From: Candidatus Multivoradales bacterium
Lineage (GTDB): Bacteria; Acidobacteriota; Thermoanaerobaculia; Multivoradales; Multivoraceae
Length of the DNA stretch: 64,000 nt
Assembly: GCA_965223325.1 (NCBI GenBank)
Contig: CBDCWI010000001.1
Coordinates: 1,856,001 to 1,920,000 of the forward strand
Direction of reading: 5' to 3'
Made by a program: the position numbers and the translations under genes. Positions 1-64,000 of the stretch are shown piece by piece. How positions within the stretch are numbered: position 1 is the stretch's first letter; each line of letters starts with the position of its first letter. The notes beneath the pieces are model-generated. The model made no database searches. It was not told the DNA's origin and saw nothing but the letters and a program-made list of their open reading frames with translations.

Positions 1-346
1 GGTTGATGCCGGTGTGGACGGCGATTCGCGACAGCCACGTCTTGAACTGGCTCCGGCCTTCGAAACTCTCGAGCTTGCCGAAGACCTTGAGAAAGACCTC
101 CTGGGTGATGTCGAGGGCCTCGTCGGCGTCGCGAGCGTAGCGAAACACCGTCCGATAGACCCACGCCTCGTGTCGCTGCATCAACTCGTCAAAGCCCGCG
201 CGCTCACCCCGTCGCGCCCTCGCCACGGCCATGGCGTCGGGGTCTGGCTCGGCCGCGGTCTCTAAATCCCGCACCGCGGCGGGGCCACCGGAGGTGGTCC
301 AGGTGCGTTCGTTGGAGGGGCGGTCGTTGCGGGTCATCAGCTGCAT
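1..346 (-). CDS. ECF RNA polymerase sigma factor, N-terminal part (runs off the window edge)
   Basis: Not in the ORF track; manual minus-strand translation gives MQLMTRND...ARRGERAGFDELMQRHEAWVYRTVFRYARDADEALDITQEVFLKVFGKLESFEGRSQFKTWLSRIAVHTGIN, a sigma70 region 2 of ECF type (D..QEVF, F.TWL.RIA). Confidence 0.9.
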   Translation of the reverse strand, partial: MQLMTRNDRPSNERTWTTSGGPAAVRDLETAAEPDPDAMAVARARRGERAGFDELMQRHEAWVYRTVFRYARDADEALDITQEVFLKVFGKLESFEGRSQFKTWLSRIAVHTGIN

Positions 347-487
347 CGTATGGGGCCTGTGCGGTCCTGGGGGCTGGCATCCACTGCAATGGACACCACT
401 TTGTCCCAGGCGTTAGCCCCAGGCTTTCGAGCCCTAGGCGAGTTTTCGACTCGCCCCCTCTGACCGCCTCCTACAAGCCCCTTGTTT

Positions 488-2148
<1,661 letters not shown>

Positions 2149-2152
<4 letters not shown>

Positions 2153-2631
2153 CGCTGTTCCCTCGCAGATACCACGATGCCATCGGCATCGGCGTACAAC
2201 CAATGACCCGGCACGAAGCGAACGCCACCGAAGTCGAGTACCACGTCTGTTTCGCCCTTGCCGGCCTTGGTGCTTCTGGTGGGGTTGGTACCCAGTGCCC
2301 GCACCGAGTAGTCCATCCCGTTGATGACCGCCGAGTCACGAATGGCGCCGTTGATCACCATACCGAACCAGCCACTGTCGCGACCGCGTTCCGCGAGAAT
2401 GTCGCCAACCAGCGCGCAACGCAGCGACCCGCCGCCATCGACGACCAGCACACGACCGTCACCGGGCTCTTCGAGCCGCTGACGAACGAGGACGTTGTCT
2501 TCGAGGCAGCGAACGGTGGCGATTGGCCCCGAAAAGGCCGTGCGCTGGCCCCAGTGTCTCAGTTGCAGCTCGCAGGCGAACACCTCGTCGGGTGCCGCGT
2601 CGTATAGATCGGCCGTCGCGAATTCACTCAT
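2149..2631 (-). CDS. rraA: RraA family protein (ribonuclease E regulator / HMG aldolase-like)
   Basis: 160 aa; [52 protein letters not shown]. Confidence 0.92.
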
Positions 2632-2681
2632 TCATGCAGAGTACCGCGACGACGAGTCCCGGGCCCGGCCAAGGGGGCCAG

Positions 2682-3293
2682 TCAGGGGGAGGCGAGTCGC
2701 AACGGCGGTTGCCTGTTGAAACCGCGCGCCGCTCGGCACTCGGCGCGCTTGACCGAACGCCTGAAGAGGTTGTTCGGCGACAGTTTGGCCATGATGTGGT
2801 GCCGACACGCGAGGGTACGAGGGGCATCGTCGAGACCCAGGACGTGTCCCAGCTCGTGCGCCAGGTTGAGCGCCGCATCTCCACAGCTGCGCTTGCTGCC
2901 GTTGCTCCTCACCGAGTAGCGATAGAGCACGATCTCATTGCCACGAAAGACGCCACAACGGCGACCGAGCGAGCGCATTTCACGGCGCACATAGAGGTTG
3001 CGGTCACCCGCCTGGCCGACCAGAAAACTCGGCATACCCCGTGGCGCCTCGCAGCTACTCCACAGCTCGACCGCTTGCCTGACATCGCGCGCGAGCCGGT
3101 CATCTTCGAACAGGATTCCGATCGTCTGGCCCTGGAACATTCGATCGGCAACGCTGGGAACACACTGGGGATCTGGCTCGGCGGCATGCGTTGTGGTGGC
3201 AAGAAGAACCCAACCGGCAAGGAACACCAGCGCGACCGCCGGCAACAGCGGCCGGCCGGAGCGCTTGCTGATCGTCTCGAGGCCCAGGGCCAT
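2682..3293 (-). CDS. Secreted small zinc metalloprotease (metzincin, snapalysin/matrixin-like)
   Basis: Signal peptide ending THA; HELGHVLGLDD zinc motif followed by the Met-turn HIMA. Confidence 0.8.
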   Translation of the reverse strand: MALGLETISKRSGRPLLPAVALVFLAGWVLLATTTHAAEPDPQCVPSVADRMFQGQTIGILFEDDRLARDVRQAVELWSSCEAPRGMPSFLVGQAGDRNLYVRREMRSLGRRCGVFRGNEIVLYRYSVRSNGSKRSCGDAALNLAHELGHVLGLDDAPRTLACRHHIMAKLSPNNLFRRSVKRAECRAARGFNRQPPLRLASP

Positions 3294-3446
3294 AGGGTTG
3301 CGGGCCTTTCTCTACGTTGGGTTCTCGACGCAGAGCAACCTTCCCGCCTGAGGCCCGACCAGGTCTACAAGTGGGGGCTGAATCACTCCCTGAGGTGATG
3401 AAACGCCAGGTCGGTGCCATCAGAACGGGCGGAGCAAGAGGCGGCG

Positions 3447-3490
3447 CCCGGGCAATTCCCGGGCAATTCCCGGGCGTTTCCCGGGCAATC
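3447..3490. repeat. 4 x 11-bp tandem repeat CCCGGGCAATT in a divergent intergenic region
   Basis: cccgggcaatt/cccgggcaatt/cccgggcgttt/cccgggcaatc read directly. Confidence 0.9.
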
Positions 3491-3678
3491 GACTGGGGTG
3501 ATTCTGGGATTTCGCGGGGCGGAATGCCTTGGATGCTTCTTTCGTTCGGCGGGGGCTTTGAGACGGGGAACCGCCGGTTGGCCCCCCCAGCAGGGTCATC
3601 ATTGGTCCTCACCTGAACACTCCGGCACGCGCGCCGTAGGTGGCAACAGAAAGCCACTTCAAAAAGGAGGACTCCTCG

Positions 3679-4107
3679 TTGAGCACCCGTGAAACCGCCG
3701 GTACCTTAGGTGCCGTTGCCCCAGGCCGGTTCCTCAGCCGCGCGCTACTTGCCAATGCAGCCTTCTCGATCTTCTGCGCCGTCGCAGCTCTCGTCTTCGC
3801 TCAACCGATCGCCGCGTTCATGGGAGAGATCCAAGCTGCGGACCTTCGCTCGCTCGGCGTTTCGCTCTTCATCTGGGCAGCGGTGGCGCTCTTCGCGCGC
3901 ACCACGGTGCTCAAAGGCCGCACCAATCGCTGGCTCGTGGTCGCTATCATTGCCGGCGACCTTCTATGGGTCGCCGGTAGCGCCCTCTTGCTGGTGCAGC
4001 GTCCGGTCGAGCTCACCACTGGTGGAGCCCTTCTGATCGCCGACGTTGCGCTGGCAGTCGGCGCCTTTGCGGTGGCGCAGACCGTCGGACTCAGGCGACT
4101 CGGATGA
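3679..4107 (+). CDS. Hypothetical 4-TM membrane protein
   Basis: AAGGAGG RBS 8 nt before TTG at 3679; four hydrophobic segments (ALLANAAFS..., IIAGDLLWVAGS, VGAFAVAQ). Confidence 0.75.
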   Translation: MSTRETAGTLGAVAPGRFLSRALLANAAFSIFCAVAALVFAQPIAAFMGEIQAADLRSLGVSLFIWAAVALFARTTVLKGRTNRWLVVAIIAGDLLWVAGSALLLVQRPVELTTGGALLIADVALAVGAFAVAQTVGLRRLG

Positions 4108-4123
4108 GAAGCAACGGGAGGGC

Positions 4124-5326
4124 TCAGTCACCGGTCGCAACGACCCCCGCCGTCACCAGAGCGTCGATCGCGTCGGCAGAGAGACCGGCATCGCTGAGGA
4201 CCTCACGCGACTGTTCACCGAGGCGCGGTGCGTGGCCGGGGATTCGGCGCTTGGCACCGCTGAAGCCAGCTGCCGGTCGCGGTGCCCGCATGGCGCCACC
4301 CTCACGCTCTTCCAGCTCGACGATCGAGCCGCAGTGCTCGATCTGCCGATCGAGGTGGAGCTCGGGCAGGGTATTGACTGGTGCGCAGGGCACTTCATGC
4401 GCGTCGAGTAGGGCACAGACTTCGGCGGTCGTGCGCAGGGCGATCTCGCTGTCGGTCCAATCGATGATCTCGACGATGTGATGCATGCGCGACAAGAGGT
4501 CCTGAAAGCGCGGGTCATCGCGACGCTCGGGGCTGTCGAAGGCATCGCAGACCCCACGGAACTCGGCGTCTTGCCCCGCCACCATCACGATCGCGCCGTC
4601 ACGGGTCGCGGAGATGCGAAACATCGACGCCAGATCGGCTGTGCGCACGACCCCGTCTTCGCCCAGGAAACTGTGGTTCCACATCATGTCGCTCCAGTGG
4701 AAGGCGATGCTGGCGTCGAGCATGGACACCTCGACGTGTCGCGCAGGGCCGCCACGGGCGCGATCGAAGAGTGCTGCCGCGATGGCCTGTGAGGTCATAA
4801 GCGCGGTGACCTTGTCGCACACGATCGCCCGCACCAGCTGTGGCTCACCGGAGCCATCGGGTCGTTGACCCTGCGCCCAGGCGATTCCGCTTGCCGCCTG
4901 GATCAGTGGGTCGTAGACCTTCTTCTGGGCGTAGGGGCCGTCTGGCCCGAAGCCGGTGATCGAGACGTAGATCACGTCGGGCGCTTCAGACCGCAGAGCC
5001 TCGACCCCGATTCCCATGCGCTCGGCTGCACCCGGCCTGAAGTTCTGGACGAATACATCGGCGGTCTTGAGGAGCTGTTTGAAAGCAGCAAGGCCTTGCG
5101 GCTCTGTGAGATCGATCGCCAACGAACGCTTGCCACGGTTGACGGCGGCGAAGATCGCCGACACGCCGTTGCGCTGAGTGCCCATCGGGCGGGTGACGTC
5201 ACCGATGACGATCGGCTCGACCTTGATGACATCGGCACCCTGCTCCGCCATAAGCTGTGTACACAGCGGCCCCGAGATGACTGCCGAACAATCAACTACC
5301 CGAACACCAGCCAGTGGTCCGCCCAT
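4124..5326 (-). CDS. CaiB/BaiF family III CoA transferase
   Basis: GPLAGVRVVD, GADVIKVEP, NRGKRSLAIDL, DVFVQNFRPG, SITGFGPDGPY, APRLGEQS. Confidence 0.95.
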   Translation of the reverse strand: MGGPLAGVRVVDCSAVISGPLCTQLMAEQGADVIKVEPIVIGDVTRPMGTQRNGVSAIFAAVNRGKRSLAIDLTEPQGLAAFKQLLKTADVFVQNFRPGAAERMGIGVEALRSEAPDVIYVSITGFGPDGPYAQKKVYDPLIQAASGIAWAQGQRPDGSGEPQLVRAIVCDKVTALMTSQAIAAALFDRARGGPARHVEVSMLDASIAFHWSDMMWNHSFLGEDGVVRTADLASMFRISATRDGAIVMVAGQDAEFRGVCDAFDSPERRDDPRFQDLLSRMHHIVEIIDWTDSEIALRTTAEVCALLDAHEVPCAPVNTLPELHLDRQIEHCGSIVELEEREGGAMRAPRPAAGFSGAKRRIPGHAPRLGEQSREVLSDAGLSADAIDALVTAGVVATGD

Positions 5327-5429
5327 CGTTCTCTCCGCTTGAAAGGAAGGGCGAGGCTACCAGCAGGGCTTCGAAGTCGAGGTCCCCATCTTCAGCATCC
5401 TTCATCCACGCCGACGTCCCGAGAGACCG

Positions 5430-6479
5430 GTGCGCCGGGGGTTCGTCCTCGTCGTAGTCGCCATCCTGGGGGCCGCATCAGCGGTCGGCACCTCTGCTTG
5501 GTCTCTAGAAGAGGAAACTCCCCCACTCCTCCCCGAGCCGCTGCCCAACGAAAGCGCCACCGCCTCTGACCAGGCGACGATGCAGCCCTACGTCGAGACG
5601 CTCGCTCACCTCGGAGTTGCCGCTCCGATGGTGCCGATCCCCGGCGGAACGTTGGAGATCACCTACGCCGGCGACGACGGCGAACAGGCCACCTCGGAGA
5701 CCATCGAGGTCGAACCGTTCTGGATCGCGACTCACGAAGTGACCTGGGACAGTTATCGCCTCTTCATGTTGTCGCTCGACCGCCCGAACGATGACGCCAG
5801 GCCGGCCAACCAGCAATATGCCGACGCCGTCGCACGACCGACCCCCCCGTACGTGCCGATGGATTTCGGCATGGGGGTCGACGGTTTCCCCGCCATTTCG
5901 ATGACCCAGTTCGCCGCCCGGCAGTACACCCGCTGGCTCTCGATGCAGACCGGCCGCTTCTACCGGCTGCCCACCGAGGCGGAGTGGGAATGGGCCTGCC
6001 GGGCCGGCGATCCCCAGGAGCAAGTGAGCGCATCACTCGACGACTACAGCTGGCACATTGGCAACAGCGGGCGCACGTACCACCAGGTGGCAACCCGCAA
6101 AGCCAACGCCTGGGGCGTTTTCGACATGCTGGGAAACGTCGCCGAATGGACGCTCGAAGACTACGACGTCATCGGTGTCGAGCCAGACCCTCTGACAGGA
6201 GTGCGTTGGCCTGATTCGCTCTATCCACGAAGCGTGCGCGGCGGCAGCTATCTCGACCCTCCGGCGAGCCAGACCTGCAACCGCAGACGGCCATCGAAAG
6301 CGGTGTGGAAGCGCTCCGACCCACAGATTCCACGCAGCATCTGGTACCACACCAACGCCCGCTTCCTCGGCTTCCGGGTCGTCCGTCCACTCGAGGCACC
6401 TGACGAGGAGACCATGCGCCGCGCCTGGGAGCCAGACACGGAGTCACTCCGCGAGATCCTCGCCGGCCAAAGCCATTAG
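5430..6479 (+). CDS. Secreted FGE-sulfatase (SUMF1/EgtB/PvdO) domain protein
   Basis: Signal peptide; YRLPTEAEWEWACRAG, NAWGVFDMLGNVAEW, RGGSY, GFRVVR. Confidence 0.9.
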   Translation: MRRGFVLVVVAILGAASAVGTSAWSLEEETPPLLPEPLPNESATASDQATMQPYVETLAHLGVAAPMVPIPGGTLEITYAGDDGEQATSETIEVEPFWIATHEVTWDSYRLFMLSLDRPNDDARPANQQYADAVARPTPPYVPMDFGMGVDGFPAISMTQFAARQYTRWLSMQTGRFYRLPTEAEWEWACRAGDPQEQVSASLDDYSWHIGNSGRTYHQVATRKANAWGVFDMLGNVAEWTLEDYDVIGVEPDPLTGVRWPDSLYPRSVRGGSYLDPPASQTCNRRRPSKAVWKRSDPQIPRSIWYHTNARFLGFRVVRPLEAPDEETMRRAWEPDTESLREILAGQSH

Positions 6480-6482
6480 GCC

Positions 6483-6974
6483 TCAGGTCGCCTGGCGGCC
6501 GTTACGTCCAAAGAACCAGACGGCCGGAAGACTCATCACCAGCGCGCCGACGACCAACTGAAAGAAGATCAGAAGGGCAAACGGTGCGGGGCGCGCCAAC
6601 GCCTTGACCCGCGCAAGCTGAGCCGCGCCCTCCTCTCCAGCCAGCCCCTGTTCGGCGATCCTCTGCTCGGCAGAGAGAACGATCCAGCGCAGGAGCGAAT
6701 CATCGATCCAGGCGTTGATCACGAAAACCGAGACGGCGTACAGCGCACTCCCCACCAACGCCACGACGGCCGCAAAGCGAAGAGCCTTCTTCCAGCTTCG
6801 ACCACTGCCGTCTGTTCGCCAGAGCCCGACGAGAATCGCGAGTGGAATGCTGACATAGAACGCCCAGGCATGCGGCGGCGGCCCGCCGTCTGCCAGCCAA
6901 CGAACGACGATCCCAAAAGTGACCAAAGCGACTCCGCACCCAACGCCGTAGGCAAGCGCTCGCGATTCGAACAT
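6483..6974 (-). CDS. Membrane protein, DUF4199-like
   Basis: 163 aa, 4 TM segments with an amphipathic loop before the last TM; divergent from the AraC regulator. Confidence 0.6.
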   Translation of the reverse strand: MFESRALAYGVGCGVALVTFGIVVRWLADGGPPPHAWAFYVSIPLAILVGLWRTDGSGRSWKKALRFAAVVALVGSALYAVSVFVINAWIDDSLLRWIVLSAEQRIAEQGLAGEEGAAQLARVKALARPAPFALLIFFQLVVGALVMSLPAVWFFGRNGRQAT

Positions 6975-7121
6975 GTTGTCCTCCTGTGACTCTAGTTGGC
7001 GGTGGGTACGCGCGGTCCTCCGGTGTGGTTCGGGAAGGGCCCCTGATTTGTCTCAGAGTTGCGTCTCAGCGACGCCTGGCGATGCAACTGGGCGTAGCCG
7101 ACAAGCGTAGAAAGAAGCGTC

Positions 7122-7955
7122 ATGGCAACCCACGTCGCACAGAAGATCCTCTGGCGCGGAACCGAGCGAGATTTCGAAGCGGTTCGCGTCCTCCACCGCC
7201 GAGGGCATCGCCTGCCGGTGCACAACCATCGGTACCCAGGCTTCGTGCTTTCCCTCAGGGGCAGCTTCGATGCCTGGATCGAGGGCACGCACTTCCGTGT
7301 CCAGGCGGGACAGGCGTTGGTCGTGCCCTCGTTTCTCAGACACAGCGAGGCTGTCGGCGCGCGCGGATCCGACGCCGTCGTCGCCACGATGCGCTCCTCG
7401 TGGCAGGGGCCGCGCGGCACCCTGGTGCTCCCGCGGCTCTTCGAGGGTGTCACCTTCGAGAGGCTTGCCCGCTGCCTGCGACTCGAGTTCAAAGGCCACG
7501 CCGGCGACCTGCCCCAGCCCGAAAGAGTTCGCGAACGTCTACTCGACACCGGAGAGGCGATGACACGCTGCCACCCCTTGCAACCACAACGACAGGGGCG
7601 ACCGCTCTGGCTCGAAACCGCGCGACAGATGCTCGACGAAAGCGACCAACGCCTCGAACTGCGTGAACTCGCAGCCGCTACAGGCATCGATCGATCGCAC
7701 CTTGCGCGTACCTGGAAGAACGTGTACGGCGTCTCGGTCGGTGTGTACGGTCGCCTGCGGCGACTCGAGAAGGCCTGCACCGATCTCGAACGATCCAACG
7801 ACCCCATCGCCGAGATCGCCCGCCGCTACGGCTTCGCCGACGGCGCGCACCTCGCCCATCGGCTGCAAGATGCCTACGGCGCAACCGCTAGTTGCTTTCG
7901 GAACGCGTCGAGGAACTTCCGCGGCGCCCCAAGCGACGCTTCAAGTGCTCCATGA
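7122..7955 (+). CDS. AraC family transcriptional regulator
   Basis: N-terminal cupin (HNH); C-terminal ELAAATGIDRSHLARTWK...IAEIARRYGFADGAHL double HTH. Confidence 0.9.
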   Translation: MATHVAQKILWRGTERDFEAVRVLHRRGHRLPVHNHRYPGFVLSLRGSFDAWIEGTHFRVQAGQALVVPSFLRHSEAVGARGSDAVVATMRSSWQGPRGTLVLPRLFEGVTFERLARCLRLEFKGHAGDLPQPERVRERLLDTGEAMTRCHPLQPQRQGRPLWLETARQMLDESDQRLELRELAAATGIDRSHLARTWKNVYGVSVGVYGRLRRLEKACTDLERSNDPIAEIARRYGFADGAHLAHRLQDAYGATASCFRNASRNFRGAPSDASSAP

Positions 7956-10311
7956 GACCCCAGGCGAGGAGAACTGGCCATAGGACGAGAACCGCCCACA
8001 TCCCGATCGAGGCTCGATTCGAGAGCGCCAGAAAGGTATTGCCGCCGAACACATTGTCGTTGACCAGGTAGGTCCAGGTTGCGCTCGGCCCAGTCAAGCC
8101 AGCGCGCTCCCAGTCGACTCCATCTGCTGTCACCTCAATGCGCTCGAAGGTCTCGTCGATCTGCTGGTCGATACGACTGATCATGTCCTCGAAGGCGACC
8201 TGTGCCGTGCGATAGAACTCGGTCACTGGGTCGCGTCCGTCGAGCGTCACCAGGTGGACCTCGTCGCGCAACGCCTGCATGTCTTCGAGGTGCTCGCTCC
8301 AACAGCGATCGATCGCAATGAGAGTGAGTCGCCGCTCGATACCCGCGAGGACCTGCTCGCCGCAAAGCACCTCGAGCTCCTGCCATCGAGAGTGCTGAGG
8401 CAGCAGTCGCTTCTTCGGTCGCCCTTCGAGCACCGCCTGGCGCCATTTCTCGAGCTCGAGGCGCTGGCGTTCGATCAGATGTGCGAAGCGCAGAAGTCGC
8501 GCTCGCACATCGGCGTGCTCGCCCTCGATGATGCGTTGCGCACGCTCGACCTCGCGACGCACGACGGCCGAGTCGAGCTCGGAACTGAGCGCAGGGTCGG
8601 CAGCCAGCGCCGCGCGCAGCTTCTTCGGCAGGAGCCCCTCGATACCGTAGCGTCGCAGCAAGGGGTCCTCGAGGCTGATGAAGAAGCGCGTCGTTCCCGG
8701 GTCGCCCTGACGCCCGGCGCGACCACGTAGCTGGTCGTCGATCCGCCGACTCTCGTGCCGGTTGGTGCCGAGAACGTACAGACCGCCGAGGTTCACCACT
8801 TCGTCGCGCTTGGCTTCGGTGGAGCCACCAAGCCTGATGTCGGTGCCTCGGCCGGCCATGTTGGTGGCGATCGTGATCGCCGAAGGAGCGCCGGCCTCGG
8901 CCACGATCTCGGCTTCTCGCGCATCGTGGCGGGCGTTCAACACCCGGCATTCGAGACCCCTCCCAGCGAGATCAGCCGCGAGGCCCTCCGACTCCTCGAC
9001 ACTGGCGGTGCCCACCAGAATCGGCCGACCCGCAGCATGCACCGTCGCAATCTCTTCCTGAACACGTCGCCGTTTGGCAAAAGCGTCGGCAAACAGGACG
9101 TCGTCCTGGTCGACCCGCGCACAAGGCCGGTGCGGCGGGATGGAAACGACCTCGAGGCCATAGACCGCGCGCAGCTCATCACGCGCCGTCTCGGCCGTAG
9201 CCGTCATGCCACACAACCATCGGTACCTCTGCAGCAAATGCTGCACGGTGATCGAGCCGAGTATCCGACCGTCGGCCTGGGAACTCACGCCCTCCTTGGC
9301 CAGGACCGCTGCCTGGAGACCGTCTGGCCACTGCCGATTCACAGCCACGCGGCCGGTCAGTTCGTCGACCAGCTCGACCTTGTCATTGCGCACCAGATAG
9401 TCGACGTCTCGTCGCAGGAGAACTTCGGCGTGAACGGCGTGGCGCAGCTCGGCCTGGAGGCGCGCATTCTCGGGCGCAAACAGGTTCCCACAGTGCAGAG
9501 TGCGCTCGGCGAAAGCGACGCCTTCTTCGGTCAGGAAGATGTTGCGGGCATGCTCGTCGGTCGCCCAGTGCTGGTCAACGCGGAGTCGTCGGGCCAACTC
9601 GGCCAGGCGCCCGAGCCCCCGCTGCTCACCGGCCTCATGTCCTGCGATCACCAGAGGGATTCGAGCTTCGTCGATCATCAGAGAATCCGCCTCGTCGACG
9701 AGTACGTTGGCGAACTCACGTTGGACCTGATCGTGCAGTTCGAGGCACAGCCCGTCGCGCAGGCAGTCGAACCCCGCCTCCTTGACCGTCAGGTAGGTCA
9801 CATGAGAGGCATAGGCGAGCTTGCGTTCGCACCTCGACATGTCGGCCGTTACACAGCCAACCGACAGACCGAGGGACTCATAGATCGGCCCCATCCACGC
9901 CGCATCGCGCTCTGCGAGGTAGTCGTTGTAGGTCAACACATGGACTCCGTCGCCGGAAAGAGCACGCCGCACCACCGGTGCCACCGCCGCCAGGGTCTTG
10001 CCTTCGCCGGTGCCCATCTCGATCAGGGATCCGGCGTCGAGGGCCAGCCCAGCCATGATCTGCGTTTCGAAGGGAGTCTCACCGAGCACTCGCCGCGCCG
10101 TCTCACCCACCAGCGCAAAGAGCTCGACCCGCGCCGCATCATCCACATCGCTCCGGCCATCGGGTGGACCGCACCGCTGGAGCGCCGAGAAGCGCGCCGA
10201 GAGCGCCTCCTGGTCGAGACCCATCATCTCGGCGGAGCGCGCGGCAACGCGGCTGGCGAGCTCCTCGAGGTGGGCGAGGTCAGGCGTCCTGGTTTTTCGT
10301 TCGGTCTCCAT
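7888..10311 (-). CDS. secA2: Accessory Sec translocase ATPase, SecA2-like, with C-terminal hydrophobic segment
   Basis: MGTGEGKT, NDYLAERD, VDEADS, GMTATA, TNMAGRGTDI, RRIDDQLRGRAGRQGDPG; 807 aa; no C-terminal CxC..C zinc motif. Confidence 0.88.
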   Translation of the reverse strand: METERKTRTPDLAHLEELASRVAARSAEMMGLDQEALSARFSALQRCGPPDGRSDVDDAARVELFALVGETARRVLGETPFETQIMAGLALDAGSLIEMGTGEGKTLAAVAPVVRRALSGDGVHVLTYNDYLAERDAAWMGPIYESLGLSVGCVTADMSRCERKLAYASHVTYLTVKEAGFDCLRDGLCLELHDQVQREFANVLVDEADSLMIDEARIPLVIAGHEAGEQRGLGRLAELARRLRVDQHWATDEHARNIFLTEEGVAFAERTLHCGNLFAPENARLQAELRHAVHAEVLLRRDVDYLVRNDKVELVDELTGRVAVNRQWPDGLQAAVLAKEGVSSQADGRILGSITVQHLLQRYRWLCGMTATAETARDELRAVYGLEVVSIPPHRPCARVDQDDVLFADAFAKRRRVQEEIATVHAAGRPILVGTASVEESEGLAADLAGRGLECRVLNARHDAREAEIVAEAGAPSAITIATNMAGRGTDIRLGGSTEAKRDEVVNLGGLYVLGTNRHESRRIDDQLRGRAGRQGDPGTTRFFISLEDPLLRRYGIEGLLPKKLRAALAADPALSSELDSAVVRREVERAQRIIEGEHADVRARLLRFAHLIERQRLELEKWRQAVLEGRPKKRLLPQHSRWQELEVLCGEQVLAGIERRLTLIAIDRCWSEHLEDMQALRDEVHLVTLDGRDPVTEFYRTAQVAFEDMISRIDQQIDETFERIEVTADGVDWERAGLTGPSATWTYLVNDNVFGGNTFLALSNRASIGMWAVLVLWPVLLAWGLMEHLKRRLGRRGSSSTRSESN

Positions 10312-10424
10312 CGCACCGAATCTACGTGCTCGAGCGACTCGATCTTCGCATCCAGACCTCGAGTCGCCGTCCGATAGGCTCTGGGACGAATCCCACCTGC
10401 AGTCCAGACGACAGGAGCACCCCT

Positions 10425-11765
10425 ATGCCGAAGTCCCCCGCCGAGACACCCAGGAAGTCAGAGGTCGCTCTCGACCGGCGCCAACTCATCGGCGGCACCG
10501 CCGCTCTGGCGGCAGGCGCCGCCCTCTCAGGCACCCAGGCGCGCTCGCGCGCCGTCGACCAGATCGGTGGGCGCGAGATCCGCGTCGCGCTGGTGGGCTG
10601 CGGCGGGCGTGGCACCGGCGCAGCAGCGCAAGCGCTCGCCACCGAGGGGCCCGTCAAGCTAGTGGCCATGGCCGACGCCTTCGAAGACCGCCTCGGGAAA
10701 AGCCTCGAGAACCTCCAGAAGGTCACCGGGGAGCGCCAACAAGCTCAGCGCCTCGACGTGCCGCCCGAGAATCGCTACGTGGGCTTCGACGCCTACCGGA
10801 AAGCGATCGACGCCGGCGCCGACATGGTGATTCTGGCGACGCCACCGGGATTCCGGCCCGAACATTTCGCCTACGCCATCGAGTCCGGCAAACACGTCTT
10901 CATGGAAAAACCGGTTGCCGTCGACGCACCTGGCATTCGTTCAGTCATGGAGACTGCGAAGCTGTCGAAGGAAAAGGGCCTCAAGGTCGGCGTTGGCCTG
11001 CAGCGCCATCACTACCCGCTGTACCAGGAGACCGTCGCACGCATTCACGACGGCGCTATCGGCGACGTCGTCGCACAGCGCGTGTATTGGAACTCCTCGG
11101 GCGTCTGGGTGCGACCGCGCGAACCCCAGCAGACCGAAATGGAATACCAGATGCGTAACTGGTACTACTTCAACTGGCTGTGTGGCGACCACATCGTCGA
11201 ACAACACATCCACAACCTGGACGTTGCCAACTGGGTCAAGAACGCTCACCCCGTCGAAGCCCAGGGGCAGGGCGGGCGCCAGGTGCGCAACGGTCTCGAC
11301 CACGGCGAGATCTTCGACCACCACATGGTCGAGTACACCTACGCCGACGGCTCCACCATGTCGAGCCAGTGCCGCCACATCCCGGGTTGCTGGGAACAGG
11401 TCGCCGAGTTCGCTCACGGCTCGAAGGGAAGCGCCGAGGTCGCAGCCGGCGTTCTTCACATGAAGGGCCGGGACACCTGGTACTTCGGCGAAGACGAGGA
11501 CGACCCCTACCAGCTCGAGCATGACCACCTGTTCGCCGCCATGCGCGAAGGCACCGAGTTCAACGAGGCCGAGCACGGCGCCATCGCCACCATGACCGCG
11601 ATCCTCGGGCGCATGGCGACCTACACCGGTAAGAAGATCACCTGGGACGAGGCCCTGGCTTCGACCGAGCGTCTGGCGCCCGAGCGCTACGCTTTCGACG
11701 CCAACCCGCCCTCGCTGCCGGATGAGGACGGCCGCTACGCGATCGCGGTGCCTGGCAAGAGCTGA
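10425..11765 (+). CDS. Tat-exported Gfo/Idh/MocA oxidoreductase
   Basis: AGGAG RBS then ATG 10425; twin-Arg DRRQLI; VGCGGRGTGAA, EKPVA, GDHIVEQHIHNLD. Confidence 0.93.
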   Translation: MPKSPAETPRKSEVALDRRQLIGGTAALAAGAALSGTQARSRAVDQIGGREIRVALVGCGGRGTGAAAQALATEGPVKLVAMADAFEDRLGKSLENLQKVTGERQQAQRLDVPPENRYVGFDAYRKAIDAGADMVILATPPGFRPEHFAYAIESGKHVFMEKPVAVDAPGIRSVMETAKLSKEKGLKVGVGLQRHHYPLYQETVARIHDGAIGDVVAQRVYWNSSGVWVRPREPQQTEMEYQMRNWYYFNWLCGDHIVEQHIHNLDVANWVKNAHPVEAQGQGGRQVRNGLDHGEIFDHHMVEYTYADGSTMSSQCRHIPGCWEQVAEFAHGSKGSAEVAAGVLHMKGRDTWYFGEDEDDPYQLEHDHLFAAMREGTEFNEAEHGAIATMTAILGRMATYTGKKITWDEALASTERLAPERYAFDANPPSLPDEDGRYAIAVPGKS

Positions 11766-11916
11766 GTTGGAATGACCCTCGGGGGGAATCGCTCGACCGA
11801 ATGGTGAAACCCTGGTGGCGGTCGGGAGGTAAGAACAGGAGCCCCCTTTCGGGGCGATCTCCCTACCACACCGTCTCCCAGGGTTCTGGCCAACCAGAGG
11901 ACGGGCCGAGGCTCCG

Positions 11917-13239
11917 ATGAACGACAGCGCGGCGCTCGCCGAACGACTGAATGAAGGCTGCCACTGTGTCTCGGTCGACCGTGTGGCCCTTCGGCAGGCA
12001 CTGGCCGAGCGGCTCCCGGCGGGGGTGGTTTCTCATGACCCCCAAGCAATTCTCCCAGGGCGGGACGCGCTCTTTTCCGACTCGCCGGTCTTTCTCGGTT
12101 CGTTCTGGCGCGATCGCATCAACCAGACGATTGAAGCGATCGCCACGCTCGTCGCCCATCCCGACTACCAGCGGCTGGCCCTCAACCGCGCTCCGCACTC
12201 CGCTCGGTTCGACCCTGGTACTTCGGGTGGTCTGCTCGGCTTCGACTTCCACCTCGCCGAAGACGGCCCCCAACTGATCGAGGTCAACACCAACCCCGGC
12301 GGAGCTCTCCTCGGCGTCTTGCAGGCCGACGCACAAGCTGCCTGCTGTAGCGAGGTCGCCGCCGCAACCACCGAGCGCCACGGGTTGGCCGAGCGCGAGC
12401 ACCAACTCGCCCGTGCGCTCCTCGGCGAAGCGAAGCCAGGGCAGACGGTCAAGACGGTCGCCATCGTTGATACCGACCCGACGTCGCAGTTTCTCTACCC
12501 TGAAATGCTGCTCTACCAACGCACCTTCGAGCGCCTCGGCCTCACCGCCCGTGTCGTCGGCCCGGAAGAAACAGTCTTCGACAACGGTCGGTTGCATTTC
12601 CGGGAAAGGGAACTCGGCCGAGACAAGGAACCTGGCCGAGATCGAGATCTCGGCACAGAGCCCATCGACCTGGTCTACAACCGGCTCACCGACTTCGGCC
12701 TTGTCGAACCAGCCCAGCAGCCGATTCTCGATGCCTACCTGAACGAGGCCATCGCGCTGACGCCCAATCCCCGCGACCACGCACTGTGGGCGGACAAGCG
12801 CAACCTGGTCGTCATTTCAGACCCGGAACTGCTCGCACGCATCGGAATCCCAGCGGCGGTTACCGCGACGCTGAGGCAACACGTTCCGCGGACCATCGAC
12901 GTCATGACGGCCGACCCTGAAGAGCTTTGGTCCGAACGCAAGCGCTGGTTCATGAAGCCCGTCGCCGGTTTCGGAAGCCGCGGCACCTACGATGGCGCAC
13001 GCATCACGCGCAAGACCTTCGCAAGGGTTTTAGAAGACGGCTACGTCGCCCAGCGGAAGGTGCCGCCCGGAGAGCGGGTCTTGCATGTCGACGGCGAGGA
13101 GCGCCGCCTCAAGGTCGACATTCGGGCACTCGCCTATCGTGGTGAGCTGCTGTGGCTCTCTGCCCGCCTCTACCGCGGTCAGACGACCAACATGCGAACC
13201 GAAGGCGGTGGGCTGGCGACCGTGTTCGTCGTCCCCTGA
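11917..13239 (+). CDS. Circularly permuted ATP-grasp / glutathionylspermidine-synthase-like ligase
   Basis: GFDFHL...LIEVNTN, DLVYNR, ADKRNL, KPVAGFGSRG, YVAQ, ARLYRGQTTN. Confidence 0.7.
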   Translation: MNDSAALAERLNEGCHCVSVDRVALRQALAERLPAGVVSHDPQAILPGRDALFSDSPVFLGSFWRDRINQTIEAIATLVAHPDYQRLALNRAPHSARFDPGTSGGLLGFDFHLAEDGPQLIEVNTNPGGALLGVLQADAQAACCSEVAAATTERHGLAEREHQLARALLGEAKPGQTVKTVAIVDTDPTSQFLYPEMLLYQRTFERLGLTARVVGPEETVFDNGRLHFRERELGRDKEPGRDRDLGTEPIDLVYNRLTDFGLVEPAQQPILDAYLNEAIALTPNPRDHALWADKRNLVVISDPELLARIGIPAAVTATLRQHVPRTIDVMTADPEELWSERKRWFMKPVAGFGSRGTYDGARITRKTFARVLEDGYVAQRKVPPGERVLHVDGEERRLKVDIRALAYRGELLWLSARLYRGQTTNMRTEGGGLATVFVVP

Positions 13240-13281
13240 GCTGGGGCACCCGAGCCCCGTCGACGTGGGCCCCTTGGGACC

Positions 13282-13857
13282 CTAGTCTGCGAGCTCGTCG
13301 ATCTCCACGACCACCCACAGCATGGGTGACGGGCCGTCGTCTGCGGGCCGCATCTGGGTCGTGATCATGGCGCGCTCGCCGAAGGCGGTGGCGATGGTGG
13401 GGGCCGAGAGGACTTCACCCTCTTTGGCGATCTCGAAGTAGACCCGAGCCAGAGGTTGGCCGTCGTCGGTCGTCATTCGGTCGACCTTCATCCGCACGTC
13501 GACCGACGTGCCCTGGACGATCGAACCCGCGGTGAGCTCGCCGCCAGTCGAGGCGAGATAGTCGGCCTGGGCGCGCATGGTGTGGATCGACTGCAGGCCG
13601 AAAAGGTTCGCGAGTTCCTCGTCGTCTCGCCGGAAGTCCCACTCGATCAGTTCGTCGACGACGTCTTCTCCCACCGGCGGTGGCGCCGTGAGGTTGCCAT
13701 CTCGATCACCGAGAAGGAGCGCCCAGCGCACGAGCAACCGCCCCTCTTCCTCGGAAGGACTGGCTTCCTGGGCCGTGATGAGTGTCATGGGTGCGAAGAC
13801 GAAAAGGGCAGCGGCAATCGCGGGCCCGCGTGAGACAAGAGGAAGGGAACGGATCAT
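13282..13857 (-). CDS. Exported hypothetical protein (third gene of the ECF operon)
   Basis: Signal peptide; ATGA overlap with the upstream gene; acidic mature part with VLSAPTIAT motif. Confidence 0.7.
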   Translation of the reverse strand: MIRSLPLVSRGPAIAAALFVFAPMTLITAQEASPSEEEGRLLVRWALLLGDRDGNLTAPPPVGEDVVDELIEWDFRRDDEELANLFGLQSIHTMRAQADYLASTGGELTAGSIVQGTSVDVRMKVDRMTTDDGQPLARVYFEIAKEGEVLSAPTIATAFGERAMITTQMRPADDGPSPMLWVVVEIDELAD

Positions 13858-14216
13858 CCTTGGGGTCTCTTTCCTGGTTCATTGGTCGGGCCACCGGCCA
13901 GCTGGTCGAGTGGCACGTAGAGTCGTGTTCCCGTCGAGAGCGGAACCATCAGCACCGTCGCCGGAACCTCGACAACAGCCTCCCGACCCGCCTGCTCTGT
14001 CGTCGGTGCTTCGAAGCGAGCCGGCCGGAGGAAGAGGGCAACGGCCGCGAGCGCAACGATCGCCAGAGCAGCGGCCAGCGCCAACAGAGGCCGCCGGCGC
14101 GGTGGTGGCCGCTCGGGCAACATGCTGGCGAGTCTCGAATCGACGGTGCGAGCGGGGCGTTTGACCCAGCGTTCGATTTCTCCGAGCGCGGGCTCGATGT
14201 CGGGCTGTTCTTTCAC
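13854..14216 (-). CDS. Single-TM putative anti-sigma factor
   Basis: 120 aa, RRRP followed by one TM helix; ATGA overlap with the ECF sigma stop. Confidence 0.65.
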   Translation of the reverse strand: MKEQPDIEPALGEIERWVKRPARTVDSRLASMLPERPPPRRRPLLALAAALAIVALAAVALFLRPARFEAPTTEQAGREAVVEVPATVLMVPLSTGTRLYVPLDQLAGGPTNEPGKRPQG

Positions 14217-14818
14217 AACGAAACTCGGCCTTTCCTCACCGCACCGTCCTGGGCATTCTCGACCCGAGCCGAGAGGCCTCGATCCTCAGCTACCAGGGCG
14301 CGCAATCGACGGAGGGCGCGCCAACGATGGACCCGAACCGTGGCGACACTCATCCCGAGGCTCCGAGCGGCCTCACGATCCGAGTGGCCTTCGATCTCAC
14401 AGACAACCAGCACCGCCCGCTGCCGCGGTGACAACAGGGCGAGCAACCGCGGCACATCGAGATGCGCCGAGCCGTGCGCCGATACCGCCCAGTCATGGTC
14501 TGCGAGTGGCATCTCGCGCTCGAACCGGTGGGCGCTGCGAAAACAGCGACGGGCGACGATCCGTCGTAGCCACGAAGGAAACGCCTGGGGGGAACGCAGC
14601 TGCTGAAGCTTCTGCCAGGCGTCGATGACGGCTTCTTGCACGACGTCTTCGGCGTCGGCCTCGCGGACCAGGACCGAGCGTGCCAGGGCCACCAGTGACG
14701 GCCACTGGGCTTCGACGAGCGCTGCGAACGCGTCGCGGTCACCAAGAGAGGCGCGCTCGACCAGCGCAGCGTCGTGCTGTTGGTTGTTTGGCGGGCGAGC
14801 ATCACTTTCCTCCTCCAC
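14213..14818 (-). CDS. ECF RNA polymerase sigma factor
   Basis: GDRDAFAALV, AEDVVQEA, FPSWLRRI, LSPRQRAVL, ATVRVHRWRA. GTG 14818 is a possible start; the ORF extends to 14884. Confidence 0.9.
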   Translation of the reverse strand: MEEESDARPPNNQQHDAALVERASLGDRDAFAALVEAQWPSLVALARSVLVREADAEDVVQEAVIDAWQKLQQLRSPQAFPSWLRRIVARRCFRSAHRFEREMPLADHDWAVSAHGSAHLDVPRLLALLSPRQRAVLVVCEIEGHSDREAARSLGMSVATVRVHRWRALRRLRALVAEDRGLSARVENAQDGAVRKGRVSL

Positions 14819-14900
14819 GACAGGAAGAGGCCCCAAAAGGGGGCAACCGTTTACAGCCGGCAGAGACAAATCAGAGGCCCTCACTCCCGCTCGCCAGGCG

Positions 14901-15854
14901 TCAGCTGAAGGCGTCGACCTCGCGATAGGCCTCGATCACTGCGCGCTCCCCTTCGCGCCCGGCACGCGAGTTGCCGTGCTCCATACCGACAACGCCAGCA
15001 AAGCCCTTCTGGTGCAAATGTCTGAAGACGTTCTTGTAGTTGATCTCGCCGGTCGTCGGCTCCTTGCGGCCGGGGTTGTCGCCGACCTGAATGTAGGCGA
15101 CCTCCGACCAGGCAGAGTCCAGGTTGGGGATCAAATGACCTTCGGTGATCTGCTGGTGGTAGAGATCATCGAGAATCTTCACTGACGGACTGTCGACCGC
15201 ACGACACACCATGTAGGCCTGAGGGATGCCGGTCAAGAACACGCCTGGATGGTTGACGCGGTGGTTGAGCGGCTCGAGCACCAGCACCAGCCCTGACGGT
15301 TCGCAGATCTCAGCCGCCCGCCGCAGGTTGTCGACCACGTTCGCAGTCTGGTACGCCATATGAAGCTTCGCATCGAGCCCGCCCGGCACCACCGTCGACC
15401 AGCGCGCGTTGACCCGCTTGGCGACTTCGACTGCGTTGCGGATGTCTTTCTCGATCGCCGGCCAGACATCGTCGTGATGACCTGCAAACGACACCTTGCC
15501 CCAGGACGTGTGGGCAACGAAGACCCCCATCGTCATATCGAGGCGTTGGAGGGTGGTGGCGATGCGCTTTTGTTCTTCGATGGGGCGCTCGCTCATGCCG
15601 TTGTCTTCGAGCGCCCGGAAGCCCTCGGCATGCATGAACTCGAGTTGGCCCACGAGGTCCTCGCCTGCGTGGTGGCGGAACATGCCGAAGTGGGGTGCAT
15701 AGTTGAGTTGGAAGGTCGAACCGGTAGGCGCTTTTTGGCCGATCGGTCGCGCTGCGGCGGGAGCCCCGGCAAGAGCAGCCGAGGCGGCACCGCCGAGCCC
15801 GAGCCCCAGCAGGCCACGCCGTGTCCACTCTACGGATTCTGTTGGTTGCGTCAT
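14901..15854 (-). CDS. Tat-exported hydroxypyruvate isomerase-family TIM barrel
   Basis: TRRGLL twin-Arg signal; LVLEPLN, DLYHQQITEG, DNPGRKEPTTGEINY, MEH. Confidence 0.9.
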   Translation of the reverse strand: MTQPTESVEWTRRGLLGLGLGGAASAALAGAPAAARPIGQKAPTGSTFQLNYAPHFGMFRHHAGEDLVGQLEFMHAEGFRALEDNGMSERPIEEQKRIATTLQRLDMTMGVFVAHTSWGKVSFAGHHDDVWPAIEKDIRNAVEVAKRVNARWSTVVPGGLDAKLHMAYQTANVVDNLRRAAEICEPSGLVLVLEPLNHRVNHPGVFLTGIPQAYMVCRAVDSPSVKILDDLYHQQITEGHLIPNLDSAWSEVAYIQVGDNPGRKEPTTGEINYKNVFRHLHQKGFAGVVGMEHGNSRAGREGERAVIEAYREVDAFS

Positions 15855-15952
15855 GATGGAAGCAGCTTACCGCCCGCGCGGGAACTCCCGTCACCCCCTG
15901 GGGGTCGTATGGGTAGCCATATGCCGTTCCAACGAGTGAGACCACGAGCGAA

Positions 15953-18900
15953 ATGACCCAGCGAGGACGCCCGAAGCGCCGAGCGACTGCACCCGGTCTC
16001 CTTCTGCTGCTTGCTGGGGTTTGTTGGTTCGCCGGAATCTCCAGCGCTCAACTCGAGCAGCCGTTCGTGATCAGGGGAAGCGTTCATGCGCCAGAGGGCA
16101 ACGGCATCACGACGCGCTCGCCCCTGGCGGCGCAGGTCGAACTGCACCGCGAGCGTCACCGTTGGCAGAAGCTTCGCGATGCCACGCTCACCTCGGCAGA
16201 ATCGCCGGCAGAACTGAGAGTCGAAACGGACGCAAACGGCGACTTCCGGCTACGCGTGCCCGACGGCGGGCCCTGGACGGTACGGGTCATCGCTCCTGGT
16301 CACCTGCCCATGCAGCACGCCGTCATGCCAACAACTGCGGTCGTCGATCTGCCACCCGTCTGGCCTCCCGCTGCAACCTCCGAGGAGCTTCTGGTGCTCG
16401 ACCCGCGTGGCAACCCGGTGCCGTGGTCCTGGATCGTCCAGAAAACGAGTCGCCTGCCACCGGCCCTCGAAGTCAGAGCGGCCATGGACGGCTGGCGCCC
16501 TGTACCGGTGGGCGGCTGGGCAGGTGAAGATGCACGGCTGTCGTTTCTGCGCACGCCTGCCCAAGAACTCGAACTATTGGCGATCAACCAATGGGGCCGC
16601 GAGCGCTTGACTATCGGTCCGGCGAGAGGTGAGATCGAACATGGCTCGTTACCCGACCCGTTCCAGGTCCGACTCGAGAGAGCGACCGAGTGGCAAGCCG
16701 CGGGCCACGAGAACGTCGAAACTTTCCTTCGGGTTGATGGGCGACCCATCGCGCGTTTCGAGAGTGGCTTGGAGCTCAACCTCTCCCCTGGGTCGCTGCT
16801 CGAGGTCGCTGCGAGCGACGGGACCTGCCAGTCACTTCCGCTCACCGAGTCCCTCTTGGCGACCGGCACGGTGGCGGTCTACCCGAGAGAGCCCCCGACG
16901 GTTAGCGGTCGCGTCGTCGACCTCGTGGGTCGCCCGCTACGTGCCCTCGTTCGACTCGCCAAGCTCGGGAGTGCATCGACCGGTGCCCTGGGCAGAAGCG
17001 GGGCGAACGGCGAGTTCCGCCTACGCCTGGACTGCGGGCCGGCGCCGGATGACACAGTGCTCGAAGCCTTTGCTCCTGGCCACCTGCCCCTGTCGAGGCC
17101 GGTTCCGCTACCGGAGGCCGAGGGAACACGTGCCGACACAGCGCGCACGGCCATCGATCTCGATGATCTCGAGCTCGAACCTGCAGTGCTCGTCCACGGG
17201 GTGGTACTCGATCCGCGCGGCGAGCCGGTTTCGGGCGTCGAGATCGAAGCGCGAGGGGCGTCCGGCATCGTGCTGGCGACGGACTTCTCCGGCACCTCGC
17301 GTGGCAGGGCCTTGCCACCCCCCCGGTCGCTCGCCGCGCAACAGTTGAGTCGGGTTCGAAGCGAAGGCGACGGTCGTTTCCTGTTCGCCGCTCTATCCCA
17401 CGGCGAGAGCTACCACCTCATCGCTCGACCAGCCGACCGACCGGAAGTGCAGGAAACCATCGAGACTCCAGCGACCGGCAGCCAGGGCGGCCCGGTGATC
17501 ATTCGCCTACGCGAGCCACGGCCGGTCCTTGGCCTGGTGATCGACGAAGCGGGTCAGCCGGTGGCCGGTGCCGCGGTCGAAGTGCTCGCCGCGGCCGCAC
17601 TCACCGGCCAACGTGCACAAGCCTCGCCGGTGGTTGCCACGACCGATTCTCGGGGTGGGTTCGAGATCGCCGATCTCGCTGCCGGGCAGTACCTTTTCAC
17701 CGTTCAGGGCGAAGGGTTCGCGCGCAGCGAGGAACTACGCCTGATCCCGGATCCCGATCCGCGCTTTCCCATGGAACCCGCAACGCTCGATCCGCTCGTT
17801 CTCTGGTGGCCACGACAGCTCACCTTCCTGGTAACCGACACGGACCAGCAAGGAATCGAGAACGCCCGAGCCCGTATGCTTCTCCTTCCCCGCGCTCCTG
17901 GCGACACGAGCCCGCTCTGGCGGCCCTGGGAGCTCGAGTCGTGGCCGGGTCTTTCAGACGGGGAAGGAATCCTCCGCCTGGGCGATCTCACACCCGGGGT
18001 GGTGGCAGCCGCTGAGGTGTCGGCTCCTGGATTCGTCACCCGCGAGATCGGGCGCTTCGAGATCTCACCGGCAAACGATCCCCCGGCAGTCAAGCGTGTC
18101 GTGCTCGAGCGTGCCGCCTCGATCAGCGGGCGAATCGAGGACAGCCGCGACCGGCCCCTCGGTGGCGCGCACGTGCAGGCGGTCGCGCTCGAGAGCCTCC
18201 ACCTGCCGCCCGACCTGATCGCCCGAAGCGCGCGCGACGGCAGTTTCACGATCGCCGGCGTGCCAGCCGGGCGCGTCCGGTTGATCGCCCGCGCCGTCGG
18301 CGAGGCACAGATCGAGCCGTATGACCTCGAGCTGGTGCCCGGCGAGGAACGTGGAGGCGTGGTCCTCCGTGTTCCCCAGAGTGCCGCAATCCGCGGCATC
18401 GTCACCTCTTCTGACGGTCCCGTCGTAGGCGCCACCGTCGCGGCGGGCGGCCAGCTCGAGCACACCAGGCACGATGGAACGTTTGTTCTCGAGCCGGTAC
18501 CGCTCGGTTTGAACCAACTCGAGATTCGGAGTGCCGGAATGAGATCACTGGCACGCTCCGTCGAGGTCACAGAAGAAGGCGCCTGGGCCGAGATCCGACT
18601 CGAGAACGAGCTGACCGTCGCTGGCCGAGTCGTCGATCACGAAGGCCGTGCAATCGACCGCGCCTGGGTTTCTCTCGAGTCTTCGAGCGGCGGTTTCTCG
18701 AGCGTTTATACCGACCGAGGCGGTGGCTTCTCGTTCCACGGTCTCGAACCCGGCAACTTGCGCCTCACTGCCCGGCAGCAGGTCCTAGGGCTTCTGCCAC
18801 GACGGCCGCAGGACGTCGATGCCGACCGCGAGATCGCTTCCCTGGCAGCCGCGGAGCGCGAGTTCGCGATCGAAGATCAATCGTTGCTCGACCTCGAGCT

Positions 18901-19777
18901 CGTTTTGCAACCGGCAGCGTCGATCCGCGGCCGTATCGCCAACGTCCTGGAGGACCGCGTCTTCCAGCTGAAGGTCACGGCAGAGAGAAACGGCAGCACA
19001 GACGAGAACGAGAGGGCGACGCTTCGCGAAGGGGCCTTGCCAGCAGCGATCAGCTGGCCACGCGGCCCGAGGGATGCGAGCCGCGAACTGATCGACGCGA
19101 CGTACCTGATCGCGGGCGTTTCGGCGGGGAGTTGGAAGGTCACCGTCTTTCTCGGCGCTCGTTCCGCCATCAGTAGATCGATCGAGGTGCCAACGACCGG
19201 CACCGTCGACCTGGACTTCGAGCTCGAAGACCTGGGGGGTGTTTCGGCCTTCGGACAGTTGACCGTCGATGGAAGGCCGCAGGAAGGCATCGCCCTCGTG
19301 CTCATGAGCATGGACGTGGGCGGAGCCGCTGCGTACGGCAACACCGGTCTCGAGGGCGAGTTCGAGCTGCAGCCGGTCGAGCCCGGCAACTACGCCCTCG
19401 GGGTCGCCGTCGGTGCCAACGCGGTGAGCTGGCAGGAACCCTTCGCACTCACCCGCGACACCGAGATCCGTCTCGAACTCGAGCGCTTTCGGCTCGCCGG
19501 GCGCGTCGTGGACGGCCAGACTGGCGACCCGGTCGGCGGTGCTCTGCTCTATCTCGAACGAAACAGAGGCGCAGGTCGAAGCCAAACGCTTGGTTACCGA
19601 GGGCGACGGAGCGCACAGACGCTTCCCGACGGCACGTTTCGTGTCGAGATCTTGACCGATGTCCCGCCCGATGTCATACGAGTCGAGCACCCTCTTTATC
19701 GAACCGAGCTCTTGACACGCCCTGCAAGTGACGGTGCCGGAATCACCCTCGCGCTCGATCCCATCAAAGAGCGCTAG
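15953..19777 (+). CDS. Large secreted protein with tandem carboxypeptidase-regulatory-like (beta-sandwich) domains
   Basis: Signal peptide; repeated GRVVD..G.P..GA.V and TD..G.F...L..G.Y motifs throughout 1274 aa. Confidence 0.85.
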   Translation: MTQRGRPKRRATAPGLLLLLAGVCWFAGISSAQLEQPFVIRGSVHAPEGNGITTRSPLAAQVELHRERHRWQKLRDATLTSAESPAELRVETDANGDFRLRVPDGGPWTVRVIAPGHLPMQHAVMPTTAVVDLPPVWPPAATSEELLVLDPRGNPVPWSWIVQKTSRLPPALEVRAAMDGWRPVPVGGWAGEDARLSFLRTPAQELELLAINQWGRERLTIGPARGEIEHGSLPDPFQVRLERATEWQAAGHENVETFLRVDGRPIARFESGLELNLSPGSLLEVAASDGTCQSLPLTESLLATGTVAVYPREPPTVSGRVVDLVGRPLRALVRLAKLGSASTGALGRSGANGEFRLRLDCGPAPDDTVLEAFAPGHLPLSRPVPLPEAEGTRADTARTAIDLDDLELEPAVLVHGVVLDPRGEPVSGVEIEARGASGIVLATDFSGTSRGRALPPPRSLAAQQLSRVRSEGDGRFLFAALSHGESYHLIARPADRPEVQETIETPATGSQGGPVIIRLREPRPVLGLVIDEAGQPVAGAAVEVLAAAALTGQRAQASPVVATTDSRGGFEIADLAAGQYLFTVQGEGFARSEELRLIPDPDPRFPMEPATLDPLVLWWPRQLTFLVTDTDQQGIENARARMLLLPRAPGDTSPLWRPWELESWPGLSDGEGILRLGDLTPGVVAAAEVSAPGFVTREIGRFEISPANDPPAVKRVVLERAASISGRIEDSRDRPLGGAHVQAVALESLHLPPDLIARSARDGSFTIAGVPAGRVRLIARAVGEAQIEPYDLELVPGEERGGVVLRVPQSAAIRGIVTSSDGPVVGATVAAGGQLEHTRHDGTFVLEPVPLGLNQLEIRSAGMRSLARSVEVTEEGAWAEIRLENELTVAGRVVDHEGRAIDRAWVSLESSSGGFSSVYTDRGGGFSFHGLEPGNLRLTARQQVLGLLPRRPQDVDADREIASLAAAEREFAIEDQSLLDLELVLQPAASIRGRIANVLEDRVFQLKVTAERNGSTDENERATLREGALPAAISWPRGPRDASRELIDATYLIAGVSAGSWKVTVFLGARSAISRSIEVPTTGTVDLDFELEDLGGVSAFGQLTVDGRPQEGIALVLMSMDVGGAAAYGNTGLEGEFELQPVEPGNYALGVAVGANAVSWQEPFALTRDTEIRLELERFRLAGRVVDGQTGDPVGGALLYLERNRGAGRSQTLGYRGRRSAQTLPDGTFRVEILTDVPPDVIRVEHPLYRTELLTRPASDGAGITLALDPIKER

Positions 19778-19789
19778 AGATCTGAACGT

Positions 19790-20761
19790 CTACTCCAGCT
19801 CCATGGTGATGTTCTGGTCGATGCCGATGCGCATGTTCATGGCCTCTTCGCCAGGCGCTGAAATCGCGATATCGACCGTCATCACCTGGTGCATCCTGCT
19901 GGTCAACAGGACGCCCGTATCGCGGCTCAAGCACATGGTGCCACTGGCTTCTTTGACGTCCATGTCCATCGTCATTTCTCCACCAAAGCTAGCCGCAAGC
20001 TGGTCGAGCATCTGGCTCGCACCGCCCATGCTCATGTCGATGTCCACCAGGAGCTCGAGACAGGGCGTGCCGTCGACCTCCGACGCGCCAGCCACCGTGT
20101 AGGTCGACTTCATGGCGAGCTCACCAAGGATCGGATTGGGCGCCTGCGCATCCCAGGTCCACGAGTCTCCAGTCTCGAGAGCGTGCTCTGGAAAGACCGG
20201 CATACTGCCTTGCATCATGGCAACCATCGACTCGTCGCCAAGCCCCTGCTTCATCATCTGGGCCTGCTGCTTCATCATCGGGTCATCGGATTCGGCCATC
20301 GCGTCCCACATCGCGTCGAGCCCCGAAACACTACGCACCTCTCCGCGATCACTCATGACGGTCTCGAAGGTCTGGTCGATCAGTGCGGACATCTCGCCGA
20401 GCTCCGACGCATCGCCTGCTTCAGGCGCGTTGCTGTCCCAGTGCATGATCGAGGCGCCGCCCTGCTTGACGTCCATGATCATGCTCTCGATCACCGACTC
20501 GAGCCTGAAATCGCTGCCGACCTTCTCCCTGGCCACCTGCGTCATCGTCATGGAAATGTCGTTCGACATTTTCTGGCCGCCCATCGGACCGAGGTCCATG
20601 TCCATTTCCTGCAGGGTCTGAGTGCGGTACTTGAGGACCTCGCCGATGGGTGGGTCGTAACGAAGTTCCCAGTTCTGAGCGTTGACTGAAGCGGCAGCGA
20701 ACACGAAGACCGCTACGATGGCGCCGCGCAGAACGAAGGAACCGGTGTTCAAGAAGGACAT
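19790..20761 (-). CDS. Secreted DUF6263-like beta-rich protein
   Basis: GGAG RBS then ATG 20761; signal peptide ending VNA; LRYDPPIG, RGEV..VSG, FPEHALETGDSW, DTGVL; strikingly Met-rich. Confidence 0.65.
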   Translation of the reverse strand: MSFLNTGSFVLRGAIVAVFVFAAASVNAQNWELRYDPPIGEVLKYRTQTLQEMDMDLGPMGGQKMSNDISMTMTQVAREKVGSDFRLESVIESMIMDVKQGGASIMHWDSNAPEAGDASELGEMSALIDQTFETVMSDRGEVRSVSGLDAMWDAMAESDDPMMKQQAQMMKQGLGDESMVAMMQGSMPVFPEHALETGDSWTWDAQAPNPILGELAMKSTYTVAGASEVDGTPCLELLVDIDMSMGGASQMLDQLAASFGGEMTMDMDVKEASGTMCLSRDTGVLLTSRMHQVMTVDIAISAPGEEAMNMRIGIDQNITMELE

Positions 20762-20872
20762 CTGGATCTCCAGGTAGAGGAAAGAAACGGCGCCGGGGGA
20801 GCTCGACCCGGCGATGAATGTTAACGAAAGCTCAGCCTGCAGCCGAGCTGCACGAGCCCGTATGCTTCGGCC

Positions 20873-21619
20873 ATGCACGCCATCGAACTCAGGTCTTCAG
20901 CCTTTCTGCGGTTCTCTACGCTCGCCAGTATCGTGGCATTCGCTTCGGCAGTGGTCGTGGGCGAGGAAACCGCCCGCAGCGAGCCCGCCACCACGCGAAC
21001 CGTCACTCTTTCCGGTCAGGAGATCGAGTTCCTGGCGCCCGAAGGCTTCTTCGAGGTTTCTGGTTTCGCACCCGGCGTCCACGACCGGGTGGCCGCGACG
21101 CTCACGGCACAGCAACAGCTACTCGGAATCTTCCTGAGCCAAGACGACATCGACCGCATTCGACAGGGCGACCCTCCACGCTTCGAGCGCTACTTCAAGG
21201 TTTCTGCTCGCCGGGACGCGAGCGCGCACATGATCGACGAACCCGGCTTCGAGGCGGTTCGCAAGCGTTTCGCATCGAACACCGGCCTGATCGGCAAGAA
21301 CGGATTCGAAAAGGTACCGCCCAGCGAAATGCAACGCTTCGCACAGCCGGGAGCGGTCGCCTACGGCGAGACCCTGATCGTGCGAGTGATCTCGGAGAGC
21401 CCCTGGCATGTGACCCTGGGCACGCTTTCCAATCAAGACCCCAACGGCAACCCACCGATCCTCGTCGCGGGGACGACCAGCGTCGCGCGCCTCGGAAATC
21501 GAGTCGTCGACATCGATGGCTACGCGCTCATGACCGGGCCGCAAACAGCACGTGAGGTCGGCGAAGCGACGGTGGCCTGGATCGAAGCTCTGGTTCTTGC
21601 GGCGCGCGACGAGGAATAG
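20873..21619 (+). CDS. Secreted hypothetical protein
   Basis: 248-aa ORF with signal-like N-terminus and genome-typical codon usage; fills the gap between flanking genes. Confidence 0.6.
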   Translation: MHAIELRSSAFLRFSTLASIVAFASAVVVGEETARSEPATTRTVTLSGQEIEFLAPEGFFEVSGFAPGVHDRVAATLTAQQQLLGIFLSQDDIDRIRQGDPPRFERYFKVSARRDASAHMIDEPGFEAVRKRFASNTGLIGKNGFEKVPPSEMQRFAQPGAVAYGETLIVRVISESPWHVTLGTLSNQDPNGNPPILVAGTTSVARLGNRVVDIDGYALMTGPQTAREVGEATVAWIEALVLAARDEE

Positions 21620-21623
21620 ACCC

Positions 21624-22850
21624 TCAGGTACTGCTATCGCTCGCGCCGTCGGCCGGTAGGCCCATCACCCGGCGATACTCACGATCGAAGGCCGGCAGCA
21701 TGCTCTCGACCGAAGCGTAGGGCCCAGGAACGTAGCCGCGCGAGCTCACGCCACGCTGCACACGTTCACAGAGCGCCCAGTCCTGGCGGTTGGTCTGGTC
21801 CCAGAACTCGATCGCCGGCTGCGGGTCAGAGCCTTCTCGACCGGGCTCGAAGAGCCAGTGACAGTGGATGCGAGTGCGATCGCAGGCGAGGGGCTCCAAG
21901 CGGTGCAGCAAGACAAAGTCTGGATGCGCGGAAAGAAACAGATTGGGAAACAGCGTGTAGTAGCGCACCAGATCGAGGTCTTCGGGCAGGAGGCCCGGAA
22001 GAGGTGGCGCCGAGCGACCGCCATGGGTACTGAGACTAGTCTCGGCGCGGGCCAACCTCATGGGGCCACCGAGAACCGGCCCCTCGGTGACCTCGTTCCA
22101 ACTGTCGCGCCAGGGAGAGAGCTTGTTGAGCTGTGGATGCACGGTCGGACAGTGGTAGCACTCGCTGTAGTTCTGGAACAGGAGCTTCCAGTTCGTGGCA
22201 ACGTCATAGAGCTGGCAGTGCACCGAAAGGAGATCGGCGATTCTGTAGCGCTCGAGCGGCGTGTCGCACAGGGCGGTGAGGGCATCGAGAAGCGGCGGTG
22301 CTTCGGGGTCGGGGTTGATGAACACCAGGCCGTTCCACTCTTCGAGCCGCAGCTCGAGCAGCGGCCAGTCGGAGGGCTCGAAGCCAGGCGTGTCGGCCAT
22401 GTTGGGCGCCGACGCAAGGCGCCCGTCGAGCTTCCAGGTCCACGAGTGGTACGGGCACTGGATGCGGCCCGGTAACTCGCAGACAGCAGAAGGGGCCGAA
22501 TCCCGCGCTTCACAGAGCACCGCGCCGCGATGGCGACAAACATTCCAGAACGCATGCAGCGACGGTGTCCCAGGCGAGTCGTTCTCGCCGGCCACCAGCA
22601 AGACGCCATCGCCAAACGCTTCCAGTAAAAGGTAGCGACCCGTCGTTGGGACCTCCGATCGATGAGCCGCGAACTGCCACGAGCGTCCGAAGACCGACTC
22701 GCGCTCGCGTTCGAAGACTTCGTTTGCGGTGTAGTACTGAGCCGGCAGCATGCGCTCGAGGCGAGGGCGGGCAGCGGGCGCGGTCACTTCCACTCCCTCG
22801 AGACCGGTGTCCTGAGGCCCGAGATCCTCATGACGCCCAGACATCGACAT
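21624..22850 (-). CDS. Rieske non-heme iron oxygenase alpha subunit (choline monooxygenase/GbcA-like)
   Basis: NVCRHRG and CPYHSW Rieske ligands; NWKL..NYSECYHCPTVH and QD mononuclear Fe ligands; start MSMSG overlaps the P450 stop. Confidence 0.9.
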   Translation of the reverse strand: MSMSGRHEDLGPQDTGLEGVEVTAPAARPRLERMLPAQYYTANEVFERERESVFGRSWQFAAHRSEVPTTGRYLLLEAFGDGVLLVAGENDSPGTPSLHAFWNVCRHRGAVLCEARDSAPSAVCELPGRIQCPYHSWTWKLDGRLASAPNMADTPGFEPSDWPLLELRLEEWNGLVFINPDPEAPPLLDALTALCDTPLERYRIADLLSVHCQLYDVATNWKLLFQNYSECYHCPTVHPQLNKLSPWRDSWNEVTEGPVLGGPMRLARAETSLSTHGGRSAPPLPGLLPEDLDLVRYYTLFPNLFLSAHPDFVLLHRLEPLACDRTRIHCHWLFEPGREGSDPQPAIEFWDQTNRQDWALCERVQRGVSSRGYVPGPYASVESMLPAFDREYRRVMGLPADGASDSST

Positions 22851-25800
22851 GGTAGCGACCCCGTTCAGCGAGGTCTTCCAGCCAGGCCTCCGCTGCGGCC
22901 TCGTCGCCACCCTTCTTGGCACGCCACACCTCGGCAAGGGCGCGGCGCACGGCCGGCGCCATCTCGCCGGCATCACCGCAGACGTAGACCACCGCACCTT
23001 CCTCGAGGAGATCCCAGACCTGGTCGCCATGCTCTCGGATGCGGTCTTGGACATAGACCTTCTCCTTTTGCGCGCGCGAGAAGGCCTGGATCGAGAGCAC
23101 GACGCCCTTCTTCTCGAAGGCGGCGATCTCGTCGCGATACAACCAGTCGTGATCAGGGTGGCGACAGCCGAAGAACAACAGGGACCCTGCGACCGGCCGC
23201 CCCTCCTCCATCGCACACGCTCGCTCCTGGAGAAAGCCACGGAAAGGCGCGATCCCGGTTCCCGGACCCACCATGATCATCGGCACGGCGAGGGACGGCG
23301 GCGGGCGGAATGGAGTCGCACTGTCGCGGACGAACGCATAGACCGAACTCCCCTTCTCCTTCAGCGCGAGGTAGTTCGAAGCCACCCCCTTGAAGATGCC
23401 GTGACCGGAAAGCGCCGGTGCCTCGACCACCGCGACCGTCAAGCTCAGAATCGAACCGGTGGCCCTGGGCGACGACGAGATCGAGTAGTACCGCGGCCGC
23501 AGCGGTGGCAGCAGCGAGAGGTACACACCGAACGGCACCTCGCAGGCTGGGAACTCATCCAGCAGGTCGATCAGCGACTTGCGCCTCTCGAGCACCTCGG
23601 CGCGGTACCGCGCCTGACCCTCGTCGTCGGCGGCAATCAGCGCCTCGAGCGCCGCACTGGTATGCGGGCACCGCGTGTGGTCGGCCAGGGTCTGAATCTG
23701 CTTGCGCGTGGCCGGTTCTTGAAGCTCGACGTAGTCGCGCAGCAGCTGATGAACGGCAATCGCCTCTCCGGTAGGAAAGTCGGCATGGCCGCCGCGGTCG
23801 AATACTTTGATGCGCGTCTGCTCGTCGAAGGCAAAGCGTTCGGCAACTCGCCGAACGATCGCGCTGTCGTTGTGCGCGATGACTCCCAGGTGATCTCCCG
23901 CTTCGTAGGCCACCCCCGGCGGAACGGCGAGCTCGATATGGCGGGTGGATCGTTCGGCACCGGGTGCTTGAAGCTCGCGGTTCTCGACCACCACCATCGG
24001 CCGCGCCGAGAACTGCGCCACGAACGGGTTGGGGTGGTGCTCGTTGACTACCTCGACTTCGAAGGCCGCCGGTCGCGCGCGCGCACCCTCGAGATCGAGA
24101 GATAGGTCGAGCACTTCGACGACCTGCGGCCAGAGCGGCTGGTACCAGGCCTCGAAGTCGCCGTCGAAGTCGGCGCTGCCGTCGCCCTCGCCTCGCTCGT
24201 GCACCCGGTTGGCGCCATGCTCGGCGAGCAATGCATCGATCAGCTGCGGCACCTGCTGATACGTCGCAGCCCAGTCTCGGTGACCGCAGCCGAAAACACT
24301 GTAGTTCACCCCTCTTAGGGCATCGCTCTCGAGATCGCCTGAGCGCAGCCAGTCGACGAAGCGACGGGCGTTGTCAGGCGGCGTTCCGTTGTAGGAAGCG
24401 GTCACGATACACACCGCGCCCTCGGTCGGCAAGGCACCGGCATACTCGTCGAGTGGCGCAATCGTCACGGCGAAGCCGCGCGCCTCACCGCCTTCGGCCA
24501 ACCGATGCGCAACTCCCTCAGCGGTTCCCATGTTCGAGCCGTAGAGCACCAGGAGCGGCGTGGCGTGCTGGGGAACGGCCGCGGGCTCCGAAGCGGTCGA
24601 CTCGGCGACTGCCGGTGCCTCTCCGGAGAGGTCAGGGGCCGCAACGGCAACGGCAGCCGAGGCGCGTTCGTGCACGCGTCGGCGAACCTGAATATGGAAA
24701 TCGTCGGGCTTGAGCGTCAACGTTTCTTTGACCTTGAGCTCGTAGTTGCGTGAATCGACCAGATCGAAGCGCTGCAAGATCATCCCGAGAGCGAGAGTCG
24801 CCTCGTGCATTGCGAACTGGCGGCCAATGCAGGCGCGTTGCCCATTGCCGAAGGGCTTGTACGCATTGACCGGCCGTCCTTGTACCTGTTCAGGTGCGAA
24901 ACGATCCGGATCGAACCTCTCGACATCGTCTCCCCACACCTCGGGATCGCGATGCAGCATCGGAGTGAGCACCACCAGGCCCTGTGTCTTGTCGATCTCG
25001 TAGCCGGTCTTGTCGTCGCCACCGATGTAGGTGCGCCCTTCTTTGGGGAAGAGCGAGAACATTGGCGCCGTCGGCCACAAGCGCAGCGACTCATCGAGCA
25101 CCTGGCGCACGTAGCGCAACTCGGTGACCTGGCGATAGGTCGGTTGGCGCGAGGTGTCGGTTCCGAACACGCGATCGACTTCCTCGCGCGCGCGCTCGAG
25201 CACCTCAGGGTGCTTGAGCAAGAAGTACGTTGCAAAGGCGAGGGTGCCGCTGGTGGTCTCGTGACCGGCGATCAGGAAGGTGATGATCTGGTAGCGAATG
25301 TTGAGGTCGTCGAGACCTTGCCCGGTTTCGCGATCGCGCCCCACCAGCATGTGGGCCAGGAGATCATCGTGCACCGCCAGGTCGACACCGGCCGCGCGGC
25401 GCTCTTGGATGATCTTGTCGACCGTTCGATTCATCAAATCGACGGCGCGCTCGAGCCGCTTGTTCTCGCGAAAGAAGAACTCTTTGGGCATCTTCGGCCG
25501 CCCCGAACGCTCCATGGCAATCGACAGCGAGCGCGTCATGGCGCGCACGAAGGGGTGCATGCGCTCCTTGTAGAAGGAGTTGAAGCGGTAGTCAAAACCG
25601 CACAGGCCGATGGTGTCGAGTGTCAGCCGGGTCATTTCATCGGCGACGTCGATCTCTTCTTCGGGGTTGAGCCGCTCCCAGCGCTCCATCATCTGCTCTG
25701 CAATGTCGAGCATCATCGGGTGGTAACGCTTCATCGCCGCCATCGAAAAACTCGGCATGAGAATCGAGTGCGCCAGTCGCCAGTTGGGTTCGAAGGTGTG

Positions 25801-26079
25801 CGCCGTGAAGAGCCCGTCGCCGGCGAAGGCGCGCACCTGTTGCAGCGGCGCCCAGACACGCTTGTCGAAACGCGTTTCGTCTGAGAGTTCATCGACGAGG
25901 CGATGACTCGAAACGAAGACCACTCGGAAGCCGCCGACTGCAATCGAGAAGATCTCGCCGTACTCGCGGGCGAGCTCCATCGTGTCCTGGGTCTGGCGAT
26001 CCGAAGCGATATCGAAGGCGTTGCCAACGATCGGTTTTTCAGGCGGATGCGGTATCGGCCGCCGGGCGGGAGCTGTCAT
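22828..26079 (-). CDS. Bifunctional cytochrome P450/NADPH-P450 reductase (CYP102 / BM3 type)
   Basis: FAGDGLFT, AGHETTSG, ESLRLWPTAP, FGNGQRACIG heme motif; flavodoxin LYGSNMGT; RYYSISSS, GPGTGIAPFRGF, YVCGD, terminal DVWAS. Confidence 0.97.
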   Translation of the reverse strand: MTAPARRPIPHPPEKPIVGNAFDIASDRQTQDTMELAREYGEIFSIAVGGFRVVFVSSHRLVDELSDETRFDKRVWAPLQQVRAFAGDGLFTAHTFEPNWRLAHSILMPSFSMAAMKRYHPMMLDIAEQMMERWERLNPEEEIDVADEMTRLTLDTIGLCGFDYRFNSFYKERMHPFVRAMTRSLSIAMERSGRPKMPKEFFFRENKRLERAVDLMNRTVDKIIQERRAAGVDLAVHDDLLAHMLVGRDRETGQGLDDLNIRYQIITFLIAGHETTSGTLAFATYFLLKHPEVLERAREEVDRVFGTDTSRQPTYRQVTELRYVRQVLDESLRLWPTAPMFSLFPKEGRTYIGGDDKTGYEIDKTQGLVVLTPMLHRDPEVWGDDVERFDPDRFAPEQVQGRPVNAYKPFGNGQRACIGRQFAMHEATLALGMILQRFDLVDSRNYELKVKETLTLKPDDFHIQVRRRVHERASAAVAVAAPDLSGEAPAVAESTASEPAAVPQHATPLLVLYGSNMGTAEGVAHRLAEGGEARGFAVTIAPLDEYAGALPTEGAVCIVTASYNGTPPDNARRFVDWLRSGDLESDALRGVNYSVFGCGHRDWAATYQQVPQLIDALLAEHGANRVHERGEGDGSADFDGDFEAWYQPLWPQVVEVLDLSLDLEGARARPAAFEVEVVNEHHPNPFVAQFSARPMVVVENRELQAPGAERSTRHIELAVPPGVAYEAGDHLGVIAHNDSAIVRRVAERFAFDEQTRIKVFDRGGHADFPTGEAIAVHQLLRDYVELQEPATRKQIQTLADHTRCPHTSAALEALIAADDEGQARYRAEVLERRKSLIDLLDEFPACEVPFGVYLSLLPPLRPRYYSISSSPRATGSILSLTVAVVEAPALSGHGIFKGVASNYLALKEKGSSVYAFVRDSATPFRPPPSLAVPMIMVGPGTGIAPFRGFLQERACAMEEGRPVAGSLLFFGCRHPDHDWLYRDEIAAFEKKGVVLSIQAFSRAQKEKVYVQDRIREHGDQVWDLLEEGAVVYVCGDAGEMAPAVRRALAEVWRAKKGGDEAAAEAWLEDLAERGRYHVDVWAS

Positions 26080-26185
26080 GGCGAACCTCGCTCAACAAAC
26101 CCGCGGTGCGGGTCCAGAGAAGTGGCAGGGAGTCGCCCGATTCTACTCCGGCTGTCGGGCAGTCCGGGGGCGCCAGAGTCGTCTG

Positions 26186-26740
26186 CTACTGGACCTCGTA
26201 GGTCGCCATGTAAAGAAGCGCCGGCGAGTAGATGTGAAGGGTGACGAGGTCACCTCCGCAGCAATTCTCGACGGCGTGGATATCGGCCTCGTCGTTCGCA
26301 CAGATGAAGCCGGTCTCGAGTTGTCGACTCGACTTCACTTTGACCAGCGGTGGCGCGCCAGGAGCCGCGCCGGCGAGCGGTTGATAGATGCGCTCGGTGG
26401 CACATCCGTCGAGGACCCGAAAGGCGCAGCTCGACCCGCTATGGTCGTGGATCGGGCTGCCCTGGCCGTCCTTCCAGCACAACAGGAGAGCCTGGTAGCT
26501 CGGCCCCTCATGCAGCAGATTGCGGCAGTAACAACGATTGTCAAAGACGCACAGGTCGCGGAGGTCCTGACAGTCGATCACCAGTTCCCGCAGAGCTCGA
26601 TCGAGGGCTGCTAATGGCACGCGATCCTCGTAGACGTCGAGGCGCGCGAACATCTCTTGCAAGCGGGCGGGAACACGCGGCTCACAGGGGGCGATTCCGA
26701 GTTCAGCGGCGGTAGCTTTTGGTATTTCTTGGATCGCCAT
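26186..26740 (-). CDS. Cysteine dioxygenase type I
   Basis: YCRNLL, W..GQGSPIHDHSGSSC, IHAVEN, TLHIYSP (3-His cupin). Confidence 0.88.
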   Translation of the reverse strand: MAIQEIPKATAAELGIAPCEPRVPARLQEMFARLDVYEDRVPLAALDRALRELVIDCQDLRDLCVFDNRCYCRNLLHEGPSYQALLLCWKDGQGSPIHDHSGSSCAFRVLDGCATERIYQPLAGAAPGAPPLVKVKSSRQLETGFICANDEADIHAVENCCGGDLVTLHIYSPALLYMATYEVQ

Positions 26741-26749
26741 GATTTCCCC

Positions 26750-26845
26750 AGATAATCCGTCCCTGGAAAGAGATTATCTCCCATTGGGAGCGCAAAATGT
26801 TTGCTTTCTTACCCCATCTATGCTCGATCTGAGGCAAAATTTTGC
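26750..26845. promoter_or_regulatory. AT-rich divergent promoter with Lrp-box-like palindromes
   Basis: GCAAAATTTTGC (26834-26845, perfect palindrome), GCAAAATGTTTGC (26792-26804), GAGATTATCTC (26770-26780), between the CDO and the Lrp-family gene. Confidence 0.65.
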
Positions 26846-26931
26846 TCGTACCGTTCCGCCCGCGGATCGAGGACGCCCTTGGCGACGGACCAAGGGAATT
26901 CAACTACCCCTCAGGATCGAGGAGCCTTTGC

Positions 26932-27408
26932 ATGGACAGCATCGATCGACGCCTCCTGCAACTCCTCCAGGAAGACGCCACCACACCAGTGGCCGACCTG
27001 GCCGACGCCGTCGGCCTGTCGACCTCGCCCTGTTGGCGCCGCATCCAGAAACTCGAGAAGTCCGGCGTGATTCGCTCGCGGGTGGCACTGCTAGACCCCG
27101 AGGCGCTGAACGTGGGAGTGACCTGCTTCGTGTTCATCCGCACCAACCAGCACAACCAGGAGTGGTTCGATCGCTTCGTCTCCACCGTTGACGAGATTCC
27201 CGAAGTGGTCGAGTTCTACCGCATGAGCGGGACGGTCGACTATCTTTTGCGGGTCGTGGTGCCCGATATCGCCGCTTACGACAGCGTCTATCGCCGCCTG
27301 ATCGAGCGCATCGAACTGTTTGACGTGTCGTCAAGCTTTTCGATGGAACGCATCAAGTTCACCACCGCGCTTCCGCTCCAGTACGCCCGGAACGACGGCG
27401 AACCCTGA
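26932..27408 (+). CDS. Lrp/AsnC family regulator (DecR/YbaO-like)
   Basis: GAGGAG RBS; MDSIDRRLLQLLQEDA..VGLSTSPCWRRIQKLE, EFYRMSGTVDYLLRVVVPDIAAYD, IKFTTALP. Confidence 0.93.
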   Translation: MDSIDRRLLQLLQEDATTPVADLADAVGLSTSPCWRRIQKLEKSGVIRSRVALLDPEALNVGVTCFVFIRTNQHNQEWFDRFVSTVDEIPEVVEFYRMSGTVDYLLRVVVPDIAAYDSVYRRLIERIELFDVSSSFSMERIKFTTALPLQYARNDGEP

Positions 27409-27519
27409 GGCTCCCCGGGTCCGCGTGGAGAACTGAGCACCAAAAGCCGTCGCGCGGCGCGGCTGGTAGGTTGGGCGACCTCACCCCCCGAAAGACCGAC
27501 TGCGAAGGAAGCGCGCCTC

Positions 27520-29145
27520 ATGAAGCTCCGATTGAGAGGGTCGAAGCCCACCTGTTCCTGGCAACCCACTCCCTACCGAAAGTTCACGTCCACAGGGGTC
27601 GTGCTCGCTCTAGCCATCCCTGCGTTGTTGATCGGGGGCTGTGGTGAGAGCGCCGATCCTGCACTCACTTCGGCGACTCGCGTTGCTGACCACGGTCCCT
27701 TCGACCTCGTTCTCACCGGCGGAAGAGTGATCGACCCCGAGTCGGGCTTCGACCAGGTGGCCGACGTGGGTATCCGTGATGGTGTGATTCGAGCCGTGAC
27801 CGCCGAGTCACTCGCCGACGCAGTCCAGGAGGGTGGCGAGGTCATCGACACGAGCGGCCTGGTGGTCGCCCCCGGCTTCATCGATCTGCACGCGCACGGA
27901 CAGAGCAAAGAAGCCAACGCCTTCCAGGCGCGCGACGGTGTCACCACGGCGCTCGAGCTCGAATGGGGCTACCCGCGTCTGTCTTCATGGATCGCTTCGC
28001 GCGCCGACAATGCGCGCATTCACTACGGAGCGTCGGTCGCGCACGGCATGGTGCGTACGCTGGTCATGCCCGAGCTGGCCGAAGAAGCCGAAGCCCTCGA
28101 AGAGTCCCTCCGCCAAGCCTCGACCGAGGCCGAGCCGCTGCGCGCTTTACAGGGGACCTTGTCGCGCGGCTTCTACCTGCCGGTCGCACCGGAGCAGTTC
28201 GACGCCGTCGAGGCGGAGCTCAACCGCGGCCTGGCGGAAGGAGCACTCGGGATCGGCATGGCGCACCAGTACTACCCGGGCGCGACGCGCGGCGAGATCT
28301 ACCGCGTCTTCGAAGTCGCCGCGCTCAAAGACGCGCCGATCTACACCCACGTGCGTTCGATGGGCCTCGACGCGATGCAGGAAGTGGTCGCCAACGCCGC
28401 CGCTACTGGCGCGCCGCTTCATATCGTGCACGTCAATTCGTCGAGTCTCGGCGACCTGCCGTTGGTACTCGAGCTGATCAGAGGGGCGCGCGAACATGGC
28501 GTCGATGTCACCACTGAGAGCTATCCCTACACCGCCGGATCGACCTCGATTCAGTCCTCGATCTTCGACGAGGGTTGGCGCGAACGCCTCGACATCGACT
28601 ACGGCGACCTGCAGTGGGAAGCCACCAGCGAACGGCTCACCGCCGACACTTTCGCGCGCTACCGAGCGCGCGGCGGAACCGTGATCATTCACATGATGAA
28701 GGATGAGCTCGTCGACCTGGCCGTGGCGACTCCCTGGGTGATCGTCGGCTCAGACGGCATGCCTTACGCTCCCGGAGCCCATCCCCGCGGAGCAGGCACC
28801 TTTTCGCGTGTTCTCGGTCGCTACGTGAGAGAGCGTGGCGTACTCGATCTACCGACCGCGCTCGCCAAGATGACTATCCTGCCGGCCAAGCGATTGGAGT
28901 CCATCGCACCCCAGATGGCCAGGAAGGGTCGCGTGCAGGCAGGCGCCGACGCCGACCTGGTGGTGTTCGATCCCGAAACCATCATCGACACCGCCACCTT
29001 CGAAGGCGATCTCTCGCCCTCCGAAGGCGTCGAGCACACTCTGGTGCTCGGCACCTTCGTGGTGCGCGACGGGCAGCTCGTCGAGTCGGCGTTTCCTGGT
29101 CAGGCGATCACTGGCCGCTACCTCGGCGAGGGGCCTGTGGAGTAG
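27520..29145 (+). CDS. Lipoprotein amidohydrolase (D-aminoacylase / D-glutamate deacylase-like)
   Basis: Lipobox-like LIGGC; PGFIDLHAH, SDG, HPRGAGTFSRVLG, ADADLVVFDP. The start may instead be GTG 27601. Confidence 0.88.
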   Translation: MKLRLRGSKPTCSWQPTPYRKFTSTGVVLALAIPALLIGGCGESADPALTSATRVADHGPFDLVLTGGRVIDPESGFDQVADVGIRDGVIRAVTAESLADAVQEGGEVIDTSGLVVAPGFIDLHAHGQSKEANAFQARDGVTTALELEWGYPRLSSWIASRADNARIHYGASVAHGMVRTLVMPELAEEAEALEESLRQASTEAEPLRALQGTLSRGFYLPVAPEQFDAVEAELNRGLAEGALGIGMAHQYYPGATRGEIYRVFEVAALKDAPIYTHVRSMGLDAMQEVVANAAATGAPLHIVHVNSSSLGDLPLVLELIRGAREHGVDVTTESYPYTAGSTSIQSSIFDEGWRERLDIDYGDLQWEATSERLTADTFARYRARGGTVIIHMMKDELVDLAVATPWVIVGSDGMPYAPGAHPRGAGTFSRVLGRYVRERGVLDLPTALAKMTILPAKRLESIAPQMARKGRVQAGADADLVVFDPETIIDTATFEGDLSPSEGVEHTLVLGTFVVRDGQLVESAFPGQAITGRYLGEGPVE

Positions 29146-29237
29146 CGAGGCGTCTGCATTTCATCCCAGGCCGATCAAGACAAACCGAACCTGAAACAGC
29201 GGCTTGACACGGCGAACGCACTCCAAGGGCCTTATCG

Positions 29238-30092
29238 ATGAAGAGCTTCAATGGACGGGTGGCAGTCGTCACCGGCGCAGCCAAAGGGATCGGCCGTGCC
29301 CTGGCTTTCCGCCTCGCGCAAGAAGGTGCTCACCTCGCCCTCTCCGACATCGACGACGACGGGCTCGCCGCAACCGCTCGTGAAGCGTCCGAGGTCGCCG
29401 AGGCAGCCGGTCGAGCGATCGACATCCATCAGGCGATACTCGACGTCGCCGATCGTGCCGCCTTCACTGCCTACGTGACGGAGGTCACTGGACACTTCGA
29501 GCAGGTTCATCTGGTCTTCAACAATGCCGGCGTGGCGCTCGGAGCCCACATCCGTGAGATGTCCTTCGAAGACATCGAATGGCTGATGGGAATCAACTAC
29601 TGGGGTGTCGTCTATGGAACGATGCTCTTCCTGCCTCACCTCGAGCGCGCCGACGAAGCGCACATTGTCAACATCTCGAGCGTCTTTGGACTCGTTGGTG
29701 TGCCTTCGCAAGCGGCCTACAACTCGGCGAAGTTTGCAGTCCGTGGGTTCACCGAGGCACTGCGCATGGAGCTGGCAGTCGACGACAGCACGGTGAGCTG
29801 CACGTGTGTCCACCCCGCCGGCGTCGCGACCGACATCGCTCTCGCGAGTCGCGTTGGTTCGCTGCGCACCGATGCACCGAGCCGCCAGGAGGCAGACGAG
29901 TACTTCCGCAAGATCGCACGCCGCACGCCGGAGAGCGCCGCGCGCATCATCCTCCGCGGAGTCAAGCGCAAGAAGCGCCGGATCAGGGTCGGCTTCGACG
30001 CCGTCCTACTCGACTGGTTCCAACGCCTCCTCCCCACCGGCTACCAGCGCATCATCGAGTTCTCTGTGCGGCGCAACCCGATTCCGATGTAG
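29238..30092 (+). CDS. Short-chain dehydrogenase/reductase
   Basis: TGAAKGIG, NNAG, NISS, YNSAK. Confidence 0.95.
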   Translation: MKSFNGRVAVVTGAAKGIGRALAFRLAQEGAHLALSDIDDDGLAATAREASEVAEAAGRAIDIHQAILDVADRAAFTAYVTEVTGHFEQVHLVFNNAGVALGAHIREMSFEDIEWLMGINYWGVVYGTMLFLPHLERADEAHIVNISSVFGLVGVPSQAAYNSAKFAVRGFTEALRMELAVDDSTVSCTCVHPAGVATDIALASRVGSLRTDAPSRQEADEYFRKIARRTPESAARIILRGVKRKKRRIRVGFDAVLLDWFQRLLPTGYQRIIEFSVRRNPIPM

Positions 30093-30114
30093 GCCCACCG
30101 CGCGATGCGACTCT

Positions 30115-30477
30115 CTAGGTGAGTTCGACCGCTTCCTGGCAGGGCATGCACAGGGGCGCTTCGGGCAGTGCCTCGAGACGCTCGATGGCGATCCAGTCTT
30201 TGCAACGATTGCACTGACCGAAGCGGCCGGCGTCAAATGCAGCCAGCGCCGCTTTGATCTGCGCCAGTCGTACGTGGAGCTGGCCACGGTTGAGTTCGGA
30301 CATGCCCTGGAGCTGAATCGCATCGATGCGCGTCAAGCGACCGATGGTGCCGCCGCTGGTCTCGACGCTCGCAACGCCATCGTTGGGTTGTGCGAGCAGC
30401 GCCTCGGCAGCGGCTTGTGAGGCCAGCAGCCGCTCGTGAAAGTCGCGCAGTTGCTCCTTGGTGAGGGTCTTGTCCAT
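30115..30477 (-). CDS. TraR/DksA C4 zinc-finger protein
   Basis: IGRLTRIDA coiled-coil tip; FGQCNRC...ERLEALPEAPLCMPC. Confidence 0.9.
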   Translation of the reverse strand: MDKTLTKEQLRDFHERLLASQAAAEALLAQPNDGVASVETSGGTIGRLTRIDAIQLQGMSELNRGQLHVRLAQIKAALAAFDAGRFGQCNRCKDWIAIERLEALPEAPLCMPCQEAVELT

Positions 30478-30484
30478 GTCCTCT

Positions 30485-31735
30485 TCAGTCTAGTGGGCCC
30501 TGGCCAGCGACACGGTGCCCGGCGCGCCAGGTGGAGACGACGGCGTTGGCTTCGAAGTGGTAGATCCAGTCACGCTCAGACGGTGCGTCGACGAGAATGA
30601 AGTCGGCCTGCTTGCCGACCTCGAGGGAACCCAGGGTGTCCTCGAGGTCCAGAGCGCGGGCGGCGTAACAAGTCGCCCCTTTGATCACTTCGGCAGCGGT
30701 CATCTTCTGCATGACCGAGGCGAGCAGCATCGCCAGAGGTAGATGATGACTCGGTGCCGAACCGGGGTTCCAGTCCGTGGCGACCGCGACCGGAACGCCT
30801 GCCTCGATACAGGCGCGTGCCGGCATCGGCGTCTGGCCGAGAAAGAGGGTGGCCAACGGCAAACTCACCGCCACGACTCCACTGGTCGCCATCGCCTCGA
30901 TCCCGGCAGCTGAAACGTACTCGAGGTGGTCGGCAGATGTGGCACCCACCGACGCCGCCAACTCACCTCCGCCAGTGTCGCTCAACTGGTCGACGTGCAA
31001 CTTCGGGCGCATGCCCAGCTCCTTGGCCTGCTCGAGAATCCGTCGTGCCTCCTCGGGAGTAAAGGCACCCTCCTCGACGAAGACATCACAGAAGCGGGCG
31101 AGGCCGCGTTCGGCGATCGTCGGCAGCATCTTCTCGATCACCAGGTCGACGTAGGCCAAACGGTTCTCGCGATACTCCGGCGCAACGACGTGCGCGCCCA
31201 GAAACGTCGGCACGATCCGAGCGCTCCCGGGCCGATAGTGAGTGCCTTCTCTGGCAAGCTCTTCGTAGACTTCGAGCTGACGAAGCTCGGTCGCCAGCTC
31301 GAGACCGTAACCGCTCTTGCACTCGACGGTCGTCACGCCGAGCTCCACCATCTTCCGAAGCCGGGCGCGCGCTGTATCGAGCAACTCGTCGCGCGAGGCC
31401 TCGCGGGTAGACCTGACCGTCTTCTGAATCCCGCCGCCCGAAGCCGCGATCTCGAGGTAACCCTCGCCAGCAATTCGACGCTCGAACTCGTCGGCACGCG
31501 ATCCAGCGAAAGCGAGATGGGTGTGGCAGTCGACCAGGCCTGGAAAGACGAGATGACCCCGAGCATCGATGCGCTCCTCGCTGGCGAAGTCGGCTGGCAG
31601 GTCGCCGGCAACACCGACGAACTCGAGCGTTCCATCGCGCCACGCCAGCACACCCTCTTCGACCACGTGAAGCGTGCTCTGCCCGCCGGCCGGGGCGCAC
31701 GTGTAGACCGTGCCAGTGTTGACAAGAACCGGCAT
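30485..31735 (-). CDS. hutI: Imidazolonepropionase
   Basis: PGLVDCHTH, GGGI, ECKSGYGL, FLGAH, LHVDQL, SADHLE, ATDWNPGS. Confidence 0.96.
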   Translation of the reverse strand: MPVLVNTGTVYTCAPAGGQSTLHVVEEGVLAWRDGTLEFVGVAGDLPADFASEERIDARGHLVFPGLVDCHTHLAFAGSRADEFERRIAGEGYLEIAASGGGIQKTVRSTREASRDELLDTARARLRKMVELGVTTVECKSGYGLELATELRQLEVYEELAREGTHYRPGSARIVPTFLGAHVVAPEYRENRLAYVDLVIEKMLPTIAERGLARFCDVFVEEGAFTPEEARRILEQAKELGMRPKLHVDQLSDTGGGELAASVGATSADHLEYVSAAGIEAMATSGVVAVSLPLATLFLGQTPMPARACIEAGVPVAVATDWNPGSAPSHHLPLAMLLASVMQKMTAAEVIKGATCYAARALDLEDTLGSLEVGKQADFILVDAPSERDWIYHFEANAVVSTWRAGHRVAGQGPLD

Positions 31736-33258
31736 CAGTCGAGTGCTCCGGTGACCGCTTCGACGGCAGCCAGAAAATCGGTCCCCGAAAGCTCTCTAAT
31801 GCACGACTTGAGGTCATTGCCGAGCAGGTCGTCCTCTTCACGGTGCGGCAGACGCTCGCGCAGGTAGGCGTGCGCCTCTTCGACCCCCCGACCCGGGCGC
31901 AGAGGCTTGCGGTAGTCGAGCGCCTGGGCGACGGTGAACAGCTCGATCGCGAGGACTCGGCTCGTGTTCAAGTACACGTCGTACAGCTTGGTGGCACCAA
32001 TTGCACCCATGCTGACGTGGTCTTCCTGACCGAGGCTGGTAGGAATCGAATCGACCGAAGACGGATGGCACAACACCTTGTTCTCAGACACCAGGGCCGC
32101 CGCGGTGTACTGCGGAATCATGAAACCCGAGTTCACGCCGGTCTCGCGCATTAGAAGCGTGGGCAGATCGTCGTGTCCGCCAAGTAGAAGAAAGATCCTG
32201 CGCTCAGAGACGCTCGCCAACTCGGCCAGCGCAATCGCCGCATAGTCGAGCGCCAGTGCCAGCGGCTGGCCATGAAAGTTGCCGCCGCTGATGATCTCGC
32301 CGTCCTCGAACACCAGAGGGTTGTCGGTGACCGAGTTGAGCTCACACTCGATCACCTCGCCGGCATGAGCCAGCGCGTCGCGGCTCGCGCCATGGATCTG
32401 CGGAGCGCAGCGCAACGAGTATGGGTCCTGCACCTTGCCGCAGAAACGGTGCGACTCGAGAATCTCGCTTTCCGCCAATAACCTGCGGACGTTCGCCGCG
32501 ACTTTTGCCTGGCCAGGATGCGGGCGTATGGCATGCACGCGCTCATCGAATGGTTTGGCACTTCCCCTGAGCGCTTCGAGGCTCATCGCCGCCAGCACGT
32601 CGGCGATCTTGACCAGTCGCAGCGCGTTCGAGAGCACCCAGGCACCGTAGGCGCACATGAACTGCGTCCCGTTGATGAGGGCCAGCCCATCTTTTGCTTC
32701 GAGCTCGATCGGTGAGAGTCCTGCCCTCCTGAGCACCACGCCTGCGTCGACCGCCCGAGCCGTTTTGCCACTCACGTCCTGTGGGTCGTCCGACCAGAAC
32801 TGACCCAGCCCGAGAAGCGGTAGCGCCAGGTGAGCCAAGGGGGCGAGATCTCCCGAGGCACCCAGGCTGCCCTTGTTTGGCACCACTGCATCGAAGCCCA
32901 TCCGCCAGTGCGCGAGCAGGCGATCGAAGGTGGTGCCGGAAACCCCGGAGTATCCGAGGCCAAGGGCGTGGATCTTGAACCCCAGCATCAGGCGCGTAAT
33001 CTCGCGTGGCACCGGATCACCCACTCCGACCGCGTGACTCAGGATCAAGTTGCGCTGCAGGCGAGCCAGGTCCTGGTTGGCAATGCGCTGCGACGCCAGG
33101 ATGCCGAAGCCGGTGTTGATCCCGTAGTAGGGGTTGCCATCGTCGAGGTTGCGTTCGACGACTTCGCGCGACGCCGCGACCGGCGACGGGTCGGCTGCCA
33201 GCTGCGCGAGCGAAGCGTCGAGGTCTGCCTCGAGGTGCGCCAACCGGATGGTCGTCAT
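31735..33258 (-). CDS. hutH: Histidine ammonia-lyase
   Basis: YGINTGFG, GSLGASGDLAPL (MIO-forming ASG), QDPYSLRC, SGGNFHGQP, QEDHVSMG. Confidence 0.96.
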   Translation of the reverse strand: MTTIRLAHLEADLDASLAQLAADPSPVAASREVVERNLDDGNPYYGINTGFGILASQRIANQDLARLQRNLILSHAVGVGDPVPREITRLMLGFKIHALGLGYSGVSGTTFDRLLAHWRMGFDAVVPNKGSLGASGDLAPLAHLALPLLGLGQFWSDDPQDVSGKTARAVDAGVVLRRAGLSPIELEAKDGLALINGTQFMCAYGAWVLSNALRLVKIADVLAAMSLEALRGSAKPFDERVHAIRPHPGQAKVAANVRRLLAESEILESHRFCGKVQDPYSLRCAPQIHGASRDALAHAGEVIECELNSVTDNPLVFEDGEIISGGNFHGQPLALALDYAAIALAELASVSERRIFLLLGGHDDLPTLLMRETGVNSGFMIPQYTAAALVSENKVLCHPSSVDSIPTSLGQEDHVSMGAIGATKLYDVYLNTSRVLAIELFTVAQALDYRKPLRPGRGVEEAHAYLRERLPHREEDDLLGNDLKSCIRELSGTDFLAAVEAVTGALD

Positions 33259-33265
33259 GACGGCG

Positions 33266-33301
33266 CTCTCACAGAAGCTCTCACAGGAGCCCTCACAGGA
33301 G
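33266..33301. repeat. 3 x 12-bp tandem repeat duplicating the hutU stop region
   Basis: ctctcacagaag/ctctcacaggag/ccctcacaggag. Confidence 0.8.
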
Positions 33302-34951
33302 AGGTGTATCGATCGATTTCTCGGCGGCCGCGTCCAGGGCCTCCTGGTATCCGGCATCGGCATGGCGCATGACACCTGTGCCCGGGTCGGCGGTCAGGAC
33401 CCGCTCGACGCGATCGCGGTTCTCGTCGGTCCCGTCGGCGACGATCACCATGCCCGAGTGAATCGAATAGCCGATCCCCACACCCCCACCATGATGCAGC
33501 GAGACCCAGCTCGCCCCGCAGGCGGTGTTGAGCATCGCGTTGAGGAGCGGCCAGTCGGCGATCGCGTCGGAGCCGTCGCGCATGCCTTCGGTCTCGCGGT
33601 TGGGAGAGGCCACCGAGCCCGAGTCGAGGTGGTCACGCCCGATGACCAGCGGTGCCTTGACCTTGCCCGTCTTGACCAGGTGATGAAAGCGCAGGCCGAG
33701 CTCGGCACGCTCACCGTACTCGAGCCAACAAATACGACTCGGCAGACCCTGAAAGGCGACACGGTCACGCGCCTGTTCGATCCATCGCCTGAGATGTTCG
33801 TTGTCAGGAAAAGCGACGAGCACTTCGTCATCGGTGACTGCAATGTCTTGCGGGTCGCCCGACAGTGCTGCCCAACGGAAGGGACCCGAGCCGCGGCAGA
33901 AGAGTGGGCGAATGTACTCGGGCACGAAGCCAGGAATGTCAAAGGCGCGTTTCATACCCCGCCGGTCGGCGACCTGACCGCGCAGGTTGTTGCCGTAGTC
34001 AAAGGTCACCGCCCCGCCCTCTTTGAGCGCCAGCATGGCGTCGACATGGGCCTCCATCGAATCGAGCACCGCGTTCTCGTACCCTTCCGGGTCTTTCGCA
34101 CGCCGAGCCGCGGCGTCGGTAAGCGAATGACCGACCGGTATGTACCCCACCACCAGATCGTGCGCCGACGTCTGATCGGTCAAGACATCGGGAACTACGC
34201 CGCGCTCAACCAGGGCCGGTAGGACTTCCGCGATATTTCCAACCAGGCCGATCGACAGAGCACGACCTTCTTCTTTGGCCGCCAAGACGCGTTCGAGAGC
34301 ATCGTCGAGTTCATGGCACAGGCGGTCGCAGTAGCGGGTTTCGACGCGACGTTGGATGCGCGCCTCGTCGACATCGACGCCGAGAAAGGCGGCGCCATTC
34401 AACGTTGCGGCAAGTGGTTGAGCGCCGCCCATGCCTCCGAGCCCACCGGTGACGACGAGTCGGCCGGCAAGCGTGCCGCCAAAGTGCTGCCGGGCACACT
34501 CGGCAAAGGTCTCGTAGGTGCCTTGCAGAATGCCCTGGGTGCCGATGTAGATCCACGAGCCGGCCGTCATCTGGCCGTACATCGTGAGCCCCATCGCCTC
34601 GAGCCGGCGGAACTCATCCCAGTTCGCCCACCGCGGCACGAGATGGGAGTTGGCGATCAAGACCCGCGGTGCCTGGTCGTGGGTGCGGAACACGCCGACT
34701 GGCTTGCCACTTTGCACGAGCATTGTCTCGTCGTTCTCGAGTCGCTCGAGGGTCTTGGTGATCGCCTCGAACGATTCCCAGTTGCGTGCCGCCTTGCCCG
34801 AGCCGCCGTAGACCACCAGGTCTTCCGGGCGCTCAGCGACCGCCGGGTCGAGGTTGTTCATCAGCATGCGAAGCGCTGCTTCTTGATGCCAACCACGGCA
34901 GCTGATCTTGCTGCCGTGCGGCGCTTGGATCGGCGAATATGAAGAGGCCAT
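33293..34951 (-). CDS. hutU: Urocanate hydratase
   Basis: [68 protein letters not shown]. Confidence 0.98.
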
Positions 34952-34971
34952 ACGCCGAGTCTACCGATGCA

Positions 34972-36513
34972 CTAGAAGCCCTCGGTGAGGATCGCCAGAA
35001 TCGTGCGGATCCCGTCTTCGAAGTTGCCCAACCTCAGGTTCTCATTCGGGCTGTGCTGGTTGTTGTCGGGGTTGACGGTCGGAACGCTGACGGCCGGCAA
35101 GCCAACCGTGTCGACGAACGGTGAGATCGGAATCGAGCCACCGGCCATGCGCAAGCGAACCGGGGTCTCACCGAACGCACGCTCCATGGCGCTCGTCAGC
35201 CACCGGCCGACGGCGCTCTCGAAGGGCGTGCGAAACGCAGCGTAGCTGATCTCGTACTCGAACGAGGCGAGCAACGGGTACCGCCGACGCTCGTCTTCCG
35301 TCGGTTCGCCGTGGACGAGGTGGTAGCCCTGGTCCTCGATCCAACGCCGCACCAGACCCATCAAGCGCTCGGCGTCACTCTCGGGAACCAGACGCAAGTC
35401 GAGTTCAGCGACCGCGCTCGCTGGGATCACAGTCCGCACTTCGTCGCCGACCCAGGCCGACCGCATGCCGCGCAAGTTGAGCGACGGGTACTGAATCGCC
35501 TCCTGGAGCGTCTCGGCGACCTCGTAGGGGGCCGCGACTCCAATCTCTCGAAGCAACTCGTCCTGGGTTTCGGGAACACCCGCGAGCACCGCGCGCGCCG
35601 CAGCGTCGATCTCGACGCCGTCGTAGAACCCTGGAATCACCACCCGCCCAGAGGCGTCCTTCCACGAAGCAACCAGAGCCGCAAGGCGCTCTGCTGGATT
35701 CGGCGCCCAGTTGCCCCAATGCCCACTGTGCTGCGGCGTGCGCGGCCCGAAGACTCGTAGAGTCACCGTTCCGATGCCGCGCGCCCCAAACGTCAGGGTC
35801 GGCCGGTTGCTGGTGTGGCGTGGGCCGTCGAAGATGACCAGGGCATCGGCTGCCAACTCCTGACGGTAACTCTCGACAGCATCGGGCACGTGCGGCGAAC
35901 CGAGTTCCTCCTCGAAGTCCATGATGACCGCCAGGTCGACAGTGGGCAGAGCCCCTTCGCGCGCGAGCACGTCGAGCGCCGCGAGAAACATCGCCACCGG
36001 CCCCTTGGCATCCGAGGCCGAGCGCGCGAAGACGCGCCAGTCAGGATCGCGCTCCTCGCCGTGAGCCCGACTCCAGGGCAACACCTGCCAGTTCCCTCCA
36101 ACCGCTTCTTGCGCGAGCACTGGCTTCCAGGGGTCTTCCTGCCACCACTCCGTGGCATCGACCGGCTGACCGTCGAGCTGAAGGTAGACGAGGACCCTGT
36201 GCTCGGCACCCGGGTGGGCACGCTCCGCCAGCAAGAGCGGCGGCCCGCCTGTTTCGAGGCGGCGCGTCTTGAAACCGCGCGCGCTAAAGGCCACCTCAGA
36301 CCAGGCGACGTTGTTTTCGATGTGGTCTGTGAAGTGCGCGTCGTTGGGGATCGCCAAGAGTTCGGCGAGCAGGTCCAGGCCGTCGGCCGTCTGCGAACTG
36401 GCGAGCTCGATCAGCTGCTCCCGATTCCACTCCTCGCCCAGCGCAGGAACCGGCGCTCCCACAAAGAGAGCGACGGGCGCCAGCGACATCAGTAGAGAGG
36501 TCCACCGCTGCAT
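34972..36513 (-). CDS. Secreted M20 family metallo-dipeptidase
   Basis: Signal peptide; LDGQP, RSASDAKGP, FEEELGSP, HSGHWG, GGSIP, NQHSPNENL. Confidence 0.88.
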   Translation of the reverse strand: MQRWTSLLMSLAPVALFVGAPVPALGEEWNREQLIELASSQTADGLDLLAELLAIPNDAHFTDHIENNVAWSEVAFSARGFKTRRLETGGPPLLLAERAHPGAEHRVLVYLQLDGQPVDATEWWQEDPWKPVLAQEAVGGNWQVLPWSRAHGEERDPDWRVFARSASDAKGPVAMFLAALDVLAREGALPTVDLAVIMDFEEELGSPHVPDAVESYRQELAADALVIFDGPRHTSNRPTLTFGARGIGTVTLRVFGPRTPQHSGHWGNWAPNPAERLAALVASWKDASGRVVIPGFYDGVEIDAAARAVLAGVPETQDELLREIGVAAPYEVAETLQEAIQYPSLNLRGMRSAWVGDEVRTVIPASAVAELDLRLVPESDAERLMGLVRRWIEDQGYHLVHGEPTEDERRRYPLLASFEYEISYAAFRTPFESAVGRWLTSAMERAFGETPVRLRMAGGSIPISPFVDTVGLPAVSVPTVNPDNNQHSPNENLRLGNFEDGIRTILAILTEGF

Positions 36514-36633
36514 GCTCAGAGTCCTTTCGAAATTGAGCTCGGAACGTAGCGCGTTGCACGCTACCACCGGGAACCGAAGGGCGAACGGCGGAGTCTCACC
36601 CGAGGAGTCGAGGTTCACCCGAAGAGGTGCACC

Positions 36634-37362
36634 ATGTCAAAAGAACTGTCCGTCGAGAGGGAAGCCGAACAGACCACACCACCGTCACGGGGAACGGATC
36701 CGAACCGCCTCACAGTGGCCGAGCAGCTCCTGCTCGAAGACACCTATGATTCGCGCAACTTGCGCCGTGCACTCGTCGCTGCGGCGGTCGCGCATGCGGT
36801 CTTGTTGGTGATGAACTTCCCCAACATCCTGCCCGAACCGATCGTGGAAGCCGAGAAGCCCAAGGTCTACGTCGTCGCGTCCCCGCGCTTCAAGCCGCCT
36901 CCACCGAAACCGGAACAACCGCTGCCCAAGCCGGTCACGCGCCGTGTTCCGGTTCCCGATCCCACGCCAGACGATCCCGAGCCGCTGCGCTTCGACGAAC
37001 CGGTCGAAGTCGAACTCCCCGAGGTCGACCTGGTGTTGGACATGCCAGCGGCGCCTCCGCCGCCCGCCCCTCGGATCCTCACGGTCTCAGGCGAAGTCGA
37101 GGCCCCGGTTGGAATCCACCAACCACCACCCATCTACACCGAGATCGCCCGTCGTACCCGCGTCGAGGGTGTCGTCAGATTGCAGGCGGTCATCGACGAT
37201 CAGGGCCAGGTGAAGAACGTCGAGGTGCTGAAAGGTCTACCGATGGGCCTCACCGAAGAGGCAGTGCGCGCAGTCTCGCAGTGGACGTTCAGCCCAGCGA
37301 CCCTTCGCGGTCGGCCGGTGTCGGTGTACTACACCCTCGCCGTGACCTTCGAACTGCACTGA
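36634..37362 (+). CDS. tonB: Energy transducer TonB
   Basis: TM with AVAH, Pro-rich linker, C-terminal YTEIARRTRVEGVVRL...AVSQWTFSPA..GRPV. Confidence 0.9.
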   Translation: MSKELSVEREAEQTTPPSRGTDPNRLTVAEQLLLEDTYDSRNLRRALVAAAVAHAVLLVMNFPNILPEPIVEAEKPKVYVVASPRFKPPPPKPEQPLPKPVTRRVPVPDPTPDDPEPLRFDEPVEVELPEVDLVLDMPAAPPPPAPRILTVSGEVEAPVGIHQPPPIYTEIARRTRVEGVVRLQAVIDDQGQVKNVEVLKGLPMGLTEEAVRAVSQWTFSPATLRGRPVSVYYTLAVTFELH

Positions 37363-37461
37363 AGCCTGCACCCGACGATCAAACTCCACTGGTGCGACGA
37401 ACGGAGCGCGAGGCTTCTTCGGGGCGAACGGAGGAGCGGCCGCCAGACCCTGAGGGGATTT

Positions 37462-38997
37462 CTAGAACGTCGACAGCCCGGTTGCCTCCATGAACCGGTA
37501 GCGCGTCGCGGCCCACCAGGAATCGTCTTCGAACTCCGAGTAGTCGAGCGTGTAGCTAGCGGCGGAGTCGTTGGTCCACAGTCGCTCGAACCAGGCGGTG
37601 ACCTCGAGATCGAAGAAGCCACCCCGCTGGCCCCGCACTTCGACATTGGCTTCGAGGTTGTAGTCGGAAACGTTTCGCCGGGTGAGGTTGGATGATCCGA
37701 GACTCACCAGAACCTCGTCGCCAGCACGAACGATGGTTGCCTTGGTATGGAACTGTTCACCGTGAGTGTCGTACCAGCGCACTTCGAGGTCACCGTCATC
37801 GACCAGCTCGGCAGCCACCGGCCGATTCGGAACGCCGTTCTTCTCGCGACCGAAGGCATCACGATTCGAGTCGAGAATCAACCTCACCCTCGCACCACGT
37901 TGGGCGGCAGCCTCGAGCGCGTTGACGACGCCGCGATGTGCCAGATAGAACATCGCCATGTCGATCGAGTCGCCCCTCCTGGTGCTGTTGATGGCCTCCA
38001 GGAGGGAGCGCACCACCGCGCCCTCGGTCACCACGCGCATGCGCGTTCCAGCCGCCGCGCCTGTGTCCGTCTCAGGAGGCGTGGGTAGCGCGGCCCACTG
38101 CGCTCTGAACCTGCCTTGCGCCGGATCCCAACCAGAGGAGCGCGCAATCGCAAGTTCGCTGGCGAGCTGGTCGAGGACCGCCTCACCAAAGAAGACGAGC
38201 CCGACATTCGAGTGACGGCTGGAAGCATCGTGGGGGTTGGCCGAAGTCACCAGGCCAACAGGAGGGAGTTCAAAGCGACCCGCAACGGCGACCTTTCGAT
38301 GGTTGGCCTTGAAGTTGAGCATGTGCAGGTAGCTGCGTACCGTGGTCTCGTCGCCGGGCTCGAAGGGGTTGGGCACAAAACCACCGCCGCGATCGTTGCC
38401 CAGCCAGGAGAAGGCCCAGCGGTAGACGCTCGAGTACAGCGGGTTCGAGTCCCGCAGATCTCCGAGGTCGGTCAGCACGACGTCGATGTCGTTCCTTCGC
38501 AACGTCTCCAGGCCATGGTGACCCTCGCTACCGTAGACCTCGTTGATCGGGTCGGTGATCAGGAGGATCGGCAGCTCCGGAGAACGCTGGCGGCGTGCGA
38601 CCAGCCGATCGATGAGCTCACCGCTCAGTCGCCGATGAACCGACTCGGGATCACCCGCGAAGTCGTTGATCAGGAAGAAGTCGAGCACCAGGAAGGTTTC
38701 GGCGGTTTCGATGAGCTCGAAGAGGCGATCGAAGATCTCCTGCTCCAAGACCTCTCCCTTCGCGTACGTAACGTCGGCCAAAAAGTCCAGCTCGCCGGGC
38801 CGAACGGGACGCCAGGGGCCTTCGACGTGCGTTCCAGGAGGCATCGGTTTGATGCACTGCGCAACGCCGACGGCGACCGACAGGCCGAGGGCGAGTGCGA
38901 CCAACCGTCTGAGCCATCGACGCCAGCGGGGGCCAGAACTCCGGCCTCCCGCGGCAGAGATCGCGGTGCCTCTCTCCGTACCGAATCGGTCGGTCAT
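37462..38997 (-). CDS. Phospholipase D superfamily protein
   Basis: Two HxK motifs (NHRKVAVA...SANPH; FHTKATIV...GSSNLT); N-terminal TM. Confidence 0.88.
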   Translation of the reverse strand: MTDRFGTERGTAISAAGGRSSGPRWRRWLRRLVALALGLSVAVGVAQCIKPMPPGTHVEGPWRPVRPGELDFLADVTYAKGEVLEQEIFDRLFELIETAETFLVLDFFLINDFAGDPESVHRRLSGELIDRLVARRQRSPELPILLITDPINEVYGSEGHHGLETLRRNDIDVVLTDLGDLRDSNPLYSSVYRWAFSWLGNDRGGGFVPNPFEPGDETTVRSYLHMLNFKANHRKVAVAGRFELPPVGLVTSANPHDASSRHSNVGLVFFGEAVLDQLASELAIARSSGWDPAQGRFRAQWAALPTPPETDTGAAAGTRMRVVTEGAVVRSLLEAINSTRRGDSIDMAMFYLAHRGVVNALEAAAQRGARVRLILDSNRDAFGREKNGVPNRPVAAELVDDGDLEVRWYDTHGEQFHTKATIVRAGDEVLVSLGSSNLTRRNVSDYNLEANVEVRGQRGGFFDLEVTAWFERLWTNDSAASYTLDYSEFEDDSWWAATRYRFMEATGLSTF

Positions 38998-39536
38998 GGA
39001 CTCGGTCGGCGCGCGAATCGCAGCCGCTCGCGCCAGTAGTGACTCTCGTTGACGGCGGTCTCGACGACGCCCTTCGAACTCGAGGCGTGCAACATCAAGA
39101 GCGGTTCCCCTGGACCGGATGACACCAGCCCAACATGGTGCAGCCGCCCGCTGCCGTCAGCAAAGAAGAGCAGGTCGCCTTGCTCGACTTCGTCGAGTGC
39201 CACACGTTCGCCAACCCGTGCCTGCTCCTCGGTGCTGCGCGGCAGCCCGCCTCCTGCACGCTGATAGACGTAGCGGGTAAAGCCCGAGCAATCGAAACCT
39301 CGAGGGTCGGTGCCGCCGAAGGCATAGGGCGTACCGAGGAGAGACTGCGCGACTCCTACGACCGGGGTGAGCGGCAGCGTCGAGGGCAAACGAGCGGTGC
39401 TAGCCGCTGCCCCCTTCCCCGGTGAGCGACTCACCGCCGAGCAGGCGACGACCGCGAAGAGGGCAAACAAGATCAGTGACGCCACGGCGCTGGCCAGCAG
39501 CTCGGCAAAGGCACCACGACGCCGCGGCTCAGGCAC
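38994..39536 (-). CDS. NlpC/P60 (C40) lipoprotein peptidase
   Basis: Lipobox VVAC; GTPYAFGG..GFDCSGF, GDLLFF, HVG, HASS; GTG 39536 follows GAGGTG. Confidence 0.9.
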   Translation of the reverse strand: MPEPRRRGAFAELLASAVASLILFALFAVVACSAVSRSPGKGAAASTARLPSTLPLTPVVGVAQSLLGTPYAFGGTDPRGFDCSGFTRYVYQRAGGGLPRSTEEQARVGERVALDEVEQGDLLFFADGSGRLHHVGLVSSGPGEPLLMLHASSSKGVVETAVNESHYWRERLRFARRPSP

Positions 39537-40008
39537 TGTTTTCACCTCGCTTCGACGCGCCTGAAGCATCGGGACGCCGATGCATCCGGCGCAGCCCTTC
39601 ACTGGCACTGGTCATGGCAACGACGAGCGCACCGACGACCGGCGCGATCAACAGCACCCCCATGCCGAGCGCCTTCTTCAGTCGGGCGGACCGCTCGACT
39701 TCGAAGTAGGCCTCCTCAGGACCCCCCTGCTCGCCCGATCCGGCAGACTCGTCGAACTCAGCCGGCCGAACCTCGCCGTCTGCGAGGTGCCATTCCCCAT
39801 CGAAGTCGGCAAGCAGAGTCCTCGCCCGTTCCACATCCTCACTACTGACCTGTAGCCGCATGCCGCCGATGACCGGAATCAAGAACCAGTTCATGCTCGC
39901 CATCTCCCGATCACAGAGGCTGGCGTCGATGCCTTCCCCACGCAGATAGGCGAGAGCCAGCTCAGCCTGGACTGGATCCTGGAAGCGGGCGATGTTGGTG
40001 AAGGTCAT
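39529..40008 (-). CDS. DUF2007 domain membrane protein
   Basis: AELALAYLRGEGI...GGMRLQVSSEDVERARTLL plus a C-terminal TM. Confidence 0.8.
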   Translation of the reverse strand: MTFTNIARFQDPVQAELALAYLRGEGIDASLCDREMASMNWFLIPVIGGMRLQVSSEDVERARTLLADFDGEWHLADGEVRPAEFDESAGSGEQGGPEEAYFEVERSARLKKALGMGVLLIAPVVGALVVAMTSASEGLRRMHRRPDASGASKRGENSA

Positions 40009-40034
40009 GGCAAGAACGCCGGCCTGGCCCCGTT

Positions 40035-40415
40035 CTACGGAGCGGCGAAGTGAAACGCGTTGAGCTTGTTGCCGTCGAGGTCCCGGAAGTAGCCGGCGTA
40101 GAAACCGCCGTCACCGCGTGGCCCAGGGGCACCTTCGTCTTTCCCTCCCAGCTCGAGGGCTTTGGCATGGAGGGCGTTGACCTTCTCGACTGAGTCGACC
40201 ATAAGGGCGACCATCACGCCATTGCCAACGGTCGCCGCCTGACCGTCAAACGGACGGGTGACCGACATCCCCGTCGAGCCGGGAGCGGTGGTCCAGGCAA
40301 CGAAGGTGTCCTCTTCTTCCATCATCCGGCCGGCACCAATGACGGCAAACAACTCGTCATAGAAGGCGACCGCGCGCTCGAGATCGTTGGTACCGAGAGT
40401 TACGTATCCGACCAT
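40035..40415 (-). CDS. VOC / glyoxalase family protein
   Basis: MVGYVTLGTNDLERAVAFYD, GNGVMVAL, GGKDEGAPGPR, YFRDLDGNKL. Confidence 0.93.
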   Translation of the reverse strand: MVGYVTLGTNDLERAVAFYDELFAVIGAGRMMEEEDTFVAWTTAPGSTGMSVTRPFDGQAATVGNGVMVALMVDSVEKVNALHAKALELGGKDEGAPGPRGDGGFYAGYFRDLDGNKLNAFHFAAP

Positions 40416-40677
40416 TCTTGAAAGCTCCTTGGATTGTTCGTATTCCGCCGCCGGCTCGAGCGTCGCTGATACCCTTTTCGGTAACGCTCCCACGACATTC
40501 GTGATTCCCTGTAGTCAAGCGAGAGGCCCCGCGCCTCTTGTTTGCCTACGAACGTTTCGCCTCCAGCCTAGCGCGCCCGAGGCACGCCCGCCCTGGAGCA
40601 AGGCCCGGGTGTCGTTTCGAGCGCGAGCACCTCTGGCGCACCACCCGGCGCCCTCACCTAGCAGCACGGAGCCACCC

Positions 40678-41826
40678 ATGAAAATCACCCGCCGCCCTGG
40701 CCTCTTGGCTCTTCTGGCGATCCTGGCCACACTGCCCCTCGTGGCCGGCTGTCAAAACGAAACCGGCGCAAGTCCTGACCGCGATGACGCCGCCCGCCCA
40801 GCGGTCACCAAACCCGAGAGCCCACACACGACCGCAACCCATCGCTTCACCGAAGTCGCACCCGACGTGTGGTTCGCCGTCGGTACGGGTTCGATCTTCG
40901 TCCAGAGCAACGCACTGGTGATCGTCAACGAGAACGATGTGGTGGTGGTCGACTCCCACGTCACGCCGGCTGCCGCGCGGGCGCTTCTGGACTCGATCGA
41001 GACGATCACCGAAAAGCCGGTGCGCTACCTCATCAACAGCCACTACCACTTCGATCATGCGCACGGAAACCAGGCGTTCCCAGAGGGCGTGGCGATCGTC
41101 GGTCACCGCTACACCCGCCAGAAGCTTCTCGGCGCGGTTCTCGACGAGCCGACATACAAGACCTTCACCGGTGGCATTCCGGGCGCCGTTGAGGCCATGA
41201 AAGCGCAGCTCGACGGCCTCGAAGGGTCGGAGCGCTCAGAGCTCGAAGACATGATTCGGGTCCAGGAAGCGCATCTCGAGGCGCTCTCTGAAACCCGTCC
41301 GACCCCACCCGACGTCACCATCAGCGAGCACCTCACCATCCACCGCGGTCATCGCAACATCGAGCTGCACTTCCTCGGTCGCGGTCATACGGGCGGCGAC
41401 ATCGTGGTCTATCTGCCGCAAGACGAGATGGTGTTCACCGGCGACCTGCTCCTGCCGTTCCCGTCGTACATGGGCACCGGCTGGGTCAACGAGTGGCCGG
41501 AGACCCTCGATCGGGTGCTGGCACTCGACGCCGAGACCTTCCTACCCGGACATGGTGAGCCTTTTAGCGATCGCGCCCCGGTTGAAGCGTTTCAGGCCCT
41601 CTTGCGAGAGCTCTGGTCGCAAGCCGAGAACCTGCACGGCCAGGGACTGAGCGCTAAAGAGGCGGCGGAGCAGATCGACCTCGAAGAGCAGTTCTCGGCC
41701 TGGAAGGTCAACCCCCTTGGCAGCCTTCCGCCCGAGCAGGTCCTCCAGATCATGACTGTCCAGGTCGCGCGCATCTACGAGCTGCTCGAGAACGACGGCG
41801 AAGACCCCCACGACCCGGTGGGTTGA
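40678..41826 (+). CDS. Lipoprotein MBL-fold metallo-hydrolase
   Basis: Lipobox VAGC; SHYHFDHAHGN, GHTGGD, FTGDL, PGHG. Confidence 0.9.
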   Translation: MKITRRPGLLALLAILATLPLVAGCQNETGASPDRDDAARPAVTKPESPHTTATHRFTEVAPDVWFAVGTGSIFVQSNALVIVNENDVVVVDSHVTPAAARALLDSIETITEKPVRYLINSHYHFDHAHGNQAFPEGVAIVGHRYTRQKLLGAVLDEPTYKTFTGGIPGAVEAMKAQLDGLEGSERSELEDMIRVQEAHLEALSETRPTPPDVTISEHLTIHRGHRNIELHFLGRGHTGGDIVVYLPQDEMVFTGDLLLPFPSYMGTGWVNEWPETLDRVLALDAETFLPGHGEPFSDRAPVEAFQALLRELWSQAENLHGQGLSAKEAAEQIDLEEQFSAWKVNPLGSLPPEQVLQIMTVQVARIYELLENDGEDPHDPVG

Positions 41827-41912
41827 CGCCGTCTGGCGCCGTGCGCCTGGATTCGAATCAACGCCCGGGCTGACCACGCCGAGAACCGGGCTGAGACGCC
41901 CGGTTCGCGACT

Positions 41913-41940
41913 TGAAACAAACGCCTCACGACGTCGTCTT
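41913..41940 (+). promoter_or_regulatory. ECF-sigma-type promoter
   Basis: TGAAAC-N16-CGTCTT about 85 nt upstream of the 42025 gene; SigW-like -35/-10 pattern. Confidence 0.6.
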
Positions 41941-42024
41941 AAGAGTCAGAGGCCGCAATCGCGGAGCGGCCCCCGAATTGCCAGAGGTGCTTCTAACCTC
42001 GCCGATGAAACCAGGAGAACGGAA

Positions 42025-42882
42025 ATGACCCCAACTCGCAGCTACCAACAGCCTCCACACGGCGTCGTGTCCGCGCCGAATGCCCTCTTTCTGCCGCTCG
42101 CCCTCCTCCTGGCCGGCCTGATCGCGCTTCCCGCTCTCGTCCTTGCCCAGCAGGCCGAGGCCGACCCGGCGCTCGAGGCACAGGCAGCTGCGGACTGGAA
42201 AGCAGCCGACGAAGCCTTCCGCACCAAGCTCGCCGACGCCGCCGAGCGCGAAGACTGGGATGAATATGGGCGCCTATGGGAAGAGTGGGGCGAACGCTTC
42301 GGGCGTGAGATGGAGCGCCGGATGGAGCGGCTCGACTTCAATCACGAGCGCTTCGACGAACTTCACGGCGAAGAGTTCGAGCGCAAGATGGAAGCCTGGG
42401 CGCGCGACTTCGAAGACCGTATGGAGAACACCGACTGGGAAGAAATCGGTGAGCATCTGGGCGAGCTCGGAGAAGACTTCGGGAAACACATGGAAGCCTG
42501 GGGCGAAGACTTCGGCAAGAACATGGAGGCCTGGGGCGAAGGGTTCGGCGAGCGCATGGGTGCGTGGGGTGAGCACTTCGGAGAGCACTTCGGGGAACAC
42601 TTCGGAGAGAACTTCGCGCGCCACATGGCCGACGCCTTCGACGAGATCGACACCGACGGCGACGGCGAAATCGACGTCGACCTCGATGTGGTCGACTTCG
42701 AGCAGCTCGGCCATGCGATCGAAAGCGCCATCGAGGCTGTCGACTGGGATGAGATCGGCCACCTACTCGGCGACGCATTCGACGGGCTCGACGCCGCCAT
42801 CGAGGCCGCCGCCGATGCCGCCAGTGAAGCCGCCGCAGCAGCTGCGGAGAGTGTCGACCACGACGGCCGCCTCAAGGAGTAG
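42025..42882 (+). CDS. Secreted acidic helical-repeat protein with 11-residue repeats and an EF-hand-like loop
   Basis: AGGAG RBS; signal peptide; MEAWGEDFGKN-type repeats; AFDEIDTDGDGEID. Confidence 0.8.
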   Translation: MTPTRSYQQPPHGVVSAPNALFLPLALLLAGLIALPALVLAQQAEADPALEAQAAADWKAADEAFRTKLADAAEREDWDEYGRLWEEWGERFGREMERRMERLDFNHERFDELHGEEFERKMEAWARDFEDRMENTDWEEIGEHLGELGEDFGKHMEAWGEDFGKNMEAWGEGFGERMGAWGEHFGEHFGEHFGENFARHMADAFDEIDTDGDGEIDVDLDVVDFEQLGHAIESAIEAVDWDEIGHLLGDAFDGLDAAIEAAADAASEAAAAAAESVDHDGRLKE

Positions 42883-43103
42883 CCGCGACCCGCAAGGGCA
42901 GCCCACATGGGATGCACGGTGCCGGCGGTTGAGTCCGATTGCGCCAGGTCTCGCCCGAATCACCGGCGCTCTACCGACTTCTAGCTGGATGTGGGCAAAC
43001 CGTGCTCTCGACCTCGCCAGCGTGATCTAGACTCGGGGTTCTCACTTCTGCCCGGCCATAGGGCCATAGGGCGATTCGCTGAATTCCCCGTCGGAGGTCT
43101 CTC

Positions 43104-43544
43104 ATGGTTCAGGCGCGAGCGCGCAAGCGGGTCCGTCGTGTCGTTCAATCGGGACGCGTCGCCGTCACCACCAAGGAACACCGTCGGATCGAGGAGTACC
43201 GCGACCTATCACTCGGCGGGCTTTTCATCCAGACTCTGATCCCCGAGAGACCGGGCAGCTCGCTGCGCGTCGACCTCAAGCTCATGGGGCTGACTCTGAG
43301 CGCCCCGGCACGCGTCTTGTGGACCCAGAGGCAGAGCAGCCGCAACCCCAGCGGCATGGGCGTCGCGTTCGAAAGTCTCAATCCGCAACAGAAGAAGCTG
43401 ATCTACAAGCAAATCAGCGCCTGGCTCGAGCAGGGTCACAGCCTGGACCCCGGAACCCCGCCGCCGCGCGGTGATGGTGGTGGGCTGGGACAGAGAACCA
43501 AGACCGCACGACGCTCACTCCTTTCGCGGATCAGAGGCCGCTAG
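43104..43544 (+). CDS. PilZ domain protein
   Basis: RARKR (RxxxR) and DLSLGG (DxSxxG) motifs; ARVLW, GMGVAF. Confidence 0.85.
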   Translation: MVQARARKRVRRVVQSGRVAVTTKEHRRIEEYRDLSLGGLFIQTLIPERPGSSLRVDLKLMGLTLSAPARVLWTQRQSSRNPSGMGVAFESLNPQQKKLIYKQISAWLEQGHSLDPGTPPPRGDGGGLGQRTKTARRSLLSRIRGR

Positions 43545-43771
43545 CAACGCCACGAGCAGTTAGCGAAGTCGGCGACAGCAGGCATCGATTCACTTTTCCA
43601 GATCCGCTCCGAGCGCTGGATTCGCTCTGTTGAATCGAACCGTACCTGGCTCATCCCCCGCCGGCTCCATCTTCGCTGTTCGTCCCGTGACAAACATGGT
43701 CACGAATCACTCGGCACATCGAGACAGCAACCTGCGTCCCGAAGGTGTCCCTCATCCCAACTCGACAGGTT

Positions 43772-43788
43772 GCGGCACTGGCATTGCT
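43772..43788 (+). promoter_or_regulatory. Sigma54-type promoter of the TonB-dependent receptor
   Basis: CGGCAC-TGGCA-TTGCT (GG-N10-GC); upstream palindrome CGTGAC-N7-GTCACG at 43686-43704. Confidence 0.6.
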
Positions 43789-43876
43789 CTCTCTCCTTGC
43801 ACATACCCCTAAGACCTGCGAACGAGCTCGCCCGCTGCGGGTTCGCAAAACGACGGGTCTTGAACAAGGAGACATC

Positions 43877-46861
43877 ATGCGAAACCTATCCACCCACTCC
43901 ATGGCGTGGACGGTGGCACTCGCAGCCCTGCTGCTGAGTGTGGCGTTCACGAGCGCGGGCATCGCCCAGGCGCCGACGGGCAACATCTTTGGCACCGTCA
44001 CCGACACTGACGGCGAGGCGCTTCCGGGCGTCACCGTTTCGCTCTCGGGAATTGGCGCCGACAAAGACGTCATCACCGACGAGCAGGGACAGTTCCGCTT
44101 CTTGGCACTCGATCCGGGCGCCTACACTCTGGCCGCCGAGCTCGACGGTTTTGGTTCGATCGAGTACCCGGGCGTCGATGTGCGCGTCGCGCGCAACACC
44201 ACGGTACCTCTCGTTCTGCAGTCGGCTGTCGAAGAGACCATCACGGTAACTTCCGAGAGCCCGCTTCTCGACGAGCGCAAGCTCCAACAGGGCACCACGA
44301 TCACACAGGTCGAGCTCGAAAAGATTCCCACCGCTCGCGACCCGTGGTCAGTCCTCAATCAGACACCGGGCGTGCTGGTTGACCGCGTGAACGTTGGCGG
44401 TAGCGAATCCGGCCAGCAGTCTTCCTTCGTTGGCGCCGGCGTGTCCGACGACGAGAACGACTTCATGATGGACGGCGTCCAGGTCACCGACATGTCGGCG
44501 ATCGGCGCTTCGCCCGGCTACTACGACTTCGACCAGTTCGCCGAGATGCAGTTCTCGACCGGCGGCACAGACGTCACCAAGAACAGCTCGGGCGTTTCGG
44601 TCAACCTGGTCACCAAGCGGGGCACCAACGAGTTCCGCGGCTCAGCGCGGTTCAACCTCACCGAGGCTGGTGGCTACTTCGGCGGTGCGCTCAAGCAGTC
44701 GCAGCCCGACATCGACCAATTCCTGGACACCGATCAGGACAGCCTCACTGGGGCACAGATCCGCCGCATCGAAGACATCGGCTTCGAAGCCGGTGGTGCG
44801 TTGATCACCGATCGCCTCTGGCTGTGGGGTTCCTGGGGTCAGAACGATATCCAGCAGAACGCTGCCAGCGGCACGGCCGACGACACCATCCTCGAGAACT
44901 CCTCGATCAAGGCCAACGCTCAGTTGGGCGCCTCCAACTCGGCCGTTGCCTCCTGGAACAACGGCAACAAGCAGAAGTTCGGTCGCGGGGCATCAACCAC
45001 CCGTCCCGATGAGACCACTTGGAACCAGCGTGGTCCCACCGCCGTCTACCGCTTCGAAGACACCCACATCGTCAACTCAAACCTGTTCGTGACCGGCACG
45101 TACTCGATCGTCGACGGTGGCTTCCAGCTCGGCGCCAAGGGTGGCGTTGGTCCTACCGGGCCCAACGTCTGGCGCAGCATCGACAACGTCTGGCACGACA
45201 GCTACCTGTCCGGCTTCTCGAGCCGCCCAGGAGACGAGTTCAAGGCCGACGCTTCGTACTTCGTCACCACCGGATCGCTCAACCACGAGCTCAAGGTCGG
45301 CGGTCGTTTCCGCAACTTCCAGAGCCGCTCCGAGTTCTCGTGGCCGGGCAACAACACGTTCACCGAGCACCAGGACGACGGCACCGCCGAGCTGGGCACG
45401 ATGCGCAGCAGTGAGTCGCCCTCCGAGCAGGACTACTTCTCGATCTGGGCGCAGGACACGATGACCACCGGCAACCTGACGGTCAACGTCGGTTTCCGCT
45501 ACGACCTCCAGGAAGGCGAAAACTCGCCGACCAACGTGCGGGCGAACCCCGTCGTTCCCGACCTCATGCCAGCGATCTCGTTCCCTGGCGAAAAGCCTGA
45601 CTTCGAGTGGGAGACCATCCTGCCGCGTCTCGGTGCGACCTATGCACTGGGCGAAGACCGGACGACCCTCCTGCGGGCGAGCTTCGCGCAATTCGCTGAT
45701 CAGCTAGAGACCAGCGACATCACGCACAGCAACCCAACGGGCGACTCTTACATGTACTTCTCGTTCGATCCGGCGACGACGAACTCGGGCGCGTGGACCG
45801 GTGAACCACTCACCTTCCTCGATGCTTCGGGTATCGACCGTCTCAACCCGACGGCCCTGTCGAGCCCGAACATGCACGACCCGGGACTTGACGCTCCGAT
45901 CACCAGCGAACTCCTGCTCGGAATCGAACACGCTGTCGTGCCCGAGTTCGTGATCGGCGCCACGGTCACTGCGCGAAAGGTCGAGGACATCATGGATCAG
46001 CGCTTCTTCGTGCGCGATGCGGCCGGCAACGTTCGCACCGAGCGGGCAAGCGACTACATCCTCGAAGACTCGGCGAACATCCCGGAAGCGTTCCGGGGTG
46101 GCAACGGCAACATCGTCGGGTCACTCCCCGACGGCACGCCGTTCTCGGTGCAGGCCTTCCAGCTTGCTCCGGGCCTCAGCCGCACCGGTGGCTCTCTCTT
46201 GACCAACGGTGACCGCGAACGTGACTACCTCGGTGCTACGTTCAACTTCACCAAGCGTCTGGCCAACCGCTGGATGGCGCGGGGCTACTTCAACTACGGC
46301 CAGACCGAGTGGGACGTTCCGGGCTCGTATCAGGCGAACAGCGATCCGAACCGTGAAGGCTACGTCGTCAATGACACCAGCCGAGGTGTCGGCGCAGATG
46401 TCGACGGCGAGCTCTACCTGGTTCGCTCGAGCGGCTCGGGCAAGGGAGAGCGCTTCCTGCAGTCGAGCTGGAGTGCCAACCTCAACGGCATGTACCAGAT
46501 CGCGCCGTCGCAACCGTGGGGCTTCAACGTGTCGGCCAACCTGACCGCACGCGAGGGCTACCCGGTGCCGTACGTGATTCGTTTCTCGGGTGGCGACGGT
46601 GTCAATCGCCGACACCTGGTGACGCCGGACCTCGACAACTCGCGTCTCGACGACATCGTGACCACTGACATCCGACTGGAGAAGGAATTCGCACTCAACA
46701 GCGCGGTCAACTTCACCTTCGGCATCGACGTGTTCAACCTGTTCAACGAGACCACGGAGATGGCGCGCCAGCGCCAGCTCAACGCGAGCTCGGCGAACAA
46801 CCTCCAGGACAACATCAGCCCGCGCATTTACCGCCTGGGCGTTCGTCTCGGCTGGAAGTAA
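43877..46861 (+). CDS. TonB-dependent receptor (Oar-like, N-terminal carboxypeptidase-regulatory domain)
   Basis: AAGGAG RBS; signal peptide; GNIFGTVTD..GEALPGVTV, plug ARDPW..L...PGV, VTKRGTNEFRG; C-terminal NLFN...PRIYRLGVRLGWK. Confidence 0.95.
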   Translation: MRNLSTHSMAWTVALAALLLSVAFTSAGIAQAPTGNIFGTVTDTDGEALPGVTVSLSGIGADKDVITDEQGQFRFLALDPGAYTLAAELDGFGSIEYPGVDVRVARNTTVPLVLQSAVEETITVTSESPLLDERKLQQGTTITQVELEKIPTARDPWSVLNQTPGVLVDRVNVGGSESGQQSSFVGAGVSDDENDFMMDGVQVTDMSAIGASPGYYDFDQFAEMQFSTGGTDVTKNSSGVSVNLVTKRGTNEFRGSARFNLTEAGGYFGGALKQSQPDIDQFLDTDQDSLTGAQIRRIEDIGFEAGGALITDRLWLWGSWGQNDIQQNAASGTADDTILENSSIKANAQLGASNSAVASWNNGNKQKFGRGASTTRPDETTWNQRGPTAVYRFEDTHIVNSNLFVTGTYSIVDGGFQLGAKGGVGPTGPNVWRSIDNVWHDSYLSGFSSRPGDEFKADASYFVTTGSLNHELKVGGRFRNFQSRSEFSWPGNNTFTEHQDDGTAELGTMRSSESPSEQDYFSIWAQDTMTTGNLTVNVGFRYDLQEGENSPTNVRANPVVPDLMPAISFPGEKPDFEWETILPRLGATYALGEDRTTLLRASFAQFADQLETSDITHSNPTGDSYMYFSFDPATTNSGAWTGEPLTFLDASGIDRLNPTALSSPNMHDPGLDAPITSELLLGIEHAVVPEFVIGATVTARKVEDIMDQRFFVRDAAGNVRTERASDYILEDSANIPEAFRGGNGNIVGSLPDGTPFSVQAFQLAPGLSRTGGSLLTNGDRERDYLGATFNFTKRLANRWMARGYFNYGQTEWDVPGSYQANSDPNREGYVVNDTSRGVGADVDGELYLVRSSGSGKGERFLQSSWSANLNGMYQIAPSQPWGFNVSANLTAREGYPVPYVIRFSGGDGVNRRHLVTPDLDNSRLDDIVTTDIRLEKEFALNSAVNFTFGIDVFNLFNETTEMARQRQLNASSANNLQDNISPRIYRLGVRLGWK

Positions 46862-46933
46862 GAATTGCGCGTGCTTTTAGCACGCGAATTTTTACCCGTC
46901 ACCCCGCCATATGCGCCTGCGGCGCATGGCTCG

Positions 46934-46962
46934 GCCCGAGGGCTTCTGCCCTCGGGCTTTTT
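46934..46962 (+). terminator. Rho-independent terminator after the TonB-dependent receptor
   Basis: GCCCGAGGGC-TTCT-GCCCTCGGGC-TTTTT. Confidence 0.88.
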
Positions 46963-47157
46963 GTTGTTGGGGGGGGTTGTGAGAGTTCCTGGCTGCCTTG
47001 GTGGCTGGAGGGAACTCTGGGAGACGATCCTTGTGCTTCGCCGGCTCACTTGGATCGAGGGATTCTTGTTGTTGGGCTTCATTAGTAATTGCGCGTGCTT
47101 TTAGCACGCGAATTTTTGCCCGTCACCCCGCTATATGCGCCTGCGGCGCATGACTCG

Positions 47158-47186
47158 GCCCGAGGGCTCCTCGCCCTCGGGCTTTT
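47158..47186 (+). terminator. Second copy of the intrinsic terminator
   Basis: GCCCGAGGGC-TCCTC-GCCCTCGGGC-TTTT. Confidence 0.8.
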
Positions 47187-47330
47187 CTTGTTGTTGGGGG
47201 GTCGTGGAAGTTCCTGGCTACCTTGGTGGCTCCTTGTCTCCCGTCTTCTTTCGAGGACGGTGCGCCACCCGCTTGCTGCGATCTGGCTTGTTGGCGCCTG
47301 CAGAGGGGCGATGTGGAGGGCACTTCGGGC

Positions 47331-47347
47331 CTGGCACAGGCGTTGCT
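47331..47347 (+). promoter_or_regulatory. Sigma54-type promoter of the VWA gene
   Basis: CTGGCAC-AGGCG-TTGCT, a near-consensus -24/-12 element about 95 nt before ATG 47443. Confidence 0.72.
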
Positions 47348-47442
47348 CTAAGCGCCCTCAGGTCATCGCGCACGGCGCCCGAACTTCGACCCCGCCCCTC
47401 TCCTCCGAAAACGGCACGAGCTGAAACAGAACGGAGCACCTC

Positions 47443-49179
47443 ATGCAGTCCCCTGACTTCGACAGCACCGACCAATCCGTGGCGGCACGCATTCGCGCCA
47501 CTCAGCGTTCCGATCGACTCACCATTGCGTTTGCAGCGCTGTTGCTCTTCGTGGCTGCAGCTTTGAGTCTCCTGGCGGCTTCGCCCGCCTCGGCTCAAGA
47601 GGGTGATCCCGCGGGTAGCTTCGCCGACACGCTCGATGTTCGGGTGGTCAATGTCGAGGCGGTGGTGACGGATAAGCGCGGCGATCGTGTCACCGGTCTT
47701 TCGCCCGACAGCTTCGAGCTCCTGGTCGACGGCGTTTCCACACCGATCGAGTTCTTCTCGGAGGTGCGTGGCGGTACGGTCCTGGCGGAGAACGGCGCCT
47801 CGCCGTGGGAGATCGCCCCGATCTCGAGCACCCAGGCGCGTGGTACCAGCTACCTGGTCTTCATCGACGACTACTTCTCCATCAAGGTCGATCGCGACAA
47901 CGTGCTGCGCAATCTCGGTGACCAGCTCGCCTTCCTCGGCCCCGAAGACCGTATGGCGATCGTCGCCTGGAATGGGCATGGGCTCGAGATGCTTACGAGC
48001 TGGAGCGCGAGTGAACGCGAACTGCAAAAGGCCATTCGAAGCGCCATGGATCGCCCCAGTCGCGGCCTCGAGCGCATCGCAGAGCGCAACACGGCGCTCT
48101 TCGGCTCGCGTCTCGCCAATCGCGGCTATGGCTATGGCTATGGCTACCGCTACGGCTATCGGCTCGCCCACGACGTGAGCCTCCAGTCACGTGCCTACAT
48201 CTCAGAGCTCAGCGTGCAGGTCGAATCTGCGGTCAACGCCAGTGCGGCGGCTCTGCGGAGCTTCGGGTTCCCGCCCGGGCGCAAGGTCATGATGTTGGTG
48301 TCGGGGGGCTGGCCCTTCACACCGGCCGACTTCGTCGCCGGGAACCGCTTCGCGTCGGTGACCAACTACGCCACCTTCGAGCGCGGTGAAGATCTCTACG
48401 CTCCCCTCGTCGACACCGCGAACCTGCTCGGCTACACGATCTACCCGGTCGACGCTCCGGGCATGCAAGCTCGAGCGACCAGTGATGTCTCGCGAGACTT
48501 CGTACCCGGCACCCGCACCCTCGACTACGAGCGCGAAGACGAGATGCACTACACCTTGCGCCGCCTGGCCTCTGAGACTGGTGGGCTTGCGCTTCTCAAC
48601 GGTCTCCGCAGTCATGCCCTCGAGAAGATCGCCGGTGACACGCGCTCCTTCTACTGGATCGGCTTCACCGCACCAAGGGCCGAGGACGGCGTTGTGCATG
48701 ACATCGAGCTCAACGTCCGAGAGCGCGGGCTCCGGGTTCGCACCCGCGAGAACTTCACCGACCTGACGCGCGACCAGGAGGTCGACACCGCCGTCGAGAG
48801 TGCGCTTTTGTTCGGTCAACCTCTCGGCTCCGAACTGACCCTCAACCTTGGTCGTGCTGTCAAGAGCGGGTTCGGCAAGATGCACGTACCGCTCACGCTC
48901 AGTATTCCTGCTGGCGACCTGACACTCCTGCCAACGGGTGAAGATGAGTACGCTACCGAGCTCGAGATTCGCATTGCCGCACGCGACGACCGCGGCGACA
49001 TGTCAGAGATTCCACTCGCGACGCTCCGTCTGCGCGGTGACGAGATCCCCGAACCGGGCGAGAACATCGAGTACTCCACTTCGCTCAAGATGCGCCGTGC
49101 GGACCATGACGTGATCGTCGCGGTCTACGATCCCAACTCGGGCACCCTTTGGTCCGAGGTCGCGCGGGTTTCCTTCTGA
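47443..49179 (+). CDS. Acidobacterial-type VWA-domain protein
   Basis: Signal peptide; VRVVNVEAVVTDKRG.RVTGL..DSFEL, PGRKVMMLVSGG, IYPVDAPG, LASETGG, FYWIGF. Confidence 0.9.
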   Translation: MQSPDFDSTDQSVAARIRATQRSDRLTIAFAALLLFVAAALSLLAASPASAQEGDPAGSFADTLDVRVVNVEAVVTDKRGDRVTGLSPDSFELLVDGVSTPIEFFSEVRGGTVLAENGASPWEIAPISSTQARGTSYLVFIDDYFSIKVDRDNVLRNLGDQLAFLGPEDRMAIVAWNGHGLEMLTSWSASERELQKAIRSAMDRPSRGLERIAERNTALFGSRLANRGYGYGYGYRYGYRLAHDVSLQSRAYISELSVQVESAVNASAAALRSFGFPPGRKVMMLVSGGWPFTPADFVAGNRFASVTNYATFERGEDLYAPLVDTANLLGYTIYPVDAPGMQARATSDVSRDFVPGTRTLDYEREDEMHYTLRRLASETGGLALLNGLRSHALEKIAGDTRSFYWIGFTAPRAEDGVVHDIELNVRERGLRVRTRENFTDLTRDQEVDTAVESALLFGQPLGSELTLNLGRAVKSGFGKMHVPLTLSIPAGDLTLLPTGEDEYATELEIRIAARDDRGDMSEIPLATLRLRGDEIPEPGENIEYSTSLKMRRADHDVIVAVYDPNSGTLWSEVARVSF

Positions 49180-49205
49180 GTCGACCAGACCGAATCCAAT
49201 ACGAG

Positions 49206-49234
49206 GCGGCCGAGCGGTAACGCTCGGCCGCTTT
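49206..49234 (+). terminator. Hairpin / terminator after the VWA gene
   Basis: GCGGCCGAGCG-GTAA-CGCTCGGCCGC-TTT. Confidence 0.7.
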
Positions 49235-49287
49235 GCCGTCTGCGAGCGGCGCTATGCTGCCTCCTCTCACCCTAAAGAGGAGACGAG

Positions 49288-50142
49288 ATGAGCGCCAAGA
49301 TCGGTGACGTGACCGTAACCCCGATTGTCGAGATCGATTGGCCGGTCAAGCCCCACTGGATTCTTCCCGACGCCACGCCCGAGAACACGAAGCCCTATCT
49401 CGACTGGCTCGCACCCCACTACGTGACCGACGACGGCCTCCTGCGCCTGGTCGTGCAAGCCCTCTTGGTGGAGTCGCGTGGGCAGAAGATCATCGTCGAT
49501 ACATGCGTCGGCAACGACAAGGACCGCGACAACCCGGCCTGGAACCAACGCGACGGGCCCTTCCTGTCGCTGATTGAAGACGCCGGCTTTCCGCGCGAAG
49601 AAATCGACCTCGTCGTCTGCACCCACCTGCATGTCGACCATGTGGGCTGGAACACCATGAAGAGGAACGACGAGTGGGTACCGACGTTCCCCAACGCGCG
49701 TTACCTATGGGCGGGCGAAGAGTTCGACTATTGGAGCAAGACGAGAGATGAGATAGGCAGCCAGGTGTTTGGCGACTCCGTCGCTCCGATCTTCGAAGCC
49801 GGTCTCGCGCGCTCGGTCGCCAGCGATCACCAGATCACCCCCGAGCTCCGCTTCCTGTCGACCCCAGGACACACCCCCGGCCACTGCGCCGTTGCGATCT
49901 CGTCGCGGGGCGAGGAAGCGATCATCACCGGCGACCTCATGCATCACCCGAGCCAGTGCGCCCACCCCGAGTGGGGCTGCACGTTCGACCTGGATCCGAA
50001 GCGTGCCCAGGCGACCCGCCGCGACTTCCTCGAGCGCACCGCCGACCGCGACATCGCCGTCATCGGGACGCATTGGGGCGGCGACACCGCCGTTGCGGTG
50101 CGGCGCGAGGGAAACCGTTGCCGCGTCGGGAAGCGAAGCTGA
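49288..50142 (+). CDS. MBL-fold metallo-hydrolase (lactonase-like)
   Basis: THLHVDHVGWN, PGHTPGH, GDLMH, GTH. Confidence 0.93.
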   Translation: MSAKIGDVTVTPIVEIDWPVKPHWILPDATPENTKPYLDWLAPHYVTDDGLLRLVVQALLVESRGQKIIVDTCVGNDKDRDNPAWNQRDGPFLSLIEDAGFPREEIDLVVCTHLHVDHVGWNTMKRNDEWVPTFPNARYLWAGEEFDYWSKTRDEIGSQVFGDSVAPIFEAGLARSVASDHQITPELRFLSTPGHTPGHCAVAISSRGEEAIITGDLMHHPSQCAHPEWGCTFDLDPKRAQATRRDFLERTADRDIAVIGTHWGGDTAVAVRREGNRCRVGKRS

Positions 50143-50171
50143 AGCACAACACACGACCCTCGAAGGAGCAC

Positions 50172-50200
50172 TTGGAACAATAGATACATTGATATAGAAT
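50172..50200 (+). promoter_or_regulatory. Sigma70-type promoter with an internal palindrome
   Basis: TTGGAA-N17-TAGAAT in an AT-rich patch; the spacer holds CAAT-N6-ATTG. Confidence 0.6.
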
Positions 50201-50239
50201 GAAGTAATTCTGGCCTTTCTGGCCTTTCAGGGTTTCTCT

Positions 50240-51541
50240 ATGCCCTTCGATTCAGTGACTTCCTTCCCGCAGATCGGCTCCCAGGCCGTGCCGAGCCGTG
50301 CCGACGAAACGGCCCTTTCCAAGCGCCCAGGACTCGCCGTCACCGCGGTCGCACTCGGCGCGCTGGCGGTGAGCGCGTTTCTGGGCGCCACCATCAACCA
50401 CCTGGCAGTGACCTCCTTCTTCCTGATTGCCCAGCTCACCGTCGTCTCCATTGTCATCTGGCAGGCCTGTGACCCCTTCGCCGAGGCGGCGCAATGGCTC
50501 GGTCACCGCTTGCAGATTCCCGGCTCGGTGCGTGGCGCCACCCTCGACGCCATCGCCAGTTCACTCCCCGAGCTCTTTGCCGGCGTCTTCTTCGTCGTCG
50601 TTGCCTTCACCACCCTTGGTGGCGACCGCCAGGCCCTGGCCACGACGATGGGCAACGGCTACGCCGCGGCGCTTGCCACCTGCGCTGGAAGCGCGGTCTA
50701 CAACATGATCTTGATCCCAGCGTTCTGCGCCCTGGTCATCTCGTCGACCCGCAAGGAACAGCCAACGATCGAGGTGTCGTCGTCGGTCCTCGCACGAGAC
50801 GGAAGCTGGTTTCTCGGTTGTGAAGTGCTGCTGGTGTGGTTTCTCTTCCAGCCGGCACTGCATTGGTGGATGGCGGTAGCTCTGATCGGCCTGTACACCG
50901 GCTACGTTCTGGTCCTCCATCGCGAGACAACGAAGTATCGCGCCGCTCTCGCGGGCGGCGATCAGGAGGTCGCGGGCGAAGAAGCCGACGACATCCCCGG
51001 CGAAGCCACTCTGCCCTACGGCCTGGGCGCCGTCCCGTTGACCCTTGCCAGTGCTTGGCTGGTCATTCTTGTGTGCACGGCGGTGGCCGCCGCGGCGTGC
51101 TACTGGCTGGTCGAGATCACTCACGCCACGTCGTACGAGTTCGGTATTCCGGCCTTCTTCGTCGCCGTCATTCTCGCCGCCGCAGCTTCGTCGGTGCCCG
51201 ACACCTTCCTTTCGATCGGCGCCGCCCGTCGAGGCGACGATGACGGCGCAGTCGCCAACGCCTTCGGCTCGAACATCTTCGACATCTGCATCTGTCTGAG
51301 CGTTCCGCTGCTGCTCGCAATCGCTCTCAACGGCGGCCAGCCGATCCAACTGACCGAGAACGGCGAACCCCTGGCGGGTCTCCTCGGCATCCGCCTGATG
51401 CTGATCACCCTCACCGTGATCACCCTGGCCGTCATGTGGCACAAGCGCAACCTGACGCGCAACAACGCGCTCCTCTTGTGCGCGCTCTACGTTTCATTCG
51501 TCGCCTACGCAGTGGCCGGGTCACTTGGACTCGCCGTCTGA
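50240..51541 (+). CDS. Ca2+/cation antiporter (CaCA, Na+/Ca2+ exchanger family)
   Basis: Alpha-1 repeat GATLDAIASSLPE...GSAVYN; alpha-2 repeat AAASSVPD...GSNIFDI; about 11-12 TM. Confidence 0.92.
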   Translation: MPFDSVTSFPQIGSQAVPSRADETALSKRPGLAVTAVALGALAVSAFLGATINHLAVTSFFLIAQLTVVSIVIWQACDPFAEAAQWLGHRLQIPGSVRGATLDAIASSLPELFAGVFFVVVAFTTLGGDRQALATTMGNGYAAALATCAGSAVYNMILIPAFCALVISSTRKEQPTIEVSSSVLARDGSWFLGCEVLLVWFLFQPALHWWMAVALIGLYTGYVLVLHRETTKYRAALAGGDQEVAGEEADDIPGEATLPYGLGAVPLTLASAWLVILVCTAVAAAACYWLVEITHATSYEFGIPAFFVAVILAAAASSVPDTFLSIGAARRGDDDGAVANAFGSNIFDICICLSVPLLLAIALNGGQPIQLTENGEPLAGLLGIRLMLITLTVITLAVMWHKRNLTRNNALLLCALYVSFVAYAVAGSLGLAV

Positions 51542-51559
51542 ACGCCCAGGAGCTCCCTC

Positions 51560-53509
51560 ATGCCACGCGCCACTCTCTACCAACGGTTCAGGTACCGCTT
51601 CGACAACTTCATGTCGCGGGGCGGGCGCTCGATCTTCATGTCGCTGACCCTGGTCTTCGTGGTGCTGTTGACCGCGATTTCGATCGTGCGCGGTGTGACC
51701 TACCACGTGTCGCCGCCCGAGCAGTCGCAGAACGAGCGCCACTTCTTGCGCAACGTCTATGTGACCTTCCTCGAGATGACCGACCCGGGCAACATGAACC
51801 AGGACATCGAGTCGTCGCCGGTGGTGAAGATCTTCGCCGTGGCATCGGGGCTGGCCGGTCTGGTGATGCTGTCGTCGCTGATTGCCTTTATCACCACCAG
51901 TCTCGATCAGAAGATGTCAGAGCTGCGCAAGGGCCACTCCAAAGTTCTCGAAGAAGATCACACCCTCATCCTCGGTTGGAACGAGCGCGTGCCTGAGATC
52001 CTGCGGGAATTGGTGATGGCCAACGAAAGCGAGCCCGACGCCTGCGCCGTGATTCTCGCCGACCGCGACAAGGAGTGGATGGACGACTACCTGAAGCTCA
52101 ACCTGCCCGACCGCGCCACCACCCGCATTGTCACGCGCAGCGGCTCGCCGTCGAGCCTGGTCAACCTGGAACTGGTTTCGGTGGACGAGAGCCGGTCGGT
52201 GATCGTGCTTGCCGACTGCAATCAGGGTGCGTCCGACACTGACAAGCACGCCAGCGACACCCACGTCGTCAAGACCGTCCTGGCGCTTACTACGGCACGG
52301 CGGCCCGACGTTCGGCTCAGCATCGTCGCCGAAGTCTTCGAGAAGAGTCGCCGTGAAATCGTCAAGCGCATCTCTCCGGAGGAAGTCTCGGTCATCGATA
52401 CCGACGAAATCCTCGCCAAGATGTTGGTTCAAACCTCGCGCAGCGTCGGGCTGTCAGTCGTCTACGGCGAGATTCTCTCCTTTGACGGGTGCGAGATGTA
52501 CTTCCACCACGCAGATTGGGGACTCGTGACCTTTGGCGAGATCGCCTTCCGTTGGCCGGACGGAATCCCCATGGGTCTTCGACATGCAGACGGTTCGCTG
52601 TCCCTCAACCCCGACCCTACCTGCGAGGTCTTGCCGGACGACGATGTGCTCATCCTCGCCGAAGACGACTCGACCGTCGAATACCTCGACGATCCCATCT
52701 TCGAGCCGCTGCGGCTTCCACTGAACGGCGCGCGGCGCACTCGCAGGGCCGAACGAACGCTGATTCTCGGCTGGACATCGAAAGTACGACAGGTGATCGA
52801 AGAGTTCGCCGACTACGTTCTCGAGGGCAGCCAGATCGACTTGATGCTTCGCCGTCCGGCGCCGGAGGTGCGCTTCGAAGTGCGCTCGCTGGCCAACCAG
52901 TTCGACCACCTCGAAGTGAACCTGCTCGATGGCGATCCGCTGACGACCGACGGGTTGCTCGCGGTGGAGCCGTTTCGCTACGAGAACATCATCATCCTCA
53001 GTCAGGGAGGCGACGACCAGAACCGCACCGATTCGGAAACGATCGTCATTCTGTTGCTGCTGCGCGCGATCTTCGAGGAACAGCCGAACAGGAACATCGA
53101 GACCCGGCTGATCACCGAGATTCTCGACTCCGAGAATCAGTTGCTGGTTCACGACACCGGGGTCAAGGACTTCATCATCTCGAACCGCCTGGTCAGCATG
53201 ATCCTGGCGCAGCTCAGCGAGGACGACGGAATCGGCGCTGTGTACGACGACCTGTTCGAAGAAGAGGGATCGGAGATCTACCTCAAGCCAGTGGAGTTGT
53301 ACTTCAGCGAACTGCCCACCGAGGTCACCTACGCCGACATGATTGCGATCGCCCAGAAGCGCAACGAAGTCTGTCTAGGGGTGAAGATCGGTGCACTCGA
53401 GACTGATCGAGACAACAACTTCGGGATCAAGCTGATCCCCGAGAAGCACCGCACCTATGACCTGTCCCTCGGAGACTGTCTGGTTGTCCTGGCCGAAGAC
53501 GAAACCTGA
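51560..53509 (+). CDS. CASTOR/POLLUX-related ion channel with tandem RCK domains
   Basis: RYRFDNFMSRG, two TMs around the pore-like TDPGNM, LRKGHSKVLEEDHTLILGW, TRSGSP, LSFDGCEMYF, EEGSEIYLKP. Confidence 0.9.
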   Translation: MPRATLYQRFRYRFDNFMSRGGRSIFMSLTLVFVVLLTAISIVRGVTYHVSPPEQSQNERHFLRNVYVTFLEMTDPGNMNQDIESSPVVKIFAVASGLAGLVMLSSLIAFITTSLDQKMSELRKGHSKVLEEDHTLILGWNERVPEILRELVMANESEPDACAVILADRDKEWMDDYLKLNLPDRATTRIVTRSGSPSSLVNLELVSVDESRSVIVLADCNQGASDTDKHASDTHVVKTVLALTTARRPDVRLSIVAEVFEKSRREIVKRISPEEVSVIDTDEILAKMLVQTSRSVGLSVVYGEILSFDGCEMYFHHADWGLVTFGEIAFRWPDGIPMGLRHADGSLSLNPDPTCEVLPDDDVLILAEDDSTVEYLDDPIFEPLRLPLNGARRTRRAERTLILGWTSKVRQVIEEFADYVLEGSQIDLMLRRPAPEVRFEVRSLANQFDHLEVNLLDGDPLTTDGLLAVEPFRYENIIILSQGGDDQNRTDSETIVILLLLRAIFEEQPNRNIETRLITEILDSENQLLVHDTGVKDFIISNRLVSMILAQLSEDDGIGAVYDDLFEEEGSEIYLKPVELYFSELPTEVTYADMIAIAQKRNEVCLGVKIGALETDRDNNFGIKLIPEKHRTYDLSLGDCLVVLAEDET

Positions 53510-53570
53510 GCACTTCAAGTGCTGTGCGGGCGCGTCCCCGCTTGACCGAACGGGCTATGCTCAGACGTGA

Positions 53571-54056
53571 GTGAGCAAGAAGAAGCAGCCCCTGTCGGTT
53601 GGTTGGCGCGAAGTCGTCGCAATCCCTGAGTGGGGCGTCGGTGGCCTGATCGCAAAGATCGACACCGGCGCTCGCACGAGCGCGATTCATGTTGAGTCGC
53701 TGGTCGAGCGAGCGGATGGCGGCCTCGAGTTCGTCGTGCCAACGCCGACCGGAAGGAAAACGGTTCTCGCCGAGCCCGCTCGGATCTCTCGGGTCAAACC
53801 CTCGACCGGAGAGATCCAGGAACGATGGGTCGTCGAAACAACCATCGAGATCGGCCCGATGACTCATACGGTCGAGATCAGCCTGTCATCGCGGGCGAAG
53901 ATGCTCACTCCGATGCTGATTGGGCGACGTGGCCTGAAGCGCGGCGTCGTCGTCAACCCTCATCGACGCTACCTTCACGGCAAGCCACCGAGGGCCAAGC
54001 CAGCTGGCTCCAAGAAGAAAAGGAAAAAGAAGAAAGCAACCGAGAGAAGCAAGTGA
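53571..54056 (+). CDS. RimK-associated retropepsin-like protease (RimB / 'ATP-dependent zinc protease' family)
   Basis: VGWREVV, AKIDTGARTSAIH, MLIGR; Lys-rich tail. Confidence 0.9.
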   Translation: MSKKKQPLSVGWREVVAIPEWGVGGLIAKIDTGARTSAIHVESLVERADGGLEFVVPTPTGRKTVLAEPARISRVKPSTGEIQERWVVETTIEIGPMTHTVEISLSSRAKMLTPMLIGRRGLKRGVVVNPHRRYLHGKPPRAKPAGSKKKRKKKKATERSK

Positions 54057-55240
54057 GAATCGGAATTCTGTCGCGTAACGCGCGCCTCTATTCGACGCGA
54101 CGCCTGGTCGAGGCCGGACGGGCCCGGGGCCATCGCATGCGCGTCCTCGACACCTTCGACTTTGCAGTTTCGATGGAGGAGGGCTTCCCAGACCTCTACT
54201 ACCGAGGTAAGCCACTGCCTGCGGTCGATGCGGTGATCCCGAGAATCGGTGCTTCGATCACCTACTTCGGCACCGCGGTCGTTCGCCAGTTCGAACAAAT
54301 GGAGGTTTTCTGCGCCAACAGCGCGCTCGGGATCGCCAACTCGCGCGACAAGCTGCGCTCCTTGCAGATGCTCTCGAAGTTCGACATCGGTATCCCGCCC
54401 ACCGAGTTCGTATCGCGGCGCAAGGACGTCCTGCCGGCGATTCGTCGACTCGGCGGCGCGCCGGTGATCATCAAGCTCCTCGAGGGAACGCAGGGCGTCG
54501 GCGTCATCCTGGCGGACTCGGAGAAGGTCGCTCAGGCAATCGTGGAGACGCTGCAAAGCACTCGCCAGGATGTCCTGCTTCAGAAGTTCATCGCCGAGAG
54601 TCGAGGCACAGACGTCCGGGCGTTCGTCGTCGGCGACCGCGTGGTGGCGGCGATGCGTCGTCGCGCGCAGGGCACAGAGTTCCGCAGCAACGTCCATCGC
54701 GGCGGCAAGGCCGAGGCAATCGACCTGCCAGAGAAGTACGAGGAAACCGCCATTCGAGCTGCCCAGGTCCTCGGGCTGCGCGTGGCCGGTGTGGACATGC
54801 TGCAGGCCGCCGACGGGCCGCAGGTCGCGGAGGTCAACTCCTCACCGGGCCTGGAGGGCATCGAGAAGGCAACTCGCATCGACGTTGCCGACGCCATCAT
54901 CCAGTACATGGAAGACCGCATCAAGTTCCCAGAACTCGACATTCGGCAGCGATTGACCGTCAGTCGGGGTTGGGGTGTCGCCGAGCTGCCGATTGGCAAG
55001 AACACCGCCTTTGCCGGCAAGAGGCTCGGCGAGTGCGGCTTCGAGGAGGCCGACATCCTGGTTCTCAGCCTCAACCGTGATGGCCGAGTCGTCAACAACC
55101 CTTCGGGGAGGCGCGAGCTCAAAGCCGGCGATCGCCTGCTGTGTTTCGGCAAGCTCGAAGAACTCAAGTCGCTCATCCCCGACCGTCGGAAACGCCGGCG
55201 ACGCAAACCGAAACGCCTGAGGAAGTCAGGCGGTGGCTGA
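54053..55240 (+). CDS. rimK: RimK family alpha-L-glutamate ligase fused to a C-terminal TrkA-C (RCK_C) domain
   Basis: GTGA overlap start; LYSTRRL, DAVIPRIGAS, RDKLRSLQ, EGTQG.GV, FRSNVHRGG, EVNSSPGLEGIE; then AGKRLGE...ILVLSLNRDG...NPSGRRELKAGDRLLCFG. Confidence 0.93.
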   Translation: MRIGILSRNARLYSTRRLVEAGRARGHRMRVLDTFDFAVSMEEGFPDLYYRGKPLPAVDAVIPRIGASITYFGTAVVRQFEQMEVFCANSALGIANSRDKLRSLQMLSKFDIGIPPTEFVSRRKDVLPAIRRLGGAPVIIKLLEGTQGVGVILADSEKVAQAIVETLQSTRQDVLLQKFIAESRGTDVRAFVVGDRVVAAMRRRAQGTEFRSNVHRGGKAEAIDLPEKYEETAIRAAQVLGLRVAGVDMLQAADGPQVAEVNSSPGLEGIEKATRIDVADAIIQYMEDRIKFPELDIRQRLTVSRGWGVAELPIGKNTAFAGKRLGECGFEEADILVLSLNRDGRVVNNPSGRRELKAGDRLLCFGKLEELKSLIPDRRKRRRRKPKRLRKSGGG

Positions 55241-56312
55241 GCGCCCCCTATGCCCGGGCCCTCTTTGCGTTCCGGCCGGTGAGCGCTCGGACCTCGCCCT
55301 GGTCGTTTCTGAGCGCTTCAGCGGGTCGCCGGTCGAAATCCCGCTGCACGTCTGGCGCGCCGAGAAGGAAGGCCCGACGGTCCTCGTTTGCGCGGCGGTG
55401 CACGGCGATGAGATCAACGGCACGGGCGTCGTCAAGAGCCTGATCACCGAACCACCCTTCGCCCTCGAAGCAGGGAACTTGATCCTGGTTCCGGTGATCA
55501 ACGTGCCGGGCTTCGAACGCCGCTCGCGATACCTGCCCGACCGGCGGGATCTCAATCGCTCCTTCCCGGGAACCGTCGGCGGCAGTTTGTCGTCGCGCTT
55601 CGCTCACCGCATCTTCAACGAGCTGGTCGCCGTTGCGGACTACTGCCTCGACTTTCACACCGCAGCCGTTCAGCGAACGAACTACCCCAACGTTCGCGGC
55701 CAGGTCGACAACCCCGAGGTGGCCAGGATTGCGCGCGCCTTCGGTACCGAGCTGATCGTCGCCGGCGCCGGCCCGCGGGGCTCACTGCGCCGGGTGGCAA
55801 CCGAGAACGGGTGCCCAGGAATCATCCTCGAGGCCGGCGAGGTCTGGAAGATGGAACCCTCGGTCGTCGAGACCGGTCGGCAGGGAGTGCGTAATGTTCT
55901 GATCGAGCTCGACATGGTGAAGGGTCGGGCGATCCGACCTCCCTACCAAGCGGTCGTCGACCGGACAACCTGGGTGCGCGCCGACCGTGGCGGCCTGCTC
56001 GAGTTCCATATCGCACCGGGGGAAGTCGTTGAAACCGAACAACCGTTGGCCACGACGACCGACCTCCTCGGTCGCCGGCTCAGCACGCTCTTGAGCCCGC
56101 AGGCCGGGGTCGTACTCGGTATGACGACGCTGCCAAGCGTCGTGCCGGGCAACCCTGTCTGTCACATCGCCGTACCGAGTGAAGGGATCGGCCCGATTCG
56201 AGCCGCCCTTCTGGAGAGCCAGGACGGAAGCCGCGGCACCGACGAAGATCTGCGCGACAAAGTGCGCGACGACCTCGCCACGAGTGTCACCATTTCGGAG
56301 CCGGAGCCTTAA
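55233..56312 (+). CDS. Succinylglutamate desuccinylase / aspartoacylase (M14-like) family
   Basis: AAVHGDEING, RDLNRSFPG, DFHT, EAGE; biotinyl-like C-terminal domain. Confidence 0.92.
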   Translation: MAERPLCPGPLCVPAGERSDLALVVSERFSGSPVEIPLHVWRAEKEGPTVLVCAAVHGDEINGTGVVKSLITEPPFALEAGNLILVPVINVPGFERRSRYLPDRRDLNRSFPGTVGGSLSSRFAHRIFNELVAVADYCLDFHTAAVQRTNYPNVRGQVDNPEVARIARAFGTELIVAGAGPRGSLRRVATENGCPGIILEAGEVWKMEPSVVETGRQGVRNVLIELDMVKGRAIRPPYQAVVDRTTWVRADRGGLLEFHIAPGEVVETEQPLATTTDLLGRRLSTLLSPQAGVVLGMTTLPSVVPGNPVCHIAVPSEGIGPIRAALLESQDGSRGTDEDLRDKVRDDLATSVTISEPEP

Positions 56313-56316
56313 GGCT

Positions 56317-57054
56317 TTGTCGAAGCCGCTTCCCAACGTTCTCGTCCACATCCTCGTCCTGGCACTACTTGCGCTGGCACTGTTCGCGCAGGCACCTGCT
56401 GACGCAGAGCTGCAAGAAGTAAGCAGGCCGACCACCACAACGCCGCTGACCTCGGTCTTCGCCGTCATGACGCACAAGGCGGGCTTCGCGTCATCACGCG
56501 CCCACAACCACATCATCGTCGCCTCCGACCTCAGCCTGGCGCTCGACTTCGATGCAGCGTACCCCTTAGAGACTTCGATCCGTATGAAGGGGCGGGTCGA
56601 GAACCTTCTAGTCGACGAGCCGAAGATCCAGCAACAGCTCGGAAGACGCATGGTCGAGCTCGGCGTGTTCTCCGAGGTTCCCACCGTGATTGACCGTAAG
56701 AGCCGCAAGAAGATCGCTCAATCGATGTTGGGTCCCAAACAGCTCGAGGCAGAACTGTTCCCCCATCTCGAAGCTCACCTCCGATCGCTTGAGCCTGCCG
56801 AGAAGGCAATCGCTCACGGTGGCGTTCGCTTCGGCTACCACGCAACCGTCGCACTCGAGGTCCACGGCAGAACCCGAGAGAGCATCTTCGACGCACGCCT
56901 CGAAAGACACGGCGAACGGGTCGTGCTCGAGGCCATCGGTACGTTCGAGTTCACCGACTTCGCCGTTGAACCGTTCTCCGCGTTCTTCGGCGCGGTCAAG
57001 AACGAGAACACCTTCCACGCCTACGCCCGCCTCGAAGTCGCAGCGCCGCCCTGA
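56317..57054 (+). CDS. YceI-like secreted protein
   Basis: Signal peptide; K.G..S..AHNH, MLGPKQLEAELFP, LEVHG, TDFAVEPFSAFFGAVK; the TTG start is uncertain. Confidence 0.75.
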   Translation: MSKPLPNVLVHILVLALLALALFAQAPADAELQEVSRPTTTTPLTSVFAVMTHKAGFASSRAHNHIIVASDLSLALDFDAAYPLETSIRMKGRVENLLVDEPKIQQQLGRRMVELGVFSEVPTVIDRKSRKKIAQSMLGPKQLEAELFPHLEAHLRSLEPAEKAIAHGGVRFGYHATVALEVHGRTRESIFDARLERHGERVVLEAIGTFEFTDFAVEPFSAFFGAVKNENTFHAYARLEVAAPP

Positions 57055-57078
57055 TGCCAGGAGAGGTCGGTCGTCGGG

Positions 57079-57621
57079 TCAGGTCCTACGCAGCCAGCGG
57101 ATCGTCCCGGCGATCGCCACGATGAGGCCGAGTGGCTCTAGCAACCAGGTTGCCTCATAGTCAGCGACCACCAGCCTCGTCGTGCGGACATCGAAAGAGG
57201 CAGCGCGCATCAAGACGAAGACCAGAACGAGCATCATGCCGACGGTCGCCGGCAGGGTCTCCTTGAGATGGTTGCGCCCGGCCCACAGCACCCAGAGCGC
57301 GAAGCCGAGAGTCGCAACCACCACCATGGCAAGAAACGCCACCTGGATCACCGCCCGTTCCTGGTACCAGCCCTGGGCCTGCGACATCTCTCGGCCGAGG
57401 CGAGTGAGGGCGAGCTGCAAATCGAGCTGCTTGTTGAGACCCAGGAGCACCGTGACCACCGCAAAGGACGCCCAGACGGGCGCCGGCGAAACACCACTCT
57501 GGGAACGCGCGCGGAGAAAGGCTGTTCCGAAAGCCGAGGCGGCAACGAGATAGGCGACGGTCACCATCCACGGGACCAGCCCAGGATCACCGGAATGCTC
57601 GAGATATCGGAGTTGGTTCAA
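57079..57621 (-). CDS. Hypothetical 5-TM membrane protein
   Basis: LGLNKQLDLQ..LT..GR...GWY..R..Q, FV.MRAASF, LE..G. Confidence 0.75.
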   Translation of the reverse strand: MNQLRYLEHSGDPGLVPWMVTVAYLVAASAFGTAFLRARSQSGVSPAPVWASFAVVTVLLGLNKQLDLQLALTRLGREMSQAQGWYQERAVIQVAFLAMVVVATLGFALWVLWAGRNHLKETLPATVGMMLVLVFVLMRAASFDVRTTRLVVADYEATWLLEPLGLIVAIAGTIRWLRRT

Positions 57622-57922
57622 TGGTCAACGCACGGGAAGCGATCGCGAAAGGACACAGATCCCCTCCGACCCTAGCAACGTCCGCCTGGCCAGTCAGAGG
57701 CGGAATTTCCGACCTGGTCACACCGTTACATGAACGATTGAGGCGCCGGCCCCAGAGTCACCGCGACCACAGAGCTGGAGCGACAGAGGGGCGCCATGAC
57801 GGCCTTTTCCACCCTCGAGACATGCCGAAACGGCGCTCCATCAGCTCGGGTGGTTCTTTTGCCATCCATCCCAAACGACTGGTTTTGTTGAACTATGAAC
57901 GATCGGGTAGCCGTCAGAAGAC

Positions 57923-57939
57923 CTGGCACGGTCATCGCT
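57923..57939 (+). promoter_or_regulatory. Sigma54-type promoter upstream of the 58104 gene
   Basis: CTGGCACG-GTCA-TCGCT (GG-N10-GC). Confidence 0.55.
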
Positions 57940-58103
57940 TTGAAGCTACTCAATCAGTTCCAGGACTCGAGGCCTCTCGGCCCAGCGGCGTTGGCCTCCC
58001 GCCCGAATGATCGTGAGGGTATCGCCAGCCTGTCTTTTGTGAGATCTGCCTTCCAATCACCCATCGCCATAGACGCACCAATCTCTGCACAAGCAAGGCC
58101 CCT

Positions 58104-59045
58104 ATGAGCATTCGACGCATCACCCAGACACTTCTCACCGTCGTGGCGCTGGCCGCGGTCGCCTGGTTCGCTCCCGAATCGAGCGACACCCTGGCGGCGC
58201 CGATGATGGGCTTTATCCCAGTTGTGGGTGATCTCAGTCGTCGGCTGCGGCGCGCCTACCGCGCCCTCGAAAAGCGAGACACCCGCGGTGCGGTCGGCGA
58301 GCTGCGCTATGCCGTGACCTGGCTGCGCGACCGGCGCCACAAGTCGGCCGACCCGGAGAGTGCGATGGCGGTTGCGACGGCGGCCGAGCGTCTCACTGAG
58401 CTCTGCACGCTGCTCGAGCGCGGTGGTCGCGTGCAACCCCAGGACCTCCTTGGTGCGATGGAAGCCGCCCACGAAGCAGAAGTCGACGAACTCTGGCCGG
58501 GCGTCCCCTCGTCGGTTTGGTTTCCCCTCTCCGATCGCCCGAACGAGCATTTTCGGCTCGCACATTCCCACCTGATCGGTGGCCAGACCAATCGCGCCGC
58601 CGCCGAACTGCGCAAAGCCGCGGCGCTCGTCAGGCTCGAGGCGTCACGCGCTCGCCCCAGCGAACGCGACGACCTTCTCGACTGCACTGAGCAGCTGCGC
58701 GCCATGGCGTCGAGCATCCGGCGCGCCGACCCAGCCGAGAGCAACCGCATGCGAGCCCTCTTCGGCAAGACCCATCGCGCCCTCGCCCGCCACTGGATCG
58801 GCGACATCAACCCCGCCTTGGTCGACGACTGCCTGGACGAGGCGCGTTGCTCGCTCCTGGCCGCCTGCCGTTCGATGCAGTGGGGGTTCCGCTGGTTGTC
58901 GCGCGAGGTTCCGCGTTCGGTCGACAGCGCCATCGGCGAAGCATCCGACTGGGCCCGAGAGCTCGAGCGCAAAGAAGCCGAGAGCGAAAAGAAGCCCGAC
59001 ATCGTGCGCGGTCTGCGCCGTGGTCTCCGCTCGCTAGCCGCTTGA
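58104..59045 (+). CDS. Secreted all-helical hypothetical protein with an internal duplication (YfdX-like)
   Basis: Signal peptide; two similar helical units (A..ELR.A...R ... E.L..). Confidence 0.65.
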   Translation: MSIRRITQTLLTVVALAAVAWFAPESSDTLAAPMMGFIPVVGDLSRRLRRAYRALEKRDTRGAVGELRYAVTWLRDRRHKSADPESAMAVATAAERLTELCTLLERGGRVQPQDLLGAMEAAHEAEVDELWPGVPSSVWFPLSDRPNEHFRLAHSHLIGGQTNRAAAELRKAAALVRLEASRARPSERDDLLDCTEQLRAMASSIRRADPAESNRMRALFGKTHRALARHWIGDINPALVDDCLDEARCSLLAACRSMQWGFRWLSREVPRSVDSAIGEASDWARELERKEAESEKKPDIVRGLRRGLRSLAA

Positions 59046-59047
59046 AC

Positions 59048-59072
59048 CGAGTCTGGCCAAGGGCCAGACTCG
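59048..59072. terminator. Perfect hairpin between convergent genes
   Basis: CGAGTCTGGCC-AAG-GGCCAGACTCG directly after the 59045 stop; no U-tract. Confidence 0.55.
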
Positions 59073-59328
59073 CGTCCGATTCGGCATGGCTTTCCGAGTG
59101 TCGCGCCGCCGTCGACCTCTAAGGTTCTGCGGTCTGATCGGGCATCGTCGTGGCGGTCAGGCCGCGAGTGGGACCTCACCCCCCGAAGGAGGCCCTACAG
59201 CGCAGCGGCGACCAGCACGATCCCCAGGCCAACCGCCGAGTAGATCGAATAGATCTCGACGAAGAGAAGGCGCTACTCGGCTGAGCCGCTGCTCTGGAGA
59301 ACCGCTCTCGGTGGACTGGATCTCCCCG

Positions 59329-60159
59329 CTACAGCCGATCGCCGCAGAACTTGCAGTGTTTGGCGTCGGGGGCATGGCCTGACTTGAGGCAGCTCGGGCA
59401 GACCTCGGTTGTCACGCCCTGCTGCTTTGCCTGCGCGAGCTCGACCGAAAAGATGCCGGTCGGGATGATGATCATGCAGTAGCCGAGGACCATGGCGACC
59501 GCCGAGAGCGCCTGGCCGAACGGTGTTTCTGGGGCGATGTCGCCGTAGCCAACGGTGGTCACGGTCACGATGGCCCAGTAGATGCCTCGCGGAATGCTCG
59601 AGAAGCCCTCGTTGGTTTGACCTTCGACGACATACATCACCGAGCCCATGATCATCACCAGGGTCATGACGACAAACAGGAAGACCGCGATCTTGGCGCG
59701 GGTCGCAGCGACCGCCCGCAGAAGAGAGTTCATTTCGGTGACATAGCGGGCCGCCTTGAAGATCCTGAAAATGCGCAACAGGCGTAGGCCTCGGATGACG
59801 ACCAGGGCGTGCGAGCCGGTGAAGATCAAGCTGAGATAGCTGGGAAGGATCGCCAGAAGATCGATGATTCCGAAGAAGCTCCGGGCGTAGACCGCCGGGC
59901 GCTTCACGGCCAGGAGACGTAGAACGTACTCAATCGTAAACAGGACCGTGAAGATCCACTCTGCAACCCGCAACAACAAACCATGCTGCGCCTTGATCGA
60001 CTCGACGCTCTCCAGTACTACCGCCAGAATGGAAAGCACGATCAACACGAGAAGGGCAACGTCGAAGAACTTGCCCGCCGGTGTCTCGGCCTCGAAGATC
60101 ACCTCGTAGAGTTCGAGTTTCCAGTCTCGGGTGGCGGTGTGTGGTGCGGGATGATCCAT
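59329..60159 (-). CDS. Voltage-gated-type potassium channel (6TM ion transporter)
   Basis: S4 IRGLRLLRIFRIFK, filter TVTTVGYGD, C-terminal CPSC...CKFCG. Confidence 0.95.
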   Translation of the reverse strand: MDHPAPHTATRDWKLELYEVIFEAETPAGKFFDVALLVLIVLSILAVVLESVESIKAQHGLLLRVAEWIFTVLFTIEYVLRLLAVKRPAVYARSFFGIIDLLAILPSYLSLIFTGSHALVVIRGLRLLRIFRIFKAARYVTEMNSLLRAVAATRAKIAVFLFVVMTLVMIMGSVMYVVEGQTNEGFSSIPRGIYWAIVTVTTVGYGDIAPETPFGQALSAVAMVLGYCMIIIPTGIFSVELAQAKQQGVTTEVCPSCLKSGHAPDAKHCKFCGDRL

Positions 60160-60295
60160 ACTTCGGAGCGTATCTCAGCGCTCTTGGAAAGTGCGCCGAA
60201 GCCCGACGTAGACTGCGGCTTGTTTCCTTTCCGAAACGGCCCCAACTGTTCACTCGCTGAGCGGCGAGGGTCTTCATCCAGGAGTGCAACTGCCT

Positions 60296-61225
60296 ATGAC
60301 CTCCACCCACGACTCCCTTTCCGACCCGCGCAACGAGAACGTCCAGATCTGGATGAACGGTGACCTCGTACACCGCGATGAGGCGCGGATCTCGGTGTTT
60401 GATTCCGGGTACCTGGTCGGTGACGGCGTCTGGGAAGGCCTGCGCTTGCACGATGGCTACTTCGCCTACCTTGACGAGCATCTCGATCGCCTCTTTCAGG
60501 GCGCCGCCGCAATCCATCTCGACATCGGTCTTTCACGAAGCGAACTCACGGCGGCGCTCTACGAGACCGTCCAGGCCAACAACATGACGACCGGCGTGCA
60601 TGCGCGACTGATGGTGACGCGCGGGGTGAAGAAGACACCGTCGCAGGACCCACGCCTGGTCATTGGACGGCCGAACATCGTGATCATCGCCGAGCACAAG
60701 CGCGCCGACCCTGAAACCACCAGGAAGGGCGTGCGTCTCTTCACCTCCACCGTGCGCCGTGGCTCGCCGGACTACCTCGACCCGAGGCTCAACTGCCATT
60801 CGAAGCTGCACGAAGTGATCGCACTCGCGCAAGCCATCGAAGCCGGCGGCGACGAGGCGCTGATGCTCGACATCCATGGCTTCGTCGCGACCTGTAACGC
60901 CACCAACTTTTTCATCGTCCGGAGCGGCGAAGTGTGGACATCGACTGGCCAGTACTGCATGAATGGCATTACGCGCAGGAAGATCGTCGACGTCTCAGTC
61001 GCTGCCGGGATGACAGCCCGGGAGAAGAACTTCTCCTTGACCGACGTGTACGACGCCGACGAGAGTTTCGTTACCGGAACCTTCGGCGGCGTCACGCCAG
61101 TCACCGAGATCGACGGTCGCATCATCGGAACCGGCGCAGAAGGCCCCGTCACCACGAGCCTCCGCAAGCTCTACGAGCACGCCATCCACGAACACATCGA
61201 GAAGCAGCGCCAAGCAACCCGCTAG
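60296..61225 (+). CDS. Class IV PLP aminotransferase (BCAT/D-amino acid transaminase-like)
   Basis: DSGYLVGDGVWEG, HLDRL, HSKL, GITR, ADESFVTGTFGG. Confidence 0.93.
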   Translation: MTSTHDSLSDPRNENVQIWMNGDLVHRDEARISVFDSGYLVGDGVWEGLRLHDGYFAYLDEHLDRLFQGAAAIHLDIGLSRSELTAALYETVQANNMTTGVHARLMVTRGVKKTPSQDPRLVIGRPNIVIIAEHKRADPETTRKGVRLFTSTVRRGSPDYLDPRLNCHSKLHEVIALAQAIEAGGDEALMLDIHGFVATCNATNFFIVRSGEVWTSTGQYCMNGITRRKIVDVSVAAGMTAREKNFSLTDVYDADESFVTGTFGGVTPVTEIDGRIIGTGAEGPVTTSLRKLYEHAIHEHIEKQRQATR

Positions 61226-61235
61226 CACCCCCACC

Positions 61236-62593
61236 CAGTCGGGGGGACTTTCCCACCCCAACGAGGGGGCCGCGCCCGCCCGCCCCCGCAGCCAGTCGGG
61301 GCCCCCGCACACCGTCGGGGGGACTTTCCCGACCCCAGTCACGGTTCGCGAAACCTCGTAATTCGCCCCGGTTTGGCCTCGCTGCAAGGCTGCGCAGGCG
61401 TTCTGCGTCCCATGTCATATGGGAGCAAAACCGAGATACGTACCAACGACCGACAGCGGGCCGGAACCAGTCATGCTGACCGCCCGCATTACCAACGGAA
61501 CCTTCCTGCTCAAGCCCGACTCTGAGCAGCGATCACACATGAACGGCATCATCGGCCGCGCACAGCGCAAGACCGAGATCCCCATCTACGCCGTCGACTA
61601 TCAGGTCAACCACCACCATTTCCTGGTCGGTGCACGAGACGCCCAGCAGCTGGCGGACTTCATGTACCGCGTCCAGCAGCAGACGAGCGTCGAGATCCGC
61701 ATTCGCCATGGCTGGAAGGGCCCGAAATGGGAAACGCCCTACAAACCGTCCTTTATCGGGCGCGACCCTGCCGATACGTCGAAGCGTTTCCGCTACGTCC
61801 TGGCGCAGGGCTGTGCGGCGGGCCTGGTGTCTTCACCTCTCAAGTGGCCTGGGGTGACCGTCGCGCGGGCCTTGTGGGAAGGGAAGTTCGAGCTCGAGGG
61901 CGAGTGGGTCGACCACACGGCCTACAGCCGGGCCAAGCGTACGAAGGCTGGGCGTCACTTGACGAAGAAGGACTTCACGAAGAAGGAAACGGTGGTGATT
62001 TCGAAGCTCCCGGGCCTTGACCACCTGAGTGACGAGGACTACTGCGAGTGGGTGCGCGAGATGATTCGCGGGATCGAACGCGAGACGCGAGCGCGTCATA
62101 AACGGGAAGGCACGAAGCCTGCCGGCCAGTGGAAGCTCTTTCGGTTGAGCCCTTTCGGGACTCCCAGGAAAATGGCTCTGGGCCCTTGTCCGCTGGTGAT
62201 TGCCAGCAATGAGGACGAGCAGCAGCGGTTGCTGGCTGCTTTTGACTGGGTGTGGCGGGCGCACCGGCTGGCGCGGGACCGTCAGCGTGAGGGAGAACTC
62301 GACGTGAAGTTCCCAGAGGGGACGTTTCCGAGCCCGCGACCCTTCGAGACGGTCCAGGCACTGAGGGCCGGCCCTTGATTCAGCGCGCTAGCTGAGCCGG
62401 CGACAGGGCGCCCAGTCGGCCCGCGGTGGCGCGGGCCTGGCGGAGCTGCGTTTGCGGCTGGCGGAAAGGGGGTAACGGGTGGCTGGCGGGGCGTTCTGAA
62501 GGGCGAAACGGGCCTGCGATGGGCTCAGGAGGTGCCGAGGAAGCGAGGTGGCGGCGCCGCCGCCGCCACGGCTTGGGAAAGTCCCCCCGACTG
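61236..62593 (+). mobile_element. HUH/Y1 (RAYT-like) transposase locus bounded by 20-bp inverted repeats
   Basis: CAGTCGGGGGGACTTTCCCA at 61236-61255 and its exact reverse complement at 62574-62593; extra direct copy at 61314-61330. Confidence 0.75.
61419..62378 (+). CDS. REP-associated tyrosine transposase-like (IS200/RAYT HUH) protein
   Basis: N-terminal LTAR (T.R), VNHHHFLV HUH motif, W.GP.W..PY, RYVLA catalytic-Tyr region, GLV..P..WPG, C-terminal V.FP.G.F. Confidence 0.85.
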   Translation: MGAKPRYVPTTDSGPEPVMLTARITNGTFLLKPDSEQRSHMNGIIGRAQRKTEIPIYAVDYQVNHHHFLVGARDAQQLADFMYRVQQQTSVEIRIRHGWKGPKWETPYKPSFIGRDPADTSKRFRYVLAQGCAAGLVSSPLKWPGVTVARALWEGKFELEGEWVDHTAYSRAKRTKAGRHLTKKDFTKKETVVISKLPGLDHLSDEDYCEWVREMIRGIERETRARHKREGTKPAGQWKLFRLSPFGTPRKMALGPCPLVIASNEDEQQRLLAAFDWVWRAHRLARDRQREGELDVKFPEGTFPSPRPFETVQALRAGP

Positions 62594-62651
62594 TTTGGGG
62601 GGTGGGGTGGGGCGGCGCCGCTGGCCGGGCCGCGGTTATGCGGGGCGGGGT

Positions 62652-63233
62652 TCAGCCTTCCTCGATCGATTCGTGCAGGCGATCGCGAAGGGCCTTGATC
62701 TGGGCGATTGCTTTGCCGTCGAGGACTGCGCGGAAGTCGTCGTCCCAACCCTTGACCACGACCTCGATGGTCAGGGCGTTGGCCAGTTCGCCGAGCGCAT
62801 CTGCTGACAGTACGCCGACGACCGCCTCGCCTCGCCGTTTGTTGGGCTCGGTGTCGTGGCGCACAATGCGCAGCTCGCGTTTTGGGTGATTGTCGGCCTG
62901 GACCCAGAAAGTGTGCGGCACGATCGCCTCGCCGCGCATCGAGATCCAGAGCACTGCGACCAGACCGGCGCCGCGCTCTTCGACAATGCGCAGCTCGCCT
63001 CGACGTGCTTTACCACGCGGGGCGTCTTCGCTGAGTTTGAGACCACCAGTGGCGGTTGCCGTGGCCCTGGGCCGACGGTTGCGCAGCAGGGAGCGAACGA
63101 GGTCGTAGAGATCAACGCCGAGAACCTGCGCTTCTGCAGGACCTGGGAGCGCCAGTTGCGGCGGAACTCCGAAGAGTAGGGCCACAGTAACCGCCATGGC
63201 CGGCCGAAGACGGGACCGAGCGTCGGGGCTCAC
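62652..63233 (-). CDS. Secreted hypothetical protein
   Basis: Signal-like N-terminus (AEA); GTGA overlap with the ankyrin gene stop. Confidence 0.55.
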   Translation of the reverse strand: MSPDARSRLRPAMAVTVALLFGVPPQLALPGPAEAQVLGVDLYDLVRSLLRNRRPRATATATGGLKLSEDAPRGKARRGELRIVEERGAGLVAVLWISMRGEAIVPHTFWVQADNHPKRELRIVRHDTEPNKRRGEAVVGVLSADALGELANALTIEVVVKGWDDDFRAVLDGKAIAQIKALRDRLHESIEEG

Positions 63234-63961
63234 AGCGGTTCCCCCAGCAGGTAGCTCTCGAGACCCAAGGCGCGGGCTTCACTGTCACCGCTCTCGGTAT
63301 CTCGACTGGCGGCTACAGCATCAGCGTGGATCATATGTTCGCCGAAGCAGAGCGCATCGAGCACCGCCGCAGATCGCAGGTGCCAGCTCGCCCAGGTCAG
63401 AGGTGAGTCTCCGTTCGCGTCGCGGGCATCGACCTTCGCACCCGCCGCGATCAGTTTCCGAATCGAGCGCAAACTACCGAAGGCGGCTGCCCGGTGAAGT
63501 GGCATCTCACCACGGGTTCGCACATCACGCATGAACGACCCTGTCTCTGCGCCGGCTCTAGTCCTCACGTTCACCTCGGCACCGTGCGACAGCAACACGT
63601 CGACGACTCGGTCGGAGCGCCCGTTCGCACGCTTGGTGAACGCAGCGTGCAGCGGCCGCTCGAGGGTCTCTGGCTGTGAATGATTGACATCGGCACCTGC
63701 CTCGACCAGAAACTGCACCAGGCGCCAATGCCCATGGAAGACAGCACCGTTGAGATCGAGGTTCTCTCCTAGCGACGCCAACGACTCTCCGCTGTCCACT
63801 AGAGCGCGCACCGCGCTCACGTCGCCGTAGTAGGCACACCAACGGATGACCGGAGTCCCGTTTCCATCGCGAACCGCGGAAGAACCACCATCGGCCAGCA
63901 ATGAGAAGACCAGATCGGTGCGGCCCGCGGCGATGCGTTCGATGTACTTGGGAACTTGCAT
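63230..63961 (-). CDS. Ankyrin repeat protein
   Basis: LVEAGADVN, RPLHAA, LLSHGAEVN, GEMPLHRAAAFG, GDSPLTWA; AGGAG RBS. Confidence 0.93.
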   Translation of the reverse strand: MQVPKYIERIAAGRTDLVFSLLADGGSSAVRDGNGTPVIRWCAYYGDVSAVRALVDSGESLASLGENLDLNGAVFHGHWRLVQFLVEAGADVNHSQPETLERPLHAAFTKRANGRSDRVVDVLLSHGAEVNVRTRAGAETGSFMRDVRTRGEMPLHRAAAFGSLRSIRKLIAAGAKVDARDANGDSPLTWASWHLRSAAVLDALCFGEHMIHADAVAASRDTESGDSEARALGLESYLLGEPL

Positions 63962-64000
63962 GAGATGCTCCTGCCCTCGTGAACCGTCGGTTTTGACTAT

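What the first reader, a model, noticed from the sequence alone, without database searches (positions are those of the whole stretch)
50172..57054. Candidate new system: Ca2+/cation exchanger + CASTOR/POLLUX-like channel + poly-glutamate write/erase enzymes
Seen: six co-oriented genes after one AT-rich sigma70-like promoter: CaCA antiporter, (18 nt) CASTOR/POLLUX-like RCK channel, (61 nt, no clear terminator) RimB-like protease, RimK-RCK_C and aspartoacylase-like hydrolase (these three overlap), (4 nt) YceI. Known: plant CASTOR/POLLUX/DMI1 are Ca2+-regulated channels needed for nuclear Ca2+ spiking; RimK makes poly-alpha-glutamate; Pseudomonas RimB cleaves it; M14-like enzymes remove acidic residues. 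The RimB-RimK-ASPA triad itself is widespread. Inference: channel plus exchanger form an influx/efflux pair, and a reversible polyanion acts as cation buffer, osmolyte store or channel modification, giving a bacterial ion-homeostasis or Ca-signalling module.
Basis: partly seen in the sequence, partly recalled or inferred. Interest (0 to 1): 0.75.

Follow-up and report, generated by a model that had tools for sequence, protein, structure and literature searches.

The report
Ion-channel pair beside glutamate-tailing enzymes
Six neighbouring genes are really two separate, widely conserved gene sets, a calcium exchanger with a plant-CASTOR-like channel and a glutamate-chain adding and removing enzyme trio, that sit together only in this genome, although such enzyme trios often lie beside other ion channels elsewhere.

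Summary
The six co-oriented genes exist as described. They are not a conserved six-gene system: none of 80 loci encoding relatives of the channel carries RimK, RimB-like, AstE/AspA-like or YceI-like genes within up to 10 kb.

They split into two modules. (1) CaCA antiporter plus CASTOR/POLLUX-type channel. A CaCA gene lies near the channel in 11 of 80 loci: 9 orthologous pairs in Planctomycetota and 2 Gammaproteobacteria with a different CaCA subfamily. The cluster II Ca2+ ligands of plant CASTOR are conserved. (2) RimB-like protease, RimK fused to TrkA_C, and an AstE/AspA-type hydrolase. The fusion is common: 120 of 120 best relatives carry it.

The window looks acidobacterial, yet its channel nests among planctomycete channels, so the pair probably arrived by transfer.

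In plasmid and chromid records, 9 of 10 RimK loci with an AstE/AspA neighbour have MscS, MgtE, CorA/ZntB or cation:proton antiporter genes within 3 kb, against 0 of 11 RimK loci without it.

Verdict: partly supported, moderately interesting.

The parts
50172..50200 (+). sigma70-like promoter candidate (TTGGAA-17-TAGAAT) in the AT-rich gap before the CaCA gene
   Evidence: the only promoter-like site in 49000-58500, with 1.1 expected by chance. Sequence read. Function not shown.
50240..51541 (+). CaCA-family cation/Ca2+ antiporter, 433 aa
   Evidence: PF01699, two stretches, E 4.7e-36. TIGR00367 at 114 bits, below the 179.65 cutoff; acidic motifs SSLPE and SSVPD in the two repeats. Orthologues (51-59% identity) lie next to the channel in 9 of 80 loci.
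51560..53509 (+). CASTOR/POLLUX-type channel, 649 aa: two TM helices with pore motif TDPGN, followed by an RCK gating-ring region
   Evidence: PF06241 and PF22614. E 6.5e-58 to the L. japonicus CASTOR gating ring (6o6j) and 5.3e-55 to DMI1 (7vm8). N-terminal TM1, pore and TM2 read directly. CASTOR ligands E493, S345, D553 and D554 correspond to E312, S157, D369 and D370. E312, D369 and D370 are invariant and S157 is nearly invariant (90% or more) in 24 bacterial homologues.
53510..53570 (.). 61-nt spacer between the two modules
   Evidence: no terminator-like or promoter-like site, no Rfam match, fold z = 0.26.
53571..54056 (+). RimB-like retropepsin-type aspartic peptidase, 161 aa, cytoplasmic, with a lysine-rich tail
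   Evidence: PF05618 E 1.3e-20. NF052261 RimB at 75.8 bits, below the 200 cutoff. DTG motif (KIDTGART), no signal peptide; matches PDB entries 9g58 and 9g59 (deposited as putative ATP-dependent zinc protease domain proteins), E 2.4e-8.
54053..55240 (+). RimK-family alpha-L-glutamate ligase fused to a C-terminal TrkA_C (RCK_C) domain and an arginine-rich tail, 395 aa
   Evidence: PF18030, PF08443 and PF02080 (35.1 bits, cutoff 27). TIGR00768 passes; the NF007764 equivalog scores 314, below 331. E 1.5e-100 to Pseudomonas RimK (7qyr); 120 of 120 best relatives carry PF02080; tail sequence.
55233..56312 (+). AstE/AspA-family zinc hydrolase (M14-like), 359 aa, candidate remover of terminal glutamates
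   Evidence: PF24827 E 2.2e-36; aligns to 3cdx and DoeB 6twl, with the HGDE and FHT motifs in place. Adjacent to rimK in 10 of 21 PLSDB RimK loci examined.
56317..57054 (+). secreted YceI-like protein, 245 aa; link to the other genes uncertain
   Evidence: PF04264 at 21.7 bits, below the 23.7 cutoff; atlas score 0.94; signal-peptide-like N-terminus. Absent from all 80 channel loci. No YceI-named gene appears in the PLSDB RimK loci inspected; this was not searched by sequence.
59329..60159 (-). context only: voltage-gated-type cation channel (Ion_trans), 276 aa, 2.3 kb beyond the cluster
   Evidence: PF00520 E 8.5e-35 and PF07885. NF040645 at 55 bits, below cutoff.

Best explanation
The locus is a composite of two independently conserved modules placed side by side. 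They may be read from one promoter.

Module 1 is a CaCA antiporter plus a two-TM, RCK-gated channel of the CASTOR/POLLUX type.
- Inferred mechanism: divalent-cation (probably Ca2+) binding at the conserved cluster II sites of the gating ring controls opening. Cations (Ca2+ if it behaves like CASTOR; K+ cannot be excluded) flow down their gradient. The antiporter restores the resting level.

Module 2 is a glutamate write/erase set.
- The RimB-like aspartic peptidase cuts such chains.
- The AstE/AspA-type zinc hydrolase is inferred to trim terminal residues.
- The TrkA_C domain fused to RimK is inferred to make ligation respond to an ion or nucleotide ligand.

The two modules are not parts of one machine. 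Their adjacency here most likely reflects a shared theme, the response to ionic or osmotic state. The same theme places RimK+AstE/AspA sets next to MscS, MgtE, CorA/ZntB and cation:proton antiporter genes in other bacteria.

Shown: gene content, domain identities, conserved residues, and the synteny counts. Inferred: ion selectivity, the substrates of module 2, the TrkA_C ligand, co-transcription, and any physiological coupling.
For: Separability:
- 0 of 80 channel loci carry RimK, RimB-like, AstE/AspA-like or YceI-like genes. This holds for tblastn at E 1e-4, for an HMM of 120 RimK-TrkA_C sequences, and for phmmer on six-frame ORFs.
- 63 of the 80 loci have at least 3 kb of sequence downstream of the channel.
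- Apart from CaCA, no gene family recurs next to the channel.

Module 1 is real:
- A CaCA gene lies near the channel in 11 of 80 loci. In 9 it is directly upstream on the same strand.
- 9 are orthologous pairs, all among the 34 Planctomycetota loci.
- 2 Gammaproteobacteria (L019, L023) have a distantly related 324-326 aa Na_Ca_ex protein 29 and 40 nt upstream.
- The window's channel sits in a 14-row clade (SH-like support 96) in which 7 rows are CaCA-adjacent.

Ca2+ sites (PMC6697748, passages read):
- CASTOR E493, essential for activity, corresponds to E312.
- S345 corresponds to S157, and D553/D554 to D369/D370.
- E312, D369 and D370 are invariant and S157 is nearly invariant (90% or more) in 24 homologues.

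Separate histories:
- The SecA2-like gene's NCBI-named relatives are 9 Thermoanaerobaculia and 1 Acidobacteriota, out of 10.
- An acidobact_VWFA protein lies just upstream.
- In contrast, all 13 other rows of the channel's clade are Planctomycetota.

Module 2:
- Strong matches to solved RimK.
- DTG motif in the RimB-like protein.
- Zinc-site motifs in the hydrolase.
- The same gene set is seen in Vibrio, Salinivibrio, Photobacterium, Phaeobacter and Acaryochloris.

Shared theme:
- 9 of 10 RimK+AstE/AspA loci have a cation channel or transporter within 3 kb, against 0 of 11 RimK loci without the hydrolase. Fisher p = 3e-5 by locus, 2.5e-4 by distinct arrangement (7 of 8 against 0 of 10), and 3.5e-3 by lineage.

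Literature:
- RimB stimulates free poly-alpha-Glu synthesis, and the authors discuss the glutamate pool and osmolality (PMC11957791, passages).
- RimB paralogues are needed under hypoosmotic stress (PMC12239564, passages).
- rimK (K05844) is more frequent in brackish than in marine genomes (PMC10219603, passage).
Against: - The modules are only 61 nt apart, with no terminator-like or promoter-like site between them. In this genome they may therefore form one transcription unit, which is what a single system would look like.
- No close relative could be examined. The best channel relative anywhere is 63% identical, so conservation of the six-gene order at short evolutionary range is untested.
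- The RimK-side survey rests on 21 plasmid or chromid loci, taken from 45 records.
- The category 'cation channel or transporter within 3 kb' was chosen after seeing the data.
- Five of the nine positive loci are Vibrionaceae.
- PLSDB gene tables are incomplete, which could hide transporters in the controls.
- None of the PLSDB RimK proteins carries TrkA_C, so they are not the window's subfamily.
- The Ca(I) site of CASTOR is not conserved: D442 corresponds to E261 in a variable column, and D444 to S263.
- The taxonomic assignment rests on one marker gene plus two typical families.
Confidence: 0.6

Rival explanations
1. One integrated six-gene system. The channel and exchanger set cytoplasmic Ca2+ or other cation levels. 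The RimK/RimB/AstE-AspA enzymes make and remove a polyanion that directly buffers those cations, stores osmolyte, or modifies the channel. All are co-transcribed and mechanistically dependent on each other.
For: - Tight spacing: 18 nt, 61 nt, two overlaps and a 4-nt gap.
- A single promoter-like site upstream and none inside the cluster.
- No terminator-like structure in the 61-nt spacer.
- RimK carries an RCK_C-type domain, as ion channels and transporters do.
- RimK+AstE/AspA sets elsewhere are co-oriented and tightly packed with CorA, MscS and MgtE genes (L081; L105).
Against: - 0 of 80 loci with a related channel carry any rim gene.
- CaCA plus channel occurs without rim genes in 11 loci.
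- The rim set occurs without this channel in all 10 PLSDB RimK+AstE/AspA loci.
- The two halves show different taxonomic affinity.
- The TrkA_C domain of RimK shows no significant similarity to the channel (E 0.37).
Confidence: 0.1
2. Pure chance adjacency. The rim genes only tune the ribosome through bS6 glutamylation, as in Pseudomonas. The ion-transport genes next to them, here and in other genomes, have no functional relation to them.
For: - Glutamylation of bS6 (RpsF) is the characterised role of RimK (PMC10092738, PMC11957791 and PMC12239564, passages; PMC4741518 and PMC7343187, listings only).
- The six-gene order is unique among the loci sampled.
- 1 of 10 RimK+AstE/AspA loci (Photobacterium DA100, L089) has no cation transporter nearby.
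- The association test is post hoc and the sample is small.
Against: - 9 of 10 against 0 of 11 loci.
- At least four different transporter families are involved (MscS, MgtE, CorA/ZntB, cation:proton antiporter), in Vibrionaceae, a roseobacter and a cyanobacterium.
- The window adds a further lineage with yet other families.
- The TrkA_C fusion on RimK is present in 120 of 120 best relatives.
- Osmotic phenotypes are reported for the related Rlo system (PMC12239564).
Confidence: 0.25

Closest known systems
Plant CASTOR / POLLUX / DMI1 channels (PDB 6o6j, 6o7a, 6o7c, 7vm8)
   Same: - Castor_Poll_mid and RCK domains.
- The soluble region aligns over about 480 residues, E 6.5e-58.
- The ligands of the Ca(II) and Ca(III) sites are conserved.
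- The plant two-TM construct is a functional core (PMC6697748, passages) and matches the bacterial length.
- The pore motif TDPGN shares D-x-G-N with the plant filter, as I recall it (ADSGNHA / ADAGNHA; not seen in any call).
   Different: - Bacterial protein of 649 aa, with two instead of four TM helices.
- The Ca(I) ligands are not conserved.
- Selectivity and gating are untested.
- No paper on a bacterial member was found under the terms.
- Paired with a CaCA gene, which is not part of the plant story.
Pseudomonas RimABK system (RimK, RimB, RimA)
   Same: - RimK ATP-grasp ligase, E 1.5e-100 to 7qyr.
- An adjacent cytoplasmic retropepsin-like RimB-type peptidase with a DTG motif.
- Gene overlap suggests translational coupling.
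   Different: - No RimA (EAL) gene.
- RimK has an extra TrkA_C domain and a poly-arginine tail.
- A third enzyme of AstE/AspA type follows.
- The RimB-like protein is far below the RimB equivalog cutoff (75.8 against 200 bits).
- The bS6 substrate could not be examined.
P. aeruginosa RloABC (secreted retropepsin-like peptidases, ATP-grasp RloC)
   Same: - The peptidase family is the same: PF05618, with matches to NF052262-4.
- The Rlo proteins cleave poly-glutamate and matter under hypoosmotic stress (PMC12239564, passages).
   Different: - The window's peptidase has no signal peptide.
- The ligase is a true RimK, not RloC.
- There is no RloB transglutaminase-like membrane protein.
rimK-AstE/AspA-(rimB)-CorA-MscS-MgtE clusters of Vibrionaceae (V. 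europaeus pVeu, Photobacterium sp. GJ3); to my knowledge unstudied
   Same: Glutamate ligase and hydrolase genes are co-oriented and tightly packed with cation channel and transporter genes. The overall logic is the same as in the window.
   Different: - Different transport families (Mg2+ transporters and mechanosensitive channels, not CaCA and CASTOR-like).
- RimK lacks TrkA_C.
- GGDEF genes are adjacent in three loci.
CaCA antiporters of the YrbG / NCX_Mj type
   Same: Two Na_Ca_ex repeats, each with an acidic S-x-P-E/D motif.
   Different: - 433 aa, with an N-terminal extension of about 60 residues.
- Below the TIGR00367 and PRK10734 cutoffs.
- Ion specificity unknown.

Membership tests
CASTOR/POLLUX/DMI1 channel family | Castor_Poll_mid domain together with an RCK domain | tested here: met
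   PF06241 at 72.3 bits (cutoff 26.7) and PF22614 at 35.9 bits (cutoff 24).
CASTOR/POLLUX/DMI1 channel family | Sequence similarity of the soluble region to the solved CASTOR and DMI1 gating rings | tested here: met
   E 6.5e-58 (6o6j) and 5.3e-55 (7vm8). Query residues 123-614 align in two stretches.
CASTOR/POLLUX/DMI1 channel family | Ca2+-binding residues of the gating ring | tested here: inconclusive
   Cluster II is conserved: E493 to E312, S345 to S157, D553/D554 to D369/D370, with E312, D369 and D370 invariant and S157 nearly invariant in A1. Ca(I) is not conserved: D442 to E261 in a variable column, D444 to S263.
CASTOR/POLLUX/DMI1 channel family | Ca2+-selective, Ca2+-activated conductance | not testable with these tools
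   Needs electrophysiology or flux assays.
RimK (bS6 alpha-L-glutamate ligase) | Rimk_N plus RimK ATP-grasp domains; family model TIGR00768 | tested here: met
   TIGR00768 at 232.5 bits against a cutoff of 143.4.
RimK (bS6 alpha-L-glutamate ligase) | Equivalog model NF007764 (30S ribosomal protein S6--L-glutamate ligase) | tested here: not met
   314.1 bits, below the 331 cutoff. A narrow miss; the extra TrkA_C domain lies outside the model.
RimK (bS6 alpha-L-glutamate ligase) | Substrate bS6 ending in glutamates in the same genome | not testable with these tools
   I found no rpsF gene among the window ORFs scanned.
RimB (retropepsin-like aspartic endopeptidase) | PF05618 fold family with a catalytic DTG motif, cytoplasmic, adjacent to rimK | tested here: met
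   E 1.3e-20, KIDTGART motif, no signal peptide, 4-nt overlap with rimK.
RimB (retropepsin-like aspartic endopeptidase) | Equivalog model NF052261 | tested here: not met
   75.8 bits, below the 200 cutoff. Best called RimB-like.
AstE/AspA zinc hydrolases | Catalytic domain PF24827 with H-x-x-E ... H zinc motifs | tested here: met
   125.7 bits (cutoff 25). HGDE and FHT aligned to 3cdx and 6twl. Activity on glutamate chains not tested.
CaCA superfamily | Two Na_Ca_ex repeats | tested here: met
   PF01699, two stretches, 124.4 bits. The named subfamily models all fall below cutoff.
YceI family | PF04264 above the gathering score | tested here: inconclusive
   21.7 bits, below 23.7; feature score 0.94, with all 30 hits in the YceI set.
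A conserved six-gene 'system' | Co-occurrence of the transport and rim genes in other genomes | tested here: not met
   0 of 80 channel loci. All 10 PLSDB RimK+AstE/AspA loci lack a CASTOR-like or CaCA gene by annotation and Pfam scan.
A conserved six-gene 'system' | One transcript across 53509-53571 | not testable with these tools
   No terminator or promoter pattern in the spacer. RNA data are needed.

The most novel reading that the evidence does not exclude
RimK with its AstE/AspA-type and RimB-type partners is an ion-responsive glutamate-chain rheostat, acting on free poly-alpha-glutamate and/or the bS6 tail. Bacteria from several phyla wire it genomically to whichever cation channels and transporters they use (MscS, MgtE, CorA, cation:proton antiporters). 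In this genome the TrkA_C-bearing version is coupled to a horizontally acquired, Ca2+-gated CASTOR-type channel and its CaCA partner. Together they form a bacterial Ca2+/cation-homeostasis or signalling unit. The TrkA_C domain could bind K+, a divalent cation, or a nucleotide messenger such as c-di-AMP. That RCK_C domains of K+ transporters bind c-di-AMP is recalled, not tested here.
Probability: 0.2. Interest if true: 0.8.

Novelty: new variant of a known kind. Interest (0 to 1): 0.5.

Why it matters
**Bacterial Ca2+ handling.** The channels that let Ca2+ into bacteria are largely unidentified. Here is a widespread bacterial family that keeps the essential Ca2+-site residues of plant CASTOR. 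It is repeatedly paired with Ca2+/cation antiporters from two different subfamilies. That makes it a concrete, easily expressed candidate for a Ca2+-gated cation channel, and a route to the origin of the plant symbiosis channels.

**RimK biology.** RimK is known from ribosome tail modification. In this work its glutamate ligase and hydrolase genes repeatedly neighbour Mg2+ transporters and mechanosensitive channels, and a large subfamily is fused to an RCK_C domain. Both point to ionic or osmotic control of glutamate polymerisation. The searches returned no paper describing this.

**If both leads fail,** the locus is an ordinary juxtaposition of two known gene sets.

Tried and rejected
**Taxonomy.** I first took the window for a planctomycete because of the names on the channel hits. 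I rejected this after the SecA2-like gene, the acidobact_VWFA protein and the TonB-receptor types pointed to Acidobacteriota/Thermoanaerobaculia.

**Recent transfer.** GC and GC3 of the CaCA and channel genes are not unusual, so a recent transfer is not indicated.

**Other channel partners.** Clustering the neighbours of the channel in 80 loci gave no second recurrent partner.

**Sensitivity of the CaCA search.** tblastn alone missed the two distant CaCA neighbours. Profile and phmmer searches found them.

**Regulatory RNA.** No Rfam family was found in 49000-58500 at E up to 1.

**Domain relatedness.** The TrkA_C part of RimK against the channel gave E 0.37, and against PDB E 0.39 or higher. 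Neither is significant.

**Haloarchaeal relatives.** Three haloarchaeal and one Bacteroidota relative of the hydrolase were inspected. One has a divergent 'RimK/LysX family' neighbour and one overlaps a copper ATPase gene. This was too thin to use.

**Shared contigs.** By eye, the contig lengths listed for the best 119 channel relatives and the best 119 RimK relatives share none but the window's own. Two RimK hits share a contig length with loci L018 and L056. Those loci were held whole and contain no RimK, so these are coincidences. This check carries little weight.

**Tree building.** The first tree run timed out. The FastTree run was used instead, with six truncated or interrupted rows left out: L016, L049, L068, L071, L076 and L078.

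**Papers.**
- PMC3406897 was not held.
- PMC8644588 and PMC4431377 gave nothing on pore motifs or RimK neighbourhoods.
- PMC10831881 reports a RimK substitution in a Cs+-resistant E. coli, without causal proof.

**Not done.**
- No structure or complex prediction was run, because the report claims no binding.
The RimK-side survey in chromosomes therefore stayed unchecked.
- Supplementary figure S2 of PMC12239564 (distribution of RimB-RimK) was not opened.

Full report
**What is there.**
- Pfam and NCBIfam identify a CaCA antiporter (50240-51541), a channel with Castor_Poll_mid and RCK domains (51560-53509), and a PF05618 retropepsin-like peptidase (53571-54056).
- They also identify a RimK ligase with an added TrkA_C domain (54053-55240), an AstE/AspA-type zinc hydrolase (55233-56312), and a weak YceI-like protein (56317-57054).
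- The YceI call is below Pfam's cutoff but is supported as a lead by the protein atlas. The protein starts with a signal-peptide-like segment.
- Read from the sequence, the spacings are 18 nt, 61 nt, a 4-nt overlap, an 8-nt overlap and a 4-nt gap.
- A convergent membrane-protein ORF follows 24 nt after the last stop.
- The promoter-like site at 50172-50200 is the only one in 9.5 kb, but one is also what shuffled sequence gives.
- The 61-nt spacer has no terminator-like or promoter-like site, no Rfam match and no unusual fold.

Co-transcription is possible and unproven.

**Is it one system? The view from the channel.**
- The channel family is large: 1834 proteins at E up to 0.001 among the 7997 candidates scored. 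The best are 54-63% identical to the window's protein.
246 stretches in species-representative genomes encode a relative, and the best 80 loci were kept.
- 69 of 80 have at least 1.5 kb upstream of the channel, 63 have at least 3 kb downstream, and 44 have at least 5 kb on both sides.
- tblastn with eleven window proteins found no RimK, RimB-like, AstE/AspA-like or YceI-like gene in any of the 80.
- An HMM of 120 RimK-TrkA_C sequences, and phmmer with the other three proteins on six-frame ORFs, also found none.
- Clustering all neighbours showed no recurrent partner except CaCA.

The six-gene set is therefore not conserved at the distances that could be sampled. No closer relative than 63% identity exists in the collections searched, so short-range conservation remains untested.

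**The channel and the exchanger are a real pair.**
- Orthologues of the window's CaCA (51-59% identity) lie near the channel in 9 of 80 loci. All 9 are among the 34 loci whose record titles name Planctomycetota.
- Seven are directly upstream on the same strand, one is directly downstream (L079), and one is 2.6 kb away on the other strand (L007).
- Profile searches added two Gammaproteobacteria (L019, L023). There a different, YrbG-like Na_Ca_ex protein of 324-326 aa ends 29 and 40 nt before the channel gene.
- Two CaCA subfamilies in two phyla make chance or simple inheritance an unlikely full explanation.
- In a FastTree of 75 channel sequences (six truncated or interrupted rows left out), the window falls in a 14-row clade with SH-like support 96. 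Seven of those rows are CaCA-adjacent.

**What kind of channel.**
- The soluble part aligns to the crystal structures of the Lotus CASTOR and Medicago DMI1 gating rings (E 6.5e-58 and 5.3e-55).
- I mapped the ligands described by Kim et al. (PMC6697748, passages read) onto that alignment.
- E493 is the one acidic ligand of the Ca(II) site, and its mutation abolishes CASTOR activity. It corresponds to E312.
- S345 and D553/D554 of Ca(III) correspond to S157 and D369/D370.
- E312, D369 and D370 are invariant and S157 is nearly invariant (90% or more) in the 24-sequence alignment.
- The Ca(I) ligands are not conserved: D442 corresponds to E261 in a variable column, and D444 to S263.
- The N-terminus has two hydrophobic helices flanking a pore segment with TDPGN. 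DPG and the following M are invariant.
- I recall the plant filters as ADSGNHA and ADAGNHA, but could not check this: PMC3406897 is not held.
- Selectivity is open. CASTOR was reported as Ca2+-selective (PMC6697748), while plastid relatives were reported with K+ conductivity (PMC8644588, abstract in the listing).
- No paper on a bacterial member turned up under the terms.

**The rim genes.**
- RimK matches solved Pseudomonas and E. coli RimK over residues 1-288 (E 1.5e-100 and 7e-82). It passes the family model and narrowly misses the bS6-ligase equivalog.
- Residues from about 309 form a TrkA_C domain (35.1 bits, cutoff 27), followed by an arginine-rich tail.
- The fusion is no oddity. All 120 best relatives (66-80% identical) carry PF02080. 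The seven NCBI-named ones are 3 Acidobacteriota and 4 Planctomycetota.
- The peptidase has the DTG motif, lacks a signal peptide and has a lysine-rich tail. It is RimB-like rather than a RimB equivalog and resembles PDB entries 9g58 and 9g59.
- The hydrolase keeps the zinc-site motifs of its family.
- Published work shows that RimK glutamylates bS6 and makes free poly-alpha-glutamate. It shows that RimB cleaves such chains and stimulates their free synthesis, with consequences for the glutamate pool. It also shows that the paralogous secreted Rlo peptidases are needed under hypoosmotic stress (PMC10092738, PMC11957791 and PMC12239564, passages; PMC4741518 and PMC7343187, listings only).
- No paper in the library holds both 'RimK' and 'succinylglutamate desuccinylase'.

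**The view from RimK.**
- 45 records match RimK at E up to 1e-40, and I inspected 21 loci.
- The 24 not inspected were E. coli (11), Klebsiella (2), and further Thioclava (4), Pseudoalteromonas (4), Salinivibrio kushneri (2) and V. nigripulchritudo (1) records.
- Ten loci have an AstE/AspA-like gene next to rimK, and nine of these also have the RimB-like gene.

| Locus | Organism | Cation channel or transporter within 3 kb |
|---|---|---|
| L081 | V. europaeus | MgtE, CorA and MscS directly after the set, co-oriented |
| L084 | V. nigripulchritudo | MscS-domain protein |
| L085, L102 | Salinivibrio (two species) | divergent MgtE, then MscS |
| L086 | Phaeobacter inhibens | ZntB |
| L096, L104 | Acaryochloris | cation:proton antiporter |
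| L103 | Acaryochloris marina S15 | MscS |
| L105 | Photobacterium sp. GJ3 | CorA, MscS-like and MgtE, co-oriented |
| L089 | Photobacterium DA100 | none |

- Nine of the ten loci therefore have a cation channel or transporter within 3 kb.
- The eleven RimK loci without the hydrolase have none within 3 kb: L082, L083, L087, L088, L090-L095 and L097.
- The nearest cases among these controls are a BenE symporter, a FUSC protein, and a Na+/H+ exchanger 5 kb away.
- Fisher's test gives 3e-5 by locus, 2.5e-4 for distinct arrangements (7 of 8 against 0 of 10), and 3.5e-3 for three lineages.

Caveats:
- The category was chosen after seeing the data.
- Five of the nine positive loci are Vibrionaceae.
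- Only plasmids and chromids are covered.
- PLSDB gene tables are incomplete.
- These RimK proteins lack TrkA_C.

Even so, the window fits the pattern. It has a channel 61 nt from the rim genes, an antiporter next to the channel, and an Ion_trans channel 2.3 kb beyond the cluster. Independent hints point the same way: rimK is more frequent in brackish than in marine genomes (PMC10219603, passage), and GGDEF and ectoine-pathway genes lie near the Vibrio and Salinivibrio sets.

**Different histories.**
- The NCBI-named relatives of the SecA2-like gene at 7888-10311 are 9 Thermoanaerobaculia and 1 Acidobacteriota, out of 10.
- An acidobact_VWFA protein and CarboxypepD_reg/Plug receptors lie just upstream of the cluster.
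- RimK's best named relatives are acidobacterial.
- The channel, however, sits inside a clade whose 13 other members are all Planctomycetota. None of the 80 locus titles names Acidobacteriota.
- The simplest reading is that CaCA plus channel entered this lineage together by an old transfer. GC3 is not unusual. The pair then came to lie beside a resident rim operon.
- Moving as a pair is itself an argument that the two genes work together.

**Conclusion.**
- The best-supported account is a composite of two modules that share a physiological theme. It is not one machine.
- I put 0.6 on that account, 0.25 on pure chance adjacency, and 0.1 on a truly integrated six-gene system.
- The parts worth following are the bacterial CASTOR-type channel with its CaCA partner, and the tie between RimK+AstE/AspA sets (and the RimK-TrkA_C fusion) and cation homeostasis. 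As far as my searches show, that tie has not been described.

Noticed in passing
window 53985-54056 and 55170-55240: Both the RimB-like peptidase and RimK end in strongly basic tails (a lysine run and an arginine run). Such tails could hold poly-glutamate, RNA or the ribosome. I did not check whether relatives share them.
   Followed up: no
window 50240-53509 compared with 7888-10311 and 47443-49179: Taxonomic discordance. The SecA2-like and acidobact_VWFA genes point to Acidobacteriota/Thermoanaerobaculia, while the CaCA-channel pair groups with Planctomycetota. GC3 is not unusual, so any transfer is old.
   Followed up: partly
L019 1267-4211; L023 879-3855: Two Gammaproteobacteria carry a different, YrbG-like CaCA gene 29 and 40 nt upstream of their CASTOR-like channel gene. 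This is an independent instance of the pairing.
   Followed up: yes
L081 2251-8957; L105 5962-10948: V. europaeus and Photobacterium sp. GJ3 have co-oriented, tightly packed clusters of rimK, AstE/AspA-like, (RimB-like) CorA, MscS and MgtE genes, in different orders.
   Followed up: partly
L081 2251-3972; L085 8638-10035; L102 8631-10043: GGDEF/diguanylate cyclase genes lie next to or two genes from the rim set in three Vibrionaceae loci. This recalls the c-di-GMP control of Pseudomonas RimK.
   Followed up: no
L084 1-2610; L081 488-1879: Ectoine synthesis genes (ectB, ectoine synthase, aspartate kinase) lie a few kb upstream of the rim set on the V. nigripulchritudo plasmid, and an aspartate kinase lies upstream on the V. 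europaeus plasmid. This fits an osmotic theme.
   Followed up: no
window 59329-60159 (-): A 276-aa voltage-gated-type cation channel (Ion_trans, Ion_trans_2) lies 2.3 kb beyond the cluster.
   Followed up: no
window 42025-42882 (+): A 285-aa ORF has a weak EF-hand_5 match (E 4.8e-4, below cutoff). It is possibly a Ca2+-binding protein 7 kb upstream of the CaCA gene, or the match may be chance.
   Followed up: no
window 30485-34951 (-): Histidine-utilisation genes lie together: urocanase, histidine ammonia-lyase and an amidohydrolase. The pathway ends in glutamate.
   Followed up: no
window 22828-26079 (-): A 1083-aa fusion of cytochrome P450 with a flavodoxin/FAD/NAD reductase (self-sufficient P450 type), next to a Rieske ring-hydroxylating oxygenase.
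   Followed up: no
window 61419-62378 (+): An ORF with an IS200-like Y1 transposase domain lies 4.4 kb downstream of the cluster.
   Followed up: no
L098 3454-5978; L100 2788-6089: Haloarchaeal megaplasmids hold close relatives (35-39% identity) of the AstE/AspA-like hydrolase. One lies divergent from a 424-aa 'RimK/LysX family' gene, and one overlaps the end of a copper P-type ATPase gene.
   Followed up: partly
L088 7001-9300; L097 7001-9243; window 49288-50142: A metallo-beta-lactamase-fold gene lies next to rimK-rimB in two Vibrio chromids, and an MBL-fold (lactonase-like) gene precedes the CaCA gene in the window. This is probably coincidence.
   Followed up: no
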